From NCBI GenBank assembly GCA_964477895.1, contig CAYZFQ010000003.1:122243-186242 (forward strand): 64,000 nt of DNA. Direction: 5' to 3'. Below, one piece after another: positions 1 to 64,000 of this stretch. The position numbers and the translations under genes were made by a program. Every line of letters starts with the position of its first letter. Positions within the stretch are counted from its first letter, which is position 1. Source of the DNA: an uncultured Bacteriovoracaceae bacterium (GTDB lineage: Bacteria; Bdellovibrionota; UBA2428). The notes under the pieces were generated by a model. The model saw nothing but the letters and a program-made list of their open reading frames with translations, did no database searches and was not told the DNA's origin.

Positions 1-408
1 ATCGGAGCGGCTATAGAGCGAGTCGATTCTATGAAAAGACACCTTATTCTCGTCAACGTAGACGCCGTCTTTGTAAACTGTAGCTAAGAGTTCAGAAACT
101 TCAATGCGATCTTGGACACCCTTTGATTGCGGAATACGCACGTAACGATCAAAAGATGAGTTCTTCCAATCGCGAACAACCACAATTTCCATCTGACGAT
201 ATTGAGCGAGCACCTTAGGAATAAGATCTTTTAGAGCGGGCCTGTCACTCACCGCGGCGACCTGCTCAAGAAAATCTGCATCGATCCTTGCCGCCAAATC
301 ATTTCCCCCATGCCCCCCAGTCCCGCTGGCTTCAACACCACGGCCAAGCAGGCCTAAGCCAAAGAGGCCTGCCAAAAAAACACTTTGTAAAAATCTGTTT
401 GCTTTCAT
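1..408 (-). CDS. Secreted hypothetical protein, partial (runs off window start)
   Basis: Minus-strand ATG at 406-408 opens an ORF (MKANRFLQSVFLAGLFGLGLLGRGVEA...) with a signal-peptide-like N-terminus. It continues to position 1. Its ATG overlaps the TGA of the upstream gene (ATGA), suggesting translational coupling. It is absent from the ORF track because it is truncated by the window edge. Confidence 0.45.
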   Translation of the reverse strand, partial: MKANRFLQSVFLAGLFGLGLLGRGVEASGTGGHGGNDLAARIDADFLEQVAAVSDRPALKDLIPKVLAQYRQMEIVVVRDWKNSSFDRYVRIPQSKGVQDRIEVSELLATVYKDGVYVDENKVSFHRIDSLYSRSD

Positions 409-1265
409 TTTTTAACTCCTGGCTTAGAAAACTTTTTCTGTAAGGGATAAAGAGAAATCTGAAGATTATAAACTCGGCCACGCTTCCCAGATTCTAAATA
501 TTTGCAAAGGACCTGCCGAAAATGGACGATCATTTTTTTGGCTTCTGGAATTTTTGAGGGATCGATATTCATCACCATAAAGCTCATATCTCGCTCATCT
601 ATAGAATCATTTTCTACGGATTCAATGGCTTTTTCTAAAAATTGCTTTTGGCCTTTTCGAAGGGCCGGAGAACTGAGGTGACGGTCGACCGTGTCGAGTT
701 GCTTGTGGGTTTTCAGCAGTTGACCCCGAGGTCCCTTTTTCAAAAGTCGCAAATCCAACATTCGATCTATGGCAAGCTTGGCGGTTATTGGTGAAATTCC
801 CAACTGAGAAGCGACCCACTTCGCATTGGATTTAAAGTCGTCTGAGAAAGTGAGCTCCAAAATAGCAGCATGAAACCACTCCGCGATGACCTGGTAGCTT
901 TCGTTATCCAACGGAGTGACAACTAAGTCCGAAGGACTTTGGATATAGAGATCGGCTAAGTCCGAAAAGCCCCGGGGGGGCCTGCGCCTAAGATTTCGCT
1001 GAGCCTGAGACTTGGCCAGCGACAACAAGAATTTTCGGCTTTGTTCGGGCCCTAATTCCAGCACTTGAATGCACTGGTGGGCGACTTTAAGAGAAGGCAC
1101 CTGTTTGCCCGAAAGAATTCGAGACAGCGCCGTAGGATCGAGCCTTAGCGCTCGGGCAAAGGCTCGGAGAGAATAGCTTGGGTTTTTTTGGCAGCGAAGA
1201 GAGAGAGCGTCTTTCAAGCACTGAAAGTAGAAAGGAGTTTTAGACTCCTTAGGAGAGCTCTTCAT
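405..1265 (-). CDS. TIGR02147/DUF4423-like helix-turn-helix protein (uncharacterised paralogous family)
   Basis: 286-aa ORF. The N-terminus (FYFQCLKDAL...KNPSYSLRAFARALRLDPTALSRILSGKQ) matches the conserved start of the TIGR02147 family, which has many paralogues in Bdellovibrio and Fibrobacter. Confidence 0.55.
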   Translation of the reverse strand: MKSSPKESKTPFYFQCLKDALSLRCQKNPSYSLRAFARALRLDPTALSRILSGKQVPSLKVAHQCIQVLELGPEQSRKFLLSLAKSQAQRNLRRRPPRGFSDLADLYIQSPSDLVVTPLDNESYQVIAEWFHAAILELTFSDDFKSNAKWVASQLGISPITAKLAIDRMLDLRLLKKGPRGQLLKTHKQLDTVDRHLSSPALRKGQKQFLEKAIESVENDSIDERDMSFMVMNIDPSKIPEAKKMIVHFRQVLCKYLESGKRGRVYNLQISLYPLQKKFSKPGVKK

Positions 1266-1400
1266 AAGTAAAGCTCTAATGAGAAGTTTTGTGTGGAGGC
1301 AAGATTATTTTCTACATAGTGTAGAAAAGTATAAATCTACACTAAGGAGTCCTGGGGGACTCTCTATTGCACCCCAAACACCAACTGCTAAGATAAAGCC

Positions 1401-2243
1401 ATGAAAATTACCAGAACCCTCCTCCTCGGTCTTTTTACTTCGGCCCTGGCTTCAGCCAGCACCCTTAAAATCGAGCCCTTTCAAGCCATTGGTTTCGATA
1501 AAGAAAGATCTCAAGTTGCCCAAGAATTGGTCAAAGGAGAAATTGAGGCTCAGTCAGATTACAAAATTGTTGAGGCTAAAGATCCGGCCGATATCACCTT
1601 AAAGGGTATGATCACAAAACTCGAGAACGTGCTGCTACTGAAGGTGAGTTTCCAAGGAGCCATTCAGAGAAGTCGCCAGGTGCGCCTATCGAGCTTTGAT
1701 GAAATGGATACCGCGGCAAAGCGAGTGGTGCATGCCCTTCTTAAAGATATCAAATTAGAAGACACCGCTACTGAAGGCTTTGCCCTCAATCAGGACGAGA
1801 AATCCCGAAGTCGGGTGAAGTCTATTAAAGGTTGGCAATTGGGAATTGGCGTGGCCAACAGCAACAATACCCGTGCCGCAGGCGAGAACTCACTCTGGGC
1901 CTTTAACTTAGGCTATGCCTGGGATCTTAAGGATGTTTTTCTAGAAATTCGCTACGATATCGCCAATAGCTTTGAGTCGGCAGGCGACTCTACCGGGTCC
2001 TTCACACTAGGGGCTCAGTATCTGTTTAAGAATTTTCAGACCACCTCTCTTTTTGCAGGCGGGGAATTTGGATTTGGCGGTATCACAGATAGTAGCTTTG
2101 TTTTTGCCGGAGATGTGGGCGCTATTTTCTTACGTCATGCCGACATCAATTTAGAAACTCGATTTAGATTGGCCGCCTTTGCGCGCAAACAAGAAGGCAA
2201 GCAAAGCATGGTGGGTACGGCTTTAGTGGGGCTGCATTTTTAG
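1401..2243 (+). CDS. Outer-membrane beta-barrel-like hypothetical protein
   Basis: Signal peptide (MKITRTLLLGLFTSALASAS). Alternating-residue C-terminal region ending ...LVGLHF, with a terminal aromatic typical of OM barrels. Confidence 0.55.
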   Translation: MKITRTLLLGLFTSALASASTLKIEPFQAIGFDKERSQVAQELVKGEIEAQSDYKIVEAKDPADITLKGMITKLENVLLLKVSFQGAIQRSRQVRLSSFDEMDTAAKRVVHALLKDIKLEDTATEGFALNQDEKSRSRVKSIKGWQLGIGVANSNNTRAAGENSLWAFNLGYAWDLKDVFLEIRYDIANSFESAGDSTGSFTLGAQYLFKNFQTTSLFAGGEFGFGGITDSSFVFAGDVGAIFLRHADINLETRFRLAAFARKQEGKQSMVGTALVGLHF

Positions 2244-2258
2244 GGTTGGGGTTGAGAC

Positions 2259-2528
2259 CTAATCGTAGACTTCGCGTCGGTGACCTATTTTGATAATAGC
2301 AACTTTAAGTACCTGCTTTTCTAAATTGTAAATAATTCGGTAGTCTTGGATGCGAATTCGGTAGAGATCGTCGGCTCCCTTCAGTTTTTTCACCTGTAGA
2401 AGCTCTGTGTAGGGATTTAGTGAAAGTAGATTGACCGCATCTAAAATTTTTTGCTGAACCTTTTGCGGCAGTGCCAGAAGTTCTTTGACGGCGCTTTTTT
2501 TAAATACAACTTGATAAGGCTTTGACAT
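2259..2528 (-). CDS. Type II toxin, RelE/ParE family
   Basis: 89 aa. Sequence pattern (YQVVFKKSAVKEL...YRIRIQDYRIIY) is typical of RelE/ParE. Its start overlaps the stop of the upstream antitoxin gene in an ATGA junction. Confidence 0.7.
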   Translation of the reverse strand: MSKPYQVVFKKSAVKELLALPQKVQQKILDAVNLLSLNPYTELLQVKKLKGADDLYRIRIQDYRIIYNLEKQVLKVAIIKIGHRREVYD

Positions 2529-2758
2529 TATTTAAGCAGCTTTTTTCGCACGGAACTTAAGCTAACTTCGTCTTCATTCTTTCGCTCCAAATAGGCCGCC
2601 AGGTCGATTTCGTCTTCTAGGCGTTCTCGAATGGCGCTCTCAACGACCCCTTGAATTTTAAGGCCACGTTGTTTGCAGTAGCCTGCAAGCGCTTTTTTCA
2701 ATTCGGCATCGATACTGGTGGATAACGTGGAAAGCTTTGCCATTCCTTTATTATCCAT
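2528..2758 (-). CDS. Type II antitoxin (ribbon-helix-helix-like)
   Basis: 76-aa acidic protein immediately upstream of the RelE/ParE toxin and overlapping it by 1 nt. Classic antitoxin-toxin gene order. Confidence 0.6.
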   Translation of the reverse strand: MDNKGMAKLSTLSTSIDAELKKALAGYCKQRGLKIQGVVESAIRERLEDEIDLAAYLERKNEDEVSLSSVRKKLLK

Positions 2759-2807
2759 GGAAAACCTTGGAAAAACAAGGAATATATTAAGTCAATAAAT
2801 TGGTTCT

Positions 2808-4076
2808 TCAAAGCAACTTATCTAAGCGAGGATCAAAGATAATCCTCGGTTCAACAGCCTCGTCCCTTTCCTTTGGATCTCCACCCTCATCTCTCATGAC
2901 CACTGTGGCCAAAGGAACTTCGTCCTCCTCCAGCGCATATTTCAACTGATAAATAGCAGAGAAGCGCGGGTCATTGCGGCGTTTATCATAGCGACTGATC
3001 ATCAAAGGCGAAGTCCATCCAGCCATTTGCTGAATACCTCGGTGAGTAGCTCCTTGATCCAGGGCGTGAGTGATGGCCGTGGCGCGGAGCATGTGAGGAC
3101 TTACTCTATTAATAAGCCCGGCGCGCCTACAAATTTTTCTTACAATACGTGCAAGCTCCGATGAAGAAAGGCTTTGGTCAAAAGTTTTGGACCGAGAGGA
3201 AATAAGCAAGGGCTGGCGGAAGTGCCGCTTCTTCCAATCCACCCACCCTGCGGGATTCTCGGCAAAACTCTGCCGAGGGGCCTCGTCGTTAATTCGCTGC
3301 CACCACAAGGCCCAAGTTTTTTGCAGGCGCACGGGAATAGGTAACCTGCGCTCTCTATCCCCCTTTCCTTGGACGCGTACAAGCCAGCGCCCTTCTAGAT
3401 ATTCCAAGTGTTCGGCGCGAATTTGGCAGGCCTCCGACCTCCGTAGCCCCAGCATTAAAAGACTCTCGACCGCGAGTTTCGAGAGGGCATGACCCAGTCG
3501 GGTGGCATCTAAACTTTTGAGCGAAGCCAAAAGCTGATTAACTTCCTCGTCCGACAAAAATCCCGTCTTTGAATCCTGGGTTTGGGGAAAGGTTTTTACC
3601 AGCTCAGCCGGGTTTCGATTGATGTAGCCCTGAGCCAGCGTCCATTTAAAAAATGATTTAAGGACCGCAATCTTTCGAGTCACGGATGATTTTGAAAGCC
3701 CCTTAGAATGCAGCAAATACTCCCGGTATTGGGCCACCACCGCCGGCCCTACCCGTTGAGACCAATTTTCCCAAAGGTCCTGGACTCGCAAATAGGCGAA
3801 GAAATCTTGGAGATCGCGGCGGTAGGCTCGTTGCGTGTGGATACTCAGTTGAATCGTTGAAAAGTCTTGGATTGCGTTTATTGGGCTGGGACTGGGTGGG
3901 AGAGCTTCGGGCAGATAAACAATTTGAGGACTTTCAAGGTCCGCAGAATCCCCCTCATTTAAGCGCCTTTTAGCCCCCCTTTTTGAGGGGTCCTTGGCCT
4001 TCCTTGGGCCGCGCTTTTTGGAAAAGAGCTTTTTAAAGCCGTTTTTAAGCCTCCCAAAAACCGATTTGATGCCCAT
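2808..4076 (-). CDS. Tyrosine site-specific recombinase/integrase (XerC/D-phage integrase family)
   Basis: C-terminal catalytic region with LRRSEA...R box, HMLRATAITHAL and ...SRYDKRR (the Tyr nucleophile context). Long lysine-rich N-terminal extension. Confidence 0.8.
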   Translation of the reverse strand: MGIKSVFGRLKNGFKKLFSKKRGPRKAKDPSKRGAKRRLNEGDSADLESPQIVYLPEALPPSPSPINAIQDFSTIQLSIHTQRAYRRDLQDFFAYLRVQDLWENWSQRVGPAVVAQYREYLLHSKGLSKSSVTRKIAVLKSFFKWTLAQGYINRNPAELVKTFPQTQDSKTGFLSDEEVNQLLASLKSLDATRLGHALSKLAVESLLMLGLRRSEACQIRAEHLEYLEGRWLVRVQGKGDRERRLPIPVRLQKTWALWWQRINDEAPRQSFAENPAGWVDWKKRHFRQPLLISSRSKTFDQSLSSSELARIVRKICRRAGLINRVSPHMLRATAITHALDQGATHRGIQQMAGWTSPLMISRYDKRRNDPRFSAIYQLKYALEEDEVPLATVVMRDEGGDPKERDEAVEPRIIFDPRLDKLL

Positions 4077-4257
4077 TTCTATTATTCTAGTTCATATTTT
4101 AAAAAACACAATATATCAGCTACTTATAATAAGCGATAATTTAACTTATCGCGCTATAACTGTCGAAATCGAGTGCAGTAGAGGCCTACTTTGCCCTCGC
4201 TTCGCAAGTCTCAAACTCGTAAAATAGGGAAGTCCAAAATTTAAGCTAGGAGTATTT

Positions 4258-4683
4258 ATGCGCAGTTCAAAACTTTTAAATCAGCTCAAGAACCAAGGTC
4301 TCAAAACTCTCTCAATTCTTGTTTTGGGCGGGCAAACGGTAGGGGCCATGGCATTTACACTCCCCCTAAAAGTAGACAGCGAAAGCTCCGCTGAAATTTG
4401 CCAGATGATGGCAAAATCCTCGGTCGATACAGGTATTATTGAAGAAGTGGGCTTTCCTCGAAAAACTGAGGGTCGGCTTATGAGCTATCCCCTTAAGGCG
4501 AAGTATTCAAAACTTCAGTTCCAACAAAACTTTTTTTGTTATCGCAAAATTGCGGAAAGCGGCAGAGGCCGAATGAGCATTCTATCTGCCTCGGAGCAGA
4601 GCCCTGATTGCTTCTGCAAGGGAAACTTAGAGGTGGAGAGCTTTCAAGAGCGCCGGGATATTATCGAGAACGCCGAAGGTTAG
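4258..4683 (+). CDS. Hypothetical secreted protein
   Basis: AGGAG Shine-Dalgarno sequence 7 nt upstream of the ATG. Hydrophobic N-terminal segment. No recognisable domain. Confidence 0.5.
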   Translation: MRSSKLLNQLKNQGLKTLSILVLGGQTVGAMAFTLPLKVDSESSAEICQMMAKSSVDTGIIEEVGFPRKTEGRLMSYPLKAKYSKLQFQQNFFCYRKIAESGRGRMSILSASEQSPDCFCKGNLEVESFQERRDIIENAEG

Positions 4684-4694
4684 AACTGCGAGCC

Positions 4695-4901
4695 TTAAGA
4701 ATCTTCGGCCTCTTCCTCTAAAATTCGGCAAGCCGCCTGAAGGTCTTCTTTTGCAACCTTTAAATCCACTCCCTGCTGAAAGAAAAAACTCATACCACCG
4801 AGGTCATCCGCACTAATATAAGACTCAATTCTCTCCGACTGGAGCTTAGATTTCGCAAGCTCGGCCTCTAAGCGAGAGGCAAAGGACTTCACGGTGTACA
4901 T
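4695..4901 (-). CDS. DUF2007-like small protein (putative signal-transducing protein)
   Basis: 68 aa. Pattern (SFASRLEAELAKSKLQSERIESYI...VDLKVAKEDLQAACRIL) fits the DUF2007 family. Sits 3 nt upstream of rmuC. Confidence 0.45.
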   Translation of the reverse strand: MYTVKSFASRLEAELAKSKLQSERIESYISADDLGGMSFFFQQGVDLKVAKEDLQAACRILEEEAEDS

Positions 4902-4904
4902 GCC

Positions 4905-6236
4905 CTACTCCAACAAATCCGGACGAATCTGGCTTTTAGGCGAAGCCCCTAAAAGTTTTAAGTTATCGAGCTTTCTAAAGACATTTCCTTTGCCCTCGCG
5001 CAACTTCATTCGCGCCCCTTCAAAGGCGGCCTTGCCGCTATCAAAGTAGCGCCCGATTTTTTCAAAATCCTCATAGAAGCCGATGAATTTGTCGTAAAGA
5101 CCCGCGGCTTCGCGGGCTATTTCTTCGGCGTTTTTATTACGATTCTCTACCTTCCAAATAGAGGCCACAGTTTTCAGACTCGTAAAGAGAGTGGTGGAAG
5201 TGACGATAGCAATCTTTGCATTCCAGGCCCGCTGACTGAGTTCCGGGTCTTCTTGCATGGCAAGAAGATAAGCCGGCTCAATGGGAATAAATAAAAAGAC
5301 AAACTCCGGGGAATTTACTCCTGCCAATTGGTGATAGTTCTTCGCGCTGAGCTGCGCCACGTGGGAGCGAACAGAATCGATGTGGGCCTTAAGCGCTTGC
5401 TTGCGAAGTTTTTCGTCGGTGCAAGAACAATAGGTTTCGTAGGCTTTAAGCGAAACCTTGGAATCCACAATCACCTGCTTGTTTTCCGGCAGACGGATAA
5501 TCACATCAGGCCTCAGGCGATCGCCTTCCTCATTGGCCATATGACTTTGGGTCTCATAGTCGTGTCCCTTGCGCAAGCCTGAGGCTTCGAGAATCCGAGA
5601 CAAAATCATTTCACCCCAGTCTCCCTGAACTTTGGAATCCCCCTTGAGAGCTTGGGTGAGGCTGTTGGCTTCCTTGGAAAGGCGGTCATTTAAAGTCACG
5701 AGTTTCTCAATTTCGGATTTTAAAGCGAATTTTTCTTTACCCTCGTTGTTAAACTTGTCTTCCACTGATTTTTCAAAAATCGTAATTTTCTCGCGCAAAG
5801 GCTTTAAAATGTTTTCCAAGTTCTTTTCGCTACGTTCCGAAAAATTCTTGGAATTGTCTTCCAAAATTTTATTTGCAACGATCTGAAACTCAGACTTACT
5901 TTGCCGCATCAATTCATCGAACTGAAGCTTCTGCGCCCTAAGCTGCTCTTCGAGGTTTTTCTTTTCGGCTTCAAAAACTGCATTGGACGATTTAACCTGG
6001 AAGAGAGCTTCTGTGCACTCTCGGAGCTCTGCCTGGATCCGTAACAGCTCACCCTGAAACCTCTCCTTCTCAGCGCTCAGCATTTGGACCCGTTCGGCTA
6101 GACCGGCCGAAGTTTTTACAATTTCGCCGTGCGTCTCAAGGGACACCGAGACTTCTTTACGACCAAAGGCCTTGAGCAACAGAAAAATCAGCAGAGCTCC
6201 GGCTAGGAACGAAGCAAGTATGTGTAGTGGGTCCAA
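4905..6236 (-). CDS. rmuC: DNA recombination protein RmuC
   Basis: N-terminal TM helix, long coiled-coil, and a conserved C-terminal RmuC nuclease-like region (GDWGE...VDSKVSL...FVFLFIP). Confidence 0.85.
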   Translation of the reverse strand: MDPLHILASFLAGALLIFLLLKAFGRKEVSVSLETHGEIVKTSAGLAERVQMLSAEKERFQGELLRIQAELRECTEALFQVKSSNAVFEAEKKNLEEQLRAQKLQFDELMRQSKSEFQIVANKILEDNSKNFSERSEKNLENILKPLREKITIFEKSVEDKFNNEGKEKFALKSEIEKLVTLNDRLSKEANSLTQALKGDSKVQGDWGEMILSRILEASGLRKGHDYETQSHMANEEGDRLRPDVIIRLPENKQVIVDSKVSLKAYETYCSCTDEKLRKQALKAHIDSVRSHVAQLSAKNYHQLAGVNSPEFVFLFIPIEPAYLLAMQEDPELSQRAWNAKIAIVTSTTLFTSLKTVASIWKVENRNKNAEEIAREAAGLYDKFIGFYEDFEKIGRYFDSGKAAFEGARMKLREGKGNVFRKLDNLKLLGASPKSQIRPDLLE

Positions 6237-6431
6237 GAATCCTCCAGATCGGTCTTAACAAGGATGAAATATTTTTCATCCTTGGGGGCTTTTATTCCTC
6301 TAAACCAAATAGGGAATAAAATTTCATTTATATTATTTAGGGCCCTTTCCCCACGCCCCAATACTCCTTATGCTAGCTCATGTTGAATAGTACATTCCAT
6401 AGTGGGGTGGACTTTAAAGGAGATAAATAAC

Positions 6432-6617
6432 ATGAAAAAACTTTTTGGAATCTTTGCAGTAATGGCGCTTTCGACTTCTGTTGCTTTCGCTAACAACCAC
6501 GAAGGCAAAAAAGAAGGCCATCCTGAGAAGAAGCACAGCAAGAAAGAAAAGACTGAAAAGCATCCTGATGGAAGCACTGAAAAAACCACAACTGAGACTA
6601 CTACTGAGAAAAAGTAA
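6432..6617 (+). CDS. Small secreted His/Lys/Glu/Thr-rich peptide (61-aa precursor)
   Basis: Strong SD sequence (AAGGAG) 10 nt before ATG 6432. Signal peptide MKKLFGIFAVMALSTSVAFA. Low-complexity mature part (NNHEGKKEGHPEKKHSKKEKTEKHPDGSTEKTTTETTTEKK). The ORF track started this ORF earlier, at 6402. Confidence 0.55.
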   Translation: MKKLFGIFAVMALSTSVAFANNHEGKKEGHPEKKHSKKEKTEKHPDGSTEKTTTETTTEKK

Positions 6618-6659
6618 GGCGTCACTGAGGACAAAGAGCCCAAAAGGCTTTTAGTGCTG

Positions 6660-6712
6660 ATCCGAGCCCCTCCCCGGAGCCTCTCGGCTCCAAGTGGCTC
6701 GGATTTTTTTTA
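6660..6712 (+). terminator. Rho-independent terminator (nested GC hairpin + T8)
   Basis: ATCCGAGCC (6660-6668) pairs with GGCTCGGAT (6696-6704), with an inner GGAGCC/GGCTCC stem, followed by TTTTTTTT. Lies between the convergent small peptide gene and pepA. Confidence 0.5.
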
Positions 6713-6736
6713 TCTCTACACGCTAAGGCTAAGGCC

Positions 6737-8317
6737 CTAAGTCAGTCCCTCAATAAGAGCAAGCCCTGCTCGCACTCCAAAGCCTTGCTCATCCGTTCCC
6801 ACCAATCCTAAACCTCCAGGATGCACATGAGGCGAAAGATCAATATGCAACCACGGAGTCTCAGCACCAATAAAATGCGAGAGAAAAGTGGCGGCATAAC
6901 TCATGTCGGCCCCGGGGCCTGGGGCAATCTGCCGAGTGTCGGCCACTTCACTTTTTAGGCCCTTCCAAAAATCACCTCCACTGGGCAAAGACAGAAGTCT
7001 TTCGCCGCTGTTCTCAGCGAGGTCCATGGCTTTTTGAGAAAATTTCAAGGTGTGAGAAAAAACTCCGGCACGTTTTTTATCCGTTGCACGCAAACAAGAT
7101 CCCGTAAGAGTAGCAAAGTCGATGCATAGATCAGGGGCTTCTCGTCGTGCCAAGGCCAGGGTGTCGGCTAATACCATCCGCCCTTCGGCATCGGTATTAT
7201 TCACTTCAATGGTGGTCCCATCCAGTGCGGTCACCACGTCGTTAGGACGAAAGGCCGTGGGGGAAATAAGATTTTCAGCGATGGCCATATAGCCATGGAC
7301 CTCAATCGGAAGTTTTAACTGCGCCATCAGTCCCATCAGCGCTAGCACCACGGCAGACCCCGTCATGTCTTTGTGCATGCCTTCCATGTAATCGCCCGTT
7401 TTAATGTTGTAGCCGCCCGTATCAAAGCACAGCCCCTTGCCGACCAATGCAATTTTCTTCTTAGCCCGGGGCGCCTTATACACAAGGTGCGCAATTCCTG
7501 CGTCGTGGTTTTCCTCAGAGCGTGCCACCGCTAAAAAAGAACCAGCTCCCAAGGCTTTTAACTTTTTTTGGTCAATAAACTCAAATTTAAGCTTATTGTC
7601 TTTGCTAAATTTTTCGATCTCTTTGCGATAGCTAGAGGGGTTTAGGTAATTCCCCGGAGTCTCCGCTAAAGTGCGAACGAGGTTCGTCCCCTGGGCGACT
7701 TGCAGAAATTTCTCAAAAATCACCTTTAATTTTGAGGAAGAAATTTTTGCACAGATTTCAATCTTAGTGCTTGATGAATCTTTATCTGCTTTTTCTTTGT
7801 TTGATGCTTTCGTGCGAAGTCCGTATTCTGGCCCCTTCCACTCTACTAGTTCAAAGAGGGAAGCCATACCTTCAAAGGCTTTTTCACCCATCGCGCCCTC
7901 TAAAGCGCAGAGCACCAACTGAGGCTTTGTTTTAAAGGCTAAGCGTAGAGCTTCAAAGAGTTCGTGAGTCGAGATTTTCCCATTTACCAGTAATAGGTTC
8001 ACGGCCCCACCCTCGGTAAAGGGCAAATTCACCGAGGAATACTGAGACGCGGGACCAAAAGCCTTAGCGGGCTGAGGCTTAAGTTTTGATTCCAGGCCCA
8101 CGCCAAAAACGCCAAAGGCCTTGTGCGATTTCAAATCCTTGACCTTTTCCTTAGGCCATACGACAAGACTCACTTTTTTAGAATCGAAAGATTTGAACGC
8201 GGAAAAAGGTTCAAAAGAGTACGTTTTTTCAAAGAATTTCAATGTAGCTGCCATAGACTCCAGCACAGTCGATGCACCGCCACGCTTCAAGCGAATCGAG
8301 CCTTTATATGAATTCAA
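6737..8317 (-). CDS. pepA: Leucyl aminopeptidase, M17 family
   Basis: M17 signatures (NTDAEGRMVLADTLA, GKGLCFDTGGYNIKTG). The true start may be the internal Met at 8254 (MAATLKFF...). Confidence 0.85.
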   Translation of the reverse strand: MNSYKGSIRLKRGGASTVLESMAATLKFFEKTYSFEPFSAFKSFDSKKVSLVVWPKEKVKDLKSHKAFGVFGVGLESKLKPQPAKAFGPASQYSSVNLPFTEGGAVNLLLVNGKISTHELFEALRLAFKTKPQLVLCALEGAMGEKAFEGMASLFELVEWKGPEYGLRTKASNKEKADKDSSSTKIEICAKISSSKLKVIFEKFLQVAQGTNLVRTLAETPGNYLNPSSYRKEIEKFSKDNKLKFEFIDQKKLKALGAGSFLAVARSEENHDAGIAHLVYKAPRAKKKIALVGKGLCFDTGGYNIKTGDYMEGMHKDMTGSAVVLALMGLMAQLKLPIEVHGYMAIAENLISPTAFRPNDVVTALDGTTIEVNNTDAEGRMVLADTLALARREAPDLCIDFATLTGSCLRATDKKRAGVFSHTLKFSQKAMDLAENSGERLLSLPSGGDFWKGLKSEVADTRQIAPGPGADMSYAATFLSHFIGAETPWLHIDLSPHVHPGGLGLVGTDEQGFGVRAGLALIEGLT

Positions 8318-8387
8318 TTAGACACGTTGCAGAAAGGCTTTAACTGAATCACATCGTTATAACTCTAACATCAATGGCGATGGGGGG

Positions 8388-8410
8388 AACTGTGCGCCGG
8401 GAAGTGGATC
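8388..8410. repeat. IS left terminal inverted repeat
   Basis: Reverse complement of 9625-9647 (21/21 perfect core, 22/23 overall). Confidence 0.7.
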
Positions 8411-8422
8411 ATGGAGAGGCAT

Positions 8423-9589
8423 TTAAATTGCCTGCCATGAGTAGGTGGGTTGTGGCAGAACACTTCGGTTATAGGGCACCTGTCCTTTTATAATCATGGA
8501 CCATTCTGCCGGAATGGGTACCTGAACTTCGGTTCTAGGTTCCGAGAAAAATTCATGGAAAGCCAGAACATGCGTCTCAATGCTTAAGCTTTGTGCAGGA
8601 CTCTGTAGATGGGCAAGGGGACGTCTTTTATGTCTTTTTGTGAACTGCGGGCGCATGTAATTTTTATCTATTAAAAAAAGCAGAAACTTCTTAGCCATTG
8701 CCGTATGAGTTTTGGAAAAGGAAATAGTTTCACGAGAAAAGGCCCCTACCTTTTTACGTATTAGCAGATCGGCGTGGTTCACGGGAAAAAGTATATTCTT
8801 AAAGCATCGATAGGCTTTCGCTGAGATCGTTATATGGTCAATGCAGCTTCCCTTAAGGTCATATTGAATGGAGCGTCGGTACTGAAAGTGTTCATCACTG
8901 ATCAAAGCCAGATTCTCCCCAGGCTTTTTTCGCTTAAGCATGCGCGATATTAAGGCGGTGGTGGCCTGGCGAATGGCATCTTTGGGATAAGAACCTACCG
9001 ATGCGACTAATTCTTTATTTTTGAGCTTTTGCCGTTCCGACATGCGGCCCTTGCGGTTCATCGGTGCGAGATTAAAGTCGTAGATAAAAAGCGAGGAAGT
9101 ACCAATCATTTGATTGATATAATTAGGGTCGTATTGCGTGCCGGCAAAGTTTTCTAGTCCGTCGTAGCAAATATCTTCATTCACAGTGCCAAGTTCATTT
9201 AAACGTTCCTGGTGCAATTTAAAGGCCCAATCAGCCATGCGGTTGAGCCGACCTCGCACACAGTGTTCGCTCACGCCAAAGACAAAGGCCAAGTCCCGGT
9301 TGGTAGCGCCAAGGGTGAAGGCCTTAAATATTCGAGCTGACAGAGTTTTATCGGGAAGTTTAAATCGGTAGTGAAACTTAAAAGCACGGGCCGAAAACTT
9401 TTTTCGACATTGAAAGCATTTAAATCGGGGGACTTGAGTTCCGTTTTTAACTTTGTACAAACCCGCCTTTCCCCACCACTTACGAGGACGAAGATCTAAG
9501 CTTTTCTTTAAATGATTAAAGCACTTAGCGTTGGTACAAAATGGTGGAGTGAAATTTATGAATTCAAACTTTTCTTCCATGCAAGGCAT
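8423..9589 (-). CDS. Transposase with N-terminal C2C2 zinc ribbon (IS1595-family-like DDE transposase)
   Basis: 388 aa. N-terminal C-x4-C ... C-x2-C (FCTNAKCF ... RFKCFQCRKKFSARAF) resembles the Zn_Tnp_IS1595 ribbon. Enclosed by TIRs. GAGGG SD-like motif upstream of Met1/Met4. Confidence 0.65.
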   Translation of the reverse strand: MPCMEEKFEFINFTPPFCTNAKCFNHLKKSLDLRPRKWWGKAGLYKVKNGTQVPRFKCFQCRKKFSARAFKFHYRFKLPDKTLSARIFKAFTLGATNRDLAFVFGVSEHCVRGRLNRMADWAFKLHQERLNELGTVNEDICYDGLENFAGTQYDPNYINQMIGTSSLFIYDFNLAPMNRKGRMSERQKLKNKELVASVGSYPKDAIRQATTALISRMLKRKKPGENLALISDEHFQYRRSIQYDLKGSCIDHITISAKAYRCFKNILFPVNHADLLIRKKVGAFSRETISFSKTHTAMAKKFLLFLIDKNYMRPQFTKRHKRRPLAHLQSPAQSLSIETHVLAFHEFFSEPRTEVQVPIPAEWSMIIKGQVPYNRSVLPQPTYSWQAI

Positions 9590-9624
9590 GCCCTCGCAAT
9601 TTCCGGGCCTACTTCACTTCCACA

Positions 9625-9647
9625 GGTCCACTTCCCGGCGCACAGTT
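9625..9647. repeat. IS right terminal inverted repeat
   Basis: Reverse complement of 8388-8410. Confidence 0.7.
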
Positions 9648-9650
9648 AAA

Positions 9651-10421
9651 TTAACGGCGCGTCCGAATCATGGCCGAAGCATATTCCCGGTTCAATCGAG
9701 CAATATTTTCCTGCTTAATTTCCTTGGGGCAGGCTGCAGAACAAGCCTGGGTATTGGTGCAGTTGCCAAAGCCTTCTTTGTCCATTTGCTCTACCATGTT
9801 TAAGACCCGGTCTTCTTTTTCGATGGCACCTTGTGGGAGCAAAGCCAAATGCGAAACCTTGGCAGCCACAAAAAGCATGGCCGAAGCATTTTTACAGGCT
9901 GCGACACAAGCTCCACAGCCGATGCAAGAAGCTGCTGCAAAGCTAAGATCGGCATTTTCTTTAGAAATAGGGAGGTTGTTGGCATCTTGGGCATTTCCGG
10001 TACTCACCGAAATGAAACCTCCGGCTTGAACCAAACGATCCAGAGCCGAGCGATCAGTAGACAAATCTTTTTGAACTGGAAAGGCTTTCGCTCGGAAGGG
10101 TTCTACGACCAAAGTTTCGCCTGACTTAAAGCGGCGCATATGGAGCTGGCAGGTAGCAGTTCCCGTATCGGGCCCATGAGGCGCTCCATTGATAACCAGT
10201 GAGCATGAACCGCAAATCCCTTCGCGGCAATCATGGTCAAAGGCCACGGGCTCTTCATTTTTCTTAATAAGATCTTGGTTAAGAACATCCAGCATTTCCA
10301 AAAAGGACATGTCGGGACTCACTCCTTTGAGGTCATAATCTTTAAGAGCCCCCTTGCTTTGGGGATTTTTTTGGCGCCAAATCTTTAGTTTTAAGTTCAG
10401 TCCCGAGGAATCATGGCTCAT
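9651..10421 (-). CDS. sdhB: Succinate dehydrogenase/fumarate reductase iron-sulfur subunit
   Basis: 2Fe-2S, 4Fe-4S and 3Fe-4S cysteine clusters ([10 protein letters not shown]..., [23 protein letters not shown]). Confidence 0.85.
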
Positions 10422-10442
10422 AGTTTTTCCTTTTCCAAAACC

Positions 10443-12356
10443 CTATTTGTAACTTCTGGTGGAAAGTTTCACGTACTCAAAGTCCAAGTTTTCTTTATGA
10501 AGTGCTGGAGCTTTATTTTCGCCCTTCCATTCCCATGCGGCCACGTAACAAAAGTTCTCGTCGTCGCGTTTGGCTTCATTATCTTCTGTTTGGCTTTCTT
10601 CCCTAAAGTGACCGCCGCAGGATTCCGTTCGGTGAAGAGCATCCGTGCACATCAGCTCTCCTAATTCCAAGAAGTCGGCCACGCGACCTGCCTTTTCGAG
10701 TTCTTGGTTCATGTCGTTTGAGTCGCCTGGAATTTTTACGTCATTCCAGAATTCTTCTCGAATTTTAGGGATTTCTTTAAGCGCAAGCTTAAGCCCTGCC
10801 TCATTGCGACCCATTCCACAATAATCCCACATGAGTTTGCCCAGTTTGCGGTGAATTTCGTCCACTGTTTGAGAGCCATTAATGTCGAGCATCTTGCGCG
10901 AGCGCAGCTGCACGTCGTTCATGGCCTCAGAAAATGCCACATGGTCGGTGGTCACCTTGCCGAGTTTGTGAGACGCGAAGTAATGGCCCAAAGTGTAAGG
11001 AATCACAAAGTATCCATCGGCCAAGCCCTGCATAAGGGCCGAGGCTCCTAAGCGGTTAGCTCCGTGGTCTGAGAAGTTCGCCTCACCTAAAACGTGAAGA
11101 CCTGGGATCGTAGACATCAAATGATAATCCACCCAGAGTCCGCCCATCGTGTAGTGAACCGCAGGATAAATACGCATGGGAACTATGTAAGGGTCTTCGC
11201 CTGTGATTTTGTCGTACATGGCAAAAAGGTTGCCATAGCGCTCTTCAATTTTTTCTTTACTGTCTCGCTGAATGGCATCTCGGAAATCCAAGTAGACCGA
11301 CAAACCCGTAGCTCCCACACCTTGGCCATTGTCGCAGGCAAATTTGGCTTGTCGTGAGCTCACATCTCGAGGAGCGAGATTACCGAAGCTGGGATAAATT
11401 CGCTCTAAGTAGTAGTCCCGCTCACTGTCTGGAATTTCCCGAGGATCTCGTCTGTCTCCCTTGGCCTTGGGCACCCAAACTCGGCCATCATTTCGCAGAG
11501 ACTCCGACATCAAAGTGAGTTTGGATTGGTGATCGCCCGAAACAGGAATGCAAGTGGGGTGAATTTGCGTAAAGCAAGGATTGCCAAAGTAAGCGCCTTT
11601 TTTATGAGCCCGCCAAACGGCTGTGGCATTCGAAGCTTTGGCATTGGTCGAAAGATAAAATACGTTGCCATAACCTCCCGTGCACAAAAGAACGGCATCG
11701 GCGGCGTATTTTTCGAGCTCACCTGTGATGAGGTTGCGCACAATAATGCCGCGGGCCTGGCCTTCCACCAAAACCAATTCTAACATTTCCCGCCGCGGGT
11801 AGTATTTAATTTTTCCACTCGCCACTTCTTTCATCATGGCTTGGTAGGCCCCGATAAGCAGCTGCTGTCCAGTTTGGCCGGCCGCATAGAAGGTGCGGGA
11901 AACTTGAGCCCCCCCAAAGGAGCGGTTCGAAAGGAGACCTCCGTATTCACGTGCAAAGGGCACGCCCTGAGCGACACATTGGTCGATGATATTTACAGAC
12001 ACCTCGGCTAAGCGATGAACATTGGCTTCGCGCGCTCGGTAATCTCCACCTTTGATGGTGTCGTAGAAAAGTCGGTGAACAGAGTCACCGTCGTTTTGGT
12101 AATTTTTTGCCGCATTGATGCCCCCTTGGGCCGCAATAGAGTGAGCCCGCCTGGCACTATCCGAGTAACAAAAAGAAAGAACGTTGTAGCCCATCTCAGC
12201 TAGGCTCGCGGCAGCGGAAGCACCGGCCAGCCCCGTCCCGACGATGGCCACCGTAAATTTACGACGGTTCGTGGGATTTATCAGCTTCATGTCGAACTTA
12301 TGATTTTCCCATTTACCCTCTAACGGACCCTTGGGAACCTTTGAATCAAGTGCCAT
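10443..12356 (-). CDS. sdhA: Succinate dehydrogenase/fumarate reductase flavoprotein subunit
   Basis: 637 aa. FAD-binding N-terminus ([21 protein letters not shown]). Conserved SDH/FRD flavoprotein motifs (HYTMGG, catalytic His/Arg region). Confidence 0.9.
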
Positions 12357-12360
12357 CTTT

Positions 12361-13029
12361 TTAATTCCTTAAAAAATAAACATAGAGTGGTTGAGAGAGA
12401 AAGCCTGCCGCCACAATCACAGCGTAAACTGTGCCGATGGCGCGAATGCAAGGCGTGTAACGAGGATGGTTAAATCCTAATGATTGAAAGATCGACGAAA
12501 ATCCGTGGCTTAAGTGAAATCCTAAAAGTACTAAAGACACCACATACCAGAGCACGTAGCCAGTGCTCTGGAAGACCTCCACAATGAGGCGATGAAGGTC
12601 TCGCATCTCAACCCCGTTGTAGCTCACAGTGTAGAGAGTGCCGTATTTAAAAGTGGCAATGTGCAAGATCACAAAAGCTAAAATAAGACTTCCAGTATAA
12701 GCCATGGTGCGCGACGAAAAAGAGGCCCGCTTTTCACCTTTGGGTAGGACAGCGTAACCCAGGGGACGAGCCCGCTTGTTTTCAATAGACAATTTTATAC
12801 CGAGAGCGGCATGGAGGAGCAGACTCAGCACCAGTACCGCCTCAGCCAAAGGCAATATGGGATTTGTAATAATGGCATGCCCATATTTGTTATAGGCTTC
12901 GGCACTCACAAAAATCAGCATATTGCCTGCCATGTGACTTAAGACGAAGCCTGACCAAACGAGGCCAGTGATGCCCATCAGAAATTTTTTACCGATGGAC
13001 CGATGAAGCAATCCTTTGAGACTCGACAT
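12361..13029 (-). CDS. sdhC: Succinate dehydrogenase/fumarate reductase cytochrome b subunit (single-subunit, 5-TM type B anchor)
   Basis: 222 aa with five predicted TM helices and conserved His residues. Sits immediately upstream of sdhA. There is no separate sdhD. Confidence 0.7.
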
Positions 13030-13101
13030 AAAGGAAACTTTAGCAAGAAAAAGCCCTAAGCTGTGGGGCTGTGCAAAAAATATTTCCCCAAAACACTGAC
13101 G

Positions 13102-14277
13102 TTAGGTGGAAGCTTCTTTAGATAAGTTGCTTGCTATTACAATTCTTTGAATCTCACTTGTGCCCTCGTAAATTTCGGTAATCTTGGCATCCCGAAAATG
13201 GCGCTCCATATTGTAGTCCTTGGTATACCCATAGCCCCCTAAAACTTGAATTCCCCGAGTGGTAATTTCCATGCAAGCCTCGGAAGCAAAAAGCTTGGCC
13301 TGAGCGGCATCTCTTGAGTAGGGAAGTCCTCGATCCTTCCTCGAGGCCGCGGCCCTAACCAAGAGCCGTGAGGCTTCAAGTTTGGTAGCCATATCTGCCA
13401 GGTGAACTTGGATCATGCCCAGCTGAGCAATGGGCTTTCCAAAGGCCGTCCGTTCTTGCGCGTATAGAGTGGCTTCTTCAACGGCAGATCTTGCAATACC
13501 CACCGCTTGGCAGGCCACACCGATCCGACCCCCATCAAGAGTTTTCATAGCCACCTTAAAGCCGTCGTCGGCTGAGCCTAAAAGATTTTCCTCAGGAATT
13601 TCTACATTATCCAAAAGAATCTGAGTGGTGCTAGACCCGCAAATCCCCAACTTGTCTTCAACCTTACCTACGGAATATCCTTTACGATGAGATTCCACGA
13701 TAAAGGCTCCAATTCCCTTGTGTTTTTTGTCGGGGTCAATGATAGCGTACACGATGGCCAATTCCGCCTCACGCCCGTTTGTGATGAAGTTTTTCACCCC
13801 ATTTAAAATCCATTTATTGCCCTTTTTTAGGGCCCGAGTTTTCATGGCCGCCGCATCAGATCCACTCCCAGGTTCCGAGAGAGCGTAGCAGCCTAACTTT
13901 TTCCCAGTGGCTAGGTCTGGAAGAAACTTCTGTTTCTGCTCCTCGGTGCCGAAGGCTGTAATGGGGAAACAGGCCAAGCTGTTATTGACCGACATAATAA
14001 TTGCCGTCGAAGCACACGCCGTTCCTACTTCCTCAAGGACCGCCACATATGCTAGGGCACTTAAACCTGAGCCTCCATATTCGGTGGGCACCATCATCCC
14101 TAGAAATCCCATCGCCCCCATCTGCGCCACAATTTCCTTCGGGAACTGATGTTTAGAGTCGATATCTCGAGCACGAGGTAGGATCTCTTTTCGGGCGAAG
14201 TCACGTGCCACTTGGGCCAGCGCGGCTTCATCTGAGCTCAGTAAGGTGTCGTTTGTGAGATTAAAATAGGCTGCCAT
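13102..14277 (-). CDS. Acyl-CoA dehydrogenase (short/branched-chain type)
   Basis: ACAD family motifs throughout (…YALSEPGSGSDAAAMKTRA…, C-terminal …EIYEGTSEIQR…). Confidence 0.85.
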   Translation of the reverse strand: MAAYFNLTNDTLLSSDEAALAQVARDFARKEILPRARDIDSKHQFPKEIVAQMGAMGFLGMMVPTEYGGSGLSALAYVAVLEEVGTACASTAIIMSVNNSLACFPITAFGTEEQKQKFLPDLATGKKLGCYALSEPGSGSDAAAMKTRALKKGNKWILNGVKNFITNGREAELAIVYAIIDPDKKHKGIGAFIVESHRKGYSVGKVEDKLGICGSSTTQILLDNVEIPEENLLGSADDGFKVAMKTLDGGRIGVACQAVGIARSAVEEATLYAQERTAFGKPIAQLGMIQVHLADMATKLEASRLLVRAAASRKDRGLPYSRDAAQAKLFASEACMEITTRGIQVLGGYGYTKDYNMERHFRDAKITEIYEGTSEIQRIVIASNLSKEAST

Positions 14278-14398
14278 CTTTCTATTCTAGGGGAGTGTGG
14301 GCTTTTGTCACTCTTGTGAGCTGAGAGGGTTGTTGCTCTGCAGCGAGTGAAGCAGGCTTTTGACTGAAGACCCCACTCGCATCTAAAAATTCTTAGGT

Positions 14399-15526
14399 AT
14401 GCCTGTAGACGATTTCCGTAAATCCTTCAGTTTCAAACCCGAACTCGTAACCCTAAACAACGCATCCTTCACTCCGCTCAGCAATCCGGCCCGCGACAAA
14501 CTTATTGAACTGACCAGGCTACAAAGCGAAGAGGGCTCGTCGGCAGTGCCTGCCATGTTTTCTCAGTTTGAGAATGCGCGAAGTACTTTTGCCCGATTTT
14601 TAGGATTAAAGCCCACTGAAGTCGCTTTCACTCATGGCTGCGCCACTTCAATTTCGTTTGCAGCCTTGGGTTATAAAAAACTGTCTCAAGGCGGGGAAAT
14701 TCTCACTTTAGACCAAGAATATCCCTCCAACGCCTACCCCTGGATTGAGGCAGCTAAGTTGCGAGGCGCTTCGGTAATCCGAGTCCACAGCGATAAAAAC
14801 TTTTCTATAAATTGGGAACAATTTTTAGATCAGATTCACTCTGATACTCAGGTGGTGACTCTTTCCTGGGTCCAGTACCAATCGGGTGAGAGAGCACCTC
14901 TGAAAGAAATTTCTGATCGCTGCAAAGATGTAGGGGCTCTCTTTGTTGTGGATGGCTTTCAAGCTTTGGGTGTCATTCCGTTTAATATCAAAGAAATGGG
15001 AGTCGACGTGATTTGTGGGGCGAGCCACAAATGGCTTTGTGGTCCCTTAGGTGCCGGCTTCCTAGGAATTCGCGAAGAGTTGATGGAAGACTTTTATCCC
15101 GCCATTGTGGGCGCCACAACCTACGGCACGCCAATGGACACGGTCGACCTCAGCCGCAGGCCCCACTCCGATGCGAAGCGCTTCGAGGCTGGCGCCCCAG
15201 CACTCCCCAACGTGGTGGCTGCAGCCGAATCAATAAAATTATTTATGGACTTTGGTGTAGAGAATATTTACCGCGCAGCTATGGCTGCGCGGGCGGAAAT
15301 TAAAGCGGCCCTAGAGAAAAAAGACTTTGAAGTTTTAGGGGGCAATAAGGCCTCGAGCCCAATTCTAACTTTTAGAGATCCTCGAGGGAATATCACTAAG
15401 TTAAGTTCAAATTTCGATGCGGCAAAAGTTTTATACACCCAACGCGAAGATCGAATTCGACTCGCCCCACATGGCTTTACAAATGCGCAAGACCTTCAGA
15501 AATTTCGTGCCGCTTTGGAAAAGTGA
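14399..15526 (+). CDS. Class V aminotransferase (cysteine desulfurase/isopenicillin-N epimerase-like)
   Basis: PLP-lysine motif region ICGASHKWLCGPLGAGFL. Fold-type I class V architecture. Confidence 0.8.
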   Translation: MPVDDFRKSFSFKPELVTLNNASFTPLSNPARDKLIELTRLQSEEGSSAVPAMFSQFENARSTFARFLGLKPTEVAFTHGCATSISFAALGYKKLSQGGEILTLDQEYPSNAYPWIEAAKLRGASVIRVHSDKNFSINWEQFLDQIHSDTQVVTLSWVQYQSGERAPLKEISDRCKDVGALFVVDGFQALGVIPFNIKEMGVDVICGASHKWLCGPLGAGFLGIREELMEDFYPAIVGATTYGTPMDTVDLSRRPHSDAKRFEAGAPALPNVVAAAESIKLFMDFGVENIYRAAMAARAEIKAALEKKDFEVLGGNKASSPILTFRDPRGNITKLSSNFDAAKVLYTQREDRIRLAPHGFTNAQDLQKFRAALEK

Positions 15527-15528
15527 AT

Positions 15529-16344
15529 CTAATTTCCCGAAAACTTAGCTTTACGCTTTTCCAAAAACGCCGCCACACCCTCTTTTTTATCTGCAGTAGC
15601 GAATATTCTTCCAAAAGCTTTGGCTTCTTCCTCACAAACCGTCTCAATAATTTTTTTCTGCCCTAAGCGACAGAGCCGTTTTATTTCTGCCAAAGCTCCG
15701 GGTGAGGATTTTTTTATAAATTCTCCCATCACCTCTAAGGCGAAGGGCAAGATTTCTTCATTTTCCGTCACTCGCTGGATGAGCCCTAAACGCAGAGCCT
15801 CCTCGGCTTTAATGCGCGCCCCGGAATATAAAAGCTCCAAAGATTTTGAAAGTCCTAATTTTGCGGTGAAACGAGCGGTGGCACCAAAACCCGGGATTAA
15901 TCCTAAATGCGCCTCAGGCTGCCCAAACTCGGACTTGGCTGTGGCCACAATCAAATCACAACCCATGGCAAGTTCAAGCCCCCCACCCAATGCAAAACCT
16001 CGAACGGCTGCAATCACGGGAACTGGAATTTCACCCAACGCAGCAAAAGCCTCCTGACCCTCTCGAGAAAATTTTTCGGCGGCGGCCGAATCCAGATCTT
16101 TCATCTCGGCAATATCTGCCCCCGCTACAAAAGCTTTCTCCCCGCTTCCGATCAAAATCAGGCCGCGTTTAGAATAAGACGAACGAAGTTCGTCCTTTAA
16201 TCGGTCCGCCTCCGAGCGGACCCTTTTAAGGACCGCCATATTCAGGGCGTTTAAAAAAAGGGGTCGATTGAGGGTCCACACTTCAACATGGTGGCTGGCA
16301 CAATCGCGCGTTTCGACCCTGAGGATGTCTTCTTCATTGGCCAT
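15529..16344 (-). CDS. Enoyl-CoA hydratase/isomerase (crotonase family)
   Basis: Crotonase signatures (FVAGADIAEM, GGGLELAMGCD). Confidence 0.85.
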   Translation of the reverse strand: MANEEDILRVETRDCASHHVEVWTLNRPLFLNALNMAVLKRVRSEADRLKDELRSSYSKRGLILIGSGEKAFVAGADIAEMKDLDSAAAEKFSREGQEAFAALGEIPVPVIAAVRGFALGGGLELAMGCDLIVATAKSEFGQPEAHLGLIPGFGATARFTAKLGLSKSLELLYSGARIKAEEALRLGLIQRVTENEEILPFALEVMGEFIKKSSPGALAEIKRLCRLGQKKIIETVCEEEAKAFGRIFATADKKEGVAAFLEKRKAKFSGN

Positions 16345-16374
16345 TTTCTGCTCCTAATTGTTTATGAGTGAGCA

Positions 16375-17217
16375 CTAGTAGGTGTAAAAGCCGCGGCCAG
16401 ATTTTTTACCGAGCCAACCCGCTTCCACATAATTTCGCAGCAAGGGTGCCGGTCGATATTTGCTGTCTCCCAGCCCCTCAAAGAGAACTTGCATAATCGC
16501 CAAACAAGTATCGAGACCGATAAAATCGGCAAGAGCCAGGGGACCCATCGGCTGATTGGTGCCGAGTTTCATGGCGTTATCAATATCTACGGCTGTACCG
16601 ATGTTCTCACTGAGCGCAAAGACAGCTTCATTGATCATGGGCATGAGAATCCGGTTCACAATAAATCCTGGCATATCTTGTGAGGTCACCACTTCTTTCC
16701 CCATGGTCTTCGCCCAGGTCTTAACTTGGTTATAGCTGCCATCGCTGGTGGCGAGCCCTCGGATAACTTCCACTAATTTCATAAGGGGAACGGGATTCAT
16801 AAAATGCATGCCAATAACTTTGTCGGGACGTTTGGTACACGCGGCAATTTTTGTAATGGAAATAGATGAGGTGTTAGAGGCCAAGATAGAATGGGCAGGG
16901 AGAACGGAATCAAGTTCTGAAAATATTTTCTTTTTAATTTCGAAGTTTTCCGAGACAGCTTCCACCACTAAGTCTGGCCCGAAGCTTCCCAAATCTTTCA
17001 AGGTAGGCGCAAATTTTAAGCGCTTTAAAACATCTGCAGGGGCTTCCGAAATTAGTTTTTTCTCAGACAACTTCGTTAAACTTTTTTCAAAACCTAGCTG
17101 CGCCTTAGCCTGCGCTCCCGCCTGAGGCTCAAATATAAAAACCTCAAAACCGCTTTGTGCCCCGACCTGAGCAATGCCCGCACCCATTTGGCCCGCACCC
17201 ACTACAGCTAATTTCAT
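16375..17217 (-). CDS. 3-hydroxyacyl-CoA / 3-hydroxybutyryl-CoA dehydrogenase
   Basis: NAD-binding N-terminus MKLAVVGAGQMGAGIAQV. HBD family motifs. Confidence 0.85.
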   Translation of the reverse strand: MKLAVVGAGQMGAGIAQVGAQSGFEVFIFEPQAGAQAKAQLGFEKSLTKLSEKKLISEAPADVLKRLKFAPTLKDLGSFGPDLVVEAVSENFEIKKKIFSELDSVLPAHSILASNTSSISITKIAACTKRPDKVIGMHFMNPVPLMKLVEVIRGLATSDGSYNQVKTWAKTMGKEVVTSQDMPGFIVNRILMPMINEAVFALSENIGTAVDIDNAMKLGTNQPMGPLALADFIGLDTCLAIMQVLFEGLGDSKYRPAPLLRNYVEAGWLGKKSGRGFYTY

Positions 17218-17666
17218 AGGGTAATTCCTGTAGATCCAAAGCCGCCTGTGCCTCGTTCCGTGGAAGAAAGCTCCAGGCTTTCCACGTGTTCAACGGGGGT
17301 GAGTTCAGACACCAGCGCCTGCGCGATGCGATCGCCCGAATTCACTGTGAGATTCTGGGAACCGATGAGGGTTGCGATGACTTTAATTTCCCCCCGGTAA
17401 TCAGAATCAATCGTGCCCACACCATTGACTAACATAAATCCGTATTTCACAGCCAAGCCGCTACGCGCGCGCACTTGAAGCTCAAAACCCATAGGAACCT
17501 CACAAGCTAGTCCTGTAGGTATCAAAACAATTTTTCCCGGCTCAAGTACGAGGGGAGCCTCCAAAGCTGCCGTAAGATCAAAACAGGCCGCTCCCGCACT
17601 GGCCACTTGTGGGATTTGCGCCTTCTCATTCAGGCGCTTCCATTTAAGTTTTAATTGAGTTGCCAT
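17214..17666 (-). CDS. dut: dUTP diphosphatase
   Basis: 150 aa with dUTPase motifs (AGAACFDL, GVGTIDSDYRGE). ATGA overlap with the downstream dehydrogenase gene. Confidence 0.85.
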   Translation of the reverse strand: MATQLKLKWKRLNEKAQIPQVASAGAACFDLTAALEAPLVLEPGKIVLIPTGLACEVPMGFELQVRARSGLAVKYGFMLVNGVGTIDSDYRGEIKVIATLIGSQNLTVNSGDRIAQALVSELTPVEHVESLELSSTERGTGGFGSTGITL

Positions 17667-17698
17667 TTTTAATTCCCCTTCTTAACTTTTAACACGGT

Positions 17699-17730
17699 GC
17701 CTACATGAAAAGGCGCCAGGCGCCCTTTCC
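17699..17730 (-). terminator. Terminator-like GC hairpin + T-tract module (copy A of a 3-copy repeat)
   Basis: Minus-strand reading gives GGCGCCTGGCGCC followed by TTTTCATGTAGGCACC, immediately after the M16 peptidase stop. Near-identical modules occur at 37437-37467 and 38793-38820. Confidence 0.45.
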
Positions 17731-17745
17731 TCAGACGCCCTTTCC

Positions 17746-19071
17746 TCACATTGCAGATTCCCAGACTTTTTTCATTTGTTTGAGCTCAGTGTTTTTTACG
17801 GGACCTAAAACGTAGAAGCAGGGTGTTTTTTGAAAAATCTTAGCGCTGCGATCTAAGCTTTTTTTGGAAATCATTTTGAGTTCCTTGAGAGCTTCCTTAA
17901 GCGAAATGGTGCGGTTTAAAAGAATCTCTTGGCGCCCGATGGACTCCATTCGATTGTTCACGCCTTCAAAACTCATATAGGTGGCCCCTTCCATCATGGA
18001 AATTAAAAACTCGATATCGTCTTCTGAAATCCCGCTTAAAACTCGAGACATCACTTTAGCCACGGCTTCGGTGGCCTCAAAAAGTTTTTTTCTATCACAG
18101 GCAAAATAGGTCATCATCAACCCGGCATCAGTAAAGCTCATATGCTGGGCATAGGTGGTGTATACGAGGGCTCGATTTTCACGTAATTCGCGAAATAGGT
18201 AAGAACTCGAACCACTGCCAATCAATGAGCAAAGGGCAGAAAAAAGAATTTCATTTTTGTGAGAAAGCGCCACTCCCGGCCAAAAGAAAGCCGCTTGGAC
18301 TTGGTCCACCGCAAATTTTTTTGACTGAGACATTTCATAAAAAGGCTCGGTCATTTTCGGCACCGAACGGGGATGTCGCGGCAAGGCTTTGCGAAGAGAC
18401 CCTCCCCACAAATAGTCTTCGGCTTTCGCTAGGGACTTCATCAATTGTTCTTTAATCTTGTCAGGCGAGTGAGAAGAAACGACCGTAACCACCATTTCCG
18501 AACGCAAGAAGACATCTCGAATATGTCCTAGCAACTCTTCGTGCGAGAGTTTGGCCACACGATTGGAAAAACCTCCCACACGGTCACCCAAGGCAAAACC
18601 CTTCCAAGGCACCTCTAATTGGTTGTCGGAGAATTCATCATCGGGACTTTGCTCGTAGCCCTGCAGCTCCTGCACAATGACCTCGCGCTCTTTTAAAAAA
18701 TCTTGGGGCTCTAATAGAGAGTCAAAAATCATTTCGCACAAGAGATCTAAGGCCAATTGGGTTTGGTCTTTGGGCACCCAGGCATGAAAACAAGTGTACT
18801 CACGGTCGGTAAAGGCGTTGATATCGCCCCCTGTGCGCTCAATCGTTTGAGAAATTTCCTCTGCACTATGCTTTGTCGTACCCTTAAAAAACATGTGTTC
18901 CGCAAAGTGAGTCATTCCATGAAGGTGCCGTGGTTCGTGACGACTCCCGCACTTTACAAAAAATCCGATAGACGCTGAGGCGGCCGAAGGATGACGTTCC
19001 ACCACTAAACGAATTTTAGGGTGAACCTGATAGCGGGCTAGTACTCGACCTAATCCGCTATGCTGCTTCAT
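17746..19071 (-). CDS. M16-family zinc peptidase (insulinase-like)
   Basis: Inverted zincin motif HFAEHMFFKGT (HxxEH). Located downstream of pnp, as in many bacteria. Confidence 0.8.
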   Translation of the reverse strand: MKQHSGLGRVLARYQVHPKIRLVVERHPSAASASIGFFVKCGSRHEPRHLHGMTHFAEHMFFKGTTKHSAEEISQTIERTGGDINAFTDREYTCFHAWVPKDQTQLALDLLCEMIFDSLLEPQDFLKEREVIVQELQGYEQSPDDEFSDNQLEVPWKGFALGDRVGGFSNRVAKLSHEELLGHIRDVFLRSEMVVTVVSSHSPDKIKEQLMKSLAKAEDYLWGGSLRKALPRHPRSVPKMTEPFYEMSQSKKFAVDQVQAAFFWPGVALSHKNEILFSALCSLIGSGSSSYLFRELRENRALVYTTYAQHMSFTDAGLMMTYFACDRKKLFEATEAVAKVMSRVLSGISEDDIEFLISMMEGATYMSFEGVNNRMESIGRQEILLNRTISLKEALKELKMISKKSLDRSAKIFQKTPCFYVLGPVKNTELKQMKKVWESAM

Positions 19072-19083
19072 CGACTCAACTTA

Positions 19084-21225
19084 TTACCGAGGATTCGGAC
19101 TCGCGCTGCTACCTAGGGGTGGCAAAGCCGCCTTGCGACTCAAACGAATCTTACCCTGGCGGTCGATATCCAAAACTTTCACGGGAATCTGATCGCCTTC
19201 TTGGACGATATCCTGAACCGACTGCACTCGGGTGTGATCCAACTCCGATACGTGCACCAATCCATCTGTTCCCGGCATAATTTCTACAAAGGCACCGTAA
19301 TCGGCAATGCGCACGACCGTGCCCATATAGACCTTACCAATCACAGCTTCTTCCGTAAGATTGCGAATCATTTCCAGAGCTTTTTCGGTGGCCAAGGGAT
19401 CCGTGGAAGCCACGTTCACTTTGCCTGAATCTTCGATGTCGATCTTCACGCCTGTGGCCGCAACAATGCCCTTGATGTTTTTTCCACCGGGGCCAATGAG
19501 GTCTTTGATGCGCTCTTGAGAAATTTGTATCGAGGTGATTCGTGGCGCAAATTTGGAAAGCTCAGCCCGATTTTCTTTGATGGCCGATTCCATTCGATCC
19601 AAAATATGCAGACGACCTTCACGAGCCTGCATCAAAGCTTTGCGCAAGACTTCAGGACTGAGGCCGTCCATCTTGATATCCATTTGCACTGCGGTGATGC
19701 CGGCACGGGTTCCGCAAACTTTAAAGTCCATGTCGCCCATATGGTCTTCGTCCCCCAAAATATCGGAGAGGACCACCACGTTGCTGCCTTCTTTCATTAG
19801 TCCCATGGCAATACCGGCCACAGCTGACTTAATCGGCACACCGGCGTCCATTAGAGCCATCGAAGAGCTACAAACCGTGGCCATAGAAGAAGAACCGTTA
19901 GATTCTAAAACTTCTGAGACCAATCGAATGGTGTAAGGAAATTTTTCGTAATCTGGAGCGATGGCTACCACCGCGCGCTCGGCCAAGGCTCCATGGCCCA
20001 CTTCGCGGCGAGAGTTGCCACCGAAGCGACCCGTTTCACCCACCGAGTAAGGAGGGAAATTATAATGGAGCATAAAGCGCTTATTGAATTTGCCGCGCAC
20101 GCTATCAATAAGCTGCTCGTCTTCGGAAGTTCCTAAAGTACAAATAGCAAGGGCCTGAGTTTCTCCACGAGTGAAGAGGGCCGAACCATGCACTCGAGGC
20201 AAGACACCGGCTTCGACTTCGATAGGACGGATCTGATTGTATTCCCGGCCATCGATGCGTTTGCCCGACTTAAAGGTGAAATCTCTTGCGAAATCTTTTT
20301 TAACTTCGTCAAAGGCTTTTTTCGCCTGAGTTTTTAACAAAAGCTTTTCGGCATCCGTAGTGGCGCCCGCCGTAAACTCGGAAACTACCTTATCTTTGAT
20401 CTTGGCAATTTGCTCGTAACGTGTGGCTTTTTCGCGCTGGGCAAAGGCTTCCCCTAAGGGACCCCAAGCCGAAGCCTTGACTTTAGCGAGAGTGGCCTCG
20501 TCTTTAGGCGGAGATTTGAAATCTTCTTTCTTCTTACCGCATTGTTTGCGCAAGTCTTCTTGAAGGGCAATGAGAGTTTGAATTTGCTCGAAACCGAAGA
20601 ACACCGCCTTAAGGAAAGTATCCTCATCAATGTTGTCGGCCCCACCCTCAACCATCATAATGGCGTCCTTGGTGCCCGACACTAAAATCGACATGTCGGA
20701 GCCATCTTGGGCTGTGGTCGTGGGATTAATCACAAATTCATTATTGATTCGTCCCACGCGCACAGTGGCGATCGGATTCGTAAAAGGAATCGGTGAAAGA
20801 TACAGGGCAATAGAAGCCCCCAAACCTGCAATGGTTTCGCACTCATTTTCTCCGTCGTAGGAAAGAATGGTGACTACCACTTGGGTGTCACGACGAAAAC
20901 CTTCAGGGAAAAGAGGTCGCAAGGGACGGTCTACCAGGCGAGCGTTAAGCGTTGCCCATTCCGAAGGGCGAGCCTCACGTTTGAAAAAGCCACCGGGTAT
21001 TTTTCCGGAAGCGTAGAATTTTTCTTGGAACTCGATGGTGAGCGGGAAAAAATCAATCCCCTCTTTTTCTTCTGCCTTGGCCACAGCGGTAACCAAAGCG
21101 GAGGTCTCACCATACTGAATAAAAACTGAACCATGCGATTGCTTGGCTAAACGGCCCGTTTCGATTTTTAAAGTTCTACCGCCAAATTCAGTACTTACCG
21201 TGACGGGGTTATTAAGTTGTTGCAT
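19084..21225 (-). CDS. pnp: Polynucleotide phosphorylase
   Basis: Two RNase PH domains, KH and S1 domains. Start chosen at ATG 21225 (MQQLNNPVTV...), which is preceded by a GGGAGA SD. The ORF track extended the start to 21270. Confidence 0.9.
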   Translation of the reverse strand: MQQLNNPVTVSTEFGGRTLKIETGRLAKQSHGSVFIQYGETSALVTAVAKAEEKEGIDFFPLTIEFQEKFYASGKIPGGFFKREARPSEWATLNARLVDRPLRPLFPEGFRRDTQVVVTILSYDGENECETIAGLGASIALYLSPIPFTNPIATVRVGRINNEFVINPTTTAQDGSDMSILVSGTKDAIMMVEGGADNIDEDTFLKAVFFGFEQIQTLIALQEDLRKQCGKKKEDFKSPPKDEATLAKVKASAWGPLGEAFAQREKATRYEQIAKIKDKVVSEFTAGATTDAEKLLLKTQAKKAFDEVKKDFARDFTFKSGKRIDGREYNQIRPIEVEAGVLPRVHGSALFTRGETQALAICTLGTSEDEQLIDSVRGKFNKRFMLHYNFPPYSVGETGRFGGNSRREVGHGALAERAVVAIAPDYEKFPYTIRLVSEVLESNGSSSMATVCSSSMALMDAGVPIKSAVAGIAMGLMKEGSNVVVLSDILGDEDHMGDMDFKVCGTRAGITAVQMDIKMDGLSPEVLRKALMQAREGRLHILDRMESAIKENRAELSKFAPRITSIQISQERIKDLIGPGGKNIKGIVAATGVKIDIEDSGKVNVASTDPLATEKALEMIRNLTEEAVIGKVYMGTVVRIADYGAFVEIMPGTDGLVHVSELDHTRVQSVQDIVQEGDQIPVKVLDIDRQGKIRLSRKAALPPLGSSASPNPR

Positions 21226-21291
21226 TTTATCTCCCAAAAAGACGGACGAGGGCCCTGGCGAAATCGCCAAAAATAAACTCGCTGCGGCGAC

Positions 21292-21561
21292 TTACTTACG
21301 TAAGCCGAGGTCAGAGATGAGCTTGTTATATCGATTGGCGGATTCGGTTTTGAGGTAAGTCAAAAGACGACGACGACGACCCACCAGCTTCAGCAATCCG
21401 CGGCGTGAGTGAAAGTCCTTCACGTGTGATTTGAAATGCGAGGTTAAGTTATTGATACGGGTGGTGAGAAGGGCCACTTGAACTTCGGGCGATCCAGAAT
21501 CCTTGTCGTTAATTTTGTAATCCTGAATAACTCGGACCTTCTCATCTCGACTGATAGACAT
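21292..21561 (-). CDS. rpsO: 30S ribosomal protein S15
   Basis: 89 aa; canonical S15 sequence. AAGGAG SD upstream. Confidence 0.9.
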
Positions 21562-21602
21562 TTTCTAATTTCTCCTTAATTTTTTACCAGATAGGGCATA
21601 GT

Positions 21603-21632
21603 CAAAAAGCACCCAAAACTCAATGAGTGCTT
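21603..21632 (-). terminator. Hairpin + U-tract between truB and rpsO
   Basis: Minus-strand AAGCAC...GTGCTT 6-bp stem with a 14-nt loop, followed by TTTTT. Lies just after the truB stop. Confidence 0.4.
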
Positions 21633-21633
21633 G

Positions 21634-22617
21634 TTAAAAGTCATCGGGGTCAAAGGGCGATCGCAAAAAGACTCGTCCCAGGCGAACGGGGGGCCCTGGT
21701 TGAACCCAGGCTACGGGCTGAACCTTATCGGGGGCCAGAAGGAGCAAGGGGCGTTCGAGGGTCTCGGGGAGAGGGTAAGCGCCCGTTGCGAGAAGCCGGG
21801 AGGCCTGGAGGGGCTCGAGGGTGTGAGTATCAAAGAGAGACCTCAGGTCATCGAGACCCAGCTGACGAAACCGGAATTCAGGTATACCCGTTAACCCGTA
21901 TACCTGAATTCCGGTGGCCGCCCTCTCCAAAGGAGCGCCGATTTCAAATGGACCTATGGCGCTACGACGCAGGTCCAGCAGCATCCCCGGGAATCCACAG
22001 AGGGCCTCGCCCCAGTCCCGGGCTAGGGACCTGATGTAGGTTCCGGCCGCGACTTGCACCCGAAAGACCCACTCAAGTCCCGGCACCGAAGCGGAACCTT
22101 TTTCTAAAATAAATTCCCGAAGCGATTCATGCTCAATGGAAATAATTTCGGCAGGCCGTGCCGTCATTTCAACTCGTTCCCCCGCTCGTACCCTGTCGTA
22201 AGCTCGCTTACCATCCACCTTAATGGCACTGAGCGCGGGGGGAACCTGCATGATTTTTCCCACAGCCTTCGGTAAAAAATCTTGGATTTTATTTGTAATA
22301 TTTTCTAAATTTAACGAGAGGGGGCTCTCTGGCAAAATCAGCGCTCCCGTTTCGTCCAAACTATCGGAGCTCGCCCCCATAAACATTCGGGCCTGGTAGC
22401 TTTTGTCTAAGCCTGTAAGAGGTGCAAGTAACTTAGTTCCCTCACCAGTCCCGACCAACAATAAGCCTTCGGCAAAGGGATCCAAAGTTCCCGTGTGCCC
22501 AATATTCAATCGGCTTTTTACAAGGGCGCCCGACTTCTGCGCCAAAGTCTTTTTAAATTTGAAAAGGCAATCTTGCGAAAGCAGGCCCTTATCTTTCCAA
22601 ACTAGATAAAGGCCCAC
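21634..22617 (-). CDS. truB: tRNA pseudouridine(55) synthase
   Basis: TruB catalytic motif GHTGTLDPFAEGLL. Contains a 44-bp near-palindrome within its coding frame (see findings). Confidence 0.85.
   Translation of the reverse strand: MGLYLVWKDKGLLSQDCLFKFKKTLAQKSGALVKSRLNIGHTGTLDPFAEGLLLVGTGEGTKLLAPLTGLDKSYQARMFMGASSDSLDETGALILPESPLSLNLENITNKIQDFLPKAVGKIMQVPPALSAIKVDGKRAYDRVRAGERVEMTARPAEIISIEHESLREFILEKGSASVPGLEWVFRVQVAAGTYIRSLARDWGEALCGFPGMLLDLRRSAIGPFEIGAPLERAATGIQVYGLTGIPEFRFRQLGLDDLRSLFDTHTLEPLQASRLLATGAYPLPETLERPLLLLAPDKVQPVAWVQPGPPVRLGRVFLRSPFDPDDF
21871..21914. repeat. 44-bp near-perfect palindrome (17-bp perfect arms around a GTTAAC centre) inside truB
   Basis: CCGGAATTCAGGTATAC (21871-21887) and GTATACCTGAATTCCGG (21898-21914) are exact reverse complements. 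The central GTTAAC is also palindromic. 40 of 44 positions are symmetric. Confidence 0.8.
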
Positions 22618-22620
22618 CGC

Positions 22621-25485
22621 TTAGGCGCTCGGTTGGGCAGAGCTCAGAGTTCCTTCGATCTCTTCAACGGTATAAGCCTCGATAAAATCACCTACTTTGA
22701 TATCGTTGTAGTTCTCAATGGACATCCCGCACTCAAAACCTTCCGCCACTTCTCGGGCGTCATCCTTAAAGCGTTTGAGTCCAGAAAGTTTGCCCGTGTA
22801 AATAACTCGGTTGTCGCGAATAAGTCGCACAGTATTAGACCGAGCAATTTTGCCTTTGACCACCTGACAACCGGCTACTGCGCCGACCTTCGTGATCGTG
22901 AAGACGTTGCGAACCTCGGCCCGACCCTGCAAGGTCTCCTTGAAGGTAGGATCCAACATGCCCGACATGGCTTTGGTCACATCATCCAACAAATTGTAGA
23001 TGATCGTGTACTGCTTCACTTGAACACCTTGAAGCTCAGCCATATTTTCGGCCTTGGAATCGGCCCTCACATTGAAAGCAAAGATAATCGCCTTAGACGC
23101 AGAAGCTAAGAGAACATCGCTCTCTGATACCCCACCCACGGCCGCAGCTAGGATTTTTAGTTTCACTTTGTCTGAAGGTATTTTCAACAGCGAAGCCTGA
23201 ATGGCTTCGGCGGAACCCTTGACATCAGCCTTAATGATGACCGGAAGTTCTTTCACTTCACCGGCCGTCATCTTAGAATAAATATCTTCTAGAGAGAGCC
23301 CCTTTGTGGCTTCCGTGCGTTTGGCACTTGCCCGGAACTCAGCCAACTCCCTAGCCGACTTTTCATCCGCCAAGGCATTGAGAGAATCACCGGCTTCCGG
23401 AACTCCACTCAGACCCAAAATTTCCACAGGTGTGGAGGGACCGGCTTCCCGAATATTTTTTCCCTTATCATCGATGAGCGCACGCACCTTACCGGTGAGT
23501 GATCCCGCCACGACAAAGTCGCCCACTTGTAATTTTCCTTGTTTGACCAAAACGGTTGCCAAGGGTCCACGACCTTTGTCGAGCTTGGCTTCCACAATCA
23601 CGCCTTCAGCAGGGCCTTCGGCTCGAGCCTTAAGACTCATCATTTCAGCTTGGAGTTGAAGCATCTCTAAAAGTTTGTCTACGCCCAAACCGGTTTTGGC
23701 GGAGACAGGAACGAAGATCGTCTCCCCACCCCAGTCTTCCGATAGCAATCCAAATTCCGAGAGCTGTTGACGAAGTCTATCGGGATTAGCGTCCGGTAGA
23801 TCCATTTTATTCATGGCCACAATAATCGGAACACCCGCGGCCTTCGCATGGTCGATCGCCTCGCGAGTTTGAGGCATCACACCCTCACTCGCCGCCACCA
23901 CCAAAATCACAATATCCGTGACCTTAGCACCGCGGGAACGCATGGCTGTAAACGCCGCATGGCCGGGAGTATCTAAGAAAGTAAGGCTCTCTACGTGAAC
24001 TTTGCTATCAGAAGAAGCACTTTTAGCAGGCGCCTTCTCTTTTCGATCTTTTTTGACTTTTTTATCTTTGTCTTTAGTGGCGGCTTCCGCTGTGAAGGCC
24101 TGGAGATTTTTAATCGCATCGGCCACCGACACCGTATAAGCCCCGATGTGCTGAGTGATTCCACCCGCCTCACCTGAAACGACTCGCGCCCGGCGAATCA
24201 TATCAAGGAGTGAGGTTTTGCCGTGATCCACGTGACCCATGATGGTCACTACCGGTGAACGAGGGGTCTGCCCTTCGTCTTCTTCTTCGCCGGCATTCTC
24301 AGCAATGAAGTCGTCTTCCCGGAAAGTTTCGTCGCGAATCTCAAAACTAAATTCCGCCGCTAAAAGTTGGGCCGTTTCCAAGTCGAGTAGCCAGTCTTCT
24401 AAATGTTCCACATCGGGTTCTTCAACCCCCATGCTTTTGAGCTTTTTAACCACTTCATGAACCTTCACGCTCATTTGGTGGGCGAGGTCTTCCACAGAAA
24501 TGCGGGAGTCAAAATCAACCAAACGTTTGTGCGCGGCCGACATACTTGTTGAAGCATGGGAACTTGAGCCTCGGCCCAAGGCTAAGCGTTTTTTCTTGGG
24601 TTGATAGACGCGTTCCCGACGCAAATAATCCGTAGACTTGAACATGATATCATCTTCGCGAATCCGAGGCCCCAGAGAAGATTTCTTTTTACGGCTTTCC
24701 TCATCCGCCAATTCTTTTTCCAGAAGGGCGGCCGCGGTTTTGCTAAGTTCCGGATCGCTAAAGGTTTTGGGAACGGAGGGACCTTTTTTTGTGGGAGCTT
24801 TGTAGTTTGGCGAAGCTTCCTCAACAATGAGAGGCTTCGCTCTTTGCACTGGCTCTGTAGAAACCACACGAATTACACTATAGCGAGGACCCCGACGCAC
24901 AGCCACTACAGGGGCCGCAGGTGTAGCCGGAATCACTGTGCTTTCTGCCAAAGATTCAACCTCAGGAAGAGACTCAGTACTTTCTCCTACATTTAGGCTC
25001 TCTAAAGAAACTTCTGTAACCTCAGCTTCCGCGCTTTCCGTTGAGACTTGATTTTCAGCCGATAGCGATGCCACTTCTTCCACCGGATCTAGCGCCGAGG
25101 CTTCAGGACTCAGATTCTCCGGCGCCGCCGCATAGGCGACCGCATCAGAACTTTCTTCCGGCGCCACTTCTGCGATGACTTCCTCTTCTTTAGCAGAAGA
25201 TTCTCTTCGCAAAACCACCTCGGAAGACTTCCGCCGAGCCGCGGAGGCGGCATCTTCAGCGCGCGAAGCCTTAGGTCGACGAGTCACCGCAGACTTCTTT
25301 TTAGGTGAGTCTGAGGCTTCCGGAGGGTTTAAGAAATTTTTGATCTTCTCAACCTGTTCGCCACTCAAATCCGACATATGATTTTTCAACTTCAGATCGA
25401 GTGGTTTAATCTTATCAATGAGATCTAAGGCCTTAATATTGAGCTCCTTTGCGAGCTCAAAAACTTTGATGTTCTCTGTTGTCAT
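22621..25485 (-). CDS. infB: Translation initiation factor IF-2
   Basis: 954 aa. G-domain [17 protein letters not shown]. Low-complexity N-terminal region. Confidence 0.9.
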
Positions 25486-25516
25486 GCCCTAACCAATCTT
25501 TCTTCAGTCTTTCTTC

Positions 25517-26911
25517 TTAGCTCTTGGATTTTTCACGTGCGGCCACTTCGGCGCGCAGTTTAGCCTCAAGGCCACCTATGGATCCAGTTGCAGACGCATC
25601 TTCTTTAGGACCGGAACCCGCGGCGTCTGCAATTCTTGCTGCTGCAATTTCTTCTAAGGCCCGATCGGCGGCACCCGATGCCACCACTTCAGCGGCTTTG
25701 AGGAGGAGTTCTTTAGCCTTTTCCACATCGAAACCGGGAACTTCACTCAAAAGCTCAGCGTCTGATGACGCCACGTCTCGAACCGTGTCAAAGCCACTTT
25801 GATAAAGAGCCATGGCAAGGGTGTCGGATATGCCGGGGATCAACATGAGTTGATACTTGGCTTCAGCCAAACGCTTAGCCATAATGGTTTCGGAAACGAT
25901 ATCCAGCTTCCATCCCGTGAGTTGGCTTGCCAAACGCACGTTCTGCCCACGTTTGCCGATAGCTAACGACAAATTCGTATCTCCCACAACCACTTCGATG
26001 GCGCGATTTTCATCATCAATAATAACTTTTTGAATTTCGGCCGGAGCCAAAGCATTACACACAAAGCGAGTGATATCTTCATCCCAAGGCACGATGTCGA
26101 TGCGCTCCCCACGGAGTTCTTGCACAATGTTTTGGACTCGGCTTCCTCTTACACCCACACAGGCCCCAATGGGGTCCACGTCTGAGTCTTTTGAAATGAC
26201 CGCAATTTTTGCGCGGATACCAGGGTCGCGAGCCGCTCCCTTGATAGCCACCAAGCCCTCTCGAATCTCGGGAACCTCATTTGTGAACAAGGCCATAAGG
26301 TATTCCGGACAAGAGCGCGAAAGGATAATGCGCGGACCCTTTGGAGTTAACTGCACGTCACTAAGGTAGGCTTGAATACGATCTCCAGGGTTGTAGGCCT
26401 CTCCCGGGATTTGTTCTTTTAAAGGCATGTAACCTTCCGTGCGACCCAGATCAATAATCACAGCTCCCCGGTCCACTCGACGGATCAAACCCGTAATGAT
26501 TTCTCCTTTACGGTGTTGAAACTCATTAAAAATAATTTCGCGCTCGGCGTCGCGCACCTTTTGCACAATCACCTGCTTGGCCGTTTGGGCCGCAATCCGC
26601 GAAAGTAAGGTGGTATCCATTCGAATCCCTAAACTATCAGCTAGCGAAACTTCAGAATCGTAAGTTTTGGCTTCTTCAAAAGAGATTTCTTTGTCGGTGT
26701 CTTTGACCTTTTCAACCACGTTTTTGAACTGAAAAAGCTCTACTTCGCCAATTTCATCGTTATAGCGCGCTTCAATGTCTCGACTCATGCCGTATTTTTT
26801 ACGAGCGACAGTGAGCATGGCCTCTTCAATTGCGGAAATCAGCAAAGCCTTGTCGATGCCCTTGTCTTTTCCGACTTGTTCAATCATTTTTTCGAGTTCA
26901 CTTGCGTTCAT
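25517..26911 (-). CDS. nusA: Transcription termination/antitermination factor NusA
   Basis: 464 aa with S1 and KH domains plus a C-terminal acidic repeat. Sits between rimP and infB. Confidence 0.9.
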   Translation of the reverse strand: MNASELEKMIEQVGKDKGIDKALLISAIEEAMLTVARKKYGMSRDIEARYNDEIGEVELFQFKNVVEKVKDTDKEISFEEAKTYDSEVSLADSLGIRMDTTLLSRIAAQTAKQVIVQKVRDAEREIIFNEFQHRKGEIITGLIRRVDRGAVIIDLGRTEGYMPLKEQIPGEAYNPGDRIQAYLSDVQLTPKGPRIILSRSCPEYLMALFTNEVPEIREGLVAIKGAARDPGIRAKIAVISKDSDVDPIGACVGVRGSRVQNIVQELRGERIDIVPWDEDITRFVCNALAPAEIQKVIIDDENRAIEVVVGDTNLSLAIGKRGQNVRLASQLTGWKLDIVSETIMAKRLAEAKYQLMLIPGISDTLAMALYQSGFDTVRDVASSDAELLSEVPGFDVEKAKELLLKAAEVVASGAADRALEEIAAARIADAAGSGPKEDASATGSIGGLEAKLRAEVAAREKSKS

Positions 26912-26936
26912 ATTTTCTCCCGTCGCAGCTGGCCGT

Positions 26937-27515
26937 TCAGGCCTTCTCTTCGTTTCTTAATGTCCAATCGCGCACCCACTGGGCCGAGCGAATTTTATCT
27001 AAAGGAATTTTATGCACACCCAAACTATCTTCGATCTCCAAAGAGGGCCCCTTTTCAGAAGCCGAAACTTCAGCCTCTTTGATCTCTTTTAAAACACCTT
27101 CCCAATTGCGGCGTGCTTTGGCTGGAGGCGGCATCGGCAAGGCTTCGTCTGTCTGGAAACGGACTTTATCGCCAATGGCCATTTTAAACTGACGAAGAGT
27201 GCGCAAAGACGCTCGTTCGCCGGGACTACTCACTTCAAGAGTGTAGGCCGTGGCTAAAGGATCCCAAACATCAAAGAGCGGATTTAATTCTCTGTGGACT
27301 TTGGCACAGTCGTCGATACCTATGGCATCCGCTTCGCTTCGAATATTTTCAAGAGTAATTCGCACAATAGCTGAAGCCCCGCCTACGACTTCTAAGTCCC
27401 AGAGGCCATAGGTCAACGATGCCAGGACGGGTTCCACAAGCCCAATAAGCTTGGCTTCAAGAGGGCTTTTTAAAACTGAAATCTGATCTTCTTTAATCAA
27501 ATGAGCTTTCCTCAA
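26937..27515 (-). CDS. rimP: Ribosome maturation factor RimP
   Basis: RimP signature LEVSSPG. First gene of the nusA-infB operon. Confidence 0.8.
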   Translation of the reverse strand: MRKAHLIKEDQISVLKSPLEAKLIGLVEPVLASLTYGLWDLEVVGGASAIVRITLENIRSEADAIGIDDCAKVHRELNPLFDVWDPLATAYTLEVSSPGERASLRTLRQFKMAIGDKVRFQTDEALPMPPPAKARRNWEGVLKEIKEAEVSASEKGPSLEIEDSLGVHKIPLDKIRSAQWVRDWTLRNEEKA

Positions 27516-27600
27516 GTCCTTTATAAACTCGGGCTCTAGGCCCGTGTTGAGGACTTGAGACGGTCACGGGACGGAGCCTAAGGTTTAGGCCGACGCCCAG

Positions 27601-27629
27601 GATATAGTCGCAAGCTCAGTGGATTGCAA
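27601..27629 (-). promoter_or_regulatory. Candidate sigma70-type promoter of the rimP-nusA-infB operon
   Basis: On the minus strand, TTGCAA (27624-27629), a 17-nt spacer, then TATATC (27601-27606). This is about 85 nt upstream of the rimP start. Confidence 0.35.
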
Positions 27630-27639
27630 GCTAAGCGAG

Positions 27640-28632
27640 CTATTTGAGAGTGGGTTTGAAGAGGTGGGTGAGGGTCCAAAGCATTCCGCCCTTAATACAA
27701 TAGGCCACAACCACGCGATTTTTGGCGTCTGGCACCGCCGCAAGGTCGCTATCGTTTAAGCGAAAGGGAATGTACACCATAGAATCCGCAGACTCGCCCG
27801 TTTTTCGAGCATTGGCGGTCCGAGTGACAAGAGGAGTAGGATATTTTGAGGCGTCTTTGGTATCGGCTCCAAAAACATCGGTCACTGCCGGAGTATTCAG
27901 GGGCGGGTTAAAGTCAAAAGAGCGTGAAGAGTTTTGCATCAGAGCTCGGGCGTAAACTCGGGCCATGCGCACTCGGGGCTTCTGAAAAAGGCCTCCCATA
28001 GGAGTGTCTTGAGCGTCGATGTAGAGACCGGAGATCAAATAAGGTTTGGCCGAATTGAAGGGAAGTCCCGCCCCACCAGGGGCCGAAGAATTACAAGTGG
28101 ACACACATCCGCCCACACCCACGATGCAATTATCCACTAGGTTTTTGGTAACTGTTTTTCCCACAGTCATTTGTCCGGTGCCTTCATTAAAGTCACCGGC
28201 AATTAAATTCCCTGAGGCATCGAAGCCAATTTCGGCCATCGTGACTTCCGCTGCCGTAACGGAAGAGACACTTTGACCTTCCAAGTAGAGATCAAAGCCT
28301 TGGATGATGGCTTGCTTGCCTGAGGCGAGTAATGATTTGAGGGGCTCTTTTGGATTTTGACATTCCAATGTGGAGCTCAGACCGGAACCCACGGGAAGAG
28401 CAAAGGGGCTGTTGTCGTAGCAAAAAGGCACATGAGTCCCCCCATCCGTGAGTCGAGTGGCATAGACCAAATCTTTATGTGGGCCTGTGCTCGAGCTATT
28501 TTCAGAGCCGGGAATTAGCCAGGAGGAGCTCGACGTTTGACCACTCCCGCCGCGGGAACCCTTGCCCCCACCGCAGGCACTGAGAAGAATGAATAAAAAG
28601 AAATATAAAAACGATGTCGCTTTCATATTCAT
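27640..28632 (-). CDS. Hypothetical lipoprotein
   Basis: Signal peptide with lipobox (LLSAC) followed by a Gly/Ser-rich linker. No recognisable domain. Confidence 0.55.
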   Translation of the reverse strand: MNMKATSFLYFFLFILLSACGGGKGSRGGSGQTSSSSWLIPGSENSSSTGPHKDLVYATRLTDGGTHVPFCYDNSPFALPVGSGLSSTLECQNPKEPLKSLLASGKQAIIQGFDLYLEGQSVSSVTAAEVTMAEIGFDASGNLIAGDFNEGTGQMTVGKTVTKNLVDNCIVGVGGCVSTCNSSAPGGAGLPFNSAKPYLISGLYIDAQDTPMGGLFQKPRVRMARVYARALMQNSSRSFDFNPPLNTPAVTDVFGADTKDASKYPTPLVTRTANARKTGESADSMVYIPFRLNDSDLAAVPDAKNRVVVAYCIKGGMLWTLTHLFKPTLK

Positions 28633-28720
28633 ATTTTAACGAATGTGGGCCCCTCGTGCGCACAAATATATTTGAGGCCTTAACGCAAACTTAACTTGTT
28701 TTGGCCTAAACTAAGCCTCC

Positions 28721-31588
28721 ATGAAGATGATAGTTTCCTATCTCACGGGCCCTCTTTTCTTGGCAGGCTCCATTTTAGCTCAAGGGCAGACTTCCCTTCT
28801 CACGGGAAATGAGTCCTACAGAACCCTTGAGTCAGACCATATCAAATTGCGCTATCCCCTCGATCATGAGTATGCGGCCCGCCACTTCCTCACTCAGGCC
28901 GAAGACTACGTGACTCACCTCGAATCTCGAATCGGCTATAAATACCCTCGAGATATTGTGGTTTTTCTCACGGCCAGGCGCTTTCCCAATGCCTACGTGA
29001 CGGGGACTCTCCCGGGGATCGACAGTCACATCCTATTGCCCCTGGATTTAATCTATTCCGATCTTTTTATGGCGGGCTTTTCGGGTTCGGCCTTTGATAT
29101 TTTCGTGCATGAATTGGCCCACCACGCTCAGCTCGAAATGGGTCGCGGATTTTTTAATAAGATTTTAGGTCCCCTGATTCCCTTTGATTTTATCATGACA
29201 CCTTCTTGGGTTTGGGAGGGCTATGCCGTCTACCAAGAGTCCACAATAGCTGCGCCCTTTAAGGGTCGGCAACGAACTGCTTTTTTTGGCGCACTCTTAC
29301 AATCGGCACTCAAGGATGAAAAACGCGACCTCGTGCCTTTTGATTTCTATACCAAAAATAGAGATTGGATTTATTCGGGTGCAAGTCCTTATCTCATAGG
29401 TTCTACTTTTATAGATTTTTTGGGACGAAACTATGGTGACGCTAAAGTAAATGAGTTTATTCGCCGTACCTCAGAAATTACTTTTTCGAGTGATCTCAAA
29501 CACGTTTTTGGAAAAAGTTTTCGCGAGCTATTAGCAGATTTAAACCAAGAGCTTCGCGACTCTCCAGCCCAGGCCAAGGTCGATACCCAACGCTCAATTT
29601 ACTTTGATCATTCTGCGGACCTCGAAGCTCTAACACCTTTGCCCAATGGAAATACCCTGGTCTGGGAATCCAAAGAAGACAATAGCCCTCGGGTTTTGCT
29701 TTTGTCCCCAGAGGGGAAAATTTTAAATGAATGGAGTTGGAAGAAAGTCTTGCGCTCCCTTTACGCGCGTGAGTTGAGCGCCCCAGTAAAAGCCCATGCC
29801 AGCCTCGATGGTCGCGAAGTTTACTTTCATAGCTATGCTCCTTCGCGCGACCAAATCTCAATCGACGGAGTCTTTGCCTCCTTCAATGTAGAATCAGGAA
29901 GTCTTCGCATTTTGCGAAGTGAAGCCACATCTACGGCGGCATTTACAGATCCCAGTTCAGGGAGTTTTTGGCTTTTGAAAAAATCTCGCCCCAAGTCCTC
30001 AGCCCCCATTTACACCCTTGAGTTGGGAGAACTCGCACACCCCAACGCCCCCTTAAAAGTAGTCGCCACACTCAGTGGCCCCGAGCAAATTTCGGGCTTC
30101 AGCCTTTCTCCCGACTTAAAAACGGTGGCCCTCAGCGCCTATGTCAATAATAACTGGGACCTCTTTTTACTGGATTTGAATTCTGCACAGACCTCACTAA
30201 AAATGCTGACTCACACGCCGTCTCAAGAACTCATGCCCCAGTGGGTGGACCGATCCCTTTATTACCTTAGTGATGATTCCGGTCGTTACAATGTGAAGCA
30301 AATCGACCCCACCCGTCCGGAGGAAAGTTGCCAACTGAGCCAGGCGCCCTGGTTGGTCAAAGACTTTAATGTGAGTGCGGCCAGGCAACTTCAGTTTGTG
30401 CAACGAGAGGGCCGATTCTGGTCGGTAGATACCGATAACGGAGGATCTCGAGCTTGTAAAAAAATCTCAAACCAAAGCCCTTCGCCCGTCGCTGAAATTG
30501 CCCAAGCTCCGGGTGAGAGCTACCGAGAATCTCCCTTTAAAGTTTTTTGGCCTGTCACTCGAGTTCTTTTACCAGTGACCACTTACGACTCCTCGGGTGT
30601 GGGGTTTTTATTGGCGGGCGAAAGCCCTTATAAAAAATTCAGCTGGAACTTAGCCGGCTTTATTGGCAACCTGCCGCGCGAAAATAACTTTCAAGCGATG
30701 GCGCTCTACACGGGACTTGAACCCAACATTTTAGCCCTGACTTTTCGGCACGAACCAGGTTACCTTTATTCAGAGCGCCTACGACTGCGGGACGAGTCCT
30801 TTAGCACCACCACTCTCACCCTTATGGAACCTCTTTATAATCACACTTTTGAGTTCTCTCCTGTGCATCGCCGCGGAGGAGGTGAAGAAGACCAATTCGG
30901 AACGGTGCTGGCTCACTCTTTTGAAAGCGCGAGTATTCCTCGCCGCTCAGCGGGAGCTAGAAAGGGATTGATACTCTCAGAATCCGTATCCCTTTATCCC
31001 GACTCCTGGGGGAACCGCGATCCTTTGAATATTTATAATTTTGAACAGAATCTTTATTTACCACTGACTTTCTCCTCTCGAGATTCCTTTAGAATCAAAG
31101 CCGAGCAATTTTACGTGGACCGAAAATCTCGCGGAGTTGCCGGGATGATCTCAGGTCCGAGCCTTATCCAGGACTATGCTTGGTTGGGCGACCGGCTGAG
31201 CTTGGAAAGCACCAAAGAGCATGCCCGCATCACCGTGCTGGGCTTGGGTGATCTTTATTTCCGAGGCAACCGGGCTTGGGGATCAGAGCTCTCCTACAAA
31301 TTTGCTCTGGGCAAGCAAGACTACGGCACCCAGCATGTGTGGGATCGGCTTTGGTGGAATCCCCGCATTACAAATTTACGGGCCGGCCCCTTCATAGCGG
31401 GCGCGCAATTTGTGGGTGGCGAAAACACGAACAATCAGCTGCACGCCACCACGGGGGCCACTTTCGAATTCCAGTGGACGCTATTTGAGTTTTTACCCTT
31501 CCAAACCATGGTCTATGGCGCTCAGCGTCTCACCGATGACAAGAAATCAGACTTTGGTGGAGTCGTAGGACTTTATTTAGATTTCTAG
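28721..31588 (+). CDS. Large secreted outer-membrane protein: zincin-like HExxH domain + PD40/TolB-like beta-propeller repeats + C-terminal beta-barrel
   Basis: 955 aa. Signal peptide. HELAHH motif (FVHELAHHAQLE). Repeated segments resembling PD40 repeats. C-terminus ends ...GLYLDF, a terminal aromatic typical of OM barrels. Confidence 0.65.
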   Translation: MKMIVSYLTGPLFLAGSILAQGQTSLLTGNESYRTLESDHIKLRYPLDHEYAARHFLTQAEDYVTHLESRIGYKYPRDIVVFLTARRFPNAYVTGTLPGIDSHILLPLDLIYSDLFMAGFSGSAFDIFVHELAHHAQLEMGRGFFNKILGPLIPFDFIMTPSWVWEGYAVYQESTIAAPFKGRQRTAFFGALLQSALKDEKRDLVPFDFYTKNRDWIYSGASPYLIGSTFIDFLGRNYGDAKVNEFIRRTSEITFSSDLKHVFGKSFRELLADLNQELRDSPAQAKVDTQRSIYFDHSADLEALTPLPNGNTLVWESKEDNSPRVLLLSPEGKILNEWSWKKVLRSLYARELSAPVKAHASLDGREVYFHSYAPSRDQISIDGVFASFNVESGSLRILRSEATSTAAFTDPSSGSFWLLKKSRPKSSAPIYTLELGELAHPNAPLKVVATLSGPEQISGFSLSPDLKTVALSAYVNNNWDLFLLDLNSAQTSLKMLTHTPSQELMPQWVDRSLYYLSDDSGRYNVKQIDPTRPEESCQLSQAPWLVKDFNVSAARQLQFVQREGRFWSVDTDNGGSRACKKISNQSPSPVAEIAQAPGESYRESPFKVFWPVTRVLLPVTTYDSSGVGFLLAGESPYKKFSWNLAGFIGNLPRENNFQAMALYTGLEPNILALTFRHEPGYLYSERLRLRDESFSTTTLTLMEPLYNHTFEFSPVHRRGGGEEDQFGTVLAHSFESASIPRRSAGARKGLILSESVSLYPDSWGNRDPLNIYNFEQNLYLPLTFSSRDSFRIKAEQFYVDRKSRGVAGMISGPSLIQDYAWLGDRLSLESTKEHARITVLGLGDLYFRGNRAWGSELSYKFALGKQDYGTQHVWDRLWWNPRITNLRAGPFIAGAQFVGGENTNNQLHATTGATFEFQWTLFEFLPFQTMVYGAQRLTDDKKSDFGGVVGLYLDF

Positions 31589-31992
31589 CTCGCTGCACTG
31601 AGCACGGCGCATGAGCGCGTAGTGTCATTTTGCAAGAATATGATTTTCTAGCCTTTTACTCGCCGCATTTTGACGACAATTTTTAAGGAGACTCAAGGTT
31701 TAGTTATATTTAAGTTTTACTCTCGCAGCCGACCTGATTTTGAATTGACTCGTCGCACTTAGTGCGCAAAACAACTCCTCGCAGCATGTAAGCGGTACGT
31801 CTGTGAACAGGCTGCTGGTAGTGATTCACTTCGGGAGCTTCCTTCGTTCGCTCCCCCTCCCCTCCCCCCCCTTCCGAGGTGAGTCACTCCTTTCAATTTT
31901 AATCCCCAAAAAATTTAGAGCATGGCGGCACAAGTGGAATTTTATGAGTTGCCGACTTGCCAGGATATTTTGAGAATGGTTATCATTTTCTC

Positions 31993-32286
31993 ATGAGCCA
32001 CGCACCCAAAGTTAATTCCACTTCCAACTGTCTTTCTCTCATTGCCGAAGGAGAAGACCTGCGCGCCCAAATTCATGAGTGCGGGAGTCTGCAGATCCAC
32101 TTGGGTCCGATGAGCCTGCGCTTTTCCGAGAAAAGCTTTGAGAGATACCTAAGATTTTTGGAAAAGCTCTGGCTGCGGGTTGAGGAACGCAAGGCCGGCT
32201 TGCAAGGCGAAGGACCTGATGATCCCAGCCAAATGCCGATGCGACTACAAAAGTTTGCTCGAATGCTCGCGGGGGATGAAGCTTAA
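31993..32286 (+). CDS. Hypothetical small protein (start uncertain)
   Basis: ORF upstream of tRNA-Arg. The ORF track begins at TTG 31957, while the first ATG is 31993. No clear SD. Weak call. Confidence 0.3.
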   Translation: MSHAPKVNSTSNCLSLIAEGEDLRAQIHECGSLQIHLGPMSLRFSEKSFERYLRFLEKLWLRVEERKAGLQGEGPDDPSQMPMRLQKFARMLAGDEA

Positions 32287-32321
32287 TTTCTTTTTTGCTA
32301 TAGCTAGGGGGTCCGCAAGGG

Positions 32322-32398
32322 GCGCCCGTAGCTCAGCTGGATAGAGCACCTGATTTCTAATCAGGTGGTCGGAGGTTCGAGCCCTCCCGGGCGCACCA
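32322..32398 (+). tRNA. tRNA-Arg (anticodon TCT), CCA encoded
   Basis: Cloverleaf components: acceptor GCGCCCG/CGGGCGC; D-arm GCTC-AGCTGGATA-GAGC; anticodon arm CCTGA-TTTCTAA-TCAGG (TCT); T-arm GGAGG-TTCGAGC-CCTCC; 3' ACCA. Confidence 0.9.
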
Positions 32399-32422
32399 GC
32401 TTTAATCCGTGGGCCGAGGAAA

Positions 32423-32866
32423 CTAGGCACTAATTTTCTTAACCAAAGCGTAGGCCCGCTCTTTCCAGTTTTCTCGCCGATAAAACTTCATACCCGCTTC
32501 ATTCTCGATAACACAGCAAAGCCTAAGAACGGGAAGCTTAAGTTCCCGAGCAATTTTTTCGGCGTGCCTGAGTAAGGCGGCACCAATTCCCCGAGAACGG
32601 GAATTAGCGTCTGTTACCAAGTCATCAATGTAGAGGTGAGCCCCTCTTACCAGGTCCGTGTAAACTCGAGTGCTAACAAGTCCGAGTGCTTTGTTTTTTT
32701 CCATATAGGCCCAAAGTCGATAATTTTCCTGGGCCATAGCCAGAGCGAGTTCCCCAAACTGCTTCCTATCCAAATGAGTTCTCAACTGTTTCATTATGGG
32801 ATAGGCGAAATCGAGATCGTTGGAATTCCTCAGATCAACCTCGATTATATTTTCGCTTGAAAGCAT
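32423..32866 (-). CDS. GNAT family N-acetyltransferase
   Basis: Acetyl-CoA binding motif region (RSRGIGAALLRHAEKIA...). Confidence 0.8.
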   Translation of the reverse strand: MLSSENIIEVDLRNSNDLDFAYPIMKQLRTHLDRKQFGELALAMAQENYRLWAYMEKNKALGLVSTRVYTDLVRGAHLYIDDLVTDANSRSRGIGAALLRHAEKIARELKLPVLRLCCVIENEAGMKFYRRENWKERAYALVKKISA

Positions 32867-32925
32867 AGGTAGAAATTAACATAGAGAAAGCGAGGCATCT
32901 AATGGCTTTTCACCCTCCCAAAGAA

Positions 32926-33837
32926 CTACCCAACTAAGGAGCCCAGGCACACGGCAATGTAACCCAGCAGGAGCACGTTCAAAACCAAAATCAAAGCGAG
33001 GGGAGGAAATATGATCATTAAAGGAAGCATTAAAAAACTTATCACCAACAAAGCAAAAAACAGACCCACTAGAAGAGCCATGAACATTCCAATTTGAGCA
33101 AGCTCTTGAACAGCTTCCTCGGTAGCGCGCAAGACATCCTCAACCTTAGCCTTTTCTGACTGTGCTTTCCTCTCAAGATTTCCCAAGGCAGTACGAGCCG
33201 CCTCAACACTTGTAGCTCCAGTAGGAAAGAGCGGCTTAAGGACAACTTCAAGTTCACGCACGCACTCCTCTAGCTCAGCGCGATTGCCATGCAGGTTCTT
33301 TACGATCGCTATCCCCAACCACATAATCTCGGCACGCTTAGGGGAATCAGAAGTTGCCCGCCGCTTTCTACCAAATTCCTCTATAGCGTTTAGCGCGGGC
33401 TTTAATGCGTTGTTGAGTCTTGTAAGAAAGGGCTTCAAATCAACAAGTCCTAAAGAATGAAGAATCTGTCCGCTCTCACGACTTACAAAAGCTCCCTGCA
33501 CACCTTCCAGTTCATCATTTTGATAATTAAAAATTAAACTGTAATCGACCGGAGCTTTTTTCATCTCAAATCGAATGCCCTCAAGCTTCTTATCGGAAGA
33601 AAAAGAAACCCGAGCTCGAAAAGGTTCTACGGGCTGAGAAGCCTTGCCTTTATCCTTTGATGCAGAAACAATGGAAAGGGCGCGATTAAGCAAGACTTCG
33701 ACTTGGGCGAGCTCTTCGCTTTCAAAACTTTGGAAGGCCTTCCCTAAGGGCACGGCGGCAGCGGCGGTTGGAGGAGAAACTAGAAAGAAAAAAAGTAGAC
33801 TTAAATAGGGCAAAGATCGGCGCGAAAAATAGCTCAT
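32926..33837 (-). CDS. Hypothetical protein with signal peptide and C-terminal double TM anchor
   Basis: N-terminal signal peptide (LSLLFFFLVSPPTAAAA). Central coiled-coil-like region. Two C-terminal hydrophobic helices. Confidence 0.55.
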   Translation of the reverse strand: MSYFSRRSLPYLSLLFFFLVSPPTAAAAVPLGKAFQSFESEELAQVEVLLNRALSIVSASKDKGKASQPVEPFRARVSFSSDKKLEGIRFEMKKAPVDYSLIFNYQNDELEGVQGAFVSRESGQILHSLGLVDLKPFLTRLNNALKPALNAIEEFGRKRRATSDSPKRAEIMWLGIAIVKNLHGNRAELEECVRELEVVLKPLFPTGATSVEAARTALGNLERKAQSEKAKVEDVLRATEEAVQELAQIGMFMALLVGLFFALLVISFLMLPLMIIFPPLALILVLNVLLLGYIAVCLGSLVG

Positions 33838-33913
33838 CTCTCACACCTAGCACGGTGCGTTATTTTTTTCATTAAAAATGGAATGCCCAGGATACCTAAG
33901 AAAAGCCGCTTTT

Positions 33914-35152
33914 TTACTGCACCACGCCTGCAGCCCCATCATTAGCTGAACTCGGATAACCAATCCCACCCGTAACCGTTGTGGACGCGCAAGAAGAAGT
34001 CGCATCGATTGTAATCGTTCCGCCAGCTCCACCCATGTTAGATGCTTCCACTCCCCCTACGACCATCGAGCCCCCAATTGCATTACAACCCGCTGAAACA
34101 GTCGTTCCATCATTTAGGGTAATGGCGCCAGCAGCTCCACCCAAAGTGCGTCCTGAGGGCGCAAACATAGAAGCTCCCGAAGACCCACTGCCCCCACCTG
34201 AGGAATCCAGGACGGCTCCTGATGACGATGTCGCAATAATGGAGCCACCACTGCCACCCGCTCCCTGGCCATAGCCATCAATGTTATTGCCATAGGCCCA
34301 TGATAGGAGGCCCGAAGATCCACCAGTCCCCCCCAGTGTATCGACCTCCGTAAACACGACGTTAACTAAAGTAACCGAGCCCGCACTCCCGCCAGCGCCT
34401 CCATTGGCCTTATGGTCGGGAGTAACTATCATATTGTTGCTAATATAGGCCGCTCCACCGGAGCCCCCACTGCCGCCACCGGCATTAACAATGTATACAG
34501 TCACACCACTGAGCACAATCGTGCCTCCGTTTCCTCCAGCACCACCATCCCCACCCATAAAAGGAACTGAGTTATCCCAGTAAGAGGTGTCCCCATTTCC
34601 ACCGGCACCTCCGTTACCACCCATCGAGTAAATCGACCCAAAAGTGACGGTGCCATTGGAAGTCAAAGTAATGTTGTGCGCATTGGAGGCTGCTCCACCG
34701 TCATCTCCTGAAAAAACCCAGTTCACCCCGCCAGAAAATCCGTCACCGCCATTAGCGGTCACATTTCCAATTTTACTATTTGCTCCCAGTCCTCGAAAAA
34801 TCACATTTTCCCCGAAATTCCCACCCAGTACGACATCTCCAAAATCCCCACCGCCCGCATCTCCCACATCAATAATCGCAGGGAGCTGTGCCGTAGGGAC
34901 GAGGGCTGTGGCGGCGTCAAAGGCTGCCTGGGCTGTGAGAAAGGGCTTGTTGATGTTATCGACCTCGGCCGTGCCATCGTCTCCTGATAATCGCAGATAG
35001 ACACGAGTACCCACTAATGCCGAGCCTGAAGACGTAGTCTCACCTGTCGAGTTATTGGAAGTACGGGGTAAGTCTAAGATCATAGCCGTACACGAGCTAA
35101 GCGCCCATGCCAAAATAGGCTGGATAATCTTAAAGGAATTTAATTTCCGCAC
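33914..35152 (-). CDS. Glycine-rich repeat lipoprotein (GGxGGxGG beta-helix-like repeats)
   Basis: Lipobox ALSSC. More than 25 Gly-rich repeats (GGNGGAGGNG, GGDGGAGGNGG, GGSGGSGG). The DNA is correspondingly repetitive and GC-rich. Antisense ORFs in the ORF track here are repeat artefacts. Confidence 0.6.
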   Translation of the reverse strand: MRKLNSFKIIQPILAWALSSCTAMILDLPRTSNNSTGETTSSGSALVGTRVYLRLSGDDGTAEVDNINKPFLTAQAAFDAATALVPTAQLPAIIDVGDAGGGDFGDVVLGGNFGENVIFRGLGANSKIGNVTANGGDGFSGGVNWVFSGDDGGAASNAHNITLTSNGTVTFGSIYSMGGNGGAGGNGDTSYWDNSVPFMGGDGGAGGNGGTIVLSGVTVYIVNAGGGSGGSGGAAYISNNMIVTPDHKANGGAGGSAGSVTLVNVVFTEVDTLGGTGGSSGLLSWAYGNNIDGYGQGAGGSGGSIIATSSSGAVLDSSGGGSGSSGASMFAPSGRTLGGAAGAITLNDGTTVSAGCNAIGGSMVVGGVEASNMGGAGGTITIDATSSCASTTVTGGIGYPSSANDGAAGVVQ

Positions 35153-35320
35153 AATCTAAAGTCTACGCTAAATGATAGTGGTAATTGTTAAGATTGAGAA
35201 AAGAAGATGGAAGTGTTGGGTTAAGGTCCTCCCTTAATAATCCTAAATTAGGCCCCATTACTTTGACCCCAGCCCCAAGCTTAGGGCAAAAACATAGCAA
35301 CTATTTTCTATAGGAGTTTT

Positions 35321-37432
35321 ATGAAAATTTTTCGCACTCAACTTTTGCTCTCGGCGTCCTTAGTCCTTGGAGGACAAAAACTGAGTGCCGAAGAGGGCAT
35401 GTGGACCTTCGACAACCTCCCTCTTTCCCAACTTGAAAGTTCTTATGGCTTCACTCCCTCAGCGGATTGGATCACAAATGTAAAAAATTCCTTGGTGCGA
35501 ATCAGCTCGGGAGGAACCGGATCTTTTGTTTCAAAAAACGGCCTTGTGATGACCAACTGGCATGTGGCCCAAGGTCCCCTTCAAAAGATCTCCAGCCCCG
35601 ATAACGATCTGATGACCAAAGGTTTTTATGCCGCCCTTTTGGCTGACGAGAAGCAGGTCCCCAACCTCTACATCGATCAATTGCGCTCCATCACGGATGT
35701 CACCGCCCGAGTTGCGGCGGCCATCGCAGGAGCCACCGATGAGACGGAAGAAAATCGTTTGCGTAATGCGGAACTTGAAGAGATTCAAAGTGAACACCAA
35801 GCCAGCACTGGCGAAATTGGGGAAGTAGTGACCCTGTACAAAGGTGGACAATATCACCTCTACGGTTACAAACGCTTCACTGATGTGCGAATGGTCTTTG
35901 CGCCCGAAAAGACGATGGGCTTTTTTGGTGGAGACGAAGATAACTTTGAATACCCACGATTTGTTCTAGATATTGCTATGCTGCGGGTCTACGAAAACGG
36001 AGTACCGGCCCAGGTTTCTAACTTTTTGCCCATTTCAGAAAAGGGTCCGCAAAAAGATGACCTGCAATTTGTAGTGGGAAACCCAGGCAAAACAAGCCGC
36101 CTTCTCACTCATGCCGCGTTGATGGATGAAAAATATCACCGACTTCCTCTTTCCTTAGAAATTCTAAATCGAAATCTTAAAACTCTGGATAGCTACAGCG
36201 AACGTTCTCCTGAGGCCCTGCGCCAAGCCGAAGCCAAACGATTTAGCGTTTCAAATTCACTTAAGGTGAGCCTTGGAAAAGAAAAGCTTTTGGATGAAAG
36301 CATTTTGGCGGCAAAACTTGCCAGCGAAACAGCCTTAAAAGCCCGAGTCTTCACCGATGAAGCTTTGTCATCGGAACTGGGGGCCTGGACCGAAGTAGAG
36401 AGAACCGTTTCTATTCTCCAAGACCTTCGCCTCCCCCACGCTCTTTTTGAGGAAGGCAGCGCCTTTGACACTCGATTTTTCGGCTGGGCCCGCAAGCTCG
36501 TGCGTGCGGCTCGCGAAAAACAACTACCCGAAGACCAACGTTTACCAGAGTATGGGACATCGCAATTGCCCAAACTCGAGCGAGATTTATTTTCGGAAGA
36601 ACCTATTTATCCAGAACTTGAGCAGGCCACTTTGGCGGCAAGCCTTGAGTTCTTAAAATTAAAATTGCCAGAGCACGCGCTGACTCAAGAAATTTTAGGC
36701 GATGTGAGCCCCGAGCAGCGGGCCGAGGAAATGATTAGAACAACTCGCTTGCGTGAAATTAGCGTTCGCCGAGAAATTTATACTGGGGGCACCGAAGCCT
36801 TAGCTCGCTATGCTTCCGACCCGCTTATTAAACTTGCGACTCAAGTTGATGAGACTTCAAGATCATTGCGCAAACGCTTAGAGACAAGGGTAAAGGTACC
36901 CACGGAGCGCGCTTACAAACGCATCACCCGGGTTCTTTTTGCCTACAACGGAGCCAGCATCTATCCAGATGCCACTTTCTCTCCTCGGCTAAGCTTTGGT
37001 TCCGTAAAGGGCTACGTCCAAGACGGTGTGCCTCTAAAAGAAAACACCGTGATTGGCGGTGCCTTTGCTCATGAAACAGCCCATGGTGCTAGGGAATTTT
37101 TCCAGCTCCCTGCCAGCTGGCATGCGGCCCGTTCTCAGTTGAATATGGACACTCCACTCAACTATGTCACAACTAACGATATCATTGGAGGTAACTCCGG
37201 CAGTGCTGTCGTGGATCGAGATGGCTATTTTGCCGGGATCGTATTCGACGGCAATCGCTACGGAATTTTGGGCGATTACCACTACCGCATTGATGACAAC
37301 CGAGGAATCTCCGTGCACTCAGCGGGAATTCTAGAAGCCTTACGAAAAGTTTATAAAACAGAGCGCATCTTGGCTGAGTTCTCCATTAAGGGTCGTAGTT
37401 CAAGTAACCCGTGCTCAAATAAGCTGAAGTAG
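35321..37432 (+). CDS. S46-family dipeptidyl-peptidase (DPP7/DPP11-like serine peptidase)
   Basis: Signal peptide. N-terminal S46 signature EGMWTFDNLP and TNWHV (catalytic His). GGNSGSAV (catalytic Ser). About 700 aa with a helical insert. TAGGAG SD. Confidence 0.85.
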   Translation: MKIFRTQLLLSASLVLGGQKLSAEEGMWTFDNLPLSQLESSYGFTPSADWITNVKNSLVRISSGGTGSFVSKNGLVMTNWHVAQGPLQKISSPDNDLMTKGFYAALLADEKQVPNLYIDQLRSITDVTARVAAAIAGATDETEENRLRNAELEEIQSEHQASTGEIGEVVTLYKGGQYHLYGYKRFTDVRMVFAPEKTMGFFGGDEDNFEYPRFVLDIAMLRVYENGVPAQVSNFLPISEKGPQKDDLQFVVGNPGKTSRLLTHAALMDEKYHRLPLSLEILNRNLKTLDSYSERSPEALRQAEAKRFSVSNSLKVSLGKEKLLDESILAAKLASETALKARVFTDEALSSELGAWTEVERTVSILQDLRLPHALFEEGSAFDTRFFGWARKLVRAAREKQLPEDQRLPEYGTSQLPKLERDLFSEEPIYPELEQATLAASLEFLKLKLPEHALTQEILGDVSPEQRAEEMIRTTRLREISVRREIYTGGTEALARYASDPLIKLATQVDETSRSLRKRLETRVKVPTERAYKRITRVLFAYNGASIYPDATFSPRLSFGSVKGYVQDGVPLKENTVIGGAFAHETAHGAREFFQLPASWHAARSQLNMDTPLNYVTTNDIIGGNSGSAVVDRDGYFAGIVFDGNRYGILGDYHYRIDDNRGISVHSAGILEALRKVYKTERILAEFSIKGRSSSNPCSNKLK

Positions 37433-37436
37433 AAAA

Positions 37437-37467
37437 GGCGCCTGGCGCTTTCTCAGGTAGGCGGTGC
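37437..37467 (+). terminator. Terminator-like module (copy B of 3-copy repeat)
   Basis: GGCGCCTGGCGC then TTTCTCAGGTAGGCGGTGC, 5 nt after the stop of the S46 peptidase gene. Reverse-complement orientation relative to copies A and C. Confidence 0.45.
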
Positions 37468-37525
37468 ATTAATTGACGCGGTGGGTGTACCTAAATGAAG
37501 CAGGCGCCTGCTAACTGATCTGGAG

Positions 37526-38788
37526 ATGCAAGACTTTGTGAGGCGATGTCCAAGGGGGTCGCTTTTTTTATTTTTTGTTTTTTGGATGGGGCTGAGATCC
37601 TGGAGCCGATGGTCGCAGGCCATCCTGTGGGCCGAGGATGCCCCCCTCTTTCTTGGTGAGGCTATTAGCCGAGGTGCTCTAGGTCTTTTTGAATCTTACC
37701 GGGGCTATTATCATTTCCTACCTAAGCTTTTGTCATGGCTCTCTCTGCATTTGTTCGGCATTGAGAACTTTGGAATCTCTACCAACATCGCAGGCATTCT
37801 TATTTTTTGCGCCGTACTGGCTCAGCTTGCATCCGACGACTACTCAGAAATTTTTGGCAATTTGCGCTCCCGCATAACCTTTGCACTGGGCCTTAGTTTT
37901 GTTCCTGGATTAGGAGAAGTCCTGGGAAACCCCACCAATTTACATTGGGTTCTCACTCTTAGCCTAGGCCTTCTTGGTCTAAAAAATCGTCATCACATTT
38001 ATACTTACCGTGCCTATCTTTGGATTTTTCTGGTTGGTGCTTCGGCCGGGGAAGCCCTTTGCTTTGTCCCACTCTTTGCCTTTCGGTGGTGGAAAACCCA
38101 GCTCCCCCGAAAAATCACCCTAGTCCTTCCTGTAGCCATTCTTCTTTTTTGGGGGCTCATGAACTTTATCGTGCGCGACCGAGGTGGCGAAGCTCAAAAC
38201 CTCAACATCCACCTCCTGCTAAAAAGTTTTCCCCACAGCCTCATCAACTACCTCGTTCTTCAACCTTTGGTGGGCGACAAAATGACTGAAATCTTCGCGG
38301 AGCATATTTCTATTTTGTATTGGATCGTAGGCTTAGGAGGAGTTCTTTACGCACTAAATTGGAGCCGGCGAACTCAGAAGAATTCCCAACATCTTTGGGT
38401 CTACGTCCTTTGCGCCTACGGGGTTTTGGCTTTGATGTGGATTGCCCGCCAAGATGCGGCAAACTTTTTTGCGCTCATGAAACGTGAAGTTTATTACTCG
38501 TGGCTGCGATATAGCTTTTTGATTGGTGCTGCCGCGTTTATTGCTTGGGCCTATATCATCGCCCATAGTGGAAGAAATTATTCCCAGCGCCGACTCACCA
38601 TTTTCGTGGGAATTTACGCCTTGCTAGCCCTCCCTCGCTGGGAAATTCGAACACCCATGCCAGGCCTTTCTTTTCGCACGCAAATAAAAAATCATCAACC
38701 GCCCCAGTGTGGGGGCAGCAGCACACTTCACACCTACCCCCCGAGTTGGCAGGTAGAAATTCCCAATTCTTTCCTCTGCACAAAATAA
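37526..38788 (+). CDS. Polytopic integral membrane protein, function unknown
   Basis: About 420 aa with 10 or more predicted TM helices. The start may be the internal Met at 37586. Confidence 0.6.
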   Translation: MQDFVRRCPRGSLFLFFVFWMGLRSWSRWSQAILWAEDAPLFLGEAISRGALGLFESYRGYYHFLPKLLSWLSLHLFGIENFGISTNIAGILIFCAVLAQLASDDYSEIFGNLRSRITFALGLSFVPGLGEVLGNPTNLHWVLTLSLGLLGLKNRHHIYTYRAYLWIFLVGASAGEALCFVPLFAFRWWKTQLPRKITLVLPVAILLFWGLMNFIVRDRGGEAQNLNIHLLLKSFPHSLINYLVLQPLVGDKMTEIFAEHISILYWIVGLGGVLYALNWSRRTQKNSQHLWVYVLCAYGVLALMWIARQDAANFFALMKREVYYSWLRYSFLIGAAAFIAWAYIIAHSGRNYSQRRLTIFVGIYALLALPRWEIRTPMPGLSFRTQIKNHQPPQCGGSSTLHTYPPSWQVEIPNSFLCTK

Positions 38789-38792
38789 CGCT

Positions 38793-38820
38793 GCGCCTAC
38801 ATGAAAAAGCGCCAGGCGCC
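38793..38820 (-). terminator. Terminator-like module (copy C of 3-copy repeat)
   Basis: Minus-strand GGCGCCTGGCGC followed by TTTTTCATGTAGGCGC. Lies between the convergent membrane-protein and PilZ genes. Confidence 0.45.
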
Positions 38821-38821
38821 T

Positions 38822-39553
38822 TCAGGATAACAAAGGGAACTTCAGCGATTCTTCCACAGCTTCGTCGGAGAAAAGCTTTTCCACAAACTGGGGTTCATTT
38901 ACGAGCCAGGCTAGAAAAATATCGGCAAAGTAATTGGCGATGGCGGAGTCGGGATTGCGATCCCAAGTAATGTCATCGATGGGAGATGATTTGGATTTCT
39001 GCCGACCCGTGCGCAAGCCCTCTGAAGGAGTCCACTGCAAGATGAGATCTTGGGCCGCGCCAAAAATTTTCAGTAAGCTGCGGTCCGACGTCACCCAAAC
39101 AAAGATCGCCGTTTCGTTTTGCCCCACGAAAGCTTCGTAGCCAGTGGCACCACTCACCAGTTCGAGCGCATCGGCGCGCGCTGAAAGAGGCAGATTGCGC
39201 TTTAAGCTCTGACCTAAAAACTTAGGCTTTAAAAATTCTCGCAATGCACTCTGAAAGGCACGCGAGGCGTCCAAGAAGGCGCAATGTAAAATAAATCCAT
39301 TTTGGTTTTTGACTTCAATCTGCACCGGGAAGGCTCGCTCTCGAATGGAAATCGAGATGGCGCCTACATCTCCCAACTTAAGAGGCGGATCACTATCAAG
39401 CAAAAGAGCCACTCCCCCGGATGAAATATTCAGAATCCTGAGTTTGAGATTTCCTAAGTGGGCTTCCACCGAAGCCAATGGCGTAATCTCTTTGCCTAAG
39501 AGCTCTACCCGGTAACGATAGTCTCCCGAGCGCCGGGCTTGTTCGTTTGTCAC
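38822..39553 (-). CDS. PilZ domain protein (c-di-GMP-binding candidate)
   Basis: PilZ motifs: RxxxR (RRSGDYR) and D/NxSxGG (NISSGGVAL). Apparent GTG start. Confidence 0.6.
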   Translation of the reverse strand: MTNEQARRSGDYRYRVELLGKEITPLASVEAHLGNLKLRILNISSGGVALLLDSDPPLKLGDVGAISISIRERAFPVQIEVKNQNGFILHCAFLDASRAFQSALREFLKPKFLGQSLKRNLPLSARADALELVSGATGYEAFVGQNETAIFVWVTSDRSLLKIFGAAQDLILQWTPSEGLRTGRQKSKSSPIDDITWDRNPDSAIANYFADIFLAWLVNEPQFVEKLFSDEAVEESLKFPLLS

Positions 39554-39578
39554 CCAACCATTCTAGTCTCGAACGGCC

Positions 39579-39621
39579 AAAATAAAAAATGACGGGTTGG
39601 ACCGGCAGGTTCCAACCCGTC
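39579..39621 (-). terminator. Rho-independent terminator (11-bp stem + U-tract) downstream of the small Cys protein gene
   Basis: GACGGGTTGGA (39591-39601) pairs with TCCAACCCGTC (39611-39621), with a 9-nt loop. On the minus strand it is followed by ATTTTTTATTTT. A second 8-bp hairpin lies at 39633-39660. Confidence 0.55.
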
Positions 39622-39695
39622 TAAACGTTGTCGTTCAGGGAAATGGGAATAACCCTGAACCTACGCATTCGAACCAAATTTAAAGGATCTTGGCC

Positions 39696-39968
39696 TTAGG
39701 CAACTTTTTTAGACTTTTCTTGCCACTTGGAAAGCTTTTCCTCGTAGTCCACGGGTTTCTTACCGTCGCCACGAAGGATACCCGCCATGTAAAACTCATA
39801 GTGTTCCATGCAAAAACCGAATTTCTCGGGCTTCTTTTTGCATTCTTCAGATTTGCACTTCGAAGGGCCATCCGCCGCTTCTCGGCTAGGTTTTGCAGCC
39901 ACTACGGGCTTCTTAGGCGCTTCCGCAGCATTGGTCTTGCCACCCTTAGTATTTCCTTTTTCAGACAT
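39696..39968 (-). CDS. Small lysine-rich protein with C-x4-C...C-x2-H motif (90 aa)
   Basis: ATG 39968 is preceded by an AGGGAGG SD. The ORF track extended the start to 40058. Sequence MSEKGNTKGGK...CKSEECKKKPEKFGFCMEHYEFY... Antisense ORFs listed here are rejected. Confidence 0.55.
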   Translation of the reverse strand: MSEKGNTKGGKTNAAEAPKKPVVAAKPSREAADGPSKCKSEECKKKPEKFGFCMEHYEFYMAGILRGDGKKPVDYEEKLSKWQEKSKKVA

Positions 39969-40130
39969 TCGAGCCTCCCTTGGTGCGCTTCTGCACCGCA
40001 CAATAAACTCTTCGTCACAATGCAGCATTTCTTTAGCGCGTTGCGCAAAATTTAACAAAGCGTCAAAAAAGCGTGTGTTTTTAAGGAGATCCTATTCTCC
40101 TGGGGGGGCCTTAGCTGGCATAATAAGGCT

Positions 40131-42227
40131 ATGGCAAAAAGTTTCGATGTAAAAAACTTTGTGACCCAAAACCATAATCTCGATGAATTTAAAAAAGTTC
40201 ATTGGAGTGGGAACTTCCAAGACTACGTCGACCTTCTCACCGAAAGCCCTGAAATTGGGCGCAATGCCTTCCAACGTTTGTATGACATGATTCTTTCATG
40301 GGGCAGCGAAGAGTCTGTCGATTTTAAAAAGAAACTGACTCACTACAATCTTTTCAATGACCCCATCGAGAACGGCCAGGATGCTGTTTTTGGTTTGGAA
40401 GTGCCTTTGATGAAGTTGGTTGACGTGTTGAAAAGCGCAGCCAAAGGTTACGGCACCCAGAATCGTGTGATCCTTTTGCACGGTCCTGTAGGTTCCTCAA
40501 AATCCACCATTGTGCGCATGCTGAAAAAAGGCATGGAACATTACACCAAGCAAGACTCCGGCCGCCTCTACACTTTTTCTTGGATTAATCCTGAAAATGA
40601 AAACATTGCCGTCTTTCGCCAGCTCCAAGAACTGGGCGTGGAAGAAATGCCTGATCCTATGAATGAAGATCCCCTAAAGCTTTTACCGGAAGATCTTCGT
40701 CCGAAATTTTTAGAAGAGCTCTACAAGGGTCGTAAGTCGGAATGGAAGATTGCCATTAAGGGCGAACTCAATCCGGCTTCCCGCTACATGTACCAAGAAC
40801 TGATGCGCCATTACAACGGAGACTGGACCAAAGTCATGGGCCACATCAAAGTGCGAAGACTTCTCTTCTCTGAAAAAGACAGAGTGGGAATTGGCACATT
40901 CCAACCCAAAGATGAAAAGAACCAAGACTCCACAGAGCTCACCGGCGACATCAACTACCGCCGGATTGCTATTTTCGGCTCTGACTCTGACCCCCGAGCT
41001 TTCAACTTTGACGGCGAGTTCAACGTGGCCAACCGTGGTCTCTTAGAGTTCGTGGAAATTTTAAAGCTCGACGTGGCTTTCTTGTATGATCTCTTAGGAG
41101 CTTCCCAAGAGCACAAGATTAAACCTAAGAAATTCGCTCAGACAGACATTGATGAAGTGATCATCGGCCATACCAACGAACCTGAGTACAAAAAACTTCA
41201 AAATAACGAGTTTATGGAAGCTCTCCGTGACCGTACTATCAAGGTGGATATTCCCTACATCACCAAGTGGAAGCAAGAGACTAAAATCTACAAAAAAGTC
41301 TTCAACCGAGACCGAGTGCGCAATATCCACATCGCTCCCCACACTCTTGAGATGGCTGCCATGTGGGCCATTCTCACTCGCCTGGAGATGCCAAAAAAGG
41401 CCAATCTCAGTATTCTGCAGAAATTAAAACTTTACGACGGAAAAACTCTTCCAGGATTCACGGAGGACAACGTAAAAGAGCTTCGTAAAGAAACTTTACG
41501 CGAAGGTATGGATGGAATTTCTCCGCGTTATATTTATGATAAAATTTCTAACGCTTTAGTGCAGAACGGGGAGACCACGGGCTGCCTCAACCCCTTTATG
41601 GTACTCAATGAACTCGAAGGCGGACTCAAAAACCACTCCCTCATCAACAACGAAGAAAAGAAAAAACTCTACCGGGAGCTCCTTTCCGTTGTGAAGCAGG
41701 AATATGAGGACATCGTTAAAAACGAAGTTCAAAGAGCGATCTCAGCCGATGAAGATGCCATTGCTAAGCTCTGCGCCAACTACATCGACAACGTGAAGGC
41801 CTACACCCAAAAAGAAAAGGTGCGCAATCGTTACACAGGTCAATACGAGGAACCCGATGAGCGCCTCATGCGGTCGATTGAAGAAAAAATCGACATCCCT
41901 GAAATCAGAAAAGAAGATTTCCGTCGCGAGATCATGAACTACATTGGCGCCTTGGCTGTTGAGGGCAAAACCTTCGACTACAAAACCAATGAGAGATTGC
42001 ATAAAGCTCTCGAGCTGAAACTTTTTGAAGATCAGAAGGACTCCATCAAACTCACAACCCTCGTGAGCAATGTGGTCGACAAAGCTACCCAAGAAAAAAT
42101 CGACATCGTAAAAACTCGATTGATCAAAAACTTTGGTTACGATGAAGTTTCCGCAACCGACGTGTTGCAGTTTGTGGCCTCGATTTTTGCTCGCGGTGAT
42201 AGCAAGATTTCTAAAGAAAAGGCCTAA
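40131..42227 (+). CDS. prkA: PrkA family serine protein kinase (AAA-like N-domain)
   Basis: 698 aa. Walker A motif [14 protein letters not shown]. PrkA-family conservation throughout. Confidence 0.9.
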
Positions 42228-42254
42228 AGCTTTTTTGCCCCCTAGGCCTCTACC

Positions 42255-43376
42255 TCAGGGGAACTGAATTCCTGCCAACTGATAAAGGCTCGTGATTTCC
42301 CGTACCAAAGGGTTCTTAGAATCGCCTAACTTCCAGACGGCAGAAGAAAGCGGGTACTGAATCTTTTTTAGCTTGCTGACAATTCGAGCAATGTGAATGT
42401 CGGCTTGACTATGGTTGCCCGAAGTTAATTGTAAAAGATTGAGGTACATTCGCAGGCCGGCAAAGTAGGTAAGATAAACTTTAGCTAAGGGAATAAAATC
42501 CCTAGCAAAATCTGGTCCCCAATGGCCCCGCAAATAGTCCAGACCTTCTTCATAGTTGATGGTGACGTCCCGCAAGGCTTCTAGGTAAGGCATGCTCGGC
42601 TCCCACTGAGGGGATTCCGGGCTTATTTCCTCATTAAAAACGGCTTCTAAATGCAGATAAAGAATATGGGACGTCGCAATTTTTTTATGATCCCATCTTG
42701 TAGCTTTGTAATTCGCGACCCACTCGGAACTCTGCCTCACTTGTTCACCCGGCAAGTCCCGACTCAGCTCATTCATAGGCTCCTCGACCTGGGAGGCGTG
42801 CTCTTCTTGCAGACTCCCTTCCGGAGCCATGGCTTCGGCCCGATCCGCCAAATCTTCAAGTTCCTTAGTAGACAATCCTTTCTCAATTAAGAGACGAGCT
42901 TGGTAAGGCTCAATGTGGCTCAGCGCCTCTTCACGGAAGGCCCCGCCTAGCCAGTCGCCCAGATAAAAGTCGGCCACGGCGCCATACCACTTTTCTTGCC
43001 GACCAATGGCCACCGGAGCCCTTTCGCGACTTAAGGCCTCGATCCGAGCCAAACGCTCGGCGAATATTTGGCTTGTACGAATGAAATTATTTCGAGCCTG
43101 CACGGCCTCAGAGCTGGACTGCGGAATGCCCACCCGAAATTCAAAGTGAAAGGCGGGATGAAGGAGCAGATCTTCCAATGTAGCCAAATCTTTGCGACTC
43201 AGATTTTGCGAGGGAGCATTTAAAAAATAGCTAACTATCTCTCTTAAGGGCCCTCGTTCCTCCACCAACATCCGAAGAGGCACCGTATCTAAACTTTGGG
43301 GAAAGGAGAGAGTGCAATCGGACTTCGCCCAAGCTCCAGCTGAAATTAAAACTGCCGCCACTAAAAACTTAGTCAA
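42255..43376 (-). CDS. Hypothetical secreted protein
   Basis: Signal peptide MTKFLVAAVLISAGAWA. No recognised domain. Confidence 0.5.
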   Translation of the reverse strand: MTKFLVAAVLISAGAWAKSDCTLSFPQSLDTVPLRMLVEERGPLREIVSYFLNAPSQNLSRKDLATLEDLLLHPAFHFEFRVGIPQSSSEAVQARNNFIRTSQIFAERLARIEALSRERAPVAIGRQEKWYGAVADFYLGDWLGGAFREEALSHIEPYQARLLIEKGLSTKELEDLADRAEAMAPEGSLQEEHASQVEEPMNELSRDLPGEQVRQSSEWVANYKATRWDHKKIATSHILYLHLEAVFNEEISPESPQWEPSMPYLEALRDVTINYEEGLDYLRGHWGPDFARDFIPLAKVYLTYFAGLRMYLNLLQLTSGNHSQADIHIARIVSKLKKIQYPLSSAVWKLGDSKNPLVREITSLYQLAGIQFP

Positions 43377-43463
43377 TTTTTTATACCCCTACTTTTATCC
43401 ATCCGCTTCCCGGCAGGATTTTTATTAGTGGCAAATCAACTACAGCAGGCACCCCGCTGCGAC

Positions 43464-44609
43464 TTAAATCTTCTTTGGAATCTCAAAGTAGAGGGCGGCT
43501 AATATAAAAATAAGCATAAATATCTTAGGAATTGATTTTTTACGCAGGCATAGAAAAAAACAGAGTAGCCCTAAAAAAATCTTAAAATAGCCCCACTCCA
43601 TTTTTAGTCCGAGGACCAGAGTGCTGAGCGCGATGGTGGCCGCCACTGCAGGCAAAAGACCTAACCAAGCCCCCTCCACCCACTTTTGGCTTAAAAGTTT
43701 TTTACTCAAGGGCTTAAGACACAACATCAAAAGGAGGGGACCCAAAAAAATCCCCACCGTAGCCGTAAGGGCACCAGACAGTCCGCCAATCTTAAAACCC
43801 ATCGGAGTTGCCGCAATAACCACAGGACCCGGGGTGAGATTACCCAGTGTGACCGCATTTAAAAAGTCTGCAGGACTGAGGAGTCCATACTGTGTCACAA
43901 GAACTCTCTCCAAGTGAGGCAAAATCATATAACCCGTACCGAAAACACTAAGGCCCGCCAGAAAAAATATTCCGAATAAACTTACAAGAGGAAGGACTGA
44001 GAGCCGGCTTCTCGAAGAATTTTTATGAAGCCAATAGAAGAGGCTACCCAAGGAAGCAGCAGCCAATAAAATAATGAGTTCCGGCACCTGAAGCCATGCA
44101 GCTACGATCGCCCCTAAAAAAAAGAGCAGAACAGCTAGACTTCTTCTTTCCCCAAAGTACTCACGCTCCCAGCACTCCCGAAAAAGTCGATAACAAGTGT
44201 AGAGAATTAAAAAAATAACGGCCGCCTGCAAGGCTTCAAAGCCGTAGGCCAATGCAGGATAGGGTGCAAAAAACTCCCTCAAAGGACTTTCAAAAAAAGA
44301 AATAAGAAGGAGGGCAAAAAAGGAAGGGAAGATAAAGCAAAAAAGCGAAATAAGACCGCCCCAGACTCCCGCTATTTCCATCCCCAAAAAAATAGCCAGA
44401 AGTGAAGAGACTGGACCGGGAAGGAGTTTCACAAAGCCTAGGGCCTCGAGATAAGTTTTTTCGTCGACAAGCTTAAGCCGTAAGGCCAGCTCGTCGCGCA
44501 TAAAGCTCATGGTGGCTAAGGGGCCTCCAAAGCCGAAGGTCCCCACCCGCAACTGGGCACGGGCCAAGAGCCAGAGCTTAGGCTTTGTTGCCGTCTTCGT
44601 AATAATCAA
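43464..44609 (-). CDS. chrA: Chromate-transporter (CHR) family membrane protein, long two-domain form
   Basis: N-terminal CHR motif (LRVGTFGFGGPLATMSFMRDEL), repeated in the second half. About 12 TM helices. Start overlaps the 3' end of the upstream gene by about 32 nt. Confidence 0.75.
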   Translation of the reverse strand: MIITKTATKPKLWLLARAQLRVGTFGFGGPLATMSFMRDELALRLKLVDEKTYLEALGFVKLLPGPVSSLLAIFLGMEIAGVWGGLISLFCFIFPSFFALLLISFFESPLREFFAPYPALAYGFEALQAAVIFLILYTCYRLFRECWEREYFGERRSLAVLLFFLGAIVAAWLQVPELIILLAAASLGSLFYWLHKNSSRSRLSVLPLVSLFGIFFLAGLSVFGTGYMILPHLERVLVTQYGLLSPADFLNAVTLGNLTPGPVVIAATPMGFKIGGLSGALTATVGIFLGPLLLMLCLKPLSKKLLSQKWVEGAWLGLLPAVAATIALSTLVLGLKMEWGYFKIFLGLLCFFLCLRKKSIPKIFMLIFILAALYFEIPKKI

Positions 44610-45906
44610 GTCCGGTGTGGGTGATTTCCGTATCGCCTTTAAGGGCTCGCAGCGTGTTTTTAAGCTTCATCTGTTGGATGAAGAGGTCATGCTCCGGATA
44701 GAGGCCCTCTTTGGCCATAGGGGCCTTGTAGTAGAAACTCAGCCATTCCTGGATACCCTTCATGCCTGAGCGCTGGGCCAAGTCTGAAAAAATGGCCAGG
44801 TCCAGCACCAAAGGTGCTGCCAAAATAGAATCTCGGCACAAAAAGTTCACTTTAATTTGCATGGGGTAGCCCATCCAACCCACAATATCGATGTTGTCCC
44901 AACCCTCTTTGTTATCTCCGCGAGGGGGATAATATTCGATGTTCACCTTATGGTAGAGCTTCGAATAAAGTTCGGGGTAAAGGTCGGGTTGCAAAATGGT
45001 GTCTAAGACACCTAATTTTGACTCTTCTTTGGTTTTAAAATTTGCTGGATCATCAAGAACCGCTCCGTCGCGATTACCTAAAATATTTGTGGAGAACCAG
45101 CCCTCAATACCCAGCATCCGAGCTTTAAAGCCCGGAGCTAAAATTGTTTTCATTAAAGTTTGGCCCGTTTTAAAATCGCGTCCCGAAATGGCAACGCCGT
45201 TTTCATTGGCGTATTGAATAAAGGCGGGAATATCTACGGTAAGATTAGGCGCCCCGTTACAGTAAGGAACTTTTTCCTTGAGGGCGGCATAGGCATAAAC
45301 CTGGGAAGGTGCGATGTCGTCAGAATTGGCCTTAAGGCCAGCTTCGAAAGCTTCCATGGTCGCGTGCACATTGGAGGGAGTGCAGTAAGCTTCGGTGGAT
45401 CCACACCAGACCATCACTAAACGCTCGCAATTTTTTTCTTTCTTAAAGCGCTTAATGTCTTCTCTAAGTTCTAGCGCCTTATCCCAAAGGTTGCCCTTGG
45501 TTTTGATATTGGTACTTTTAATATTCTTAATGTACTTCTCAGAAAACACAGCGGTCATGGGTTTGATCGCGGCCATTTCTTCTTTGATAGGTTCGAGGTC
45601 CTTTGGGGTGAGAACTCCCGCATTGGCAGCAGCTTCATACATATTATCGGGAAAAATATCCCAACCGCCAAATTCAATGTTTTCGAGTGAGGCTAAAGAG
45701 ACATACTCTTTAATCAAAGGATTCTTGTTATCGGTGCGCTTGCCAATGCGAATGCGCCCCATCTGTGTCAGCGAGCCCATGGGCTTTGTGAGACCTTTTC
45801 GAGCCGAAATCACTCCGGCCATAAAGGTGGAGGCTACGGCCCCCATGCCTGGAGTGAGGATGCCTAATTTACCAGTTGCAGCTTGGATGGTGTATTTTTT
45901 GTTCAT
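44578..45906 (-). CDS. myo-Inositol-1-phosphate (inositol-3-phosphate) synthase
   Basis: 442 aa. MIPS family pattern (NAD-binding N-terminus; conserved ...SGQT..K..L...). Confidence 0.8.
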   Translation of the reverse strand: MNKKYTIQAATGKLGILTPGMGAVASTFMAGVISARKGLTKPMGSLTQMGRIRIGKRTDNKNPLIKEYVSLASLENIEFGGWDIFPDNMYEAAANAGVLTPKDLEPIKEEMAAIKPMTAVFSEKYIKNIKSTNIKTKGNLWDKALELREDIKRFKKEKNCERLVMVWCGSTEAYCTPSNVHATMEAFEAGLKANSDDIAPSQVYAYAALKEKVPYCNGAPNLTVDIPAFIQYANENGVAISGRDFKTGQTLMKTILAPGFKARMLGIEGWFSTNILGNRDGAVLDDPANFKTKEESKLGVLDTILQPDLYPELYSKLYHKVNIEYYPPRGDNKEGWDNIDIVGWMGYPMQIKVNFLCRDSILAAPLVLDLAIFSDLAQRSGMKGIQEWLSFYYKAPMAKEGLYPEHDLFIQQMKLKNTLRALKGDTEITHTGLDYYEDGNKA

Positions 45907-45909
45907 ACG

Positions 45910-46260
45910 CTAGATCTCTCTAGCGAATGCTTGGACTTTCCTCAAATCGGAGATCACTTCCCTAAGGACTTCCCGTGTTATGGACTCCTCGGCACTGCTA
46001 TTGGCGGAAGCCGTGGGAGCGCTCTTTAAACCCTGTTTTTCTTCTTTTAAGGCCTTTTTAGCCCCAGGGATTGAATAACCCTGGTCATAGAGGAGGTGTT
46101 TTATTTTAAGAAAACTCTCTATATCTTCGTCTGTATAAAGCCGCTGCCCCCGACTGGTTTTGGTGGGTCTATGAGAGGGAAACTGAGACTCCCAAAACCT
46201 CAAAACATGGGGCTGAACACCGATTTTTTCTGCTGCGTCTTTGATGCGAAAGTAAGCCAT
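45910..46260 (-). CDS. MerR family transcriptional regulator
   Basis: N-terminal HTH (MAYFRIKDAAEKIGVQPHVLRFWE) with ATG 46260. The ORF track started at TTG 46281. Sits 4 nt upstream of the MIPS gene. Confidence 0.75.
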   Translation of the reverse strand: MAYFRIKDAAEKIGVQPHVLRFWESQFPSHRPTKTSRGQRLYTDEDIESFLKIKHLLYDQGYSIPGAKKALKEEKQGLKSAPTASANSSAEESITREVLREVISDLRKVQAFAREI

Positions 46261-46634
46261 AACAAATATTTGACCACGCAATTTAAAGAAGGTCTAGCGG
46301 GTCGTTATGCGGTGCGGCGTGGATTCCGCTAAGAAAAGGCGTCAGAGAACTTTTTCCAGACGTCATCCACCCTAACGCAGTCTCGAAGTCCCGACATCAA
46401 CAACAGAAAGCCGAGTGCCGTTAGGGGGTCGGAATACAGAATTGAAAGATTTTCACCGATGTCATCGACAAAGAATTTCACACCAGCTTGAAGTTCACAG
46501 CTATGACCCGATATTTAATGAAAAATCGCTTCGATCTTTTGGGCATCGACCGAATCGACTCCCATTCGATGTTGAAAAAAATTGCAGACCTTCAAAAATG
46601 TCATTCTTTGGTGCCCTTAGGTTTTTTTTAGCCC

Positions 46635-47234
46635 ATGGATGCAAAAACTCTCGAGATATACGACTCCAACGCCCTTCACTACGCGGACACTTGGCTCAGC
46701 CAAGTGATCCCAGCTGAAATTCATGAAATTATAAAATATTATTTTAGACCGGGAGCGCCCACGGCAGACATTGGAAGCGGAAGTGGTCGAGACAGCCATT
46801 GGCTGAACGAGAACGGCTATCCCTGCACGGGCTTTGACGCCTCACTTAGCCTCAGGACCCTGGCTCAAAGGCGCTTTCCAAAAATCGAATTTAAATACGC
46901 CTGCCTCCCGCTTTTGAAAGAAATCTCCGATGAAACCTTTCAAAACATTCTTTGCGAAACGGTTTTGATGCATCTCCCAAGCTCCCAGCATATTGACTCG
47001 TTAACAAATCTCATCCGAATCACAAAAAAAGGCGGTGTCATCAGCCTGAGCTGGCGTCATCCCCTAGCCACAATAAATTCAAGAGAAGAGGACGGACGTC
47101 TCTATGAAATCGTAGATCGAGAAGAACTTATACAAAGTGCAAAAAAATTAGGTGCTGAAATTTTGTACCAGAATACAAGCATCAGCTCGTCCTCGGGAAA
47201 ACGCATTGATCAGCTGGTGCTAAAGAAAAATTAA
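46635..47234 (+). CDS. Class I SAM-dependent methyltransferase
   Basis: Motif I (ADIGSGSGRDSHWL). Confidence 0.8.
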   Translation: MDAKTLEIYDSNALHYADTWLSQVIPAEIHEIIKYYFRPGAPTADIGSGSGRDSHWLNENGYPCTGFDASLSLRTLAQRRFPKIEFKYACLPLLKEISDETFQNILCETVLMHLPSSQHIDSLTNLIRITKKGGVISLSWRHPLATINSREEDGRLYEIVDREELIQSAKKLGAEILYQNTSISSSSGKRIDQLVLKKN

Positions 47235-47236
47235 TC

Positions 47237-49813
47237 TCAGCTTCTGAGCTCTGCCTGAAATTTCGCCTTCACAGCCTCAAGACCTTTTTTGCAAATGGCA
47301 GAGATCTCCTCATCCGACAGAGTTTTCTCCGCTCCCTGAAGCAAAAGCCTAAAGGCCAAGGATTTTTTCTCTTCCGACATCACATAGAGATCCAAGCACT
47401 TCAGCTCAAGCAGCTCAGCACCCAAGGCTTGCTTCAGCGTCTTTTCAATATCAGACTCTTTAACATCAGCCGCCACGACAAAGGCAAAATCTCGCTCTAC
47501 GACAGGCAAACGCTTGCTGGGAGTGACCTTAGCTCGACCCTTAGGAAAGACCTCATCCCCCGCCACCATTCTCTCGGAGACCGTCAACAAATCCTTCAGC
47601 ACGCAAATTTCACCAAGGACAGCTCCTAACTGCAATCCTGTGGGCAAATTCAAAAGTTCCCCCTTGTGCGCCGGGTGCAATTCTCCCACGTAACCCACAA
47701 TGCCGCCCGGGAACTTGCCGGGCAGACTGATAAGGGCAGACCGAGCCGGATGCAAAAGCGCTAAGGGAATCCATGGGGCCGCAAGCTGAATTTCCGCCAC
47801 GTTCACGTCCAAAAGAGAAATAAATTGGGCCGAATTCATTCGGGGTTCCAGCTGGGCCGCATGCTTTAAAAATTCTTCCGCAATGCCCTTGGCATCAAAA
47901 AAGTCTACCGGAGCTTTGCGTTCCGCGTTTTTTTTATCGCTCGACCAATGATCTTCCTGACGCTGCCCCAAAAGAGCCCATGCCGCATGAAAATTTTCCA
48001 AAGTACCCGTTTGACGATCTTGGTTGAGCGTGGGATCCGCCACAAAAACCGAGCCGCTATCAAAAAAACTTCCGCGCAATTGATTCATTCCAGCATGCCG
48101 TTGCAAGACCTTGATTAAGCCAAAACTTAGGTTGGGTCGCATATAGAGCCAGTCTTGAGATAGGGGATTTTTGAGTTGGACCACCTTAGCCTGAGGAACA
48201 AACGCGCGTTCGGCTTCCGAAATAAAAGCGTAGGGCATCATCTCCGTAAGTCCGCAGTCGAGCAAACGCCGACGCAAAGTCCGCAACTTTTTGTACAGGG
48301 AGGTGGTAGCCCCCTCGGTGGCGTGACCTTGGACAGGATAGCGTGTAGGGATCTGCTCAAAACCTGTAAGACGAGCCGCCTCTTCGATAAGATCGATTTC
48401 GCGGGCAAGGTCGAGTCGATGAGTGGGAATCTCGACTCGCAAAACATTGGAGGACTTCAATTGGGCCTCGATATCAACCGACTTGAATGAAGCCATCAAA
48501 GTTTCGGGACTGATATCAATTCCCACCACTTCTTTAAAATTTCTCATATCAAAGTTAAGACTACTTTTGTTCAAGAGCTTTTCGGCCTTCTCGGACTTGA
48601 TCTCGATAAAGGCCCCACGCCTGCGAGCTCCACAAAACTGCTTAGCCAGCAAAGCAAAGCGCCCTGCCGCTCGGGCCACCCCCACCGCATCCACGCCTCT
48701 CTCAAAGCGATGAGAGGCCTCAGAATGGATTTTGTGACGCTGGCTCATGCCTCTCACCACGTCGGGCTCAAAAAGAGCGGATTCCAAAAGCACGCGTTTT
48801 GTTTTCTCGCTCACACCAGAATCCATTCCACCCATCACTCCGGCCAGCGCCAAAACCTTTTCTAAGTCGGCAATAACCAAATCCTCAGAACTTAAAACTC
48901 GGTCCACCCCGTCTAAAGTTTTTAACTTCTCTCCATTTTTTGCAAAGCGCACGATGAGCCGAGAACCCGTGATTTTATCCGCATCAAAGGCATGCAAAGG
49001 CTGGCCCAGCTCCATCAAAACATAATTCGTAATATCTACGATGCTGTTGTGGGATTTAATCCCCAAAGTCTCGAGCATCCGACGGATGGGTTCAGGGCTC
49101 GGACGGTTCTCCACATTCTCAAAAAGTTGACCGGTGTAAAGGGCGCAAGCCTTAGGTGCCTGAACTTCCACGCTCACTAAAGGCACATCGCTGGAGTCAG
49201 CTGGATTTAAAATCTCAAACTGCGGAAGCTGCCCCTTCACCCCTACCAAGCGTCCTACTTCGCGGGCCATCCCTAGGTGAGACAAACAATCCGCACGATC
49301 GGGGGTGAGCTCCACCTCCCAAATTTCATCGTGCATGCCTAAGGCTTTCACGAGGGACTGCCCCAGGGGCGCAGTGTCGGGCAGATGCAATATCCCCTGT
49401 GACTCCTCGCTTAAGCCCAGCTCTTTTTCAGAACAAAGCATGCCAAAACTTGTCACACCGCGAATGGCCGATTCTTTAATTTTAAAATTTCCCGGGAGTT
49501 CGCAGCCCACCGGAGCAAGGGCCACTTTCACGCCTTCTTTGACGTTAGGCGCCCCACAAACGATTTGCAGCAACTTCTCTCCGGTAAAGACCTGACACAC
49601 ATTCAAGCGGTCGGCTTGAGGGTGCTTTTCAAAACTTTGGATCTGGGCCACAATAACGCCCTCGATCCCTTCGCCTAACTTTTTAACTCCACCGATTTCA
49701 ATACCAGCCAGCGGGAGCTTGGCCCGCAAAATTTGCGAGCGAATGGGTAAACCGTGTTCCAACTTGGGAAAAAAGTCTGATAGCCATTTAAGAGAAATCT
49801 TCATACGCGCCAC
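47237..49813 (-). CDS. pheT: Phenylalanine--tRNA ligase beta subunit
   Basis: 858 aa with conserved PheT domains. Overlaps the pheS stop. Confidence 0.9.
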   Translation of the reverse strand: MARMKISLKWLSDFFPKLEHGLPIRSQILRAKLPLAGIEIGGVKKLGEGIEGVIVAQIQSFEKHPQADRLNVCQVFTGEKLLQIVCGAPNVKEGVKVALAPVGCELPGNFKIKESAIRGVTSFGMLCSEKELGLSEESQGILHLPDTAPLGQSLVKALGMHDEIWEVELTPDRADCLSHLGMAREVGRLVGVKGQLPQFEILNPADSSDVPLVSVEVQAPKACALYTGQLFENVENRPSPEPIRRMLETLGIKSHNSIVDITNYVLMELGQPLHAFDADKITGSRLIVRFAKNGEKLKTLDGVDRVLSSEDLVIADLEKVLALAGVMGGMDSGVSEKTKRVLLESALFEPDVVRGMSQRHKIHSEASHRFERGVDAVGVARAAGRFALLAKQFCGARRRGAFIEIKSEKAEKLLNKSSLNFDMRNFKEVVGIDISPETLMASFKSVDIEAQLKSSNVLRVEIPTHRLDLAREIDLIEEAARLTGFEQIPTRYPVQGHATEGATTSLYKKLRTLRRRLLDCGLTEMMPYAFISEAERAFVPQAKVVQLKNPLSQDWLYMRPNLSFGLIKVLQRHAGMNQLRGSFFDSGSVFVADPTLNQDRQTGTLENFHAAWALLGQRQEDHWSSDKKNAERKAPVDFFDAKGIAEEFLKHAAQLEPRMNSAQFISLLDVNVAEIQLAAPWIPLALLHPARSALISLPGKFPGGIVGYVGELHPAHKGELLNLPTGLQLGAVLGEICVLKDLLTVSERMVAGDEVFPKGRAKVTPSKRLPVVERDFAFVVAADVKESDIEKTLKQALGAELLELKCLDLYVMSEEKKSLAFRLLLQGAEKTLSDEEISAICKKGLEAVKAKFQAELRS

Positions 49814-50883
49814 CTCGCAAATTGCGAAATAAAGCGATGATCAGACTCAAAAAAAGATCGCAAATCATCGATGCCGTATTTCAACATGGCCATGCGCTCA
49901 AGGCCCATACCAAAGGCAAAACCCCGGTAGGATTCCAGATCATAACTCACAGCCTTGAGGACCTCAGGATCCACCATGCCGCAGCCTCCAATTTCGATCC
50001 AACCTGTTTGCTTGCAGGTCTTACAGCCCTGCGCCTTACAAAAAACACATTCCATATCCACTTCGGCCGAAGGCTCGGTAAAGGGAAAGAAGGAGGGTCG
50101 CAAACGCACATTGAGCGAAGCCCCAAAAAATTCCTTGAGCATCTGCGCTAAAATTCCCTTGAGATCCCCCATATGCACATTTCGGTCGATGAGCAGGCCC
50201 TCGATCTGATGGAACATGGGCGAGTGAGTGGCGTCGTAATCGGCCCGGTAAACCCGGCCAGGGCAAAGCATACGAATCGGGGCCTTCATACGAAGCATCG
50301 TGCGCACCTGAACCGGAGAGGTGTGAGTGCGAAGCACCACCGGCTGCTCAGTATTCACAAAGAAAGTGTCTTGCATCGCGCGGGCGGGGTGATTTTTAGG
50401 AAAGTTCAAAGCATCAAAGTTATAAAATTCATGCTCAACTTCCGGACCAATTTCGGCCACAAAACCGCAAGATTCAAAAATATTCACTAACTCATCTTGG
50501 ACCATTTGAACGGGATGCTCATAGGAAGGACGAAGGCCGCGCCCCGGCAGAGTCACATCCACTCGTTCCTTTTTTAAACTCTCAACCAGGACCGCATTTT
50601 TCAGCTCCTCGCTGAGGCCATCGAGAGCCGATGTGATGAGGCCACGAATTTCATTGGCCCGAGCTCCCACCTTAGGTCGGTCTTCACCCGAGAGGCCCCC
50701 GAGTTCCTTCATGATGGAGGTGAGGAAGCCCTTCTTGCCGATCCATTCGATACGCAGGGCCTCGGCATCCGCTAAAGTTTTCTCACTCCCTCGGGCAGAA
50801 CTTTTGAGTTCCGCTATTTTTTGAGTGGCCAGGGACTCAAAATCGCCCAAGCTTTTAAGTAATTCGTCGAGAGATGCCGGCAT
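49801..50883 (-). CDS. pheS: Phenylalanine--tRNA ligase alpha subunit
   Basis: 360 aa. Class II aaRS motifs. Confidence 0.9.
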   Translation of the reverse strand: MPASLDELLKSLGDFESLATQKIAELKSSARGSEKTLADAEALRIEWIGKKGFLTSIMKELGGLSGEDRPKVGARANEIRGLITSALDGLSEELKNAVLVESLKKERVDVTLPGRGLRPSYEHPVQMVQDELVNIFESCGFVAEIGPEVEHEFYNFDALNFPKNHPARAMQDTFFVNTEQPVVLRTHTSPVQVRTMLRMKAPIRMLCPGRVYRADYDATHSPMFHQIEGLLIDRNVHMGDLKGILAQMLKEFFGASLNVRLRPSFFPFTEPSAEVDMECVFCKAQGCKTCKQTGWIEIGGCGMVDPEVLKAVSYDLESYRGFAFGMGLERMAMLKYGIDDLRSFFESDHRFISQFARWRV

Positions 50884-51003
50884 ATAATATTGCTACCTAA
50901 AATCACTCCCGAAGAGAAGATCGAGAGAAAAAAAGCGTGAAAAAGACAAAAAAAAAGCCGCGTCCCAGCATATCTGGGACGCGGCTTAGAATTTTTTAGG
51001 GAC

Positions 51004-51348
51004 TTAGCGAACGGCTTTAACCACCGCTTCAAAGGCGCGGGGGTCGGTCACCGCGAGATCCGCCAAACTCTTTCGATCGAGTTCAACGCTCTTGGCTTTA
51101 AGACCTTGGATCAACTTCGAGTAAGACATATCCAGAGTGCGGGCCGCAGCGTTGATACGCTGGATCCACAATCCACGAAAATCACGTTTCTTAACCTTGC
51201 GGTCGCGAAAAGCGTACTTAAGTGCTCGGGTTACAATTTCATAGGCTTTAGAATAGGAGCGGCTACCTGAGTTGCGGTAACCGGAGGCCATGTCCAAAAC
51301 TTTTTTGTGTCTGCGGCGGGTTTTAAAACCACCTCTTGCGCGTGCCAT
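51004..51348 (-). CDS. rplT: 50S ribosomal protein L20
   Basis: 114 aa. Canonical L20. Confidence 0.9.
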   Translation of the reverse strand: MARARGGFKTRRRHKKVLDMASGYRNSGSRSYSKAYEIVTRALKYAFRDRKVKKRDFRGLWIQRINAAARTLDMSYSKLIQGLKAKSVELDRKSLADLAVTDPRAFEAVVKAVR

Positions 51349-51360
51349 TTTCTATGCTCC

Positions 51361-51558
51361 TTAGGCGTAAGGCAAAAGTCGTTCTAAGCGACTTTGCTGA
51401 GTGGGATGGATCGTATCGGCTTGTTTAAGTCTCCTTAAACGAGAGTTACCTTTACCCAATTGAAGGTGACGACCTCCGCACTTCTTTCGTTTGATTTTTC
51501 CGGTCGCGGTTTTTTTAAAACGCTTTTTTGCGCCGGAGTGGGTTTTAAGTTTTGGCAT
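51361..51558 (-). CDS. rpmI: 50S ribosomal protein L35
   Basis: 65 aa, MPKLKTHSGAKKRFK... AAGGAG SD upstream. Confidence 0.85.
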   Translation of the reverse strand: MPKLKTHSGAKKRFKKTATGKIKRKKCGGRHLQLGKGNSRLRRLKQADTIHPTQQSRLERLLPYA

Positions 51559-51738
51559 TTACGTTTACTCCTTAAAGTAGCCCTACGTCTTGCCACGTAA
51601 GTGCGGGATTTACAATCGCTAAAATACGGAATTTTCGGGACTTTGGGGGATCTAGGACCCCGAGATCGGAGCATGGCTCTCAAGGGAGGGGGCGGAAGGA
51701 ATTGACTCGTTGCGTTATGGGGGATTTCTGCGCATAAT

Positions 51739-52653
51739 TTAGTGGCTCGGGTTGATCTCAGTTTCTAATTTAGACAGAAGTTTTTGGGCTCTTCGATTAT
51801 CCACCTGAGAACCCCTAAAGACCTTTAAGCTCTCGCGCAGAAGGCGCAAAACAGGCTCCGACATGACCTTAAGGCTGGGCTCTTGAATCATATCTCTAGC
51901 ATGACTTTGATAGCTAGCCATGAGCTCACTGACCTTGTTTAAAGCACGAGGATCCCCAGCCTTAGCTGAAAAATATAAATACTTTCCATTCATATCTACT
52001 TTCGATTCGGGCGCTTGGATTTCGAGACTCACGTAATTTTGGAACATTGAACTCAGAAGTCGGTTGATTTTAGGATTGTAAGATCTCGCAAGTAATAATT
52101 TCCCGTGGCGCTCAATAACAGCGGCCAATAAAATATCTAAGGCCTCACACTTGCTATCAATATGTTGAATTTTACTAAAGTGGCCCCGTAGGTCGGGCCC
52201 ACTTTGGTTCACACGTCGACACCGATCAATCTGCGGAAACAAAAATTCAGCCCATCTCTCAACGGAGACCGATTCAACTGCGGCACGAGGGATATCTCCA
52301 GCAAAGATGCTATTGCCCTCTGCTTTCTTAGCCACGATAAAATCCTGTATCACGGAAGGAATTTCAATATTGGAGAAATTATATTTTGAAATCTCGCCGT
52401 TAATTCCATTTTCGCGCTCACTCAACTTAGGCAAATCATAATTTCCATTTTCACGGTCAGCTACATGAGCTTTCTGATTGGCCATGAATTCCTCTAGCAG
52501 ATTCGCTAGGTCTGCCGCTTTGCCAATCGGCCGGTCATCATAAGAGACCTTTTCTTTTTCCCTATGACTTGCTACGGGATTCGATTTCTTCCCGTAAACA
52601 AACCCGGGAAAAGCACTCCCCAAAACCCAAACGGAAAAGATCGCCAATCTCAT
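51739..52653 (-). CDS. Hypothetical secreted protein
   Basis: Signal peptide. No recognised domain. Located between the prepilin-like gene and rpmI. Confidence 0.5.
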   Translation of the reverse strand: MRLAIFSVWVLGSAFPGFVYGKKSNPVASHREKEKVSYDDRPIGKAADLANLLEEFMANQKAHVADRENGNYDLPKLSERENGINGEISKYNFSNIEIPSVIQDFIVAKKAEGNSIFAGDIPRAAVESVSVERWAEFLFPQIDRCRRVNQSGPDLRGHFSKIQHIDSKCEALDILLAAVIERHGKLLLARSYNPKINRLLSSMFQNYVSLEIQAPESKVDMNGKYLYFSAKAGDPRALNKVSELMASYQSHARDMIQEPSLKVMSEPVLRLLRESLKVFRGSQVDNRRAQKLLSKLETEINPSH

Positions 52654-52707
52654 AACTCCATTATACGCGGTCTCAAAATACGAACTAAAGTAAAGTTTAG
52701 GTTAATC

Positions 52708-53718
52708 TCAAGGCTGTAGCTGCATCGGAGTGACGTAGAGCTTCAAATCCCAGTTATTGGGGTTGATATCAAGAATCTCTCCAGAATTTTTATCAAATAT
52801 GCGCATCTTTGCTCCATCTTTATTGTGGATGTAAATACTGCTCGGGGTAACGGTATAAAAAAAGGCTAAATTGAAAGGATTGGTTTCCATAACAAAGGGA
52901 ATTTCCTCTCCAACTTGATAATTGGCCTCAGTCGTTTTTGCCTTCAAGGCCATTCGAGCGATGATATTTGTGGTGTTAAAGGGATTCGGGATAGTGACAC
53001 GAGGATTGCCAAAAGGGGGGCCTGGAGTCGGAGTCGTCAAAGCAGAAGCGGATGCTTGTACCACAAAAGTCCGCGTAGCCGACTCTGGTAACTGAACCCC
53101 GCATCTTTGAATTTTCCCATTTGTCGTAGAACCCAAGGGATTAACAAGAATCTTCACTCCAAACTGAGCCGTGTATGAAGGAGCCCCGTAAGAACCGGCC
53201 TGCTTTTTCACACCCAAAAGAAGTTGGGCTGTGAAAGCCCTGTAAGGTGTCGTCACAGGGGGAGTCGCATTATTAGCTACATCGACGATTCCATCGTAAG
53301 TGGCTTCAGTAAACTCAAGCTTTTCTACCACCATGCCCCCACCTAAATTCTGATTGATAGAAACGATGGTGGAGGAGCCCTGAACGATTTTTTGCACGGG
53401 AAGTGGTGCGGTTGGGCTCAGCACATTCACTGCGGGATTTGTGGTGAGGGTTAACCAAGTAGAGGTCGCTGGCAACTGAAGACTCACATGGGAGCCGTCG
53501 GCATTCTGAAAGGCGCCATTGCAGCTGTTGCCGGCCAGAACCAAGGTGATATTAGATTTTAAGGTGTCGAACTCCACGGCATTCTGAACGTTTTTCTGCC
53601 CTTTGATGGCCGACGACATAAACTGGTTAAAAATCACGGCCACCAAACCCAAGATGGTGATGGCAACTAAAACCTCAATCATTGATAATCCACGCCGGCT
53701 ACTCTTCATAAGTACCAT
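52708..53718 (-). CDS. Prepilin-type N-terminal cleavage/methylation domain protein (large type IV pilin/pseudopilin-like)
   Basis: The class-III signal SSRRG|LSMIEVLVAITILGLVAVIF follows Met at 53718/53709. The ORF-track extension to 53928 overlaps infC and is rejected. Confidence 0.6.
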   Translation of the reverse strand: MVLMKSSRRGLSMIEVLVAITILGLVAVIFNQFMSSAIKGQKNVQNAVEFDTLKSNITLVLAGNSCNGAFQNADGSHVSLQLPATSTWLTLTTNPAVNVLSPTAPLPVQKIVQGSSTIVSINQNLGGGMVVEKLEFTEATYDGIVDVANNATPPVTTPYRAFTAQLLLGVKKQAGSYGAPSYTAQFGVKILVNPLGSTTNGKIQRCGVQLPESATRTFVVQASASALTTPTPGPPFGNPRVTIPNPFNTTNIIARMALKAKTTEANYQVGEEIPFVMETNPFNLAFFYTVTPSSIYIHNKDGAKMRIFDKNSGEILDINPNNWDLKLYVTPMQLQP

Positions 53719-53758
53719 TATGCCTGAATTTGAGCTGAGGTTAAGACCTGTGCTTTTT

Positions 53759-54403
53759 TTAAGCCGCGTCGGTCCCGCCGCCAGCGGCAGGAGCCGGCGG
53801 AACCGGAGGCGCAAAGGACCCACCCCCACCAAAGCCAGGATTATTACTTCGACGCACCGGCGGGCTCTTAGGCAAGCTTTGCAGCAAGGCACCTGGAGCC
53901 AATTTCTTACCCGGAGGTACCGGACCAAAGATCACAGCCAGACGTTTGCCCTCGAGCTTCGGCATCATTTCCATCACGGCCCGGTCTTGTAATTTATTGA
54001 TAAATTGAATCAGAGTCTGCCAACCGGTTTCGATGTGCTCCAGTTCCCGACCTCGGTAAAATACCGTGAGCTTAACTTTGTCCCCATCTTCCAAAAATCC
54101 AATGGCCGACTTGGCTTTGTGTTCCAAATCATGACTTTCGGTTTTCGGGCGGATCTGGATTTCTTTGATCTCCACGATCACTTGTTTTTTCTTGGCCACT
54201 TGGGCCTTCTTTTTTTCTTCGTACTTATATTTGCCGTAGTCCATGATCTTGCAAACAGGCGGATCGGACTTTTGCGCCACTTCCACAAGATCAAGCCCCA
54301 GCGAATCCGCCATTTGGGTGGCCTGACGAGTGTCGAGAATGCCCAGCTGTTCGCCGTCTTTTCCGATCACACGCACATAGGCCGCACGAATTTGTCGATT
54401 AAT
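53759..54403 (-). CDS. infC: Translation initiation factor IF-3, probable non-canonical (ATT/ATC) start; Pro/Gly-rich C-terminal tail
   Basis: The ORF track starts at an internal GTG (54376). The reading frame continues upstream as ...INRQIRAAYVRVIGKDGEQLGI, matching the IF-3 N-domain. AAGGAGG lies just after the thrS stop. Candidate ATT start at 54401-54403 or ATC at 54422-54424. Confidence 0.75.
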   Translation of the reverse strand: MNRQIRAAYVRVIGKDGEQLGILDTRQATQMADSLGLDLVEVAQKSDPPVCKIMDYGKYKYEEKKKAQVAKKKQVIVEIKEIQIRPKTESHDLEHKAKSAIGFLEDGDKVKLTVFYRGRELEHIETGWQTLIQFINKLQDRAVMEMMPKLEGKRLAVIFGPVPPGKKLAPGALLQSLPKSPPVRRSNNPGFGGGGSFAPPVPPAPAAGGGTDAA

Positions 54404-54435
54404 ATTTAACTCTTTGAAGCTGATAAAGCCCTCCT

Positions 54436-56301
54436 TTAGAGCTTGGGTTGTGCGGATTCTTGAGCGAAGAGCTCCAAGAGCGCATCCATCGTAACATTGG
54501 ATTTCTGGCTTCCATCGCGTAAACGCAAGCTGACTTGTTTTTCCTGAGCTTCTCTGGCGCCGATAATGATCATATAAGGGGATTTGTGGGCCTGGTATTT
54601 TTTAATTTTGCCCGAAAGTTTGTCTGAAGAATCATCAATAAGGACACGATAACCCCTTTTTTTCAGTTCAGCAAAGAGAGAATTCGCAAAGTCTACGGAT
54701 TCATCTGAAACCGAGAGTATCACCGCCTGCATGGGTGCCAGCCACATGGGAAAGTGTCCGGCCACGTGCTCAATAAAAATCCCGATAAATCGCTCAAGAG
54801 AACCCGCGATCGCTCGGTGGATCATGACGGGAGTATGCATTTGATTATCAGAACTTACGTACTCCAGACTAAAGTTTTTAGGCATATTAAAATCGAGCTG
54901 AACGGTGCCGCATTGGTGGGTGCGCCCGATTGAGTCCCTGAGGTGAAAGTCGATCTTGGGCCCGTAGAAGGCCCCATCACCGGGATTAACTTTGTAGGTG
55001 AGGTCCGCCGCTTTTAAGGCATTGGCGAGAGCCCCCTCGGCCTTGTCCCAAATTTCTTCTGAGCCCATGCGTTTTTCCGGGCGAGTGGAGAGTTCCACAA
55101 AGTAATCAAAGCCAAAGCCCTTGTAAAATTTGCGGACCATCTCAAGAACCCGGGTGATCTCTGACTCAATTTGGTCTTGGGTGCAGTACACGTGGGCATC
55201 GTCTTGAACAAAGCTGCGCACTCTGAAAAGCCCGGCCGTAACCCCACTTCGCTCGTGCCGATGCACTCTTCCAAACTCCGCAAAGCGAATCGGAAGCTCA
55301 CGGTAGGAGTGCCGAAAGGTTTTAAACATTAAGCAATGACCTGGGCAGTTCATAGGCTTCAAAGCGAAATCCCGCTCATCCACCTGGGTAAAGTACATAT
55401 TTTCAGCGTAGTTCTGGTAGTGCCCCGACATCTTCCAAAGTTCTTGTGAGAGCACAAGTGGGGTGATCACATCTTCAAATCCATACTCTCGGTTCAAAGC
55501 ACGCAGGTAGTCTTGAATTTGAATATATAAAAAAGCCCCCGCCGGATGGAAAAAGGGAGAGGCCGGAGCTTCCGGATGAAAGGAAAAAAGATGTTGGTCC
55601 GTGCCTATGCGGCGGTGATCTCGCTTTTTAGCCTCTTCAATTTGGGTAAGGTAAGCCTGAAGTCCTTCTTTAGACGCGAAAGCCGTGCCGTAAATTCGCG
55701 CGAGCATTTCGTTTTTTTCATCGCCCCGCCAGTAAGCTCCCGCCACACTCATCAGCTTAACGGCTGGAATGTGGCCCGTAGATCCCACGTGGGGGCCTCG
55801 GCACAAATCCACAAAATCACCTTGCCAATAGACACTCACAGAAGTGATTCCCTGGGCTTTTTGTAAATCCCGGATAATTTCGCACTTATAGTTTTCGCCA
55901 AGTCCTTTGAAAAATTCAATGGCCTTGTCCACAGCCCAGTCTTCGCGGCGGATGGGGAGTTTGGCTTTGATGATTTCCTTCATCTTGGCTTCGATCGCTG
56001 GGAGCTCTTCTTCTTTAAAGCCGCCCTTGCGAACAAAGTCGTAGTAAAAACCATTTTCAATCACCGGACCAATGGTCACTTGGACCTCAGGATACAAGGC
56101 CTTAACCGCTTGGGCCAAAATATGAGCCGAGCTGTGGCGGATAATATCGAGCCCGTCCGCAGAATCAGGCTTCACCCACTCGTAGCCTGAGGTATCGGCG
56201 GGCAATTCCATATGGATGTCGTAGATTTGACCTGCGACCTTAATGCCAACAACGGTAAATCCAGGAGGCTGTGCTTTTAAGAGGTCGAGGCCGCGACTCA
56301 T
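54436..56301 (-). CDS. thrS: Threonine--tRNA ligase
   Basis: 621 aa. Class II aaRS with TGS and editing domains. Confidence 0.9.
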   Translation of the reverse strand: MSRGLDLLKAQPPGFTVVGIKVAGQIYDIHMELPADTSGYEWVKPDSADGLDIIRHSSAHILAQAVKALYPEVQVTIGPVIENGFYYDFVRKGGFKEEELPAIEAKMKEIIKAKLPIRREDWAVDKAIEFFKGLGENYKCEIIRDLQKAQGITSVSVYWQGDFVDLCRGPHVGSTGHIPAVKLMSVAGAYWRGDEKNEMLARIYGTAFASKEGLQAYLTQIEEAKKRDHRRIGTDQHLFSFHPEAPASPFFHPAGAFLYIQIQDYLRALNREYGFEDVITPLVLSQELWKMSGHYQNYAENMYFTQVDERDFALKPMNCPGHCLMFKTFRHSYRELPIRFAEFGRVHRHERSGVTAGLFRVRSFVQDDAHVYCTQDQIESEITRVLEMVRKFYKGFGFDYFVELSTRPEKRMGSEEIWDKAEGALANALKAADLTYKVNPGDGAFYGPKIDFHLRDSIGRTHQCGTVQLDFNMPKNFSLEYVSSDNQMHTPVMIHRAIAGSLERFIGIFIEHVAGHFPMWLAPMQAVILSVSDESVDFANSLFAELKKRGYRVLIDDSSDKLSGKIKKYQAHKSPYMIIIGAREAQEKQVSLRLRDGSQKSNVTMDALLELFAQESAQPKL

Positions 56302-58331
56302 GTAGGGTTCTGTGCTCCAAGGTTGGTCGTAGGCGAAACCGTCTGCTGGGTGGGCGGGGTCTCAGCTTGTTGCTTTTGACCAATCCGGCGGAGGGCATCT
56401 ACGGGGGTTAGTTCCACTTCGTCTTGGAGACTATCTAAGTAAGTGTAGGAGTTCAAACCCTCTTCGTAATGACGCATAAGCAGGCGTGCTTCTTCCAAAG
56501 AAATCGTTTTGCGGCTTAAAGCAAGTTCGAGAGCATCTCTCACCTTGCGAACCAATGTGGGCCGGTCGTACTGAACATATCCTAAGACCTCGTTTACGGT
56601 ATCTCCCTCGATCACGTGGTCTATGGCGTATTCTCCCAGCGGGGTGACCGACACGTGCACCGCATCGGTATCTCCAAAGAGGTTATGGAAATCGCCCAAA
56701 ATTTCTTGGTAGGCGCCAATAAGGAACATCCCCACATAATATTCTTCGCCTTCTTTGATACTGTGAAGTTCCAAAGTTTCCTTGATATCTTTGACATCAA
56801 TAAATTTGTCGATTTTCCCGTCGGAATCACAGGTGAGGTCTAAGAGTGTCGCTCGACGAGTGGGCTCTTCTTTGAGGCGGTGAATGGGCATAATGGGAAA
56901 AAGCTGATCCACGGCCCAGGTATCGGGAGCTGATTGGAAGAGTGAAAAATTACAATAGTAGGAATCGGCTAAAAACTTATTGAGCACCGAGACTTCTTCG
57001 GGCGGACGAGAGGCTGTCTCAGCTACGCCAAGGGCTTTGGTGCAAAAGGCACGGAAAAGAGTTTCCATCGTGGCTCGCTGCCGAAGAGTAAAAAAGCCTA
57101 AATTAAACAAACTCATCGAATCATCGCGGAGCTTAAAGGCATCCTGCATATGTTCGTTGAGATTTTTAGCCGTAAGACTCTTATACAAATTATGGAGCTC
57201 AGTGACGGTTTCGTTTTCTTCGGAAGTGGCCTCTGGAGGAATTTCGTTTGTGCGGATCAAATTCGCACCCACAATATTAAATACCAGAATGCTGTGATGG
57301 GCCACTAGAGCTCGGCCTGCTTCGGTCACGATATTAGGGTGAGGTATCCCCCGAGTGTCGCAGGCCGAGGCAATTTGGGCGACCACGTCGTTGGCGTACT
57401 CTTGAACGGTGTAGTTGACCGAATTTTCCCAATTGGTTTGGGATCCATCGTAATCCACGCCAAGGCCCCCACCCACGTCGATGTATTTTAAACCCGCACC
57501 CATGGCAGCCAGTTCTACATAAAGACGAGAAGCCTCAATGAGAGAGTCTTTAATGGCTCGAAGAGCCGTGATCTGGGAACCAATATGAAAGTGCATGAGT
57601 TCCAGGCACGAGAGAAGATTGTTTTTCTCTAAAAGCTCCACTCCCCGAACCATTTCAGCAGCGGTGAGACCAAACTTAGATTTTACACCCGAGCTTTCGA
57701 CCCACTTCCCCGCGCCCCGAGCTTCCAGCTTCGCACGAAAGCCAATTCGAGGGGCAATGTTAAGAGTGCGACTGGCTTTAATCACAGCTTCAAGTTCGGA
57801 AAAGCGCTCGATCACGATAATGGTGTTGCGACCAAGCTTCTGCGAAAGAAGGGCTGTTTCAATATAGTCGGCGTCTTTAAAGCCGTTACAAATTACCAGG
57901 GCCTCGGGATTGTCCATGCAAGCCAAAGCAATAAGAAGCTCTGGCTTAGAGCCCGCCTCAAGACCTAAAGAAGCGTCTCGTCCGTACTTTACAATTTCTT
58001 CTACCAGGTAACGCTGCTGATTCACTTTGATGGGGTAAACGCCACGGTACTTGCCTTTATAGCCAAAACTTTCAAAAGCATTATTAAAGGACTGCGACAT
58101 CATCTTGATGCGCGACTGAACGATATCCGGAAAGCGAATAAGAAGCGGAGTGCGCAGTCCACGACCCTGAAGGTCACAAACCAAGTCATTGAGGTCAATT
58201 CCGATATGATTGGAATTCACACCACTGGGGTGCACCTCAACATTGCCTTTGTCGTTAATTTTAAAATATCCCGCTCCCCAGCTATCGATATTGTAAAGTT
58301 CTGCACTTTTTTTCAGACTCCAAAGATCCAA
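56298..58331 (-). CDS. speA: Biosynthetic arginine decarboxylase
   Basis: 677 aa, SpeA family. ATGA overlap with thrS. Confidence 0.9.
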   Translation of the reverse strand: MDLWSLKKSAELYNIDSWGAGYFKINDKGNVEVHPSGVNSNHIGIDLNDLVCDLQGRGLRTPLLIRFPDIVQSRIKMMSQSFNNAFESFGYKGKYRGVYPIKVNQQRYLVEEIVKYGRDASLGLEAGSKPELLIALACMDNPEALVICNGFKDADYIETALLSQKLGRNTIIVIERFSELEAVIKASRTLNIAPRIGFRAKLEARGAGKWVESSGVKSKFGLTAAEMVRGVELLEKNNLLSCLELMHFHIGSQITALRAIKDSLIEASRLYVELAAMGAGLKYIDVGGGLGVDYDGSQTNWENSVNYTVQEYANDVVAQIASACDTRGIPHPNIVTEAGRALVAHHSILVFNIVGANLIRTNEIPPEATSEENETVTELHNLYKSLTAKNLNEHMQDAFKLRDDSMSLFNLGFFTLRQRATMETLFRAFCTKALGVAETASRPPEEVSVLNKFLADSYYCNFSLFQSAPDTWAVDQLFPIMPIHRLKEEPTRRATLLDLTCDSDGKIDKFIDVKDIKETLELHSIKEGEEYYVGMFLIGAYQEILGDFHNLFGDTDAVHVSVTPLGEYAIDHVIEGDTVNEVLGYVQYDRPTLVRKVRDALELALSRKTISLEEARLLMRHYEEGLNSYTYLDSLQDEVELTPVDALRRIGQKQQAETPPTQQTVSPTTNLGAQNPT

Positions 58332-58405
58332 TTTACAACGCCTCCATTAAGACCGCTTTTCCTAGAATTATTCTGTTTTTCTCACAAGTTATTTTTGGGC
58401 CATTT

Positions 58406-58819
58406 TCATTTTACGCCCAGGAACTCAGGCACAAAACTGTGGGGGAGGAGGTCTTTGAGTTTGTATTTGATTTGAATACCGCTCGGATTAGCGAGGAGAA
58501 TATCCATCTCAGGAGAGCAAAACTCGGCCAGCGCCTGCAGGCAGTGCCCGCATGGGGGGACCGGCTTGGGGGCTTCGGCCACGATGGCCAAGAGGGAGAA
58601 TTTCTTTACTCCCGAGCTCACGGCTTTCACGAGAGCGGTTCTTTCGGCACAAATGGCGGCCGGGTAGCTCACGTTCTCTACATTGCAGCCCGTGAAGACG
58701 CCGGAGGATGACTGGAAAGCTGCGCCCACTTTAAAATTGGAATAAGGCGAGTAAGAGAAATTGCGAGCCGCTACGGCTTCTTTCCAAAGAGATTTTTCGG
58801 CATCGGTAAAGGTGGACAT
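58406..58819 (-). CDS. cdd: Cytidine deaminase
   Basis: Zinc motifs CAERTA and PCGHCLQ. Confidence 0.85.
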   Translation of the reverse strand: MSTFTDAEKSLWKEAVAARNFSYSPYSNFKVGAAFQSSSGVFTGCNVENVSYPAAICAERTALVKAVSSGVKKFSLLAIVAEAPKPVPPCGHCLQALAEFCSPEMDILLANPSGIQIKYKLKDLLPHSFVPEFLGVK

Positions 58820-58952
58820 GCGGGCGATATTATCAGCGGATTTTGAGGGTGCAAGGGGAGGAGACTTCTAGAGTATACGTATGACGCAGTGGATATTGGC
58901 CCTCCAACTATCGGACTCTCGTCCACTTCGTAGGAACACAGACATCATCTGA

Positions 58953-59030
58953 TGTAGGAAGTTATCATTTTTTGACTACATACGAATTGAATCGATGAGA
59001 GATGTAGTCAAAAAATGATAACTTCCTACA
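58953..59030. repeat. 29-bp perfect inverted repeat with 20-nt spacer (intergenic, cdd-hemB)
   Basis: TGTAGGAAGTTATCATTTTTTGACTACAT (58953-58981) is the exact reverse complement of ATGTAGTCAAAAAATGATAACTTCCTACA (59002-59030). Spacer is ACGAATTGAATCGATGAGAG. Confidence 0.85.
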
Positions 59031-59106
59031 ATATCTCGACTCGGCAATTTAACGTTGGCAAATTCGTCTCCGAAATCAAATTTTATGCGTGATCCAAGGC
59101 CGCAGC

Positions 59107-60084
59107 CTACTTGCGAAGCAACTTCGCGGCTTCCACCGCCCAGTAAGTCAAAATAAACTGCGCCCCGGCGCGCTTAAAGCTCAGCAGACTTTCCATAAAG
59201 ACTTTCTGCTCATCCACCCAGCCCTGAGCTGCGGCGGCCTTCACCATCGAGTACTCCCCACTCACATGATACACACCCACAGGAATTGGCGATTCATTGG
59301 TGACCTCTCGCAAAATATCAAGGCAGGGAATCCCTGGCTTAACCAAAAGCATGTCGGCTCCTTGGTCCACGTCGAGCCGCGCCTCCCGTAAAGCCTCTTT
59401 ACGATTGGCCACGTCCATTTGATAAGTTTTTCGGTCTCCAAACTGTGGGGCGTTCTCTGCGGCCTCACGGAAGGGGCCATAAAAACTCGAGGCGTATTTC
59501 ACTGCATATGAGCAAAGGCTAATGTGATTTTTATTATCTTTGTCTAGCGCCAAGCGCATCTTCGCAATCATGGAGTCCACCATGCCGGATGGTGCAATAA
59601 TATTTGCGCCCGCATTCGCGTAACACAATGCCATTTTTTCAAGTCCAGCCAAAGTGGCCTCACGCTCACGCAACTGAGATTCCACATGCATGGGCCCACA
59701 ATGGCCATGACTCGTATATTCGCAGTAACAGGCATCAGCGAATAAATTTACATCGCCCAACTCTTTGCGATACTTTCGCAAAGCTTCGGCCACCGGACCT
59801 TTTTCGTCCCAAGCCTTTTCTCCACCCGGACTTTTGTCGGCGGAATCCACAATGCCAAACAAAATAAAACTTTTAACTCCGAGTTCTCGGGCCTCAGTTA
59901 CAAATTTTAACGAATCTTCCACCGACCACTGGCGCACGCCAGGCATGGAGGAAATATCTCGGCTCTTTGTGTGATTTAGAAATAGAGGAAGTACGAGGTC
60001 TTGGCTGCGCAAAGAATTTTCGGCCACCAGATCTCTTAAAGCAGAACTGCTTCGAAGACGTTCAGGACTATGCATGCCTCGCAT
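59107..60084 (-). CDS. hemB: Porphobilinogen synthase (delta-aminolevulinate dehydratase)
   Basis: 325 aa. Conserved ALAD motifs including active-site lysines. Confidence 0.9.
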   Translation of the reverse strand: MRGMHSPERLRSSSALRDLVAENSLRSQDLVLPLFLNHTKSRDISSMPGVRQWSVEDSLKFVTEARELGVKSFILFGIVDSADKSPGGEKAWDEKGPVAEALRKYRKELGDVNLFADACYCEYTSHGHCGPMHVESQLREREATLAGLEKMALCYANAGANIIAPSGMVDSMIAKMRLALDKDNKNHISLCSYAVKYASSFYGPFREAAENAPQFGDRKTYQMDVANRKEALREARLDVDQGADMLLVKPGIPCLDILREVTNESPIPVGVYHVSGEYSMVKAAAAQGWVDEQKVFMESLLSFKRAGAQFILTYWAVEAAKLLRK

Positions 60085-60129
60085 CTAAAAAGAAAAGCCC
60101 GATTCTCTCAAGGAGAATCAGGCCTTTTC
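60085..60129. terminator. Bidirectional hairpin terminator abutting the hemB start codon
   Basis: GCCC-GATTCTC-TCAAG-GAGAATC-A-GGC hairpin (60097-60123) flanked by an A-run (60086-60096) and TTTT (60125-60128). Confidence 0.5.
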
Positions 60130-60167
60130 GCATGAAGGGCCCTTCAGCCCTAGCCTTACAACCGTTT

Positions 60168-60311
60168 TTAGCGACTTGCTTCGCCAGTCAACGGAACGTG
60201 TGCTCTGTATTGCTCGTTATGTGAAGCCGTATCGCGGTTTTCTTTCGAACCACAAGCGCTGGTCACAACCGAGAGAAGCAAGATTCCCAGAATCCAAAAT
60301 GATCGTTTCAT
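60168..60311 (-). CDS. Small lipoprotein (47 aa), below the ORF-track cutoff
   Basis: ATG 60311 is preceded by a GGGGGAG SD. Sequence MKRSFWILGILLLSVVTSAC|GSKENRDTASHNEQYRAHVPLTGEASR. Followed on the minus strand by the 60085-60129 terminator. Confidence 0.45.
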   Translation of the reverse strand: MKRSFWILGILLLSVVTSACGSKENRDTASHNEQYRAHVPLTGEASR

Positions 60312-60587
60312 AAACTCCCCCAATCCTGATGTTAGTGCCAAATAGACCTTCTAGTTATTGGACTCCTGAAAAAAGTATTTAGGTTAATCTTTCTTCTAAA
60401 ATCCTTCCAAAACGCGTCCTACTTACAGACTACTCGCGTTCTTATCTACGGCAATGCTATTTATCGGCAAGATGGCTCAAAAATCTGACGCTGTGACAAC
60501 TTGTGTTGGCAGAAATTCTTCACGAAATCTTAACTTTTGCGTAGGCAATTTCAGGGTATCCTGAAAGGAGCAGCAAAGGAGGAACGT

Positions 60588-60794
60588 ATGAGGAAAGCTG
60601 TTGGAGTTTTATTCTTAGGCGCCCTCAGCTGGGCTTTGACTGCTGAAGCGGGGATAGCCCCTCGTAAAAAGCCACCGATCCGCTTGCCGAGTAGCCAAAA
60701 AATTCTCAACCCCGCTCCCTCGAATTACGAAGTCAGCCCTGATGGAAGCATTCATTTTAAAGACATTCGCAAAGTCAAAAAATCACGAAAATAA
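60588..60794 (+). CDS. Small secreted basic protein (68 aa)
   Basis: AAGGAGG SD before ATG 60588. Signal peptide MRKAVGVLFLGALSWALTAEA. The ORF track started at 60537. Confidence 0.5.
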   Translation: MRKAVGVLFLGALSWALTAEAGIAPRKKPPIRLPSSQKILNPAPSNYEVSPDGSIHFKDIRKVKKSRK

Positions 60795-62006
60795 ACGAGG
60801 GGCTCGACTCAAAAGCAGTTGCCCACTTTTATTTAAAAAATACTCTGCAGGAATGGGCCGACAATTGTAATGGGAAGCCATCACATATCCATAAGCACCC
60901 ACCCCTTCGATCACAAAAAAATCATTCTCCTGAGGACTTGTAAAACTTCGGTCTCGTCCTAAAACATCAGAACTTTCGCAAACCGGACCGACCACATCAA
61001 AATTCTTTTGTTCGCCCAGGTTTTTCGCACGTAGGGGGCCCATGGGATGCACGGCCTGATAAAGGGCCGGACGCAGAAGCTCTGTCATGCTCGCGTCCAC
61101 AATGAGGAAGTTTTTCTTAAGCGTGGATTTTGTTCCTAAAACTCGAGTCACTAAAAAACCCGCCTGGGCGACGAGGGCCCTTCCTAATTCATTATAAACG
61201 AGAGCCTCAGACCCCTGCAGAGCCTGCCATTCACGCGTTGTCTGGGCCACAAGTTTGCCATAGGCGCTAAAGGGCGGGAGCTTCTGGGGCTCCGAATAGG
61301 GCACCCCTAAGCCGCCCCCAACGTCTAAAATTTTAAGCGAATGACCTTGAACTTTAAGCTCCTTCGCAAAATCCAGAGTGAGTTTTAGAGCCGAGGCCAA
61401 GGCCGAGAGGTCGAGCATCTGAGAACCAATATGCACGCTAATTCCATTCATTTTAAGGTGAGGGGACGACTTTAAGCGAGTGGCTAACTTTTGAGCCTCA
61501 TTAAAATCAATTCCAAACTTATGCTCGTGTAGGCCTGTTGAAATATAGGGATGACTTTTGGCATCCACATCGGGATTCACACGAAAGGCAATTTGCGCTT
61601 GAGTTCCCAGCTCGGCACAACATTCTTCCAGGCGTTGCAACTCGCCTTCACTCTCCACCACGATTAAATCCACCCGAGCTTTAAGTGCAGACCTTAGCTC
61701 CCCTCGACTTTTGCCCACCCCCGAGAAAATCATATCGGAGCTCGCAAAGCCGCTACTTTTCGCCACCTCTAATTCAAAGCCTGAAACTAAATCCACCCCA
61801 CAATTCTTAGACAAGAAGAACTTTAGGACATCGGGATTTGTATTGGATTTTAAGGCAAAGTGGGTATGAACAAATTTCACCTCGGCCCCTAAAGATTCTT
61901 GGTAGGCCGACCATAAAGTTTCAAGATGCCTCTCAGTATAAAGATAAAAGGGAGTGCTGAGGGGTTCCAGATCTTCTGTGAGAATATCTCCTAAATGCGG
62001 TAGCAT
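60783..62006 (-). CDS. lysA: Diaminopimelate decarboxylase
   Basis: Fold-III PLP decarboxylase motifs. Start set at ATG 62006 (MLPHLGDIL...TPFYLY), 4 nt after the lysC stop. The longer ORF-track start would overlap lysC. Confidence 0.85.
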   Translation of the reverse strand: MLPHLGDILTEDLEPLSTPFYLYTERHLETLWSAYQESLGAEVKFVHTHFALKSNTNPDVLKFFLSKNCGVDLVSGFELEVAKSSGFASSDMIFSGVGKSRGELRSALKARVDLIVVESEGELQRLEECCAELGTQAQIAFRVNPDVDAKSHPYISTGLHEHKFGIDFNEAQKLATRLKSSPHLKMNGISVHIGSQMLDLSALASALKLTLDFAKELKVQGHSLKILDVGGGLGVPYSEPQKLPPFSAYGKLVAQTTREWQALQGSEALVYNELGRALVAQAGFLVTRVLGTKSTLKKNFLIVDASMTELLRPALYQAVHPMGPLRAKNLGEQKNFDVVGPVCESSDVLGRDRSFTSPQENDFFVIEGVGAYGYVMASHYNCRPIPAEYFLNKSGQLLLSRAPRLFS

Positions 62007-62010
62007 GACT

Positions 62011-63225
62011 TCACTGTGCCAGCTTAAAGACATCATGCAAAGTAGCCACGGTCTTATCTTTGTCCACCGCATCGATCAGCACCGAAACTTTAATTTCACT
62101 TGTTGTGATAAGGAGGCTGGGAACTTGGATCTTTTCTAGACTTTCAAAAAGAGTCGCGGCAACCCCTGAATGAGTGCGCATCCCAATTCCCACAATGGAA
62201 ACCTTCACCACATTTTCTTTTTGAATTCGGGCCTTGGAAGTCGCCAATAGCTCAAGAGCCTTTTTTCCCTCATCCCGGGGGACGGTAAAATTCACATTAC
62301 AAAGGCCTTCTGCGTCGGGTGCCGTTTTAACAATTACATCCACGTTGATTCCGGCATCTGCCAAGGGCCGCAAAAATTTTGCAGGATAGCGCGCTTCGCT
62401 TTCTTTGAGAGTGAGGGCCAAGAGACACTCGGCCGAATCACTGGTGATTGACGACACGACTGGGGATTCTAACATTTCAGACTCCTTTAAAATTGTGGTG
62501 GCCCCACCCTCGGGATCAAAGGTGGAGAGGACTCGCAACTTAAGATCAAATTTAGCCGCTAACTCTACGGAACGCATATGCAAAACCTTCGCCCCTAAAC
62601 TCGCAAGCTCCATCATTTCTGAAAAAGAAATTTCTTTTATAACCCGAGCTTGAGGAACAATTCGCGGATCAGCGGTAAAAACTCCCACCACATCGGTATA
62701 GATATCGCATCGAGACGCCTGTATAGCCGCCGCGATGGCCACTGCCGAAGTGTCTGAACCTCCGCGCCCAAGGGTCGTAATAAAACTTTCACCCTCATCA
62801 TTTTTTCGAACCCCTTGGAAACCCGCGATGACGGGGACCACTCCGGCCTCGAGATATTTTTTCAGCAAGTCGGTCCGGATGTTTTGAATTCGCGCCTTTG
62901 TAAAAAGGTCATCGGTTTCAATGCCCACCTGAAAGCCCAACAGCGGCACCGCAGGGATTCCCCGTTGACTCAAGGCAATGGCTACCAAAGCACAGCTCAC
63001 CTGCTCACCGGAGGCCAAAAGCATATCGTAAGCCGTAGGATCGGGCTGAGCGCTAAGCTCGTAGGCCATTTCCACCAGTTTGTTTGTTTGTCCGGCCATC
63101 GCCGAAACCACCACGACATTTTGCTCAGTCTGTTCCTTGAGAGCAATAAGGTCGGCCACTTTGGCAATGCGCTCTAAACTTCCAACAGAAGTCCCTCCAA
63201 ATTTTTGCACCACAAGCTGTCGCAA
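62011..63225 (-). CDS. lysC: Aspartate kinase
   Basis: 404 aa. N-terminal VVQKFGGTSV kinase motif. C-terminal ACT domains. Confidence 0.9.
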   Translation of the reverse strand: MRQLVVQKFGGTSVGSLERIAKVADLIALKEQTEQNVVVVSAMAGQTNKLVEMAYELSAQPDPTAYDMLLASGEQVSCALVAIALSQRGIPAVPLLGFQVGIETDDLFTKARIQNIRTDLLKKYLEAGVVPVIAGFQGVRKNDEGESFITTLGRGGSDTSAVAIAAAIQASRCDIYTDVVGVFTADPRIVPQARVIKEISFSEMMELASLGAKVLHMRSVELAAKFDLKLRVLSTFDPEGGATTILKESEMLESPVVSSITSDSAECLLALTLKESEARYPAKFLRPLADAGINVDVIVKTAPDAEGLCNVNFTVPRDEGKKALELLATSKARIQKENVVKVSIVGIGMRTHSGVAATLFESLEKIQVPSLLITTSEIKVSVLIDAVDKDKTVATLHDVFKLAQ

Positions 63226-63226
63226 T

Positions 63227-64000
63227 TTAGTAATCCTCTTTTAAGAAGTGTGTGCCTAAAGATTTCGGATTTCGCAAGGCTGAATACAAAAGTAGAGTCG
63301 CCACCAAAACCCCATTGCGGAGTCCCAAGAGCTCCTCAGACAGAGCACTTTCGCGGTAAAAGGATTCAATCTCAAAACGCAGCTCCCCAATCATTTTTTC
63401 GGCGCGCTCTAAACGGCGCTCCGATCGCACCAAGCCCACATAATTCCACAAGGTCTGCTTGAGAAGTTTCCAGTCTTGCTGAAGAAGGGCGGGATCGACT
63501 CGACGCTCTTCATGCACCCATTCGCGAGCCTGGAAATCCAGGGTGATACTTTGGGCACGCTCGGCGGCAGCTTTGCCCGCACGCTCTCCAAAAACTACGG
63601 CCTCAAGAAGCGAGGTCGAAGCCAAACGGTTGGCCCCATGCAAACCCGAGCAAGCCACCTCGCCTACAGCAAAAAGTCCGGCCAAATTGCTTCTTCCGTC
63701 CAAATCTGCCCAAACTCCACCCAAAGTATAGTGGGCCGCCGGGACCACGGGGATCAAGTCTTGAAGCGGGTCAAAACCCTTTTCGGCCAGTAACTTCACG
63801 ATCGCCGGAAATTTTTCTTTGAGATCTTCAACGGGACGCAGATCCATCCACACATGGGGCGACTGCTCCTCAATCATAGAATCATGAATGGACCGAGCCA
63901 CGATATCCCGGGCCGCAAGTTCATCTACGATAGACTTGCGAGCAAAACTTAAAAGTTTAGCGCCATGGCCCCGAAGGGCTTCGGTCAGCAACTTGCGAGG
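63227..64000 (-). CDS. nadB: L-aspartate oxidase, C-terminal part (gene continues beyond the window)
   Basis: C-terminal NadB/FRD-flavoprotein-like region (HYTLGGVWADLDGRSNLAGLFAVGEVACSGLHGANRLASTSL). Confidence 0.8.
   Translation of the reverse strand, partial: PRKLLTEALRGHGAKLLSFARKSIVDELAARDIVARSIHDSMIEEQSPHVWMDLRPVEDLKEKFPAIVKLLAEKGFDPLQDLIPVVPAAHYTLGGVWADLDGRSNLAGLFAVGEVACSGLHGANRLASTSLLEAVVFGERAGKAAAERAQSITLDFQAREWVHEERRVDPALLQQDWKLLKQTLWNYVGLVRSERRLERAEKMIGELRFEIESFYRESALSEELLGLRNGVLVATLLLYSALRNPKSLGTHFLKEDY

Follow-up and report, generated by a model that had tools for sequence, protein, structure and literature searches.

A 1260-bp unit bounded by inverted repeats separates the sdhCAB genes from pepA in a 64,000-nucleotide stretch of DNA (hereafter the window) from an uncultured Bacteriovoracaceae bacterium. 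A preliminary description of this DNA had proposed that the unit is a complete insertion sequence (IS) encoding a zinc-ribbon transposase of the IS1595 type. The locus raises the questions of whether the unit is indeed a mobile element, to which transposases it is related, and how it came to reside immediately beyond a stop codon. The analyses described below indicate that it is very probably a genuine, structurally intact IS whose family lies outside IS1595, is distantly related to IS1, inserts adjacent to stop codons and is concentrated in Bdellovibrionota.

Structure of the element and its transposase

The unit (8388-9647) is enclosed by perfect 21-nt inverted repeats (Table 1), and the boundaries given in the preliminary description are confirmed by arms that are 100% complementary (21 of 21 positions). 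The repeat AACTGTGCGCCGGGAAGTGGA has only two matches in the window when up to three mismatches are tolerated, and a chance inverted repeat is ruled out because 100 shuffled sequences yield none. On the gene strand, a T precedes the left repeat (IRL) to give the family tip TAACTGTGCGCC, and the base before the right repeat (IRR) is a G rather than the T that is the family norm. The repeat itself agrees with the consensus of the family ends described below. Flanking sequences read ...GGGGGG on one side of the element and AAATTAAC... on the other, and have no direct repeat in common. A search of the 64-kb window for a second copy or a remnant of the element found neither, such that the element is present there once.

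The transposase start is 38 nt in from one repeat, and its stop is 15 nt in from the other. An alternative ATG three codons further on (codon 4, 9580) is the start in the closest homologues and would yield a protein of 385 aa. The motif directly upstream of the start codon is common to two related elements (L068 and L069) and appears as a variant in a third (L070), and is probably a ribosome-binding or regulatory site. A comparison with Rfam gave no meaningful hit.

The preliminary description had noted a single 388-aa protein with a C-x4-C...C-x2-C pattern, which is found as C18-x4-C23 and C58-x2-C61; the segment RFKCFQCRKKFSARAF corresponds to amino acids 55-70. Its proposal of a zinc-ribbon transposase is likewise upheld by these four conserved cysteines and by an InsA-like module detected with hhalign (see below). 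When 39 homologues are aligned (alignment A1), no variation is seen at C58, C61, D143, D232, H234, N271, D274 or R278, and C18 and C23 are kept in at least 90% of sequences. Strong conservation is also evident in the segments YDGLENFA.SQYDPN, SDEHFQYRR and FPVNHADLLIR...RETISFSKTH, and throughout a C-terminal region of ~95 aa. The window ORF is intact and carries every residue that is invariant in the family.

A structure was predicted for the protein with high confidence (pLDDT 91, pTM 0.90), and exhibits the strand and helix order of an RNase H fold. In this model, strand 1 bears D143, D232 follows strand 4, and the helix after that holds N271, D274 and R278. The predicted core arrangement is D-D-N/D in place of D-D-E, with N271 and D274 both candidates for the third position. 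Comparison of the model with a viral structure library returned generic RNase H-fold matches only. The protein had been described as about 90 aa longer than IS1595 transposases; the excess is the conserved C-terminal domain of the family.

Table 1. Coordinates of the element, its parts and the neighboring genes in the window.
Feature	Positions	Strand	Basis or remark
pepA (M17 peptidase; ORF 6737..8317, likely start ATG 8254)	6737..8254	-	Orthologue alignment; Pfam label from orthologous loci
133-nt spacer between element and pepA start	8255..8387	.	Without counterpart in relatives
IRR, beyond transposase stop, facing pepA	8388..8408	+	Perfect complement of IRL
Transposase ORF (388 aa, stop 8423-8425)	8423..9589	-	Only ORF between the repeats, uninterrupted
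Family-specific conserved C-terminal domain, aa 296-388 (motifs KNYM.PQFTK, SPAQ, EW)	8426..8704	-	
Predicted RNase H-fold catalytic core, aa ~138-295	8705..9178	-	D143, D232, N271/D274/R278
Helix-turn-helix of LuxR/GerE / sigma-70 region 4 type, aa ~83-120	9230..9343	-	
N-terminal four-cysteine zinc ribbon (C18, C23, C58, C61)	9407..9538	-	Alignment, InsA hhalign, weak zinc-domain hits in relatives
Conserved TTGCGAGGGC motif directly 5' of start codon	9590..9599	-	Read from sequences
IRL, transposase-start side, facing sdhB	9627..9647	-	Gene strand reads AACTGTGCGCCGGGAAGTGGA
TA dinucleotide at sdhB-side junction, candidate 2-bp target duplication	9647..9648	.	Inferred
sdhB (complete gene, stop 9651-9653)	9651..10421	-	Context
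sdhC/A/B	9651-13029	-	Pfam labels from orthologous loci

Distribution and mobility of the family

More than 200 close homologues of the transposase were identified, with lengths of ~360-400 aa. None has a precomputed transposase domain in Pfam, and one carries a hit to the sigma-70 region 4 helix-turn-helix. A profile search of 1.8 billion representative sequences recovered 2342 clusters (50% identity) at E<=0.001, with 327 at E<=1e-30. Relatives were found at 44 loci in a scan of one genome per species, almost all of them in metagenome-assembled genomes (MAGs) from Bdellovibrionota. These MAGs belong to Bacteriovoracaceae, Bdellovibrionales and Oligoflexia, and they hold several copies per genome, many of which are located at contig ends. 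Many homologues reside on contigs of 1.2-1.9 kb, which is the size where repeated elements break assemblies. A scan of metagenomes for close relatives gave only two more distant elements, and a tblastn search of a plasmid collection gave no match. A 16-mer end pattern yielded 18 single hits in viral contigs, a number judged by rough estimate to be at chance level.

Closely similar copies are present at different positions within the same genomes. A long-read Oligoflexia MAG (CAVWVI01) has three copies that are 99.4-99.7% identical over 1366 bp and that occupy unrelated loci, and a second set of three copies exhibits 96-99.6% identity. A sister transposase that is 62% identical to the window protein has two siblings of 95% identity on other large contigs, and a 53%-identical member comes from the same sequencing sample as the window transposase. 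Genes neighboring the family members differ between loci. These findings establish that the family is mobile. Given this mobility, the perfect repeats and the ORF that occupies the interval between them, the unit does represent a complete IS. The suggestion that it could be a new IS is borne out insofar as its nearest relative is only 62% identical. The window copy is probably still mobile.

All of the elements for which both ends could be seen (29/29) are bracketed by inverted repeats that share TGTGCG(CC), usually after TAAC or TAAT, which gives a family end core of TAAyTGTGCGCC. These shared ends persist even though the corresponding transposases are 37-58% identical to the window protein. 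The preliminary description had named, as grounds for rejecting its proposal, an ORF that matches a non-transposase family, a repeat that occurs only here, or a conserved host gene. Instead, related elements whose ends are homologous too were found in many different genomic contexts, with more than one copy in a genome.

Insertion beside stop codons

As previously noted, the element resides between sdhCAB and pepA and begins 3 bp past the TAA of sdhB. Apart from exact matches, the closest SdhB proteins share 77-80% identity with that of the window. In two genomes encoding such proteins, an M17 peptidase gene follows sdhB after 1 nt in one and 12 nt in the other. In the one of these two that lies on a long contig (L047), RmuC is encoded next after sdhB-pepA, in the same order as in the window. 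It had been suggested that the insertion replaced or disrupted the terminator of the sdh operon, but the gap of 1-12 nt in relatives leaves no room for one, and a promoter and terminator scan of the window gave no excess over shuffled sequences. The element therefore split a tight gene pair and replaced no terminator. Alignment of the sdhB-pepA region of relatives, which had been recommended as a way to define the empty site, thus revealed a conserved adjacency but no empty site for this particular copy. Neither a metagenome search with a pattern spanning a hypothetical empty junction nor an exact look-up of the PepA protein returned a match. We also considered the 133-nt spacer as an IS remnant and rejected this idea, because the similarity of the spacer to the element is not above that of shuffled sequences. 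The insertion parts pepA from the sdhCAB genes that it normally abuts. Since the sdh genes, the transposase gene and pepA are all on one strand, read-through into pepA is possible; a polar effect of the insertion may exist, and the expression of pepA may be affected.

The position of the window copy, with the sdhB stop codon 2-3 nt from the element end, fits a rule that is evident across the family. Junctions were compiled for 29 two-ended elements (the window copy plus 28 related elements, for 58 ends) and for 12 ends from one-ended loci. An end was scored as stop-adjacent when an ORF of 100 or more codons points toward the element and its stop codon lies 4-20 nt short of the TGTG core. This arrangement was observed at 37 of the 58 ends of two-ended elements and at 10 of the 12 additional ends (47/70 overall), compared with a background in the same flanks of 1.9% of all positions, or 4.5% of non-ORF positions. 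At least one end is stop-adjacent in 25 of the 29 elements, and both ends are in 12, where convergent genes flank the element. The host stop codon is formed by the outermost TAA, TAG or TGA of the conserved end at 20 of 58 ends. Long ORFs that read deeper into the element were found twice, whereas simple gene interruption predicts two thirds.

Comparisons with full-length protein models show that the flanking host proteins which stop at the junctions are complete. PurH and topoisomerase VI subunit A stop exactly at the last position of their full-length NCBIfam models, and for AspS, HutG, HPPD and PhoH2 the protein and model ends lie no more than 1-4 residues apart. Moreover, 26 of 28 PurH homologues terminate with ...RHF[KR]H. 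For the purH insertion at locus L007, a search for the empty site met closest relatives that are only 72% identical and have lost the downstream synteny. The host genomes are very compact, with ~92% of flank positions in long ORFs, and in one relative purH and the convergent gene overlap by 11 nt. This compactness implies that selection against disruptive insertions must contribute to the observed pattern, and the tight spacing of 0-8 nt, the most unusual trait observed, nevertheless suggests some targeting.

None of the 29 elements, the window copy included, has direct repeats of at least 3 bp at its ends. The earlier observation that no target-site duplication is visible thus stands for such lengths, but a 2-bp duplication of TA is possible. 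Base conservation drops steeply outside the TGTG core, from 96% A at position -2 to 63% A at -3 and 54% T at -4, and TA is present at ~70% of family ends. A 2-bp TA duplication, with an element that starts with a purine and a stop codon that is regenerated upon insertion, is a possible interpretation and would be the most economical reading of these junctions. When the element and one TA are removed, a stop codon reappears in 12 of the 17 cases open to this check (a tally made by hand), as in the purH reconstruction CAT-TAA-GTG. Several observations argue against such a duplication. The stop codon is not restored in the other 5 of 17 reconstructions, in the window copy the sdhB-side junction is TA but the pepA-side junction is GA (8387-8388), three near-identical copies at different loci all have TG at the same end, and some sets of copies share sequence for 5-13 nt beyond the TA. 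We also considered duplications of 3-bp TAA, TNA or TTAA, and rejected these since the two flanks repeat each other in inverted, not direct, orientation.

Two other arrangements are possible. The element could be tipped with TAA and insert exactly at codon boundaries with no duplication. Alternatively, it could replace a target structure in the manner of IS1272, an element of the IS1182 family that targets inverted-repeat structures (PMC5678879). IS1272 resembles the present family in having no target duplication and in using sites other than random coding sequence. The transposases are unrelated, however, with no match of the window protein to the IS1182 model of NCBIfam, and no hairpin arms were seen around the family insertions.

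Relationship to known transposases

The window protein matches no Pfam model at E<=10, including Zn_Tnp_IS1595, DDE_Tnp_IS1595 and DDE_Tnp_IS1. Its sole match to a transposase model in NCBIfam is to IS1 (17.4 bits, E 0.003, aa 47-152), where the cutoff is 100. A sequence search of the PDB with the protein gave nothing useful, and matches from a profile search of the PDB are confined to the helix-turn-helix and zinc-finger parts. The clearest signal came from an hhalign comparison with E. coli IS1 InsA, in which the zinc ribbon and helix-turn-helix are aligned with a probability of 94% (E 8.6e-8). The equivalent comparison with InsB is weak (probability 28%, E 6e-4), and pairs D232 with the second D of IS1, N271 with the catalytic E and R278 with the R, with an SFSK motif in common.

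Relatives of the window protein exhibit the same tendency. Among 39 close relatives, 10 have weak hits to DDE_Tnp_IS1 (best E 0.006), three match Zn_ribbon_InsA, and most match a LuxR or sigma-70 region 4 helix-turn-helix. Among 40 members of a more distant clade (A2), 35 match the NCBIfam IS1 model (best E 8e-11), 33 match the ISL3 model and 23 match the 'IS1/IS1595 N-terminal zinc-binding' domain. These NCBIfam hits are restricted to the N-terminal DNA-binding module, with IS1 scores of 20-40 bits, and the zinc ribbon and helix-turn-helix module is also matched by ISL3 and IS256-variant models. We therefore regard the DNA-binding module as IS1-like, with homology to IS1 that appears solid for this N-terminal module only. 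The putative catalytic core has an RNase H fold and at best a faint relationship to IS1. Sequence comparisons thus point to a large, distantly IS1-related family that is not covered by Pfam or NCBIfam. A literature search found no description of this family or of IS1-like elements from Bdellovibrio, and ISfinder may already catalogue the family.

Perhaps these proteins do not constitute a separate family and instead form a very divergent subgroup of IS1 with a single ORF. The IS1 family as defined by ISfinder includes single-ORF members, with target duplications of 0-9 bp. The two groups share an InsA-like zinc ribbon followed by a helix-turn-helix, and a small size with terminal inverted repeats, and the weak alignment of the catalytic region with InsB places the catalytic residues in register; IS1 is also the only NCBIfam transposase match of the window protein and the one found in most of the distant relatives. 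However, scores of 17-40 bits fall far short of the cutoff, and the model matches cover only a module that recurs in other families. The window element has one ORF in place of insA and insB joined by a programmed -1 frameshift, and carries an additional C-terminal domain of ~95 aa. Where IS1 has its catalytic E, N271 or D274 is the candidate residue, and its distance from the second D is 39-42 aa, compared with 24 in IS1. Finally, the TAAyTGTGCGCC ends are unrelated to those of IS1, and the 8-9-bp duplication is lacking. On balance, we consider membership in IS1 doubtful, though worth keeping in view.

A second proposal is that the element functions in the manner of IS630/Tc1-mariner transposons, with cut-and-paste insertion into TA and a 2-bp TA duplication. 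The RNase H fold, a D-D-D spacing of 88 and 41 residues and the possible TA duplication would be in keeping with this. The DNA-binding module is different, however, and there is no sequence-level relationship, as the window protein has no match to the IS630 or Tc1-mariner models of Pfam and NCBIfam. We regard this functional type as improbable.

It is more improbable still that the unit is an immobile relic or a domesticated gene that has retained its inverted repeats. This idea draws on the single copy in the window and on the exact SdhB protein, which elsewhere is found only on two public contigs (Logan) that match the window at 100% identity and include the element. In addition, two genomes that are ~90% identical (L005/L040) both retain a related element as an orthologous insertion, and thus such insertions can persist for long periods. 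Against it are the perfect 21-bp repeats and the full set of invariant residues, the multi-copy relatives with 99% identical copies at different sites and neighbors that differ by locus, and the three 95%-identical sister copies on large contigs.

The proposed assignment to IS1595, with a zinc ribbon and a DDNK-type transposase, is hardly credible. The two share a single-ORF transposase with an N-terminal zinc ribbon, and 23 of the 40 distant relatives match the joint IS1/IS1595 zinc-binding domain. In IS1595 transposases the third catalytic residue is an asparagine, with a basic residue seven positions on. The invariant N271, which aligns with the catalytic E of IS1, and R278 have this spacing and recall the D-D-N-K signature that Siguier, Gagnevin and Chandler reportedly gave for IS1595 in 2009. 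We nevertheless rejected this identity on the evidence of the models, given the absence of a Pfam match at E<=10 and a match of the NCBIfam IS1595 model (NF033547) to only one of 40 distant relatives, at E 0.066. The protein is also ~90 aa longer, with an extra conserved domain, the ends of the window element differ from those of the IS1595 subgroups, and an 8-bp duplication is seen in none of the 29 elements.

The reading that we hold to be very probable is as follows. The single gene encodes a DDE-type (RNase H-fold) transposase whose InsA-homologous zinc ribbon and helix-turn-helix would recognize the inverted repeats with their core TGTGCGCC, which is conserved across the family. The catalytic core (D143, D232, N271/D274, with R278) would cleave both ends of the element and link them to another target site. 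Family members insert ~0-8 nt from host stop codons, and the outermost TAA or TAG of the element often serves as the stop codon of the host gene. If TA is duplicated, the element's initial purine would regenerate the stop codon that was entered. The window copy landed just past the stop codon of sdhB, thereby splitting the contiguous sdhB-pepA pair. More tentatively, the element may represent an uncatalogued IS family that combines an IS1-like DNA-binding module with a D-D-N/D core, and that integrates either at the TA of a host stop codon or a short distance beyond it, with ends that begin with a purine and so regenerate TAA or TAG.

A family of this kind would add a branch between the IS1, IS1595 and ISL3-type zinc-ribbon transposases, one whose D-D-N/D core is unusual. 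Although it comprises thousands of clusters at 50% identity, Pfam and NCBI annotation models miss it, so that its members now pass as hypothetical proteins and break many Bdellovibrionota assemblies. Recognition of the family would therefore improve both annotation and the interpretation of assemblies in this phylum. The association with stop codons, without an ordinary target duplication, bears on how a transposon chooses, or is filtered into, harmless sites where genes are densely packed. If the proposed scheme is correct, the family colonizes the extremely compact genomes of predatory bacteria, even between abutting convergent genes, while leaving the host proteins unaltered.

Junctions with host stop codons

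Host stop codons adjoin 47 of the 70 ends of elements in this mostly Bdellovibrionota family of insertion sequences, compared with a background of 2-5%, when the junctions of the loci carrying related elements (L001-L044 and L068-L070) and that of the element between sdhB and pepA are considered. Among elements with two ends, the outermost TAA, TAG or TGA of the element end is the stop codon of a full-length host gene in 20 of 58 cases. Convergent genes lie on both sides of 12 family elements, with practically zero spacer remaining. How scarce intergenic space can be in these genomes is illustrated by a relative (L072) of the Oligoflexia host that carries an element beside purH (L007), where purH overlaps a convergent response-regulator gene.

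The spacer that separates the element from the likely start of pepA has no counterpart in relatives, whose sdhB-pepA gap is 1-12 nt. Comparison of this spacer with the element revealed no similarity.

A candidate explanation for these junctions is a 2-bp TA target duplication, in which the first purine of the element regenerates the host stop codon. Three copies that are 96-99.6% identical and reside at different loci (L010, L011 and L014) conflict with this explanation in its simple form, because the dinucleotide just outside the conserved purine seems to travel with the element. Specifically, the left end reads TGATTGTGCGCC in all three copies, with TG in place of the TA that is usual for the family. 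At the right tips, the three copies show differences of 1-2 nt.

Coordinates of features in the window and at other loci
Feature	Location	Strand	Remark
Element-host junction	window 9645-9653		
TTGCGAGGGC motif	window 9590-9599	minus	directly 5' of transposase start codon
In-frame ATGs of transposase ORF	window 9580-9589	minus	codons 1 and 4
Spacer, element to likely pepA start	window 8255-8387		133 nt
Region with related element, first genome	L005 4470-8982		
Region with related element, second genome	L040 9-4529		
Direct repeat (Oligoflexia)	L010 1-1547 and 7157-8703		1.5 kb, 92% identity
Tandem-like repeat (Oligoflexia)	L010 1672-1836 and 1873-2037		165 bp
purH/response-regulator overlap	L072 5065-5075		11 nt

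Transposase start and upstream motif

The transposase was initially described as a 388-aa protein, but is probably 385 aa in length, because its closest homologues begin where the second ATG lies, a codon that is also chosen as the start in a public gene call for this DNA (L046). The motif preceding the start is retained in related elements from different hosts (L068 and L069), with a variant in L070, and it may serve as a ribosome-binding or regulatory site.

Inheritance and apparently multiple family lineages

Related elements occupy an orthologous position in two genomes (L005 and L040), with flanks that are ~90% identical; this is an old, vertically inherited insertion that is still intact. 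At L010, direct repeats are present on both sides of the element region, and a shorter tandem-like repeat is also observed.

L045 and L046 are independent public contigs, each with sdhB and the element, and both end exactly at window position 9170, within the most conserved transposase motif, DGLENFA..QYDPN. This common endpoint probably marks a branch in the assembly graph that arose from paralogous members of the family in those samples. A sister element whose transposase is 62% identical is represented by three copies with 95% identity, each on its own large NCBI contig outside the window, and one of these contigs equals the window's contig in length. A family member with 53% identity derives from the same sample (SRR13208889). 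The proteins concerned are P0003, P0385, P0386 and P0006. Several lineages of the element family seem to be present in the host genome or community.

Follow-up and report, generated by a model that had tools for sequence, protein, structure and literature searches.

The stretch of DNA analysed here (the window) is 64,000 nucleotides long, derives from an uncultured Bacteriovoracaceae bacterium and carries a gene for tRNA pseudouridine-55 synthase, truB, within the gene order infB-truB-rpsO-pnp (Table 1). The product scores 155.4 bits against TIGR00431 (cut-off 151.45) and 124 bits against PF01509, and in an alignment of the GHxGTLDP motif, which holds the catalytic aspartate, residues G40, H41, G43, L45, D46 and P47 are invariant and T44 is nearly so, whereas T42 is not. 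The end of infB lies 4 nt before the truB start (22617-22621) and rbfA is absent between the two genes; the corresponding order in E. coli is nusA-infB-rbfA-truB-rpsO-pnp. Embedded in the 3' part of truB is a palindromic element of 46 bp, built from two arms around a symmetric centre.

Table 1. Features of truB and of the palindromic element within it, with positions counted from the first letter of the window.
Feature	Position	Strand	Remarks
truB, tRNA pseudouridine-55 synthase, 327 aa	21634..22617	-	TIGR00431 and PF01509 matches; host of the element
Palindromic repeat element, 46 bp	21870..21915	-	Coding strand ACCGGAATTCAGGTATACGGGTTAACGGGTATACCTGAATTCCGGT; copy of a dispersed family
Left perfect arm CCGGAATTCAGGTATAC	21871..21887	.	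Holds hexamers 1 and 2; exact match
Right perfect arm GTATACCTGAATTCCGG	21898..21914	.	Holds hexamers 4 and 5; exact match
Hexamer 1, GAATTC	21874..21879	.	1/78 letters off consensus in 13 family copies
Hexamer 2, GTATAC	21882..21887	.	1/78 letters off consensus in 13 family copies
Hexamer 3, GTTAAC, symmetry centre	21890..21895	.	0/78 letters off consensus; its TAA closes one frame
Hexamer 4, GTATAC	21898..21903	.	0/78 letters off consensus; in the half not fixed by the search patterns
Hexamer 5, GAATTC	21906..21911	.	GGATTC in 5/13 copies elsewhere
Element-encoded peptide TGIQVYGLTGIPEFR, TruB residues 235-249	21871..21915	-	Sole stop-free frame of the element

On the plus strand the element reads A CCGGAATTCAGGTATAC CC GTTAAC CC GTATACCTGAATTCCGG T, and its single-arm sequence is CNGGAATTCAGGTATAC. 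The initial annotation of this DNA had reported a near-perfect palindrome of 44 bp (40/44 positions symmetric) with 17-bp arms that are exact reverse complements of one another. The palindrome is real and the arms are as described, although the whole was slightly understated: an outer A/T pair lengthens the arms to 18 bp and brings the symmetric positions to 42 of 46, the sole asymmetry being the CC/CC that flanks the GTTAAC centre. The same annotation held that such a structure is not expected by chance, and this is borne out by 20 first-order Markov shuffles of the window, in which the longest perfect inverted repeat (loop of up to 12 nt) measured 9-11 bp as against 18 bp in truB. No further match to the arm at up to 3 mismatches occurs within the 64-kb window. 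The element carries sites for EcoRI, BstZ17I and HpaI (GAATTC, GTATAC and GTTAAC) in addition to CCGG; restriction-site avoidance or a decoy role was rejected, as the observed/expected ratios of the three hexamers in the window are 0.92-1.84.

An origin on the spot, whether by chance, through template switching or the correction of a quasi-palindrome in truB, or as an artefact of assembly or library preparation, would be in keeping with the perfect arms and the single occurrence in 64 kb, which resemble a young local inverted duplication. It would also be in keeping with a Logan contig of SRR13208906, which carries the identical sequence and breaks inside the palindrome, but de Bruijn assemblies tend to end inside palindromes. 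The full truB gene, identical and with its palindrome, is present in the Logan assembly of SRR13208889, the exact TruB protein is also found on a 313-kb NCBI contig, and three independent records read through the intact gene with homologous sequence on both sides. Other genomes and metagenomes, from separate projects, have the palindrome at unrelated loci in copies that are 92-94% identical (see below). The shuffles and the copies elsewhere rule out chance and local origin, and the independent records together with the related copies from unrelated projects rule out an assembly artefact or a synthetic linker, so that we give explanations of this kind practically no credence.

Two further features of the window were noted. 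The 3' end of truB is, as had been remarked before, unusually GC-rich: no 400-nt segment of the 64 kb other than the 3' third of the gene reaches 58% GC, and this third, at 21600-22100 (truB codons about 200-320), has 59-64% GC and a GC3 of 0.60-0.65, as compared with a GC3 of about 0.50 in the remainder of truB and its neighbours, and this patch yields a spurious antisense ORF of 135 aa (21627-22034, plus strand). A chimeric truB was rejected as its source, the N- and C-terminal parts of the protein sharing the same best homologues. The patch is real yet not connected to the element; the latter sits in the middle of it and not at its edge. Secondly, an unrelated perfect inverted repeat with 29-nt arms (TGTAGGAAGTTATCATTTTTTGACTACAT and its complement) and a 20-nt loop, longer than the truB palindrome, is located at 58953-59030, intergenic to the minus-strand genes at 59107-60084 and 58406-58819.

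TruB was compared with 27 full-length homologues of Bdellovibrionales type that are 40-49% identical to it. The orthologue alignment proposed in the initial annotation does show the segment to be extra relative to these homologues, since its columns are filled almost solely by the query TruB; the linker from the conserved GPF motif to the start of the C-terminal domain is 30 aa here, whereas the 27 homologues have 12-29 aa with a median of 13. The closest truB relative in the databases is only 49% identical, so that the comparison supplies neither an empty truB site nor a boundary at the level of nucleotides. Similarity to solved TruB structures covers residues 2-228 only. In an AlphaFold2 model derived from this alignment, pLDDT averages 89.2 and drops below 50 in a single stretch, residues 228-244; the final catalytic-domain strand (212-221) precedes this stretch and the initial strand of the C-terminal domain (249-253) follows it. 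From the position of this minimum, the element-encoded peptide is predicted to form a disordered loop of about 15 residues between the two domains.

The palindrome lies in frame in truB, as had been stated, and is read there as ACC GGA ATT CAG GTA TAC GGG TTA ACG GGT ATA CCT GAA TTC CGG. This corresponds to the frame TGIxVYxLTxIPEF, the only one of the element that is free of stop codons; because the element is symmetric it is open in either orientation, whereas one of the other two frames always meets the TAA of GTTAAC and the other usually a TGA. The impression that the protein has partly accommodated the palindrome arises because any genic copy that survives must use the open frame. A word-indexed search for the peptide gave one unrelated candidate (L014 being an unrelated CATACAGG microsatellite) and an exhaustive profile search gave a single unrelated protein of 864 aa with multiple repeats, matched in 11 stretches, results to be read with the limit that a motif of 15 residues lies below the significance attainable in such searches.

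The truB element is a member of a dispersed family, of which at least 13 near-identical copies were found at no fewer than nine unrelated loci. A scan of one genome per species (185,579 species) with a pattern of both arms located one other place, the spacer between flgN and flgK in the metagenome-assembled genome (MAG) Bdellovibrionales GFS_12268 (L003), where the copy is 92-94% identical to that in truB while the two loci otherwise share no similarity. A metagenome scan with one arm plus the centre detected 7 further loci, and an nhmmer profile search added a second copy at L005 and a tandem array of three copies at L010; against the family profile the truB copy itself scores 58 bits (E 9e-17). 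The arm is thus not unique, as the search for further copies suggested in the initial annotation has established, and the homologues of TruB do not encode the same peptide from non-palindromic codons. All named hosts are Bdellovibrionales or Bdellovibrio, and five loci can be traced to genomes of Bdellovibrionales type; two of the loci (L004 and L006) belong to a single MAG, RIFCSPHIGHO2_01_FULL_40_29, and a neighbouring gene at L008 clusters with a Bdellovibrio sp. protein. The contigs that bear the element span 38-51% GC. With one copy in the 64-kb window, one in related contigs totalling about 65 kb and two pattern matches in more than 1 Mb of one MAG, the copy number per genome looks low, although both scans used exact patterns, which makes these counts lower bounds biased towards intact left halves.

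A phage or plasmid origin was rejected, as no family member is found in IMG/VR, INPHARED or PLSDB. Three IMG/VR matches to the core GTATAC-GTTAAC-GTATAC are A/T-flanked terminator hairpins without the GAATTC arms; the contigs L012 (12603-12628) and L013 (268-293), for example, contain only the GGTATACCGGTTAACCGGTATACC core with A7/T7 flanks, an ordinary bidirectional terminator hairpin.

The copy in the window is the only one located within an ORF. All others are extragenic, usually at a distance of 3-110 nt past a stop codon or the 3' end of a tRNA: the copies at L008 and L009 and one of those at L005 (L005a) lie 36-109 nt past stop codons, those at L003, L015 and L019 lie 3-4 nt past the flgN stop, the L006 copy is 13-14 nt past a tRNA-Leu, the L004 copy is situated between the 3' end of a gene of the 23S_rRNA_IVP family and the 3' end of a tRNA-Glu, and the L010 copies fall between convergent genes for an outer-membrane protein and an integrase. 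The three tandem copies at L010 (936-1143) have a 32-nt spacer and a period of 78 with 85% matches, and the array adjoins the outer-membrane-protein gene and the 3' end of the tyrosine-recombinase gene. At L007 and L008 a tRNA 3' fragment stands beside the element with no tRNA gene following. L007 (960-980) shares with L004 (5500-5520) both the spacer and the 10 nt at the start of the tRNA-Glu 3' end (TGGCGTTCCC), and L008 (700-730) shares with L006 (385-410) the 10 nt at the start of the tRNA-Leu 3' end (TGGTGCGCGA). These fragments look like displaced tRNA 3' ends at the far junction of tRNA-integrated islands, or else the element may carry a short piece of flanking tRNA sequence along when it moves.

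The flgN-flgK spacer allows carriers and non-carriers to be compared at an orthologous site. L003, L015 (FlgK 95% identical) and L019 (87%) carry the element, and L016 (88%) lacks it, with a clean 46-nt gap directly past the stop codon; in L017, L020 and L021 (FlgK 81-83% identical) it is also absent, with other short sequences in its place. Because of the clean gap in L016 relative to the carriers, the element is gained or lost as a unit at this site. The comparison of filled and empty sites reveals no evident target-site duplication. TA flanks the element on the left in 5/12 cases and on the right in 8/11, but could be no more than a continuation of the palindrome.

Several other observations were made at this locus. 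The spacer (L003 1525-1572; L015-L021) is a hot spot for small insertions, L017 containing a 35-nt insert with a GGTTCG...CGAACC hairpin. Just downstream are a conserved hairpin with an AGGATG loop and a second AGGATG at the ribosome-binding site, which look like candidate CsrA-binding sites; csrA-fliW is located a few genes downstream of the spacer. Within the element, the 2-nt spacers of the three orthologous copies differ at 4/12 positions, compared with less than 10% in the adjacent intergenic flank. Each lies within a CNNG tetramer (CCGG, CTGG, CCAG, CAGG or CGGG) and the changes are mostly transitions. It is possible that they result from cytosine methylation and deamination at CCGG-like sites, or from template-switch correction between the arms.

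Alignment of the family copies reveals a common plan, nn-GAATTC-nn-GTATAC-nn-GTTAAC-nn-GTATAC-nn-G(A/G)ATTC-nn, in which five self-complementary hexamers are held in a strict 8-bp register. The hexamers are almost invariant whereas the 2-nt spacers vary freely: in the half of the element that was not fixed by the search patterns, 5/156 hexamer letters are off consensus as against 31/78 spacer letters (Fisher 1.3e-12), and among the orthologous flgN-flgK copies the corresponding figures are 1/30 and 4/12 (p = 0.018). Only about half of the cells show complementary spacer pairs, and the covariation signal is weak (0.151 versus 0.110 in shuffles, equalled by 24/500 shuffles), from which it appears that helix stability alone is not what the family conserves. 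The constancy of the hexamers over genomes of 38-51% GC, combined with free spacers, would suit a recognition site under selection better than a selfish repeat in decay.

It is conceivable, on these grounds, that the element is mainly a recognition module for a DNA-binding protein of the host or of a plasmid, kept by selection wherever it occurs, either an operator-like array of five dimer sites or a site for recombination or chromosome organisation, and that the truB copy is a translated functional site. The self-complementarity of each hexamer, as dimer sites would have, the poor pairing of the spacers and the low copy number are in line with this reading, and so are a tyrosine recombinase 84 nt away at one locus and the four loci that adjoin tRNA 3' ends or 10-nt tRNA fragments. 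Against it, neighbouring genes differ at every locus and no candidate binding protein is linked to the element, three position-specific types of hexamer would be needless for a single repeated dimer site, and the 46-nt indel reflects movement of a block and not construction from local sequence. An att site was rejected, as no integrase occurs within about 5-9 kb of the tRNA-adjacent copies at L004 and L006. A recombinase or regulator binding site had been the second possibility raised in the initial annotation, and such a site could underlie the conservation of the hexamers; an integrase, however, is near only 1 of 9 loci (L010). As the main account of the truB palindrome we consider a recognition module unlikely, although it is compatible with the mobile-element explanation developed below and the two are not exclusive.

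A third reading places the role of the palindrome in RNA, with an 18-bp hairpin in the truB mRNA that modulates translation, processing by RNase III or exonucleases, or readthrough into rpsO-pnp. The truB stem is indeed stable (-30.5 kcal/mol; z = -4.2 in a 106-nt context) and all 11 family copies that were folded form hairpins of -15 to -31 kcal/mol, that of the window being the most perfect. The recurrent change of GAATTC to GGATTC in hexamer 5 yields a U-G wobble on one strand, and by inspection this is the sense strand of the upstream gene in 4/5 cases. Most copies are found in 3' untranslated regions, and REP hairpins in such regions are known to protect mRNA; the wobble-compatible change leaves some scope for a 3'-UTR hairpin function of the intergenic copies. 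However, the element is dispersed among unrelated genes with no tie to rpsO-pnp, lacks a U-tract, is not flagged by a terminator scan and has no Rfam match; the weak covariation and the conservation of hexamer sequence are unlike what a pure helix requirement predicts, and a hairpin inside an ORF is unwound by each ribosome. The earlier proposal of an RNA structure tuning rpsO-pnp readthrough has consequently found no specific support, and we regard an RNA-level role as the basis of the truB palindrome as very improbable.

In our view the palindrome in truB is probably a tolerated in-frame insertion of a small, non-autonomous, REP/MITE-like repeat that belongs to a Bdellovibrionales family. 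An in-frame unit of this type was the first of the possibilities offered in the initial annotation, and it is supported by the homologues that do not have the segment, the copies at unrelated loci and the indel at an orthologous site. The element would be moved in trans by an enzyme recognising the conserved hexamers, and in this instance would have landed in the variable linker that leads from the catalytic to the C-terminal domain of TruB. Use of the stop-free frame would keep truB open, the enzyme gaining a disordered surface loop of about 15 residues. At flgN-flgK the insertion adds a net 46 nt, a length not divisible by 3, so that the event in truB would need an additional adjustment of 1 or 2 nt. 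It seems likely that the insertion was tolerated at this site rather than useful. More tentatively, one may envisage a minimal mobile palindrome spread throughout the Bdellovibrionales, whose hexamers are kept by selection for their recognition by a dimeric protein of their own (transposase, recombinase or operator binder, for example of the ribbon-helix-helix type) and which can be exonised into essential genes through the one frame that is open in either orientation.

The family has not been described previously: Rfam holds no match to the element even at permissive thresholds, our literature search retrieved no paper with its sequence, and the Bdellovibrio genome papers that were searched mention no such repeat. 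[quoted passage not shown] REPs number in the hundreds per genome, share a GTAG-type head that is conserved, and go together with transposases of the RAYT type (Y1 transposases). Like the REPs and BIMEs of gamma-proteobacteria, the family consists of short imperfect palindromes that are mostly positioned just past genes, are sometimes in tandem (L010) and would form stable hairpins in transcripts. It differs from them in an apparent density of about one per tens of kilobases, in having as its conserved parts five hexamers at 8-bp spacing, and in that the window copy is genic, in truB, whereas all others are extragenic; no GTAG-type head is conserved at the element ends and no RAYT occurs among the annotated neighbours.

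REPs and many MITEs are typically located downstream of genes (PMC10969869). MITEs are non-coding, dispersed elements with terminal inverted repeats, a preference for intergenic or 3'-UTR positions and stable stem-loops (PMC10969869, section 2.1). The element is likewise short (<500 bp), is composed of inverted-repeat halves and has no ORF of its own, and it is dispersed, varies in presence at an orthologous site and is TA-flanked in many copies, which invites comparison with Correia elements and other IS630-derived MITEs with TA targets. It is, however, shorter than those sizes of MITEs that were found quoted, 178-235 bp for Chunjie and about 190 bp for QMITE2 (PMC10969869), and amounts to two abutting 23-bp arms. 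Its conservation, moreover, extends across genomes of very different GC and is not confined to one genome. Of the target-site duplication expected of a MITE the filled and empty sites give no clear sign, and no parent IS or transposase with matching ends was found beside the copies. The DDE_Tnp_1 IS at L008, the sole IS beside any copy, was rejected as parent because its ends are unrelated.

RPEs are normally non-coding palindromic repeats that are also found in frame in unrelated housekeeping genes, leaving the host gene open (PMC10969869, section 4.2). The truB copy shares with them its in-frame position in a housekeeping gene and a conserved element-encoded peptide (TGIxVYxLTxIPEF, in the predicted surface loop). 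In contrast, RPEs are about 100-150 bp long, occur in Rickettsia only and reach dozens of in-frame copies in each genome, whereas the present element measures 46 bp, is unlike RPEs in sequence, belongs to Bdellovibrionales and has one known in-frame copy, the others seen being intergenic. The truB copy would therefore seem to work like an RPE without being a member of that family. The SDRs (small dispersed repeats) of heterocyst-forming cyanobacteria, reportedly described by Elhai and co-workers in 2008, are comparable as very small palindromic mobile repeats (tens of bp) that can insert in genes without destroying them, but their sequence and host are unrelated and they are abundant and self-nesting, neither of which is seen here. 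A final parallel, which is one of analogy only, is provided by the metboxes of MetJ, where two to five self-complementary boxes with one consensus are bound in an 8-bp register by cooperating ribbon-helix-helix dimers. The strict 8-bp register of self-complementary boxes is common to both, whereas the element has three different hexamers at fixed positions, moves as a block and has no known cognate protein.

On the practical side, the element breaks short-read assemblies and, owing to its EcoRI, BstZ17I and HpaI sites, could be mistaken for a cloning linker. It also offers a very small and well-defined object of study, with 46 bp, one open frame and five fixed hexamers. That these are constant while the spacers vary freely, together with the low copy density, suggests a sequence-specific partner protein, and finding this protein would explain how so minimal an element is moved or retained. 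To our knowledge, Rickettsia provides the only textbook example of conserved enzymes that carry a selfish palindrome in frame, and a second, unrelated case in the predatory Bdellovibrionales would make this route to new protein segments more general.

Follow-up and report, generated by a model that had tools for sequence, protein, structure and literature searches.

In the stretch of DNA analysed here (the window, 64 kb), the bacterial gene cluster thrS-infC-rpmI-rplT-pheST is interrupted between infC and rpmI by a block of about 2.1 kb that carries two accessory envelope genes, one for a type IV pilin-like protein (pil336) and one for a predicted secreted protein (orf304). We consider it most likely, with a probability of about 0.7, that the block is a lineage-specific insertion at an operon-internal boundary that tolerates such additions, because five relatives lack it and the genes for ribosomal proteins L35 and L20 keep what appears to be a promoter of their own.

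The minus strand reads thrS, infC, pil336, orf304, a 180-nt spacer, rpmI, rplT, a strong terminator, pheS and pheT (Table 1). The original prediction, that two inserted genes split the conserved infC-rpmI-rplT cluster, agreed with this layout in every feature, position and strand, save that the prepilin-type ORF, correctly located, encodes 336 and not 335 aa. Rather than being immediate neighbours, infC and rpmI have a gap of 2.2 kb with two genes between them; rpmI and rplT are 12 nt apart. The frame of infC is open upstream, and its true start is probably ATC at 54424 or ATT at 54403, while the C-terminal ~50 aa of IF3 form a tail rich in Pro, Gly and Ala. By scan, the terminator after rplT is bidirectional. 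The domains tRNA-synt_2b and HGTP_anticodon were found for thrS in the gene calls of related loci.

Table 1. Features of the thrS-pheT locus in the window (coordinates are window positions).
Feature	Coordinates	Strand	Evidence or remark
thrS (threonyl-tRNA synthetase)	54436-56301	-	621-aa ORF; upstream member of the cluster
infC (IF3)	53759-54376	-	Pfam IF3_N E=5e-27, IF3_C E=7e-28
Left junction, 40-nt gap 3' of the infC stop	53717-53758	-	sequence, promoter and motif scans
pil336 (type IV pilin-like)	52708-53718	-	N_methyl, TIGR02532
pil336/orf304 spacer, 54 nt	52654-52707	-	sequence, motif scan
orf304 (signal-peptide protein)	51739-52653	-	ORF, 304 aa
Distal spacer part, C-rich and G-poor	51616-51738	-	composition, spacer comparison with relatives
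rpmI-proximal region, read as ancestral	51559-51615	-	conserved motif and Shine-Dalgarno
rpmI (L35)	51361-51558	-	Pfam Ribosomal_L35p E=1e-20
rplT (L20)	51004-51348	-	Pfam Ribosomal_L20 E=6e-41
Intrinsic terminator after rplT	50955-50987	-	terminator scan: 14-bp stem, 10 G-C pairs, then T-run
pheS	49801-50883	-	ORF; 66% identical to L084 gene with Phe-tRNA synthetase domains
pheT	47237-49813	-	ORF; 56% identical to L084 gene with Phe-tRNA synthetase domains

Comparison with related loci shows how the cluster is built elsewhere in the clade. In five related lineages rpmI lies 70-145 nt after infC; their IF3 proteins are 80% (L084 and L089), 74% (L095), 79% (L096-98) and 79% (L100) identical to that of the window, and the relatives sampled are moderately close, with ThrS 64-74% identical (L084, L089, L096 and L087). 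The locus L084 keeps the order found in the window on both sides of the cluster, cdd-speA-thrS upstream and pheST-MerR-inositol-phosphate synthase downstream, and these flanks are covered by two contigs of its lineage, of which L085 spans cdd to pheT. Adjacency in five lineages together with the synteny of the flanks indicates that infC-rpmI adjacency is ancestral, and the arrangement in the window is, judged by this comparison, derived and so far unique. A universal arrangement in relatives, with recognised housekeeping functions for both genes, would have spoken against the original prediction; none of the five with a readable junction has it. The closest relative found (IF3 ~87%) carries other genes after infC, on a contig that ends before any rpmI. 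A metagenome scan with the IF3 tail, dominated by low-complexity patterns, returned two loci from lineages already sampled.

A more distant baseline came from a scan of a genome collection with IF3, in which the matches listed were ~50% identical. Wherever both genes were detected among these matches, rpmI lay within a few hundred nt of infC, and loci from Rhodobacteraceae and Gemmataceae had no rpmI within 10 kb of infC. The link between the two genes is therefore not universal. In those families the genes are at different loci, whereas the cluster in the window is complete save for the block inserted into it, and infC and rpmI are still neighbours in its relatives.

The spacer upstream of rpmI (51559-51738), which the original prediction had described as a C-rich leader of 180 nt, is indeed present, with 30% C overall and 35% C and 18% G in the distal 123 nt. 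This distal part has no counterpart in relatives and, by that comparison, belongs to the inserted block. Its C/G ratio of 2.4-2.7 ranks among the highest 1% for segments of 80 nt, a level reached by ~100 other regions as well, and weakly suggests a Rho-utilisation site. The part next to rpmI holds the motif TTGTAA-N14-TGGCAAGAC at 51615-51587 (minus strand), which occurs once in the window, and a Shine-Dalgarno sequence, AAGGAG, at 51573-51568.

The same pattern, TTGyma-N14-TGGCA, stands 55-90 nt upstream of the rpmI ATG in the window as well as in each of the five related lineages; upstream of rpmI in ~60 distant loci among the matches listed, it was absent. Alignments conserve the spacing of the two halves and not the sequence between them; RNAalifold found no conserved RNA structure in six rpmI leaders (consensus -0.17 kcal/mol), and folding of the 180-nt spacer was no more stable than that of shuffled controls (z=+0.49). 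Conservation of the halves, but not of the interior or of any RNA structure, suggests that the element is recognised as DNA, and we read it as an rpmI-proximal promoter with the insert lying upstream of it. The -10-like part of the motif in the window, CAAGAC, bears little resemblance to TATAAT, and a generic promoter scan did not report the motif. Two other roles for the conserved TGGCA were considered: an RNA operator was dropped in favour of a promoter, given the lack of structure in the RNAalifold and spacer folding results, and a sigma-54 site was rejected, since the leader sequences have no TTGC at the required spacing.

In E. coli, the L20 operator takes the form of a pseudoknot between a sequence internal to infC and the region adjacent to rpmI (PMC1888825). 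No such element was detected in the window; the clade instead shares the promoter-like DNA motif. A search of 51559-54435 against Rfam at E<=10 gave no match and no L20 leader, and one tRNA (32322) was the only match in the window when gathering scores were applied; weak matches near 50950 were noise from the rplT terminator hairpin. Neither Rfam nor the folding tests found a structured RNA for L20 to bind ahead of rpmI or infC, although an operator of a novel type may exist. The window is otherwise like the thrS-infC-rpmI-rplT-pheST cluster that E. coli shares with most bacteria and in which L20 controls the translation of rpmI-rplT, keeping the gene order, the strand, the terminator after rplT and the tight linkage of the rpmI and rplT cistrons; it is unlike that cluster in having infC and rpmI 2.1 kb apart with two unrelated genes between.

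We propose that a block spanning approximately 51616-53758, with its two accessory cell-envelope genes, entered the short infC-rpmI spacer and came to lie between the infC stop codon and the clade-conserved rpmI-proximal promoter. The cluster would then consist of semi-autonomous units, namely thrS-infC, rpmI-rplT as a unit bounded by a separate promoter and terminator, and pheST, a division that would explain why it tolerates the insertion. Having their own promoter and terminator, rpmI and rplT would allow L35 and L20 synthesis to proceed independently of transcription from infC.

The block itself holds two ORFs and nothing else: no integrase or transposase was found at the insert, flanking direct or inverted repeats were not above chance, PHROGs and PADLOC scans of the block gave no match, and the tRNA noted above is the only one in the window, so that features of a mobile element or genomic island are lacking at the insert. 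The third-position GC content (GC3) of orf304 is 0.44, as compared to 0.50-0.57 in most of the neighbouring housekeeping genes, which we count in favour of insertion.

Insertion at this position might be part of a wider pattern, in which the infC/rpmI and rplT/pheS boundaries are preferred landing sites for small accessory cassettes in the clade, reached in independent events. Three different cargoes were seen at cluster boundaries in three lineages: the block in the window, an unrelated 163-aa secreted ORF with an ArsR-type regulator gene after infC in L087 and L088, and a PLD gene with a 287-aa ORF between rplT and pheS in L089 and L090. The cargoes of the other lineages also count in favour of the preferred reading of an insertion. 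Just after the infC stop in the window, where relatives have the rpmI motif, there is also a sequence with the spacing of that motif, TTAACC-N14-aGGCATAAT, possibly a copy of the motif that arose through the insertion and has since diverged. We hold this idea tentatively and think it rather unlikely, as three events in a handful of lineages are a small sample, att-like repeats and a recombinase were not found, and the L087 contig stops too early to show if rpmI comes next, so that rearrangement is possible there instead of insertion. It may also be that insertions simply do no harm at any point where an operon is already divided by a promoter or terminator.

The first of the inserted genes had been predicted to carry a class III (prepilin) signal peptide, and the profile searches agree: pil336 scored 25.8 bits with Pfam N_methyl (PF07963; cut-off 21.2) and 25.2 with TIGR02532 (cut-off 16.3). 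The leader is short, positively charged and ends in Gly, reading MKSSRRG/L from ATG 53709 or MVLMKSSRRG/L from ATG 53718 (the slash marks the cleavage site), and alignment with homologues suggests that ATG 53709 is the real start, with the leader MKSSRRG/LSMIEV. Glu stands at +5 of the mature protein, where L-S-M-I-E is followed by VLVAITILGLVAVIF, a hydrophobic helix. The homologue P0002 has the leader MRSKISG/F. Three homologues were found, all in unrelated contexts away from infC and rpmI. They share with pil336 a pilin-like module of ~210 aa, which in all four sequences contains an invariant QKNVQN stretch and a Cys pair (Cys66/Cys206 in pil336), and they differ in their C-terminal domains; that of pil336 is a variable, predicted beta-domain of ~125 aa. 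Foldseek of pil336 against the PDB gave no match, and a profile search against PDB sequences matched the N-terminal helix alone (Geopilin, E=0.007).

By analogy with this signature, prepilin peptidase would cleave pil336 after Gly7 (counted from ATG 53709), and the protein, which would probably be a minor subunit or sit at the tip, would enter a type IV filament via its N-terminal helix and display the variable domain at its C-terminus. Modular type IV pilins are known, such as PilB of Streptococcus sanguinis, which carries a vWA module (PMC8179133). Compared to these, the C-terminal module of pil336 has no recognisable domain, its +1 residue is Leu and not the commoner Phe, its gene does not adjoin pilus genes, and the protein is known from sequence alone. 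It also scores far under the family cut-offs of PilV, PilX, GspI, GspJ and GspK, exceeds them two- to threefold in length at 336 aa, and, unlike minor pilins and pseudopilins, is encoded outside any minor-pilin operon. The prepilin motif of pil336 is the one such motif in the whole window. Pilus assembly genes were absent among the ORFs scanned with Pfam (27.6-47.2 kb and 58.4 kb onward), which included only a PilZ-domain protein, at 38822-39553.

The second gene had been called a signal-peptide protein of unknown function, and this description still fits. A Sec-type signal peptide, read by eye as MRLAIFSVWVLGSAFPGFVYG with cleavage before KK, opens the protein; Pfam, NCBIfam, PADLOC and PHROGs gave no match, and searches returned the protein itself and nothing else among 5.8 billion clustered proteins (word index) and 1.84 billion representative proteins (phmmer). 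The AlphaFold2 model is all-helical with pLDDT 51, a confidence too poor for a fold search; the product is probably a secreted helical protein. No similarity was seen between orf304 and the neighbours of the pil336 homologues or the L087 cargo.

The lack of any homologue among the representative proteins, the poor structure prediction and the lack of pilus assembly genes in the parts of the window examined could mean that one or both ORFs are non-functional, with orf304 either in decay or of very recent origin and pil336 an orphan that no pilus machinery uses any longer. We consider this improbable. The two ORFs are too long for chance origin, and intact runs of 304 and 336 codons at ~45% GC would be very unlikely without selection; codon usage is best in frame 0 for both genes, the signal peptide of orf304 is well formed, and the pilin module is conserved in four sequences, including QKNVQN and the Cys pair.

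How the inserted genes are transcribed can be suggested from the DNA. A promoter-like site, TTAACC-N16-CATAAT, lies at 53744-53717, its -10-like hexamer 7 nt before ATG 53709, and TATAAT is found at 52665-52660, 6 nt before the ATG of orf304; four such hexamers 6-7 nt before an ATG occur in the 64 kb, three of them preceding long ORFs. Neither pil336 nor orf304 has a good Shine-Dalgarno sequence. On the preferred reading of an accessory insertion, each of the two genes probably has a weak promoter of its own and is also reached by transcripts that read through from thrS-infC, as no terminator intervenes. The terminator scan reported nothing convincing between infC and rpmI, which makes physical capture into the transcription unit plausible, and pil336 and orf304 may be part of the operon transcript. 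The original prediction of a pair captured into a ribosomal operon survives to that extent; as a functional pair the two genes fare badly, since orf304 has no homologues and the three homologues of pil336 have unrelated neighbours.

A stronger version of capture, in which a pilin-like and a secreted gene were recruited to the IF3-L35-L20 unit so that their levels follow translation capacity, seems to us improbable as well. It draws on the single strand, the short gaps (40 and 54 nt) and the lack of a convincing infC-rpmI terminator. In one variant, both mRNAs would be leaderless, inhibited by high IF3, and so respond inversely to infC just upstream; as described above, a good Shine-Dalgarno sequence is missing from both genes and -10-like hexamers stand 6-7 nt ahead of their start codons, and raised IF3 is documented to inhibit translation of leaderless E. 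coli model mRNAs (review PMC9031893). The arrangement, however, is conserved in 0/5 relatives with a readable junction, and pil336 and orf304 never co-occur elsewhere. IF3 acts in trans, so such a response would need no adjacency to infC. The suggestion that expression of the pair is tied to translation status likewise runs against the missing arrangement in those relatives, the clade-conserved promoter-like element that rpmI keeps downstream of the insert, and the -10-like hexamer that each inserted gene has of its own; no evidence of functional coupling to translation was found. We give very little credence to the combined proposal that CATAAT-N7-ATG and TATAAT-N6-ATG mark leaderless or near-leaderless mRNAs, encoded directly behind infC, whose translation is set by the cellular IF3 level and that the infC/rpmI boundary is, in this clade, a recurrent docking site for secreted-protein cassettes, although, if true, it would describe a surface-structure module switched on at low IF3.

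Both outer junctions of the insert were reproduced in separately assembled Logan contigs of run SRR13208889. Contig L094 is 100% identical to window 56063-53161 (2903 nt) and contains thrS and infC together with 558 nt from the start of pil336; contig L083 is 100% identical to window 52087-50468 (1620 nt) and contains the 3' end of orf304, the spacer, rpmI, rplT and pheS. The central pil336/orf304 junction (53161-52087, 1.07 kb) is covered by the window alone. A chimera, in which metagenome misassembly joined two genes to the ribosomal cluster, could be imagined from the apparently metagenome-derived source contig of 313 kb, known from one NCBI record only, and from that central stretch left uncovered by the Logan contigs retrieved, but is scarcely credible when the infC/pil336 and orf304/rpmI junctions recur at 100% identity, each half of the insert is anchored to the cluster and synteny with relatives runs on along both flanks. 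The outer junctions are not an assembly artefact, contrary to the chimeric assembly that had been raised as a possible refutation.

The finding leaves the current understanding of translation-gene regulation and of pili unchanged. It shows that accessory genes can settle at a boundary within one of the most conserved bacterial clusters while all parts of the cluster are retained, and a suggested reason for this tolerance is that rpmI and rplT, downstream, seem to have kept a promoter of their own. Three by-products may be useful: a very small new pilin-like family, in which the pilin module is conserved and the C-terminal domains vary, a promoter-like motif before rpmI that is specific to the clade, and a hint that the boundaries of the cluster may collect differing cargo across lineages.

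Pfam matches and the reading of open reading frames confirmed that infC and rpmI are separated by two genes, and they upheld the coordinates of the original prediction, though not its length for the pilin-like ORF, which is 336 aa counted from ATG 53718 (pil336). The inserted block extends from 53758, just past the infC stop, to a point near 51616 that lies upstream of a conserved motif before rpmI, and no repeats, recombinase gene or tRNA were found at its ends. The reading we favor, with a probability of roughly 0.7, is a lineage-specific insertion into a modular cluster, at one of its permissive boundaries: two accessory envelope genes would have entered at the infC/rpmI junction in this lineage, while rpmI-rplT would remain self-sufficient through its own putative promoter and terminator.

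Gene order and other features of the infC-rpmI region (window positions)
Feature	Position or length	Strand	Remarks
cdd	58819-58406	minus	
speA	58331-56298	minus	
thrS	56301-54436	minus	
infC	54376-53759	minus	Pfam IF3_N and IF3_C
gap infC/pil336	40 nt		
pil336, prepilin-type ORF	53718-52708	minus	Pfam N-terminal methylation motif, TIGR02532
gap pil336/orf304	54 nt		
orf304, 304-aa ORF	52653-51739	minus	
spacer orf304/rpmI	180 nt		
conserved rpmI motif region	51587-51615		clade-specific
rpmI	51558-51361	minus	Pfam L35
gap rpmI/rplT	12 nt		
rplT	51348-51004	minus	Pfam L20
strong hairpin terminator	50987-50955		between rplT and pheS
pheS	50883-49801	minus	
pheT	49813-47237	minus	

Relatives were located with IF3, the infC product, as the query, and their contigs were then read. 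The window's arrangement was absent from all five related lineages with a readable junction: rpmI follows infC after 128 nt in L084 (80% IF3 identity), 144 nt in L089, L090 and L091 (80%), 92 nt in L095 (74%), 70 nt in L096-L098 (79%) and 69 nt in L100 (79%, the second-best IF3 match by score). The split is thus not a conserved arrangement, since the relatives read keep rpmI 69-144 nt past infC; this closeness implies that adjacency is ancestral for the clade, and the window's insert is derived and has so far been seen only here. With ThrS 64-74% identical to that of the window, these relatives stand at the family level rather than among sister strains. The 79-kb L084 contig shares with the window the upstream order cdd-speA-thrS and, downstream, pheS-pheT, a MerR-family gene, inositol-phosphate synthase and a chromate transporter. 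Between a nadB fragment and cdd, at 59107-63225, the window carries hemB and genes for aspartate kinase and a diaminopimelate/ornithine-type decarboxylase; in L084 cdd comes almost directly after nadB, a local difference in gene content. Among loci from distant genomes, those with both genes detected have rpmI within a few hundred nt past infC, and Rhodobacteraceae and Gemmataceae loci had no rpmI near infC.

The closest IF3 proteins (about 87% identity) are those of contigs L087 and L088, where infC is followed not by rpmI but by a 163-aa signal-peptide ORF and an ArsR-type HTH regulator gene (L087, 1442-2553), neither similar to the window's two genes; the L087 contig ends before any rpmI position. 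L089 (9413-10822) and L090 (4718-7000) show another kind of insertion in this cluster: between rplT and pheS, on the opposite strand, they carry a gene of the phospholipase-D family and an ORF of 287 aa. The cluster boundaries have taken different cargo in different lineages, and the cargoes in L087 and L089 lend moderate support to the possible, though doubtful, view that these boundaries are a recurrent landing site, which is compatible with the insertion we favor.

The class III prepilin leader expected in the first inserted gene was recovered by an N-terminal methylation motif above the Pfam gathering score, with which TIGR02532 concurs. Homologue alignment favors ATG 53709, giving a 7-residue leader (MKSSRRG, followed by LSMIEV) and suggesting that this, not 53718, is the true start. 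Only three homologues were found (41-53% identity), on short metagenomic contigs with unrelated neighbors, mostly on the opposite strand. In the alignment the N-terminal ~210 residues are conserved and include the class III signal peptide along with two invariant features, a QKNVQN stretch and the Cys66/Cys206 pair; past this module, toward the C terminus, the sequences either diverge or show no relationship. AlphaFold2 modeled residues 13-62 as a helix, together with a beta-sheet, at pLDDT 70-90 as far as residue 208; the C-terminal beta-domain is of low confidence, and Foldseek returned no PDB match. This layout of a conserved pilin module and a variable C-terminal part matches that of modular pilins, which combine a pilin module with a grafted functional one and are reported to be widespread and very diverse (PMC8179133). 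The prepilin motif in pil336 is the only one in the 64-kb window, and no pilus assembly genes were found among the ORFs scanned from 27.6 kb onward. The pilin-like protein represents a small new family of a kind already known.

The second gene, orf304, is a secreted hypothetical as anticipated, with a Sec-type signal peptide recognized by eye and no family match in Pfam, NCBIfam, PADLOC or PHROGs. It is a strict orphan: a search of 5.8 billion clustered proteins and a full phmmer scan against 1.84 billion representatives each returned no match but orf304 itself; AlphaFold2 predicted an all-helical protein at low confidence (pLDDT 51). Its GC3 is 0.44, versus 0.50-0.57 in most neighboring housekeeping genes, and its best codon usage falls in frame 0; orf304 therefore has the look of a genuine gene, if somewhat atypical in composition. 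That the inserted ORFs are non-functional is improbable.

No convincing terminator was found between infC and rpmI, where the few terminator-like matches are weak and inside coding sequence (over the scanned region their number is close to chance expectation), and read-through from thrS-infC into both genes is therefore plausible. Hexamers resembling a -10 element lie 6-7 nt before each ATG, CATAAT (53722-53717) before pil336 ATG 53709 and TATAAT (52665-52660) before orf304 ATG 52653. There are only four cases of [C/T]ATAAT close to an ATG in 64 kb, three of them preceding long ORFs, the third being a prkA-like gene at 40131 (motif span 40116-40133). This suggests that both inserted genes have their own putative promoters and very short leaders or none at all, and the mRNAs of all three may be leaderless or nearly so. 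Before pil336, TTAACC-N14-aGGCATAAT has spacing identical to the rpmI motif and stands where relatives carry that motif, 12-18 nt past the infC stop; as a lead only, this site may derive from a copy of the ancestral promoter that has since diverged. The proposal that expression of the inserted genes is tied to translation status gains nothing from conservation, and survives only as a speculative variant built on leaderless mRNAs, which high IF3 inhibits in E. coli (PMC9031893); IF3 acts in trans, so adjacency to infC would not be needed, and we rate this slightly below non-functional ORFs.

Joining of the two genes to the cluster by chimeric assembly is very unlikely, barely worth entertaining, because both outer junctions are reproduced at 100% identity in two Logan contigs from run SRR13208889, L094 (56063-53161; thrS, infC and the first 558 nt of pil336) and L083 (52087-50468; the orf304 3' end, spacer, rpmI, rplT and pheS), leaving the middle 1.07 kb of the insert region as the sole stretch without a second contig.

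In this clade IF3 has a low-complexity C-terminal tail, 40-90 aa beyond IF3_C and rich in Pro, Gly and Ala (IF3 alignment A4; window 53759-53920), that differs in length among lineages and contains poly-Gln and poly-Ala runs in L087. Upstream of the listed infC GTG the frame is open (54376-54437), encoding ...LNINRQIRAAYVRVIG, which matches the longer N-termini of the relatives' proteins P0016 and P0019, and a Shine-Dalgarno AAGGAGG (54436-54430) lies 5 nt before ATC 54424; together these make a non-AUG start (ATC 54424 or ATT 54403) likely. A non-AUG start is known for infC elsewhere. The rplT product is 95 aa in the contig's NCBI record versus 114 aa in the Logan gene call, and the 114-aa form spans the full Pfam L20 model (51004-51348); the true start therefore probably lies upstream of the deposited one. 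The hairpin at 50955-50987 (perfect 14-bp stem, 10 G-C pairs, T-runs on both strands) would terminate transcription in both directions and accounts for weak Rfam sRNA matches near rplT/pheS.

The spacer before rpmI is 30% C. Its distal 123 nt (51616-51738; 35% C, 18% G) resemble a Rho-utilisation site, with 35 C versus 14 G in the richest 80 nt, but about 100 other window regions have a similar ratio. The spacer folded no better than shuffled sequence and matched no Rfam family, and comparison with relatives indicates that only its proximal ~57 nt are ancestral. In that part a motif, TTGyma-N14-TGGCAnnyy, precedes the rpmI ATG by 55-58 nt in the window, L095, L096 and L100, by 74 nt in L089 and by 90 nt in L084 (8605-8629), with an AAGGAG-type Shine-Dalgarno sequence downstream. 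TTGyma-N14-TGGCA occurs once in the whole window (51615-51591), and the 200 nt before rpmI at about 60 distant loci did not contain the motif. The 14 nt between its halves are not conserved, and RNAalifold gave no consensus structure for the leaders (-0.17 kcal/mol); the fixed spacing, variable filling and lack of structure point to a DNA-level element. We infer a putative sigma-70-type promoter, with a -35 of TTGTCA/TTGTAA and an extended weak -10 of TG-n-CAAnTT, at which a generic promoter scan gave no call. In E. coli, L20 represses rpmI through a pseudoknot pairing sequence inside infC with a region next to rpmI (PMC1888825), whereas nothing comparable was detectable in the window. The interruption of the cluster is genuine and, within this clade, unusual, yet as an event it is of an ordinary kind, and the clade-specific promoter-like motif before rpmI is the most useful new observation.

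Follow-up and report, generated by a model that had tools for sequence, protein, structure and literature searches.

A 78-bp perfect hairpin between hemB and cdd in an uncultured Bacteriovoracaceae bacterium, possibly a MITE-like palindromic insertion

Considering its composition, its arms and its complete lack of conservation, a 78-bp unit located between hemB and cdd in a 64,000-nt stretch of DNA from an uncultured Bacteriovoracaceae bacterium (hereafter, the window) is most likely a young, lineage-specific palindromic insertion and not a conserved regulatory device, and we would class it with the small palindromic insertions already known, as a new member without a definite place among them. 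The origin that we favor, tentatively, is that of a MITE-like remnant, which would today be transcribed together with its neighbors and fold, as RNA, into a 29-bp duplex. We infer its mobile origin, its co-transcription and the RNase processing of the hairpin from the features described below, the coordinates of which are collected in Table 1.

The unit was first noticed in an earlier note, which had placed a 29-bp perfect inverted repeat with a 20-nt gap at positions 58953–59030. A repeat finder returned the same coordinates, with the two arms complementary at 29/29 positions and 20 nt between them. The 29-nt arm occurred at just these two sites in the 64-kb window, even when 3 mismatches were allowed, and was matched in 0 of 100 shuffles; the 78-bp hairpin was also the longest inverted repeat within 200 nt across the 64 kb. 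The runner-up among the perfect stems of the window, of 18 bp, lies inside truB (21634–22617, minus strand). There, a 46-nt near-perfect palindrome with a 10-nt loop (21870–21915), the second-longest hairpin in the window, can otherwise be read as 23-nt arms (91%) with no gap, and includes GAATTC and GTATAC. The 78-bp unit contains no ORF; its termini read TG...CA, and a TA is found just inside each end.

Table 1. Features of the hemB–cdd region (positions in the window; a dot in the strand column marks features given without a strand).
Feature	Positions	Strand	Basis
Left arm of perfect inverted repeat, TGTAGGAAGTTATCATTTTTTGACTACAT, 27.6% GC	58953..58981	.	Repeat finder, window search
Loop, 20-nt non-palindromic spacer, ACGAATTGAATCGATGAGAG on +, includes ATCGAT	58982..59001	.	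Repeat finder, folding
Right arm, exact reverse complement of left arm	59002..59030	.	Repeat finder
Left TA, which with the right TA could be a 2-bp target-site duplication, taking GGAAG...CTTCC (58957–59026) as the mobile unit	58955..58956	.	Inference from sequence
Right TA, the other half of this possible duplication	59027..59028	.	Inference from sequence
Promoter-like TAGTCA-16-TACAAT, right arm plus 2 flanking bases, antisense into hemB	59005..59032	+	Consensus match only
Whole hemB–cdd spacer, 287 nt	58820..59106	-	
hemB (porphobilinogen synthase), upstream gene	59107-60084	-	Pfam
cdd (cytidine deaminase), downstream gene	58406-58819	-	Pfam
speA	56298-58331	-	Pfam
thrS	54436-56301	-	Pfam
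infC	53759-54376	-	
lysA	60783-62072	-	

An independent Logan assembly (SRR13208889, L002) was identical at every aligned base over 371 nt, comprising the spacer and both gene ends, a result that speaks against an artefact of a single assembly. Since each flank is unique and keeps its synteny in relatives, a fold-back or adapter artefact is improbable too; to our knowledge, the hairpin bears no likeness to common hairpin adapters. The further local symmetry that had been suggested for the flanking DNA did not survive analysis. In 231 of 1000 shuffles, the similarity of the flank to the arm or to GTAGGAA was equalled; GTAGGAA is no more frequent in the window than background, and CATCATCTGATG is a micro-palindrome of 5–6 bp only. 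A flanking GTAGGAA as a third, decayed arm was rejected on the same shuffles.

The isolated 78-mer, folded as RNA, came to −41.6 kcal/mol for the minus strand (z = −13.2) and −43.5 kcal/mol for the plus strand (z = −11.8), and to about −28 kcal/mol as DNA; in a 191-nt context it folded independently of its flanks. Such a strong hairpin, starting 76 nt past the hemB stop and ending 133 nt before the cdd ATG, could be an unusual intrinsic terminator of hemB, but we consider this extremely unlikely. An intrinsic terminator has a short GC-rich stem, a loop of 3–8 nt and a T-run directly after it. The clear terminators of the window (6660–6704, 39591–39621, 50955–50987 and 60093–60127) have stems of 11–15 bp followed by T-runs and are mostly GC-rich; the earlier note had described the stem of the hairpin as far longer than normal terminators. 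It was correct that no T-tract follows on either strand: the tails ATATCTCGACTC and TCAGATGATGTC lack T-runs, and the T6 and A6 runs of the hairpin fall inside the stem in the wrong order, the T-run 5′ and the A-run 3′. With its 29-bp stem of 28% GC, its 20-nt loop and no T-run, the hairpin is an outlier and not this organism's terminator style. Moreover, hemB and cdd overlap in relatives, meaning that they are co-transcribed there.

The location given previously, downstream of hemB and upstream of cdd-speA-thrS-infC, was confirmed by Pfam matches for hemB, cdd, speA and thrS and by the placement of infC. On the minus strand, the order is lysA, a 57-aa lipoprotein-like ORF, hemB, the hairpin, cdd, speA, thrS, infC, two unannotated ORFs, rpmI, rplT and pheST. 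The two ORFs between infC and rpmI, genes that are contiguous in most bacteria, have no Pfam matches (51739–53928, minus strand); one, of ~406 aa, has a type-IV-pilin-like N-terminal segment (...GLSMIEVLVAITILGLVAV...) and the other, of 304 aa, is secreted-looking. No canonical terminator was found behind hemB, the next one on the minus strand being that after rplT (50955–50987), and a scan of the minus strand from the hairpin to cdd revealed no consensus sigma-70 promoter. Reading the sequence by eye gave no convincing match to a sigma-54 promoter, a sigma-70 promoter or an IHF site. Because hemB lacks a terminator and cdd lacks a recognizable promoter, the unit is probably part of a read-through message covering hemB-cdd-speA-thrS-infC-rpmI-rplT. 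The promoter-like match formed by the right arm is weak and outward-pointing, and such matches occur at background frequency.

Two further features of these genes were observed. Just upstream of the cdd ATG (58820–58840, minus strand) there is no Shine-Dalgarno-like sequence, and a weak TTGCAC-16-TAATAT, below the scan threshold and read by eye, stops 7 nt short of the ATG; its use would make the cdd mRNA leaderless. In front of hemB, a terminator-like hairpin with a T-run (60093–60127, minus strand) ends just 3 nt before the ATG and thus leaves no room for a hemB promoter. Hairpins are likewise found upstream of hemB in relatives, one of nearly the same sequence (L005, 3921–3955) and one with a 20-bp perfect GC-rich stem (L020, 2211–2254). 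One possibility is that attenuation or read-through at this point, between the small ORF for the lipoprotein and hemB, has been conserved.

To place the hairpin in its lineage, we compared eight distinct related loci, in which hemB is 60–74% identical and the order hemB-cdd-speA(-thrS) is kept. The two genes overlap by 1 nt in L005 and L018/L019 and by 4 nt in L020 and L021, and are separated by 5 nt in L006 and by 77 nt in L003/L004, as compared with 287 nt in the window. The junction is thus undisrupted in six relatives, a seventh being a near-duplicate locus counted within those six. Since their genes overlap, hemB and cdd are co-transcribed in relatives, and these overlaps and near-fusions suggest that the ancestral hemB-cdd was fused and probably translationally coupled, the spacer and the hairpin being lineage-specific additions. 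In L007 (hemB 64% identical), a 1.9-kb insertion (4994–6871) is present at the hemB–cdd junction; together with the hairpin spacer of the window, it indicates that this junction was disrupted independently in two lineages. Three ORFs, of 288, 132 and 76 aa, run on the opposite strand within the L007 insertion, and Pfam gave no solid match for any of them.

Neither the hairpin, nor a similar sequence, nor any long AT-rich hairpin was present in the loci of the eight relatives. The arms are not conserved, one of three outcomes that the earlier note had named as refuting: the relatives lack the hairpin, and their spacers are mostly overlaps or ≤77 nt. When the 77-nt spacer of the closest relative was searched for insertion edges or an ancestral arm, it showed no similarity to the 287-nt spacer above that of shuffles. 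Among 5.8 billion proteins, the best non-identical hemB homologue was 74% identical and the best cdd homologue 59%, and one named hemB relative was a 'Bdellovibrionales bacterium' MAG; judged by these identities, the source lineage appears isolated. With the next hemB at 74% and the next cdd at 59%, there is no close relative in which an empty site could be demonstrated.

This complete lack of conservation disfavors both a selected RNA and a protein-binding or recombination site. A selected RNA element, be it a hairpin serving RNase III processing or stability, or a small RNA, that separates hemB from cdd-speA-thrS, would fit the intercistronic position in a same-strand gene string with no terminator or promoter consensus around it, and also the very stable, flank-independent fold on the mRNA strand; the perfect arms could then reflect purifying selection. 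It is nevertheless unlikely, as the hairpin is conserved in no relative and matches no Rfam family at the gathering score, and a single sequence offers no covariation; the perfect arms are equally explained by youth. In the Rfam search, tRNA alone passed the gathering thresholds across the whole window. A permissive E-value scan around the hairpin returned generic plant and animal miRNA-precursor matches of 17–41 bits, against thresholds of 54–135, matches of a kind that any long perfect hairpin will draw. Of the four candidates proposed in the earlier note, a MITE-like element with an incidental RNA-hairpin or processing effect is the best fit, whereas the conserved small RNA, the operator and the recombination site lose ground for want of conservation.

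A site for a DNA-binding protein, either an operator bound by a dimeric or tetrameric cdd regulator or the site of a tyrosine recombinase, is highly unlikely for additional reasons. Its dyad symmetry is perfect, a tyrosine recombinase gene is present in the window (2808–4076), and the outer 13 nt of each arm agree at 11/13 positions with what we take to be the loxP arm, a level reached by 39 of 20,000 shuffles. A lox-type core, however, consists of two ~13-bp arms facing inward across a crossover spacer of 6–8 bp. The loxP-like 13-mers of the hairpin are outermost, face outward and lie 52 bp apart, and the flanks provide no partner arms that would complete the core (6/13 each), so that a lox-type core site was rejected. 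The center of the repeat is ~170 nt upstream of the cdd ATG, the combination of 29-bp arms with a 20-bp gap is unlike known operators, and relatives in which these genes are kept lack the site. The recombinase gene, the sole one among the window ORFs, is 55 kb away from the hairpin beside a ParE toxin gene, in a seemingly unrelated island. That region at the window start (405–4683) is a probable mobile or defense islet, with an HTH/DUF4423 protein (405–1265), the ParE toxin (2259–2528), unannotated ORFs, the recombinase (422 aa, with a SAM-like N-domain) and then rmuC. An integron attC site was rejected as well: attC sites are imperfect palindromes with R″/R′ ends (RYYYAAC / GTTRRRY) and extrahelical bases, and the arms of the hairpin are perfectly paired without bulges and end in TGTAGG/CCTACA.

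We then asked whether the unit has further copies. In the rest of the 64 kb, no second copy, full or partial, was found above chance, either with 3 mismatches allowed or by blastn-short with a word size of 7. The arm 20-mer gave one single-arm chance match, in a Dysgonomonas coding region, among 185,579 representative genomes (GTDB, one per species) and 0 matches in the JGI metagenomes; the arm 18-mer gave two matches in IMG/VR, each single-arm and due to chance, and blastn against plasmids and phages returned nothing significant. The lack of additional copies, which the earlier note had likewise named as refuting, thus applies to the window and to the public collections, the source genome not being among those retrieved. 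Indeed, the scans did not return the window's own hairpin, indicating that the source genome is effectively outside these collections; with its other ~98% uncovered, the absence of copies is weak evidence on the copy number within that genome. No transposase or RAYT (Y1_Tnp) was found among the ~56 window ORFs.

A looser pattern, consisting of the outer 12 nt of both arms (TAGGAAGTTATC...GATAACTTCCTA) with a gap of 35–65 nt, was also searched for in metagenomes; its chance expectation, on a rough estimate, is roughly 0.1, and higher in real genomes rich in inverted repeats. It returned eight loci (L010–L017), all of them copies of one IS110-family element, which encodes a DEDD transposase (PF01548 and PF02371). 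The hairpin of this element resembles that of the window in having the same outer 12 nt in both arms and a similar size (71 vs 74 nt), but it has a ~17-bp repeat and a GC-rich interior and lies inside a 1.6-kb transposase element, and no such gene is near the window hairpin. Beyond the imposed 12+12 nt, the interiors and flanks were no more alike than shuffles, and we regard the match as coincidence or, at most, convergence, while noting it as a lead. The element itself (L012 3616–5229; also L010, L011 and L013–L017) is a 1.6-kb insertion sequence present in several genomic contexts, and the sequence just past its end recurs in the same contigs, suggesting that the target it inserted into was itself a repeat. 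In its 71-nt hairpin, at the 3′ non-coding end (L012 5047–5117), the ~17-bp arms read TAGGAAGTTATCCAYAG and carry a perfect DnaA-box-like TTATCCACA; CGGAGCGGAG is also found there twice as a direct repeat, and this may be the bridge-RNA region of the element.

Analysis of base composition provided a different kind of evidence. The GC content of the hairpin is 30.8%, which puts it in the lowest 0.7% of 78-nt windows. Outside the hairpin, the spacer has 50% GC towards cdd and 45% towards hemB, the mean for other intergenic DNA being 45.5%. The edges of the AT-rich block coincide with the repeat ends, and the block bounded by the repeat looks like inserted DNA. At 78 bp, with 29-bp perfect terminal repeats and without an ORF, the hairpin has the anatomy of a MITE. 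This compositional block, the TG...CA termini, the internal TA, the lack of coding capacity, the perfect arms and the fact that the junction was also hit in L007 favor the MITE-like reading; the failure to find a second copy, a parent element, a transposase in the window, an empty site or an unambiguous target-site duplication speaks against it. No direct repeat abuts the repeat ends (TGA and ATA), and the sole candidate is the TA inside the palindrome; as TA is self-complementary, such a duplication is indistinguishable from part of the palindrome and hence uninformative.

The same negative results would need no unseen copies if the hairpin had arisen in situ, by one template-switch (strand-switch) error of replication in which 29 nt were copied from the opposite strand after the spacer had grown; no mobile family would then exist, and consequences for the mRNA would be incidental. 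This is the main rival of the MITE-like reading and only somewhat less probable. It accounts for the single copy in the window and none in the collections, for the lack of a clear target duplication and of a nearby transposase, for the perfect arms and for relatives without the unit. On the other hand, arms and spacer together form a discrete AT-rich block with normal GC on either side, which resembles inserted DNA more closely than a local copy, the 20-nt spacer has no micro-palindrome to prime a fold-back, and the lack of copies weighs little when the source genome is apparently outside the collections. Short template-switch mutations, or quasi-palindrome correction, can yield a perfect inverted repeat of a few tens of bp at one stroke, as a lone copy that needs neither a target duplication nor a transposase. 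As a rule, what they perfect or lengthen is sequence already present locally, whereas the window block differs in composition from its flanks and no ancestor is at hand.

In the MITE-like reading, an ancestral fused or translationally coupled hemB–cdd junction would have received a 78-bp insertion, and the remnant would be what is left of a DNA transposon once all but 20 bp between its two terminal inverted repeats had been lost. Insertion may have taken place at a TA (TG/TA/GGAAG...CTTCC/TA/CA), in which case the empty site would have read TGTACA, within ...CATCTGATGTACAATATCTCG...; the perfect arms suggest that the origin is recent. In a read-through mRNA, the arms would pair without a mismatch as an A-form duplex of 29 bp, at about −42 kcal/mol. 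A helix of more than about two turns is a classic RNase III substrate and a barrier to 3′-exonucleases such as PNPase, the gene for which is present in the window (19084–21270). RNase III cleavage or stabilization would then be expected to uncouple the stability and translation of hemB from those of cdd-speA-thrS, as documented for Correia/NEMIS elements in Neisseria (PMC2649163). A bolder version, which we rate as distinctly unlikely, is that the unit is the first member of a new 78-bp palindromic mobile family in an unsampled Bdellovibrionales-like lineage, perhaps mobilized via the lox-arm-like 13-mers by a recombinase and not by a DDE transposase, and perhaps co-opted as an RNase III module splitting hemB from cdd.

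If the hairpin is a mobile palindrome, a tiny insertion has broken translational coupling in a housekeeping operon (hemB-cdd-speA-thrS-infC) and added a double-stranded RNA module to it, and the unit flags a repeat family in a barely sampled lineage resembling predatory bacteria. If it is a template-switch product, it provides a clean natural case of how a long hairpin can arise de novo within an operon of a bacterium. Either way it is one unconserved locus, and its general significance is limited accordingly.

Among known systems, the closest structural analogue is the REPIN or GTAG-REP dimer. In these head-to-head dimers, two inverted units with outer GTAG and a spacer of 20–100 bp form one long hairpin (PMC3733652, PMC3337134), each REP unit being an imperfect palindrome with a stem of 5–13 bp, a loop of 2–20 and an adjoining GTAG tail (PMC3733652). 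Similarly, the arms of the window hairpin start with T-GTAG-GAAG, its spacer is in range, and it forms a long hairpin in an intergenic position within an operon. Unlike in REP units, the only pairings within an arm are a 3-bp TCA/TGA and a 5-bp TGTAG/CTACA, the latter using up the GTAG. REPs are also accompanied by tens to thousands of copies and a RAYT, and neither was found for the window hairpin in the 64-kb window and its ~56 ORFs, so that membership in the REP class is not supported.

In functional terms, the relevant comparison is with the Correia/NEMIS elements (CREE) of Neisseria. These are small non-coding palindromic insertions with ~26-bp terminal inverted repeats and TA ends, which are often co-transcribed with their neighbors; their RNA hairpin binds RNase III, by which it is cleaved or protected, and their ends can create outward promoters (PMC2649163). 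The window unit is likewise small, palindromic and non-coding, with repeats of about 25–29 bp, TA at its ends and an outward promoter-like match. It differs from them in being 78 bp long, in having no second copy detected and in belonging to an uncultured Bdellovibrionales-like lineage. Correia elements are ~105–155 bp long, have an IHF-binding core and occur in hundreds of copies per genome. By this analogy of form and presumed fate in the mRNA, Correia/NEMIS elements are the closest functional analogue of the window hairpin.
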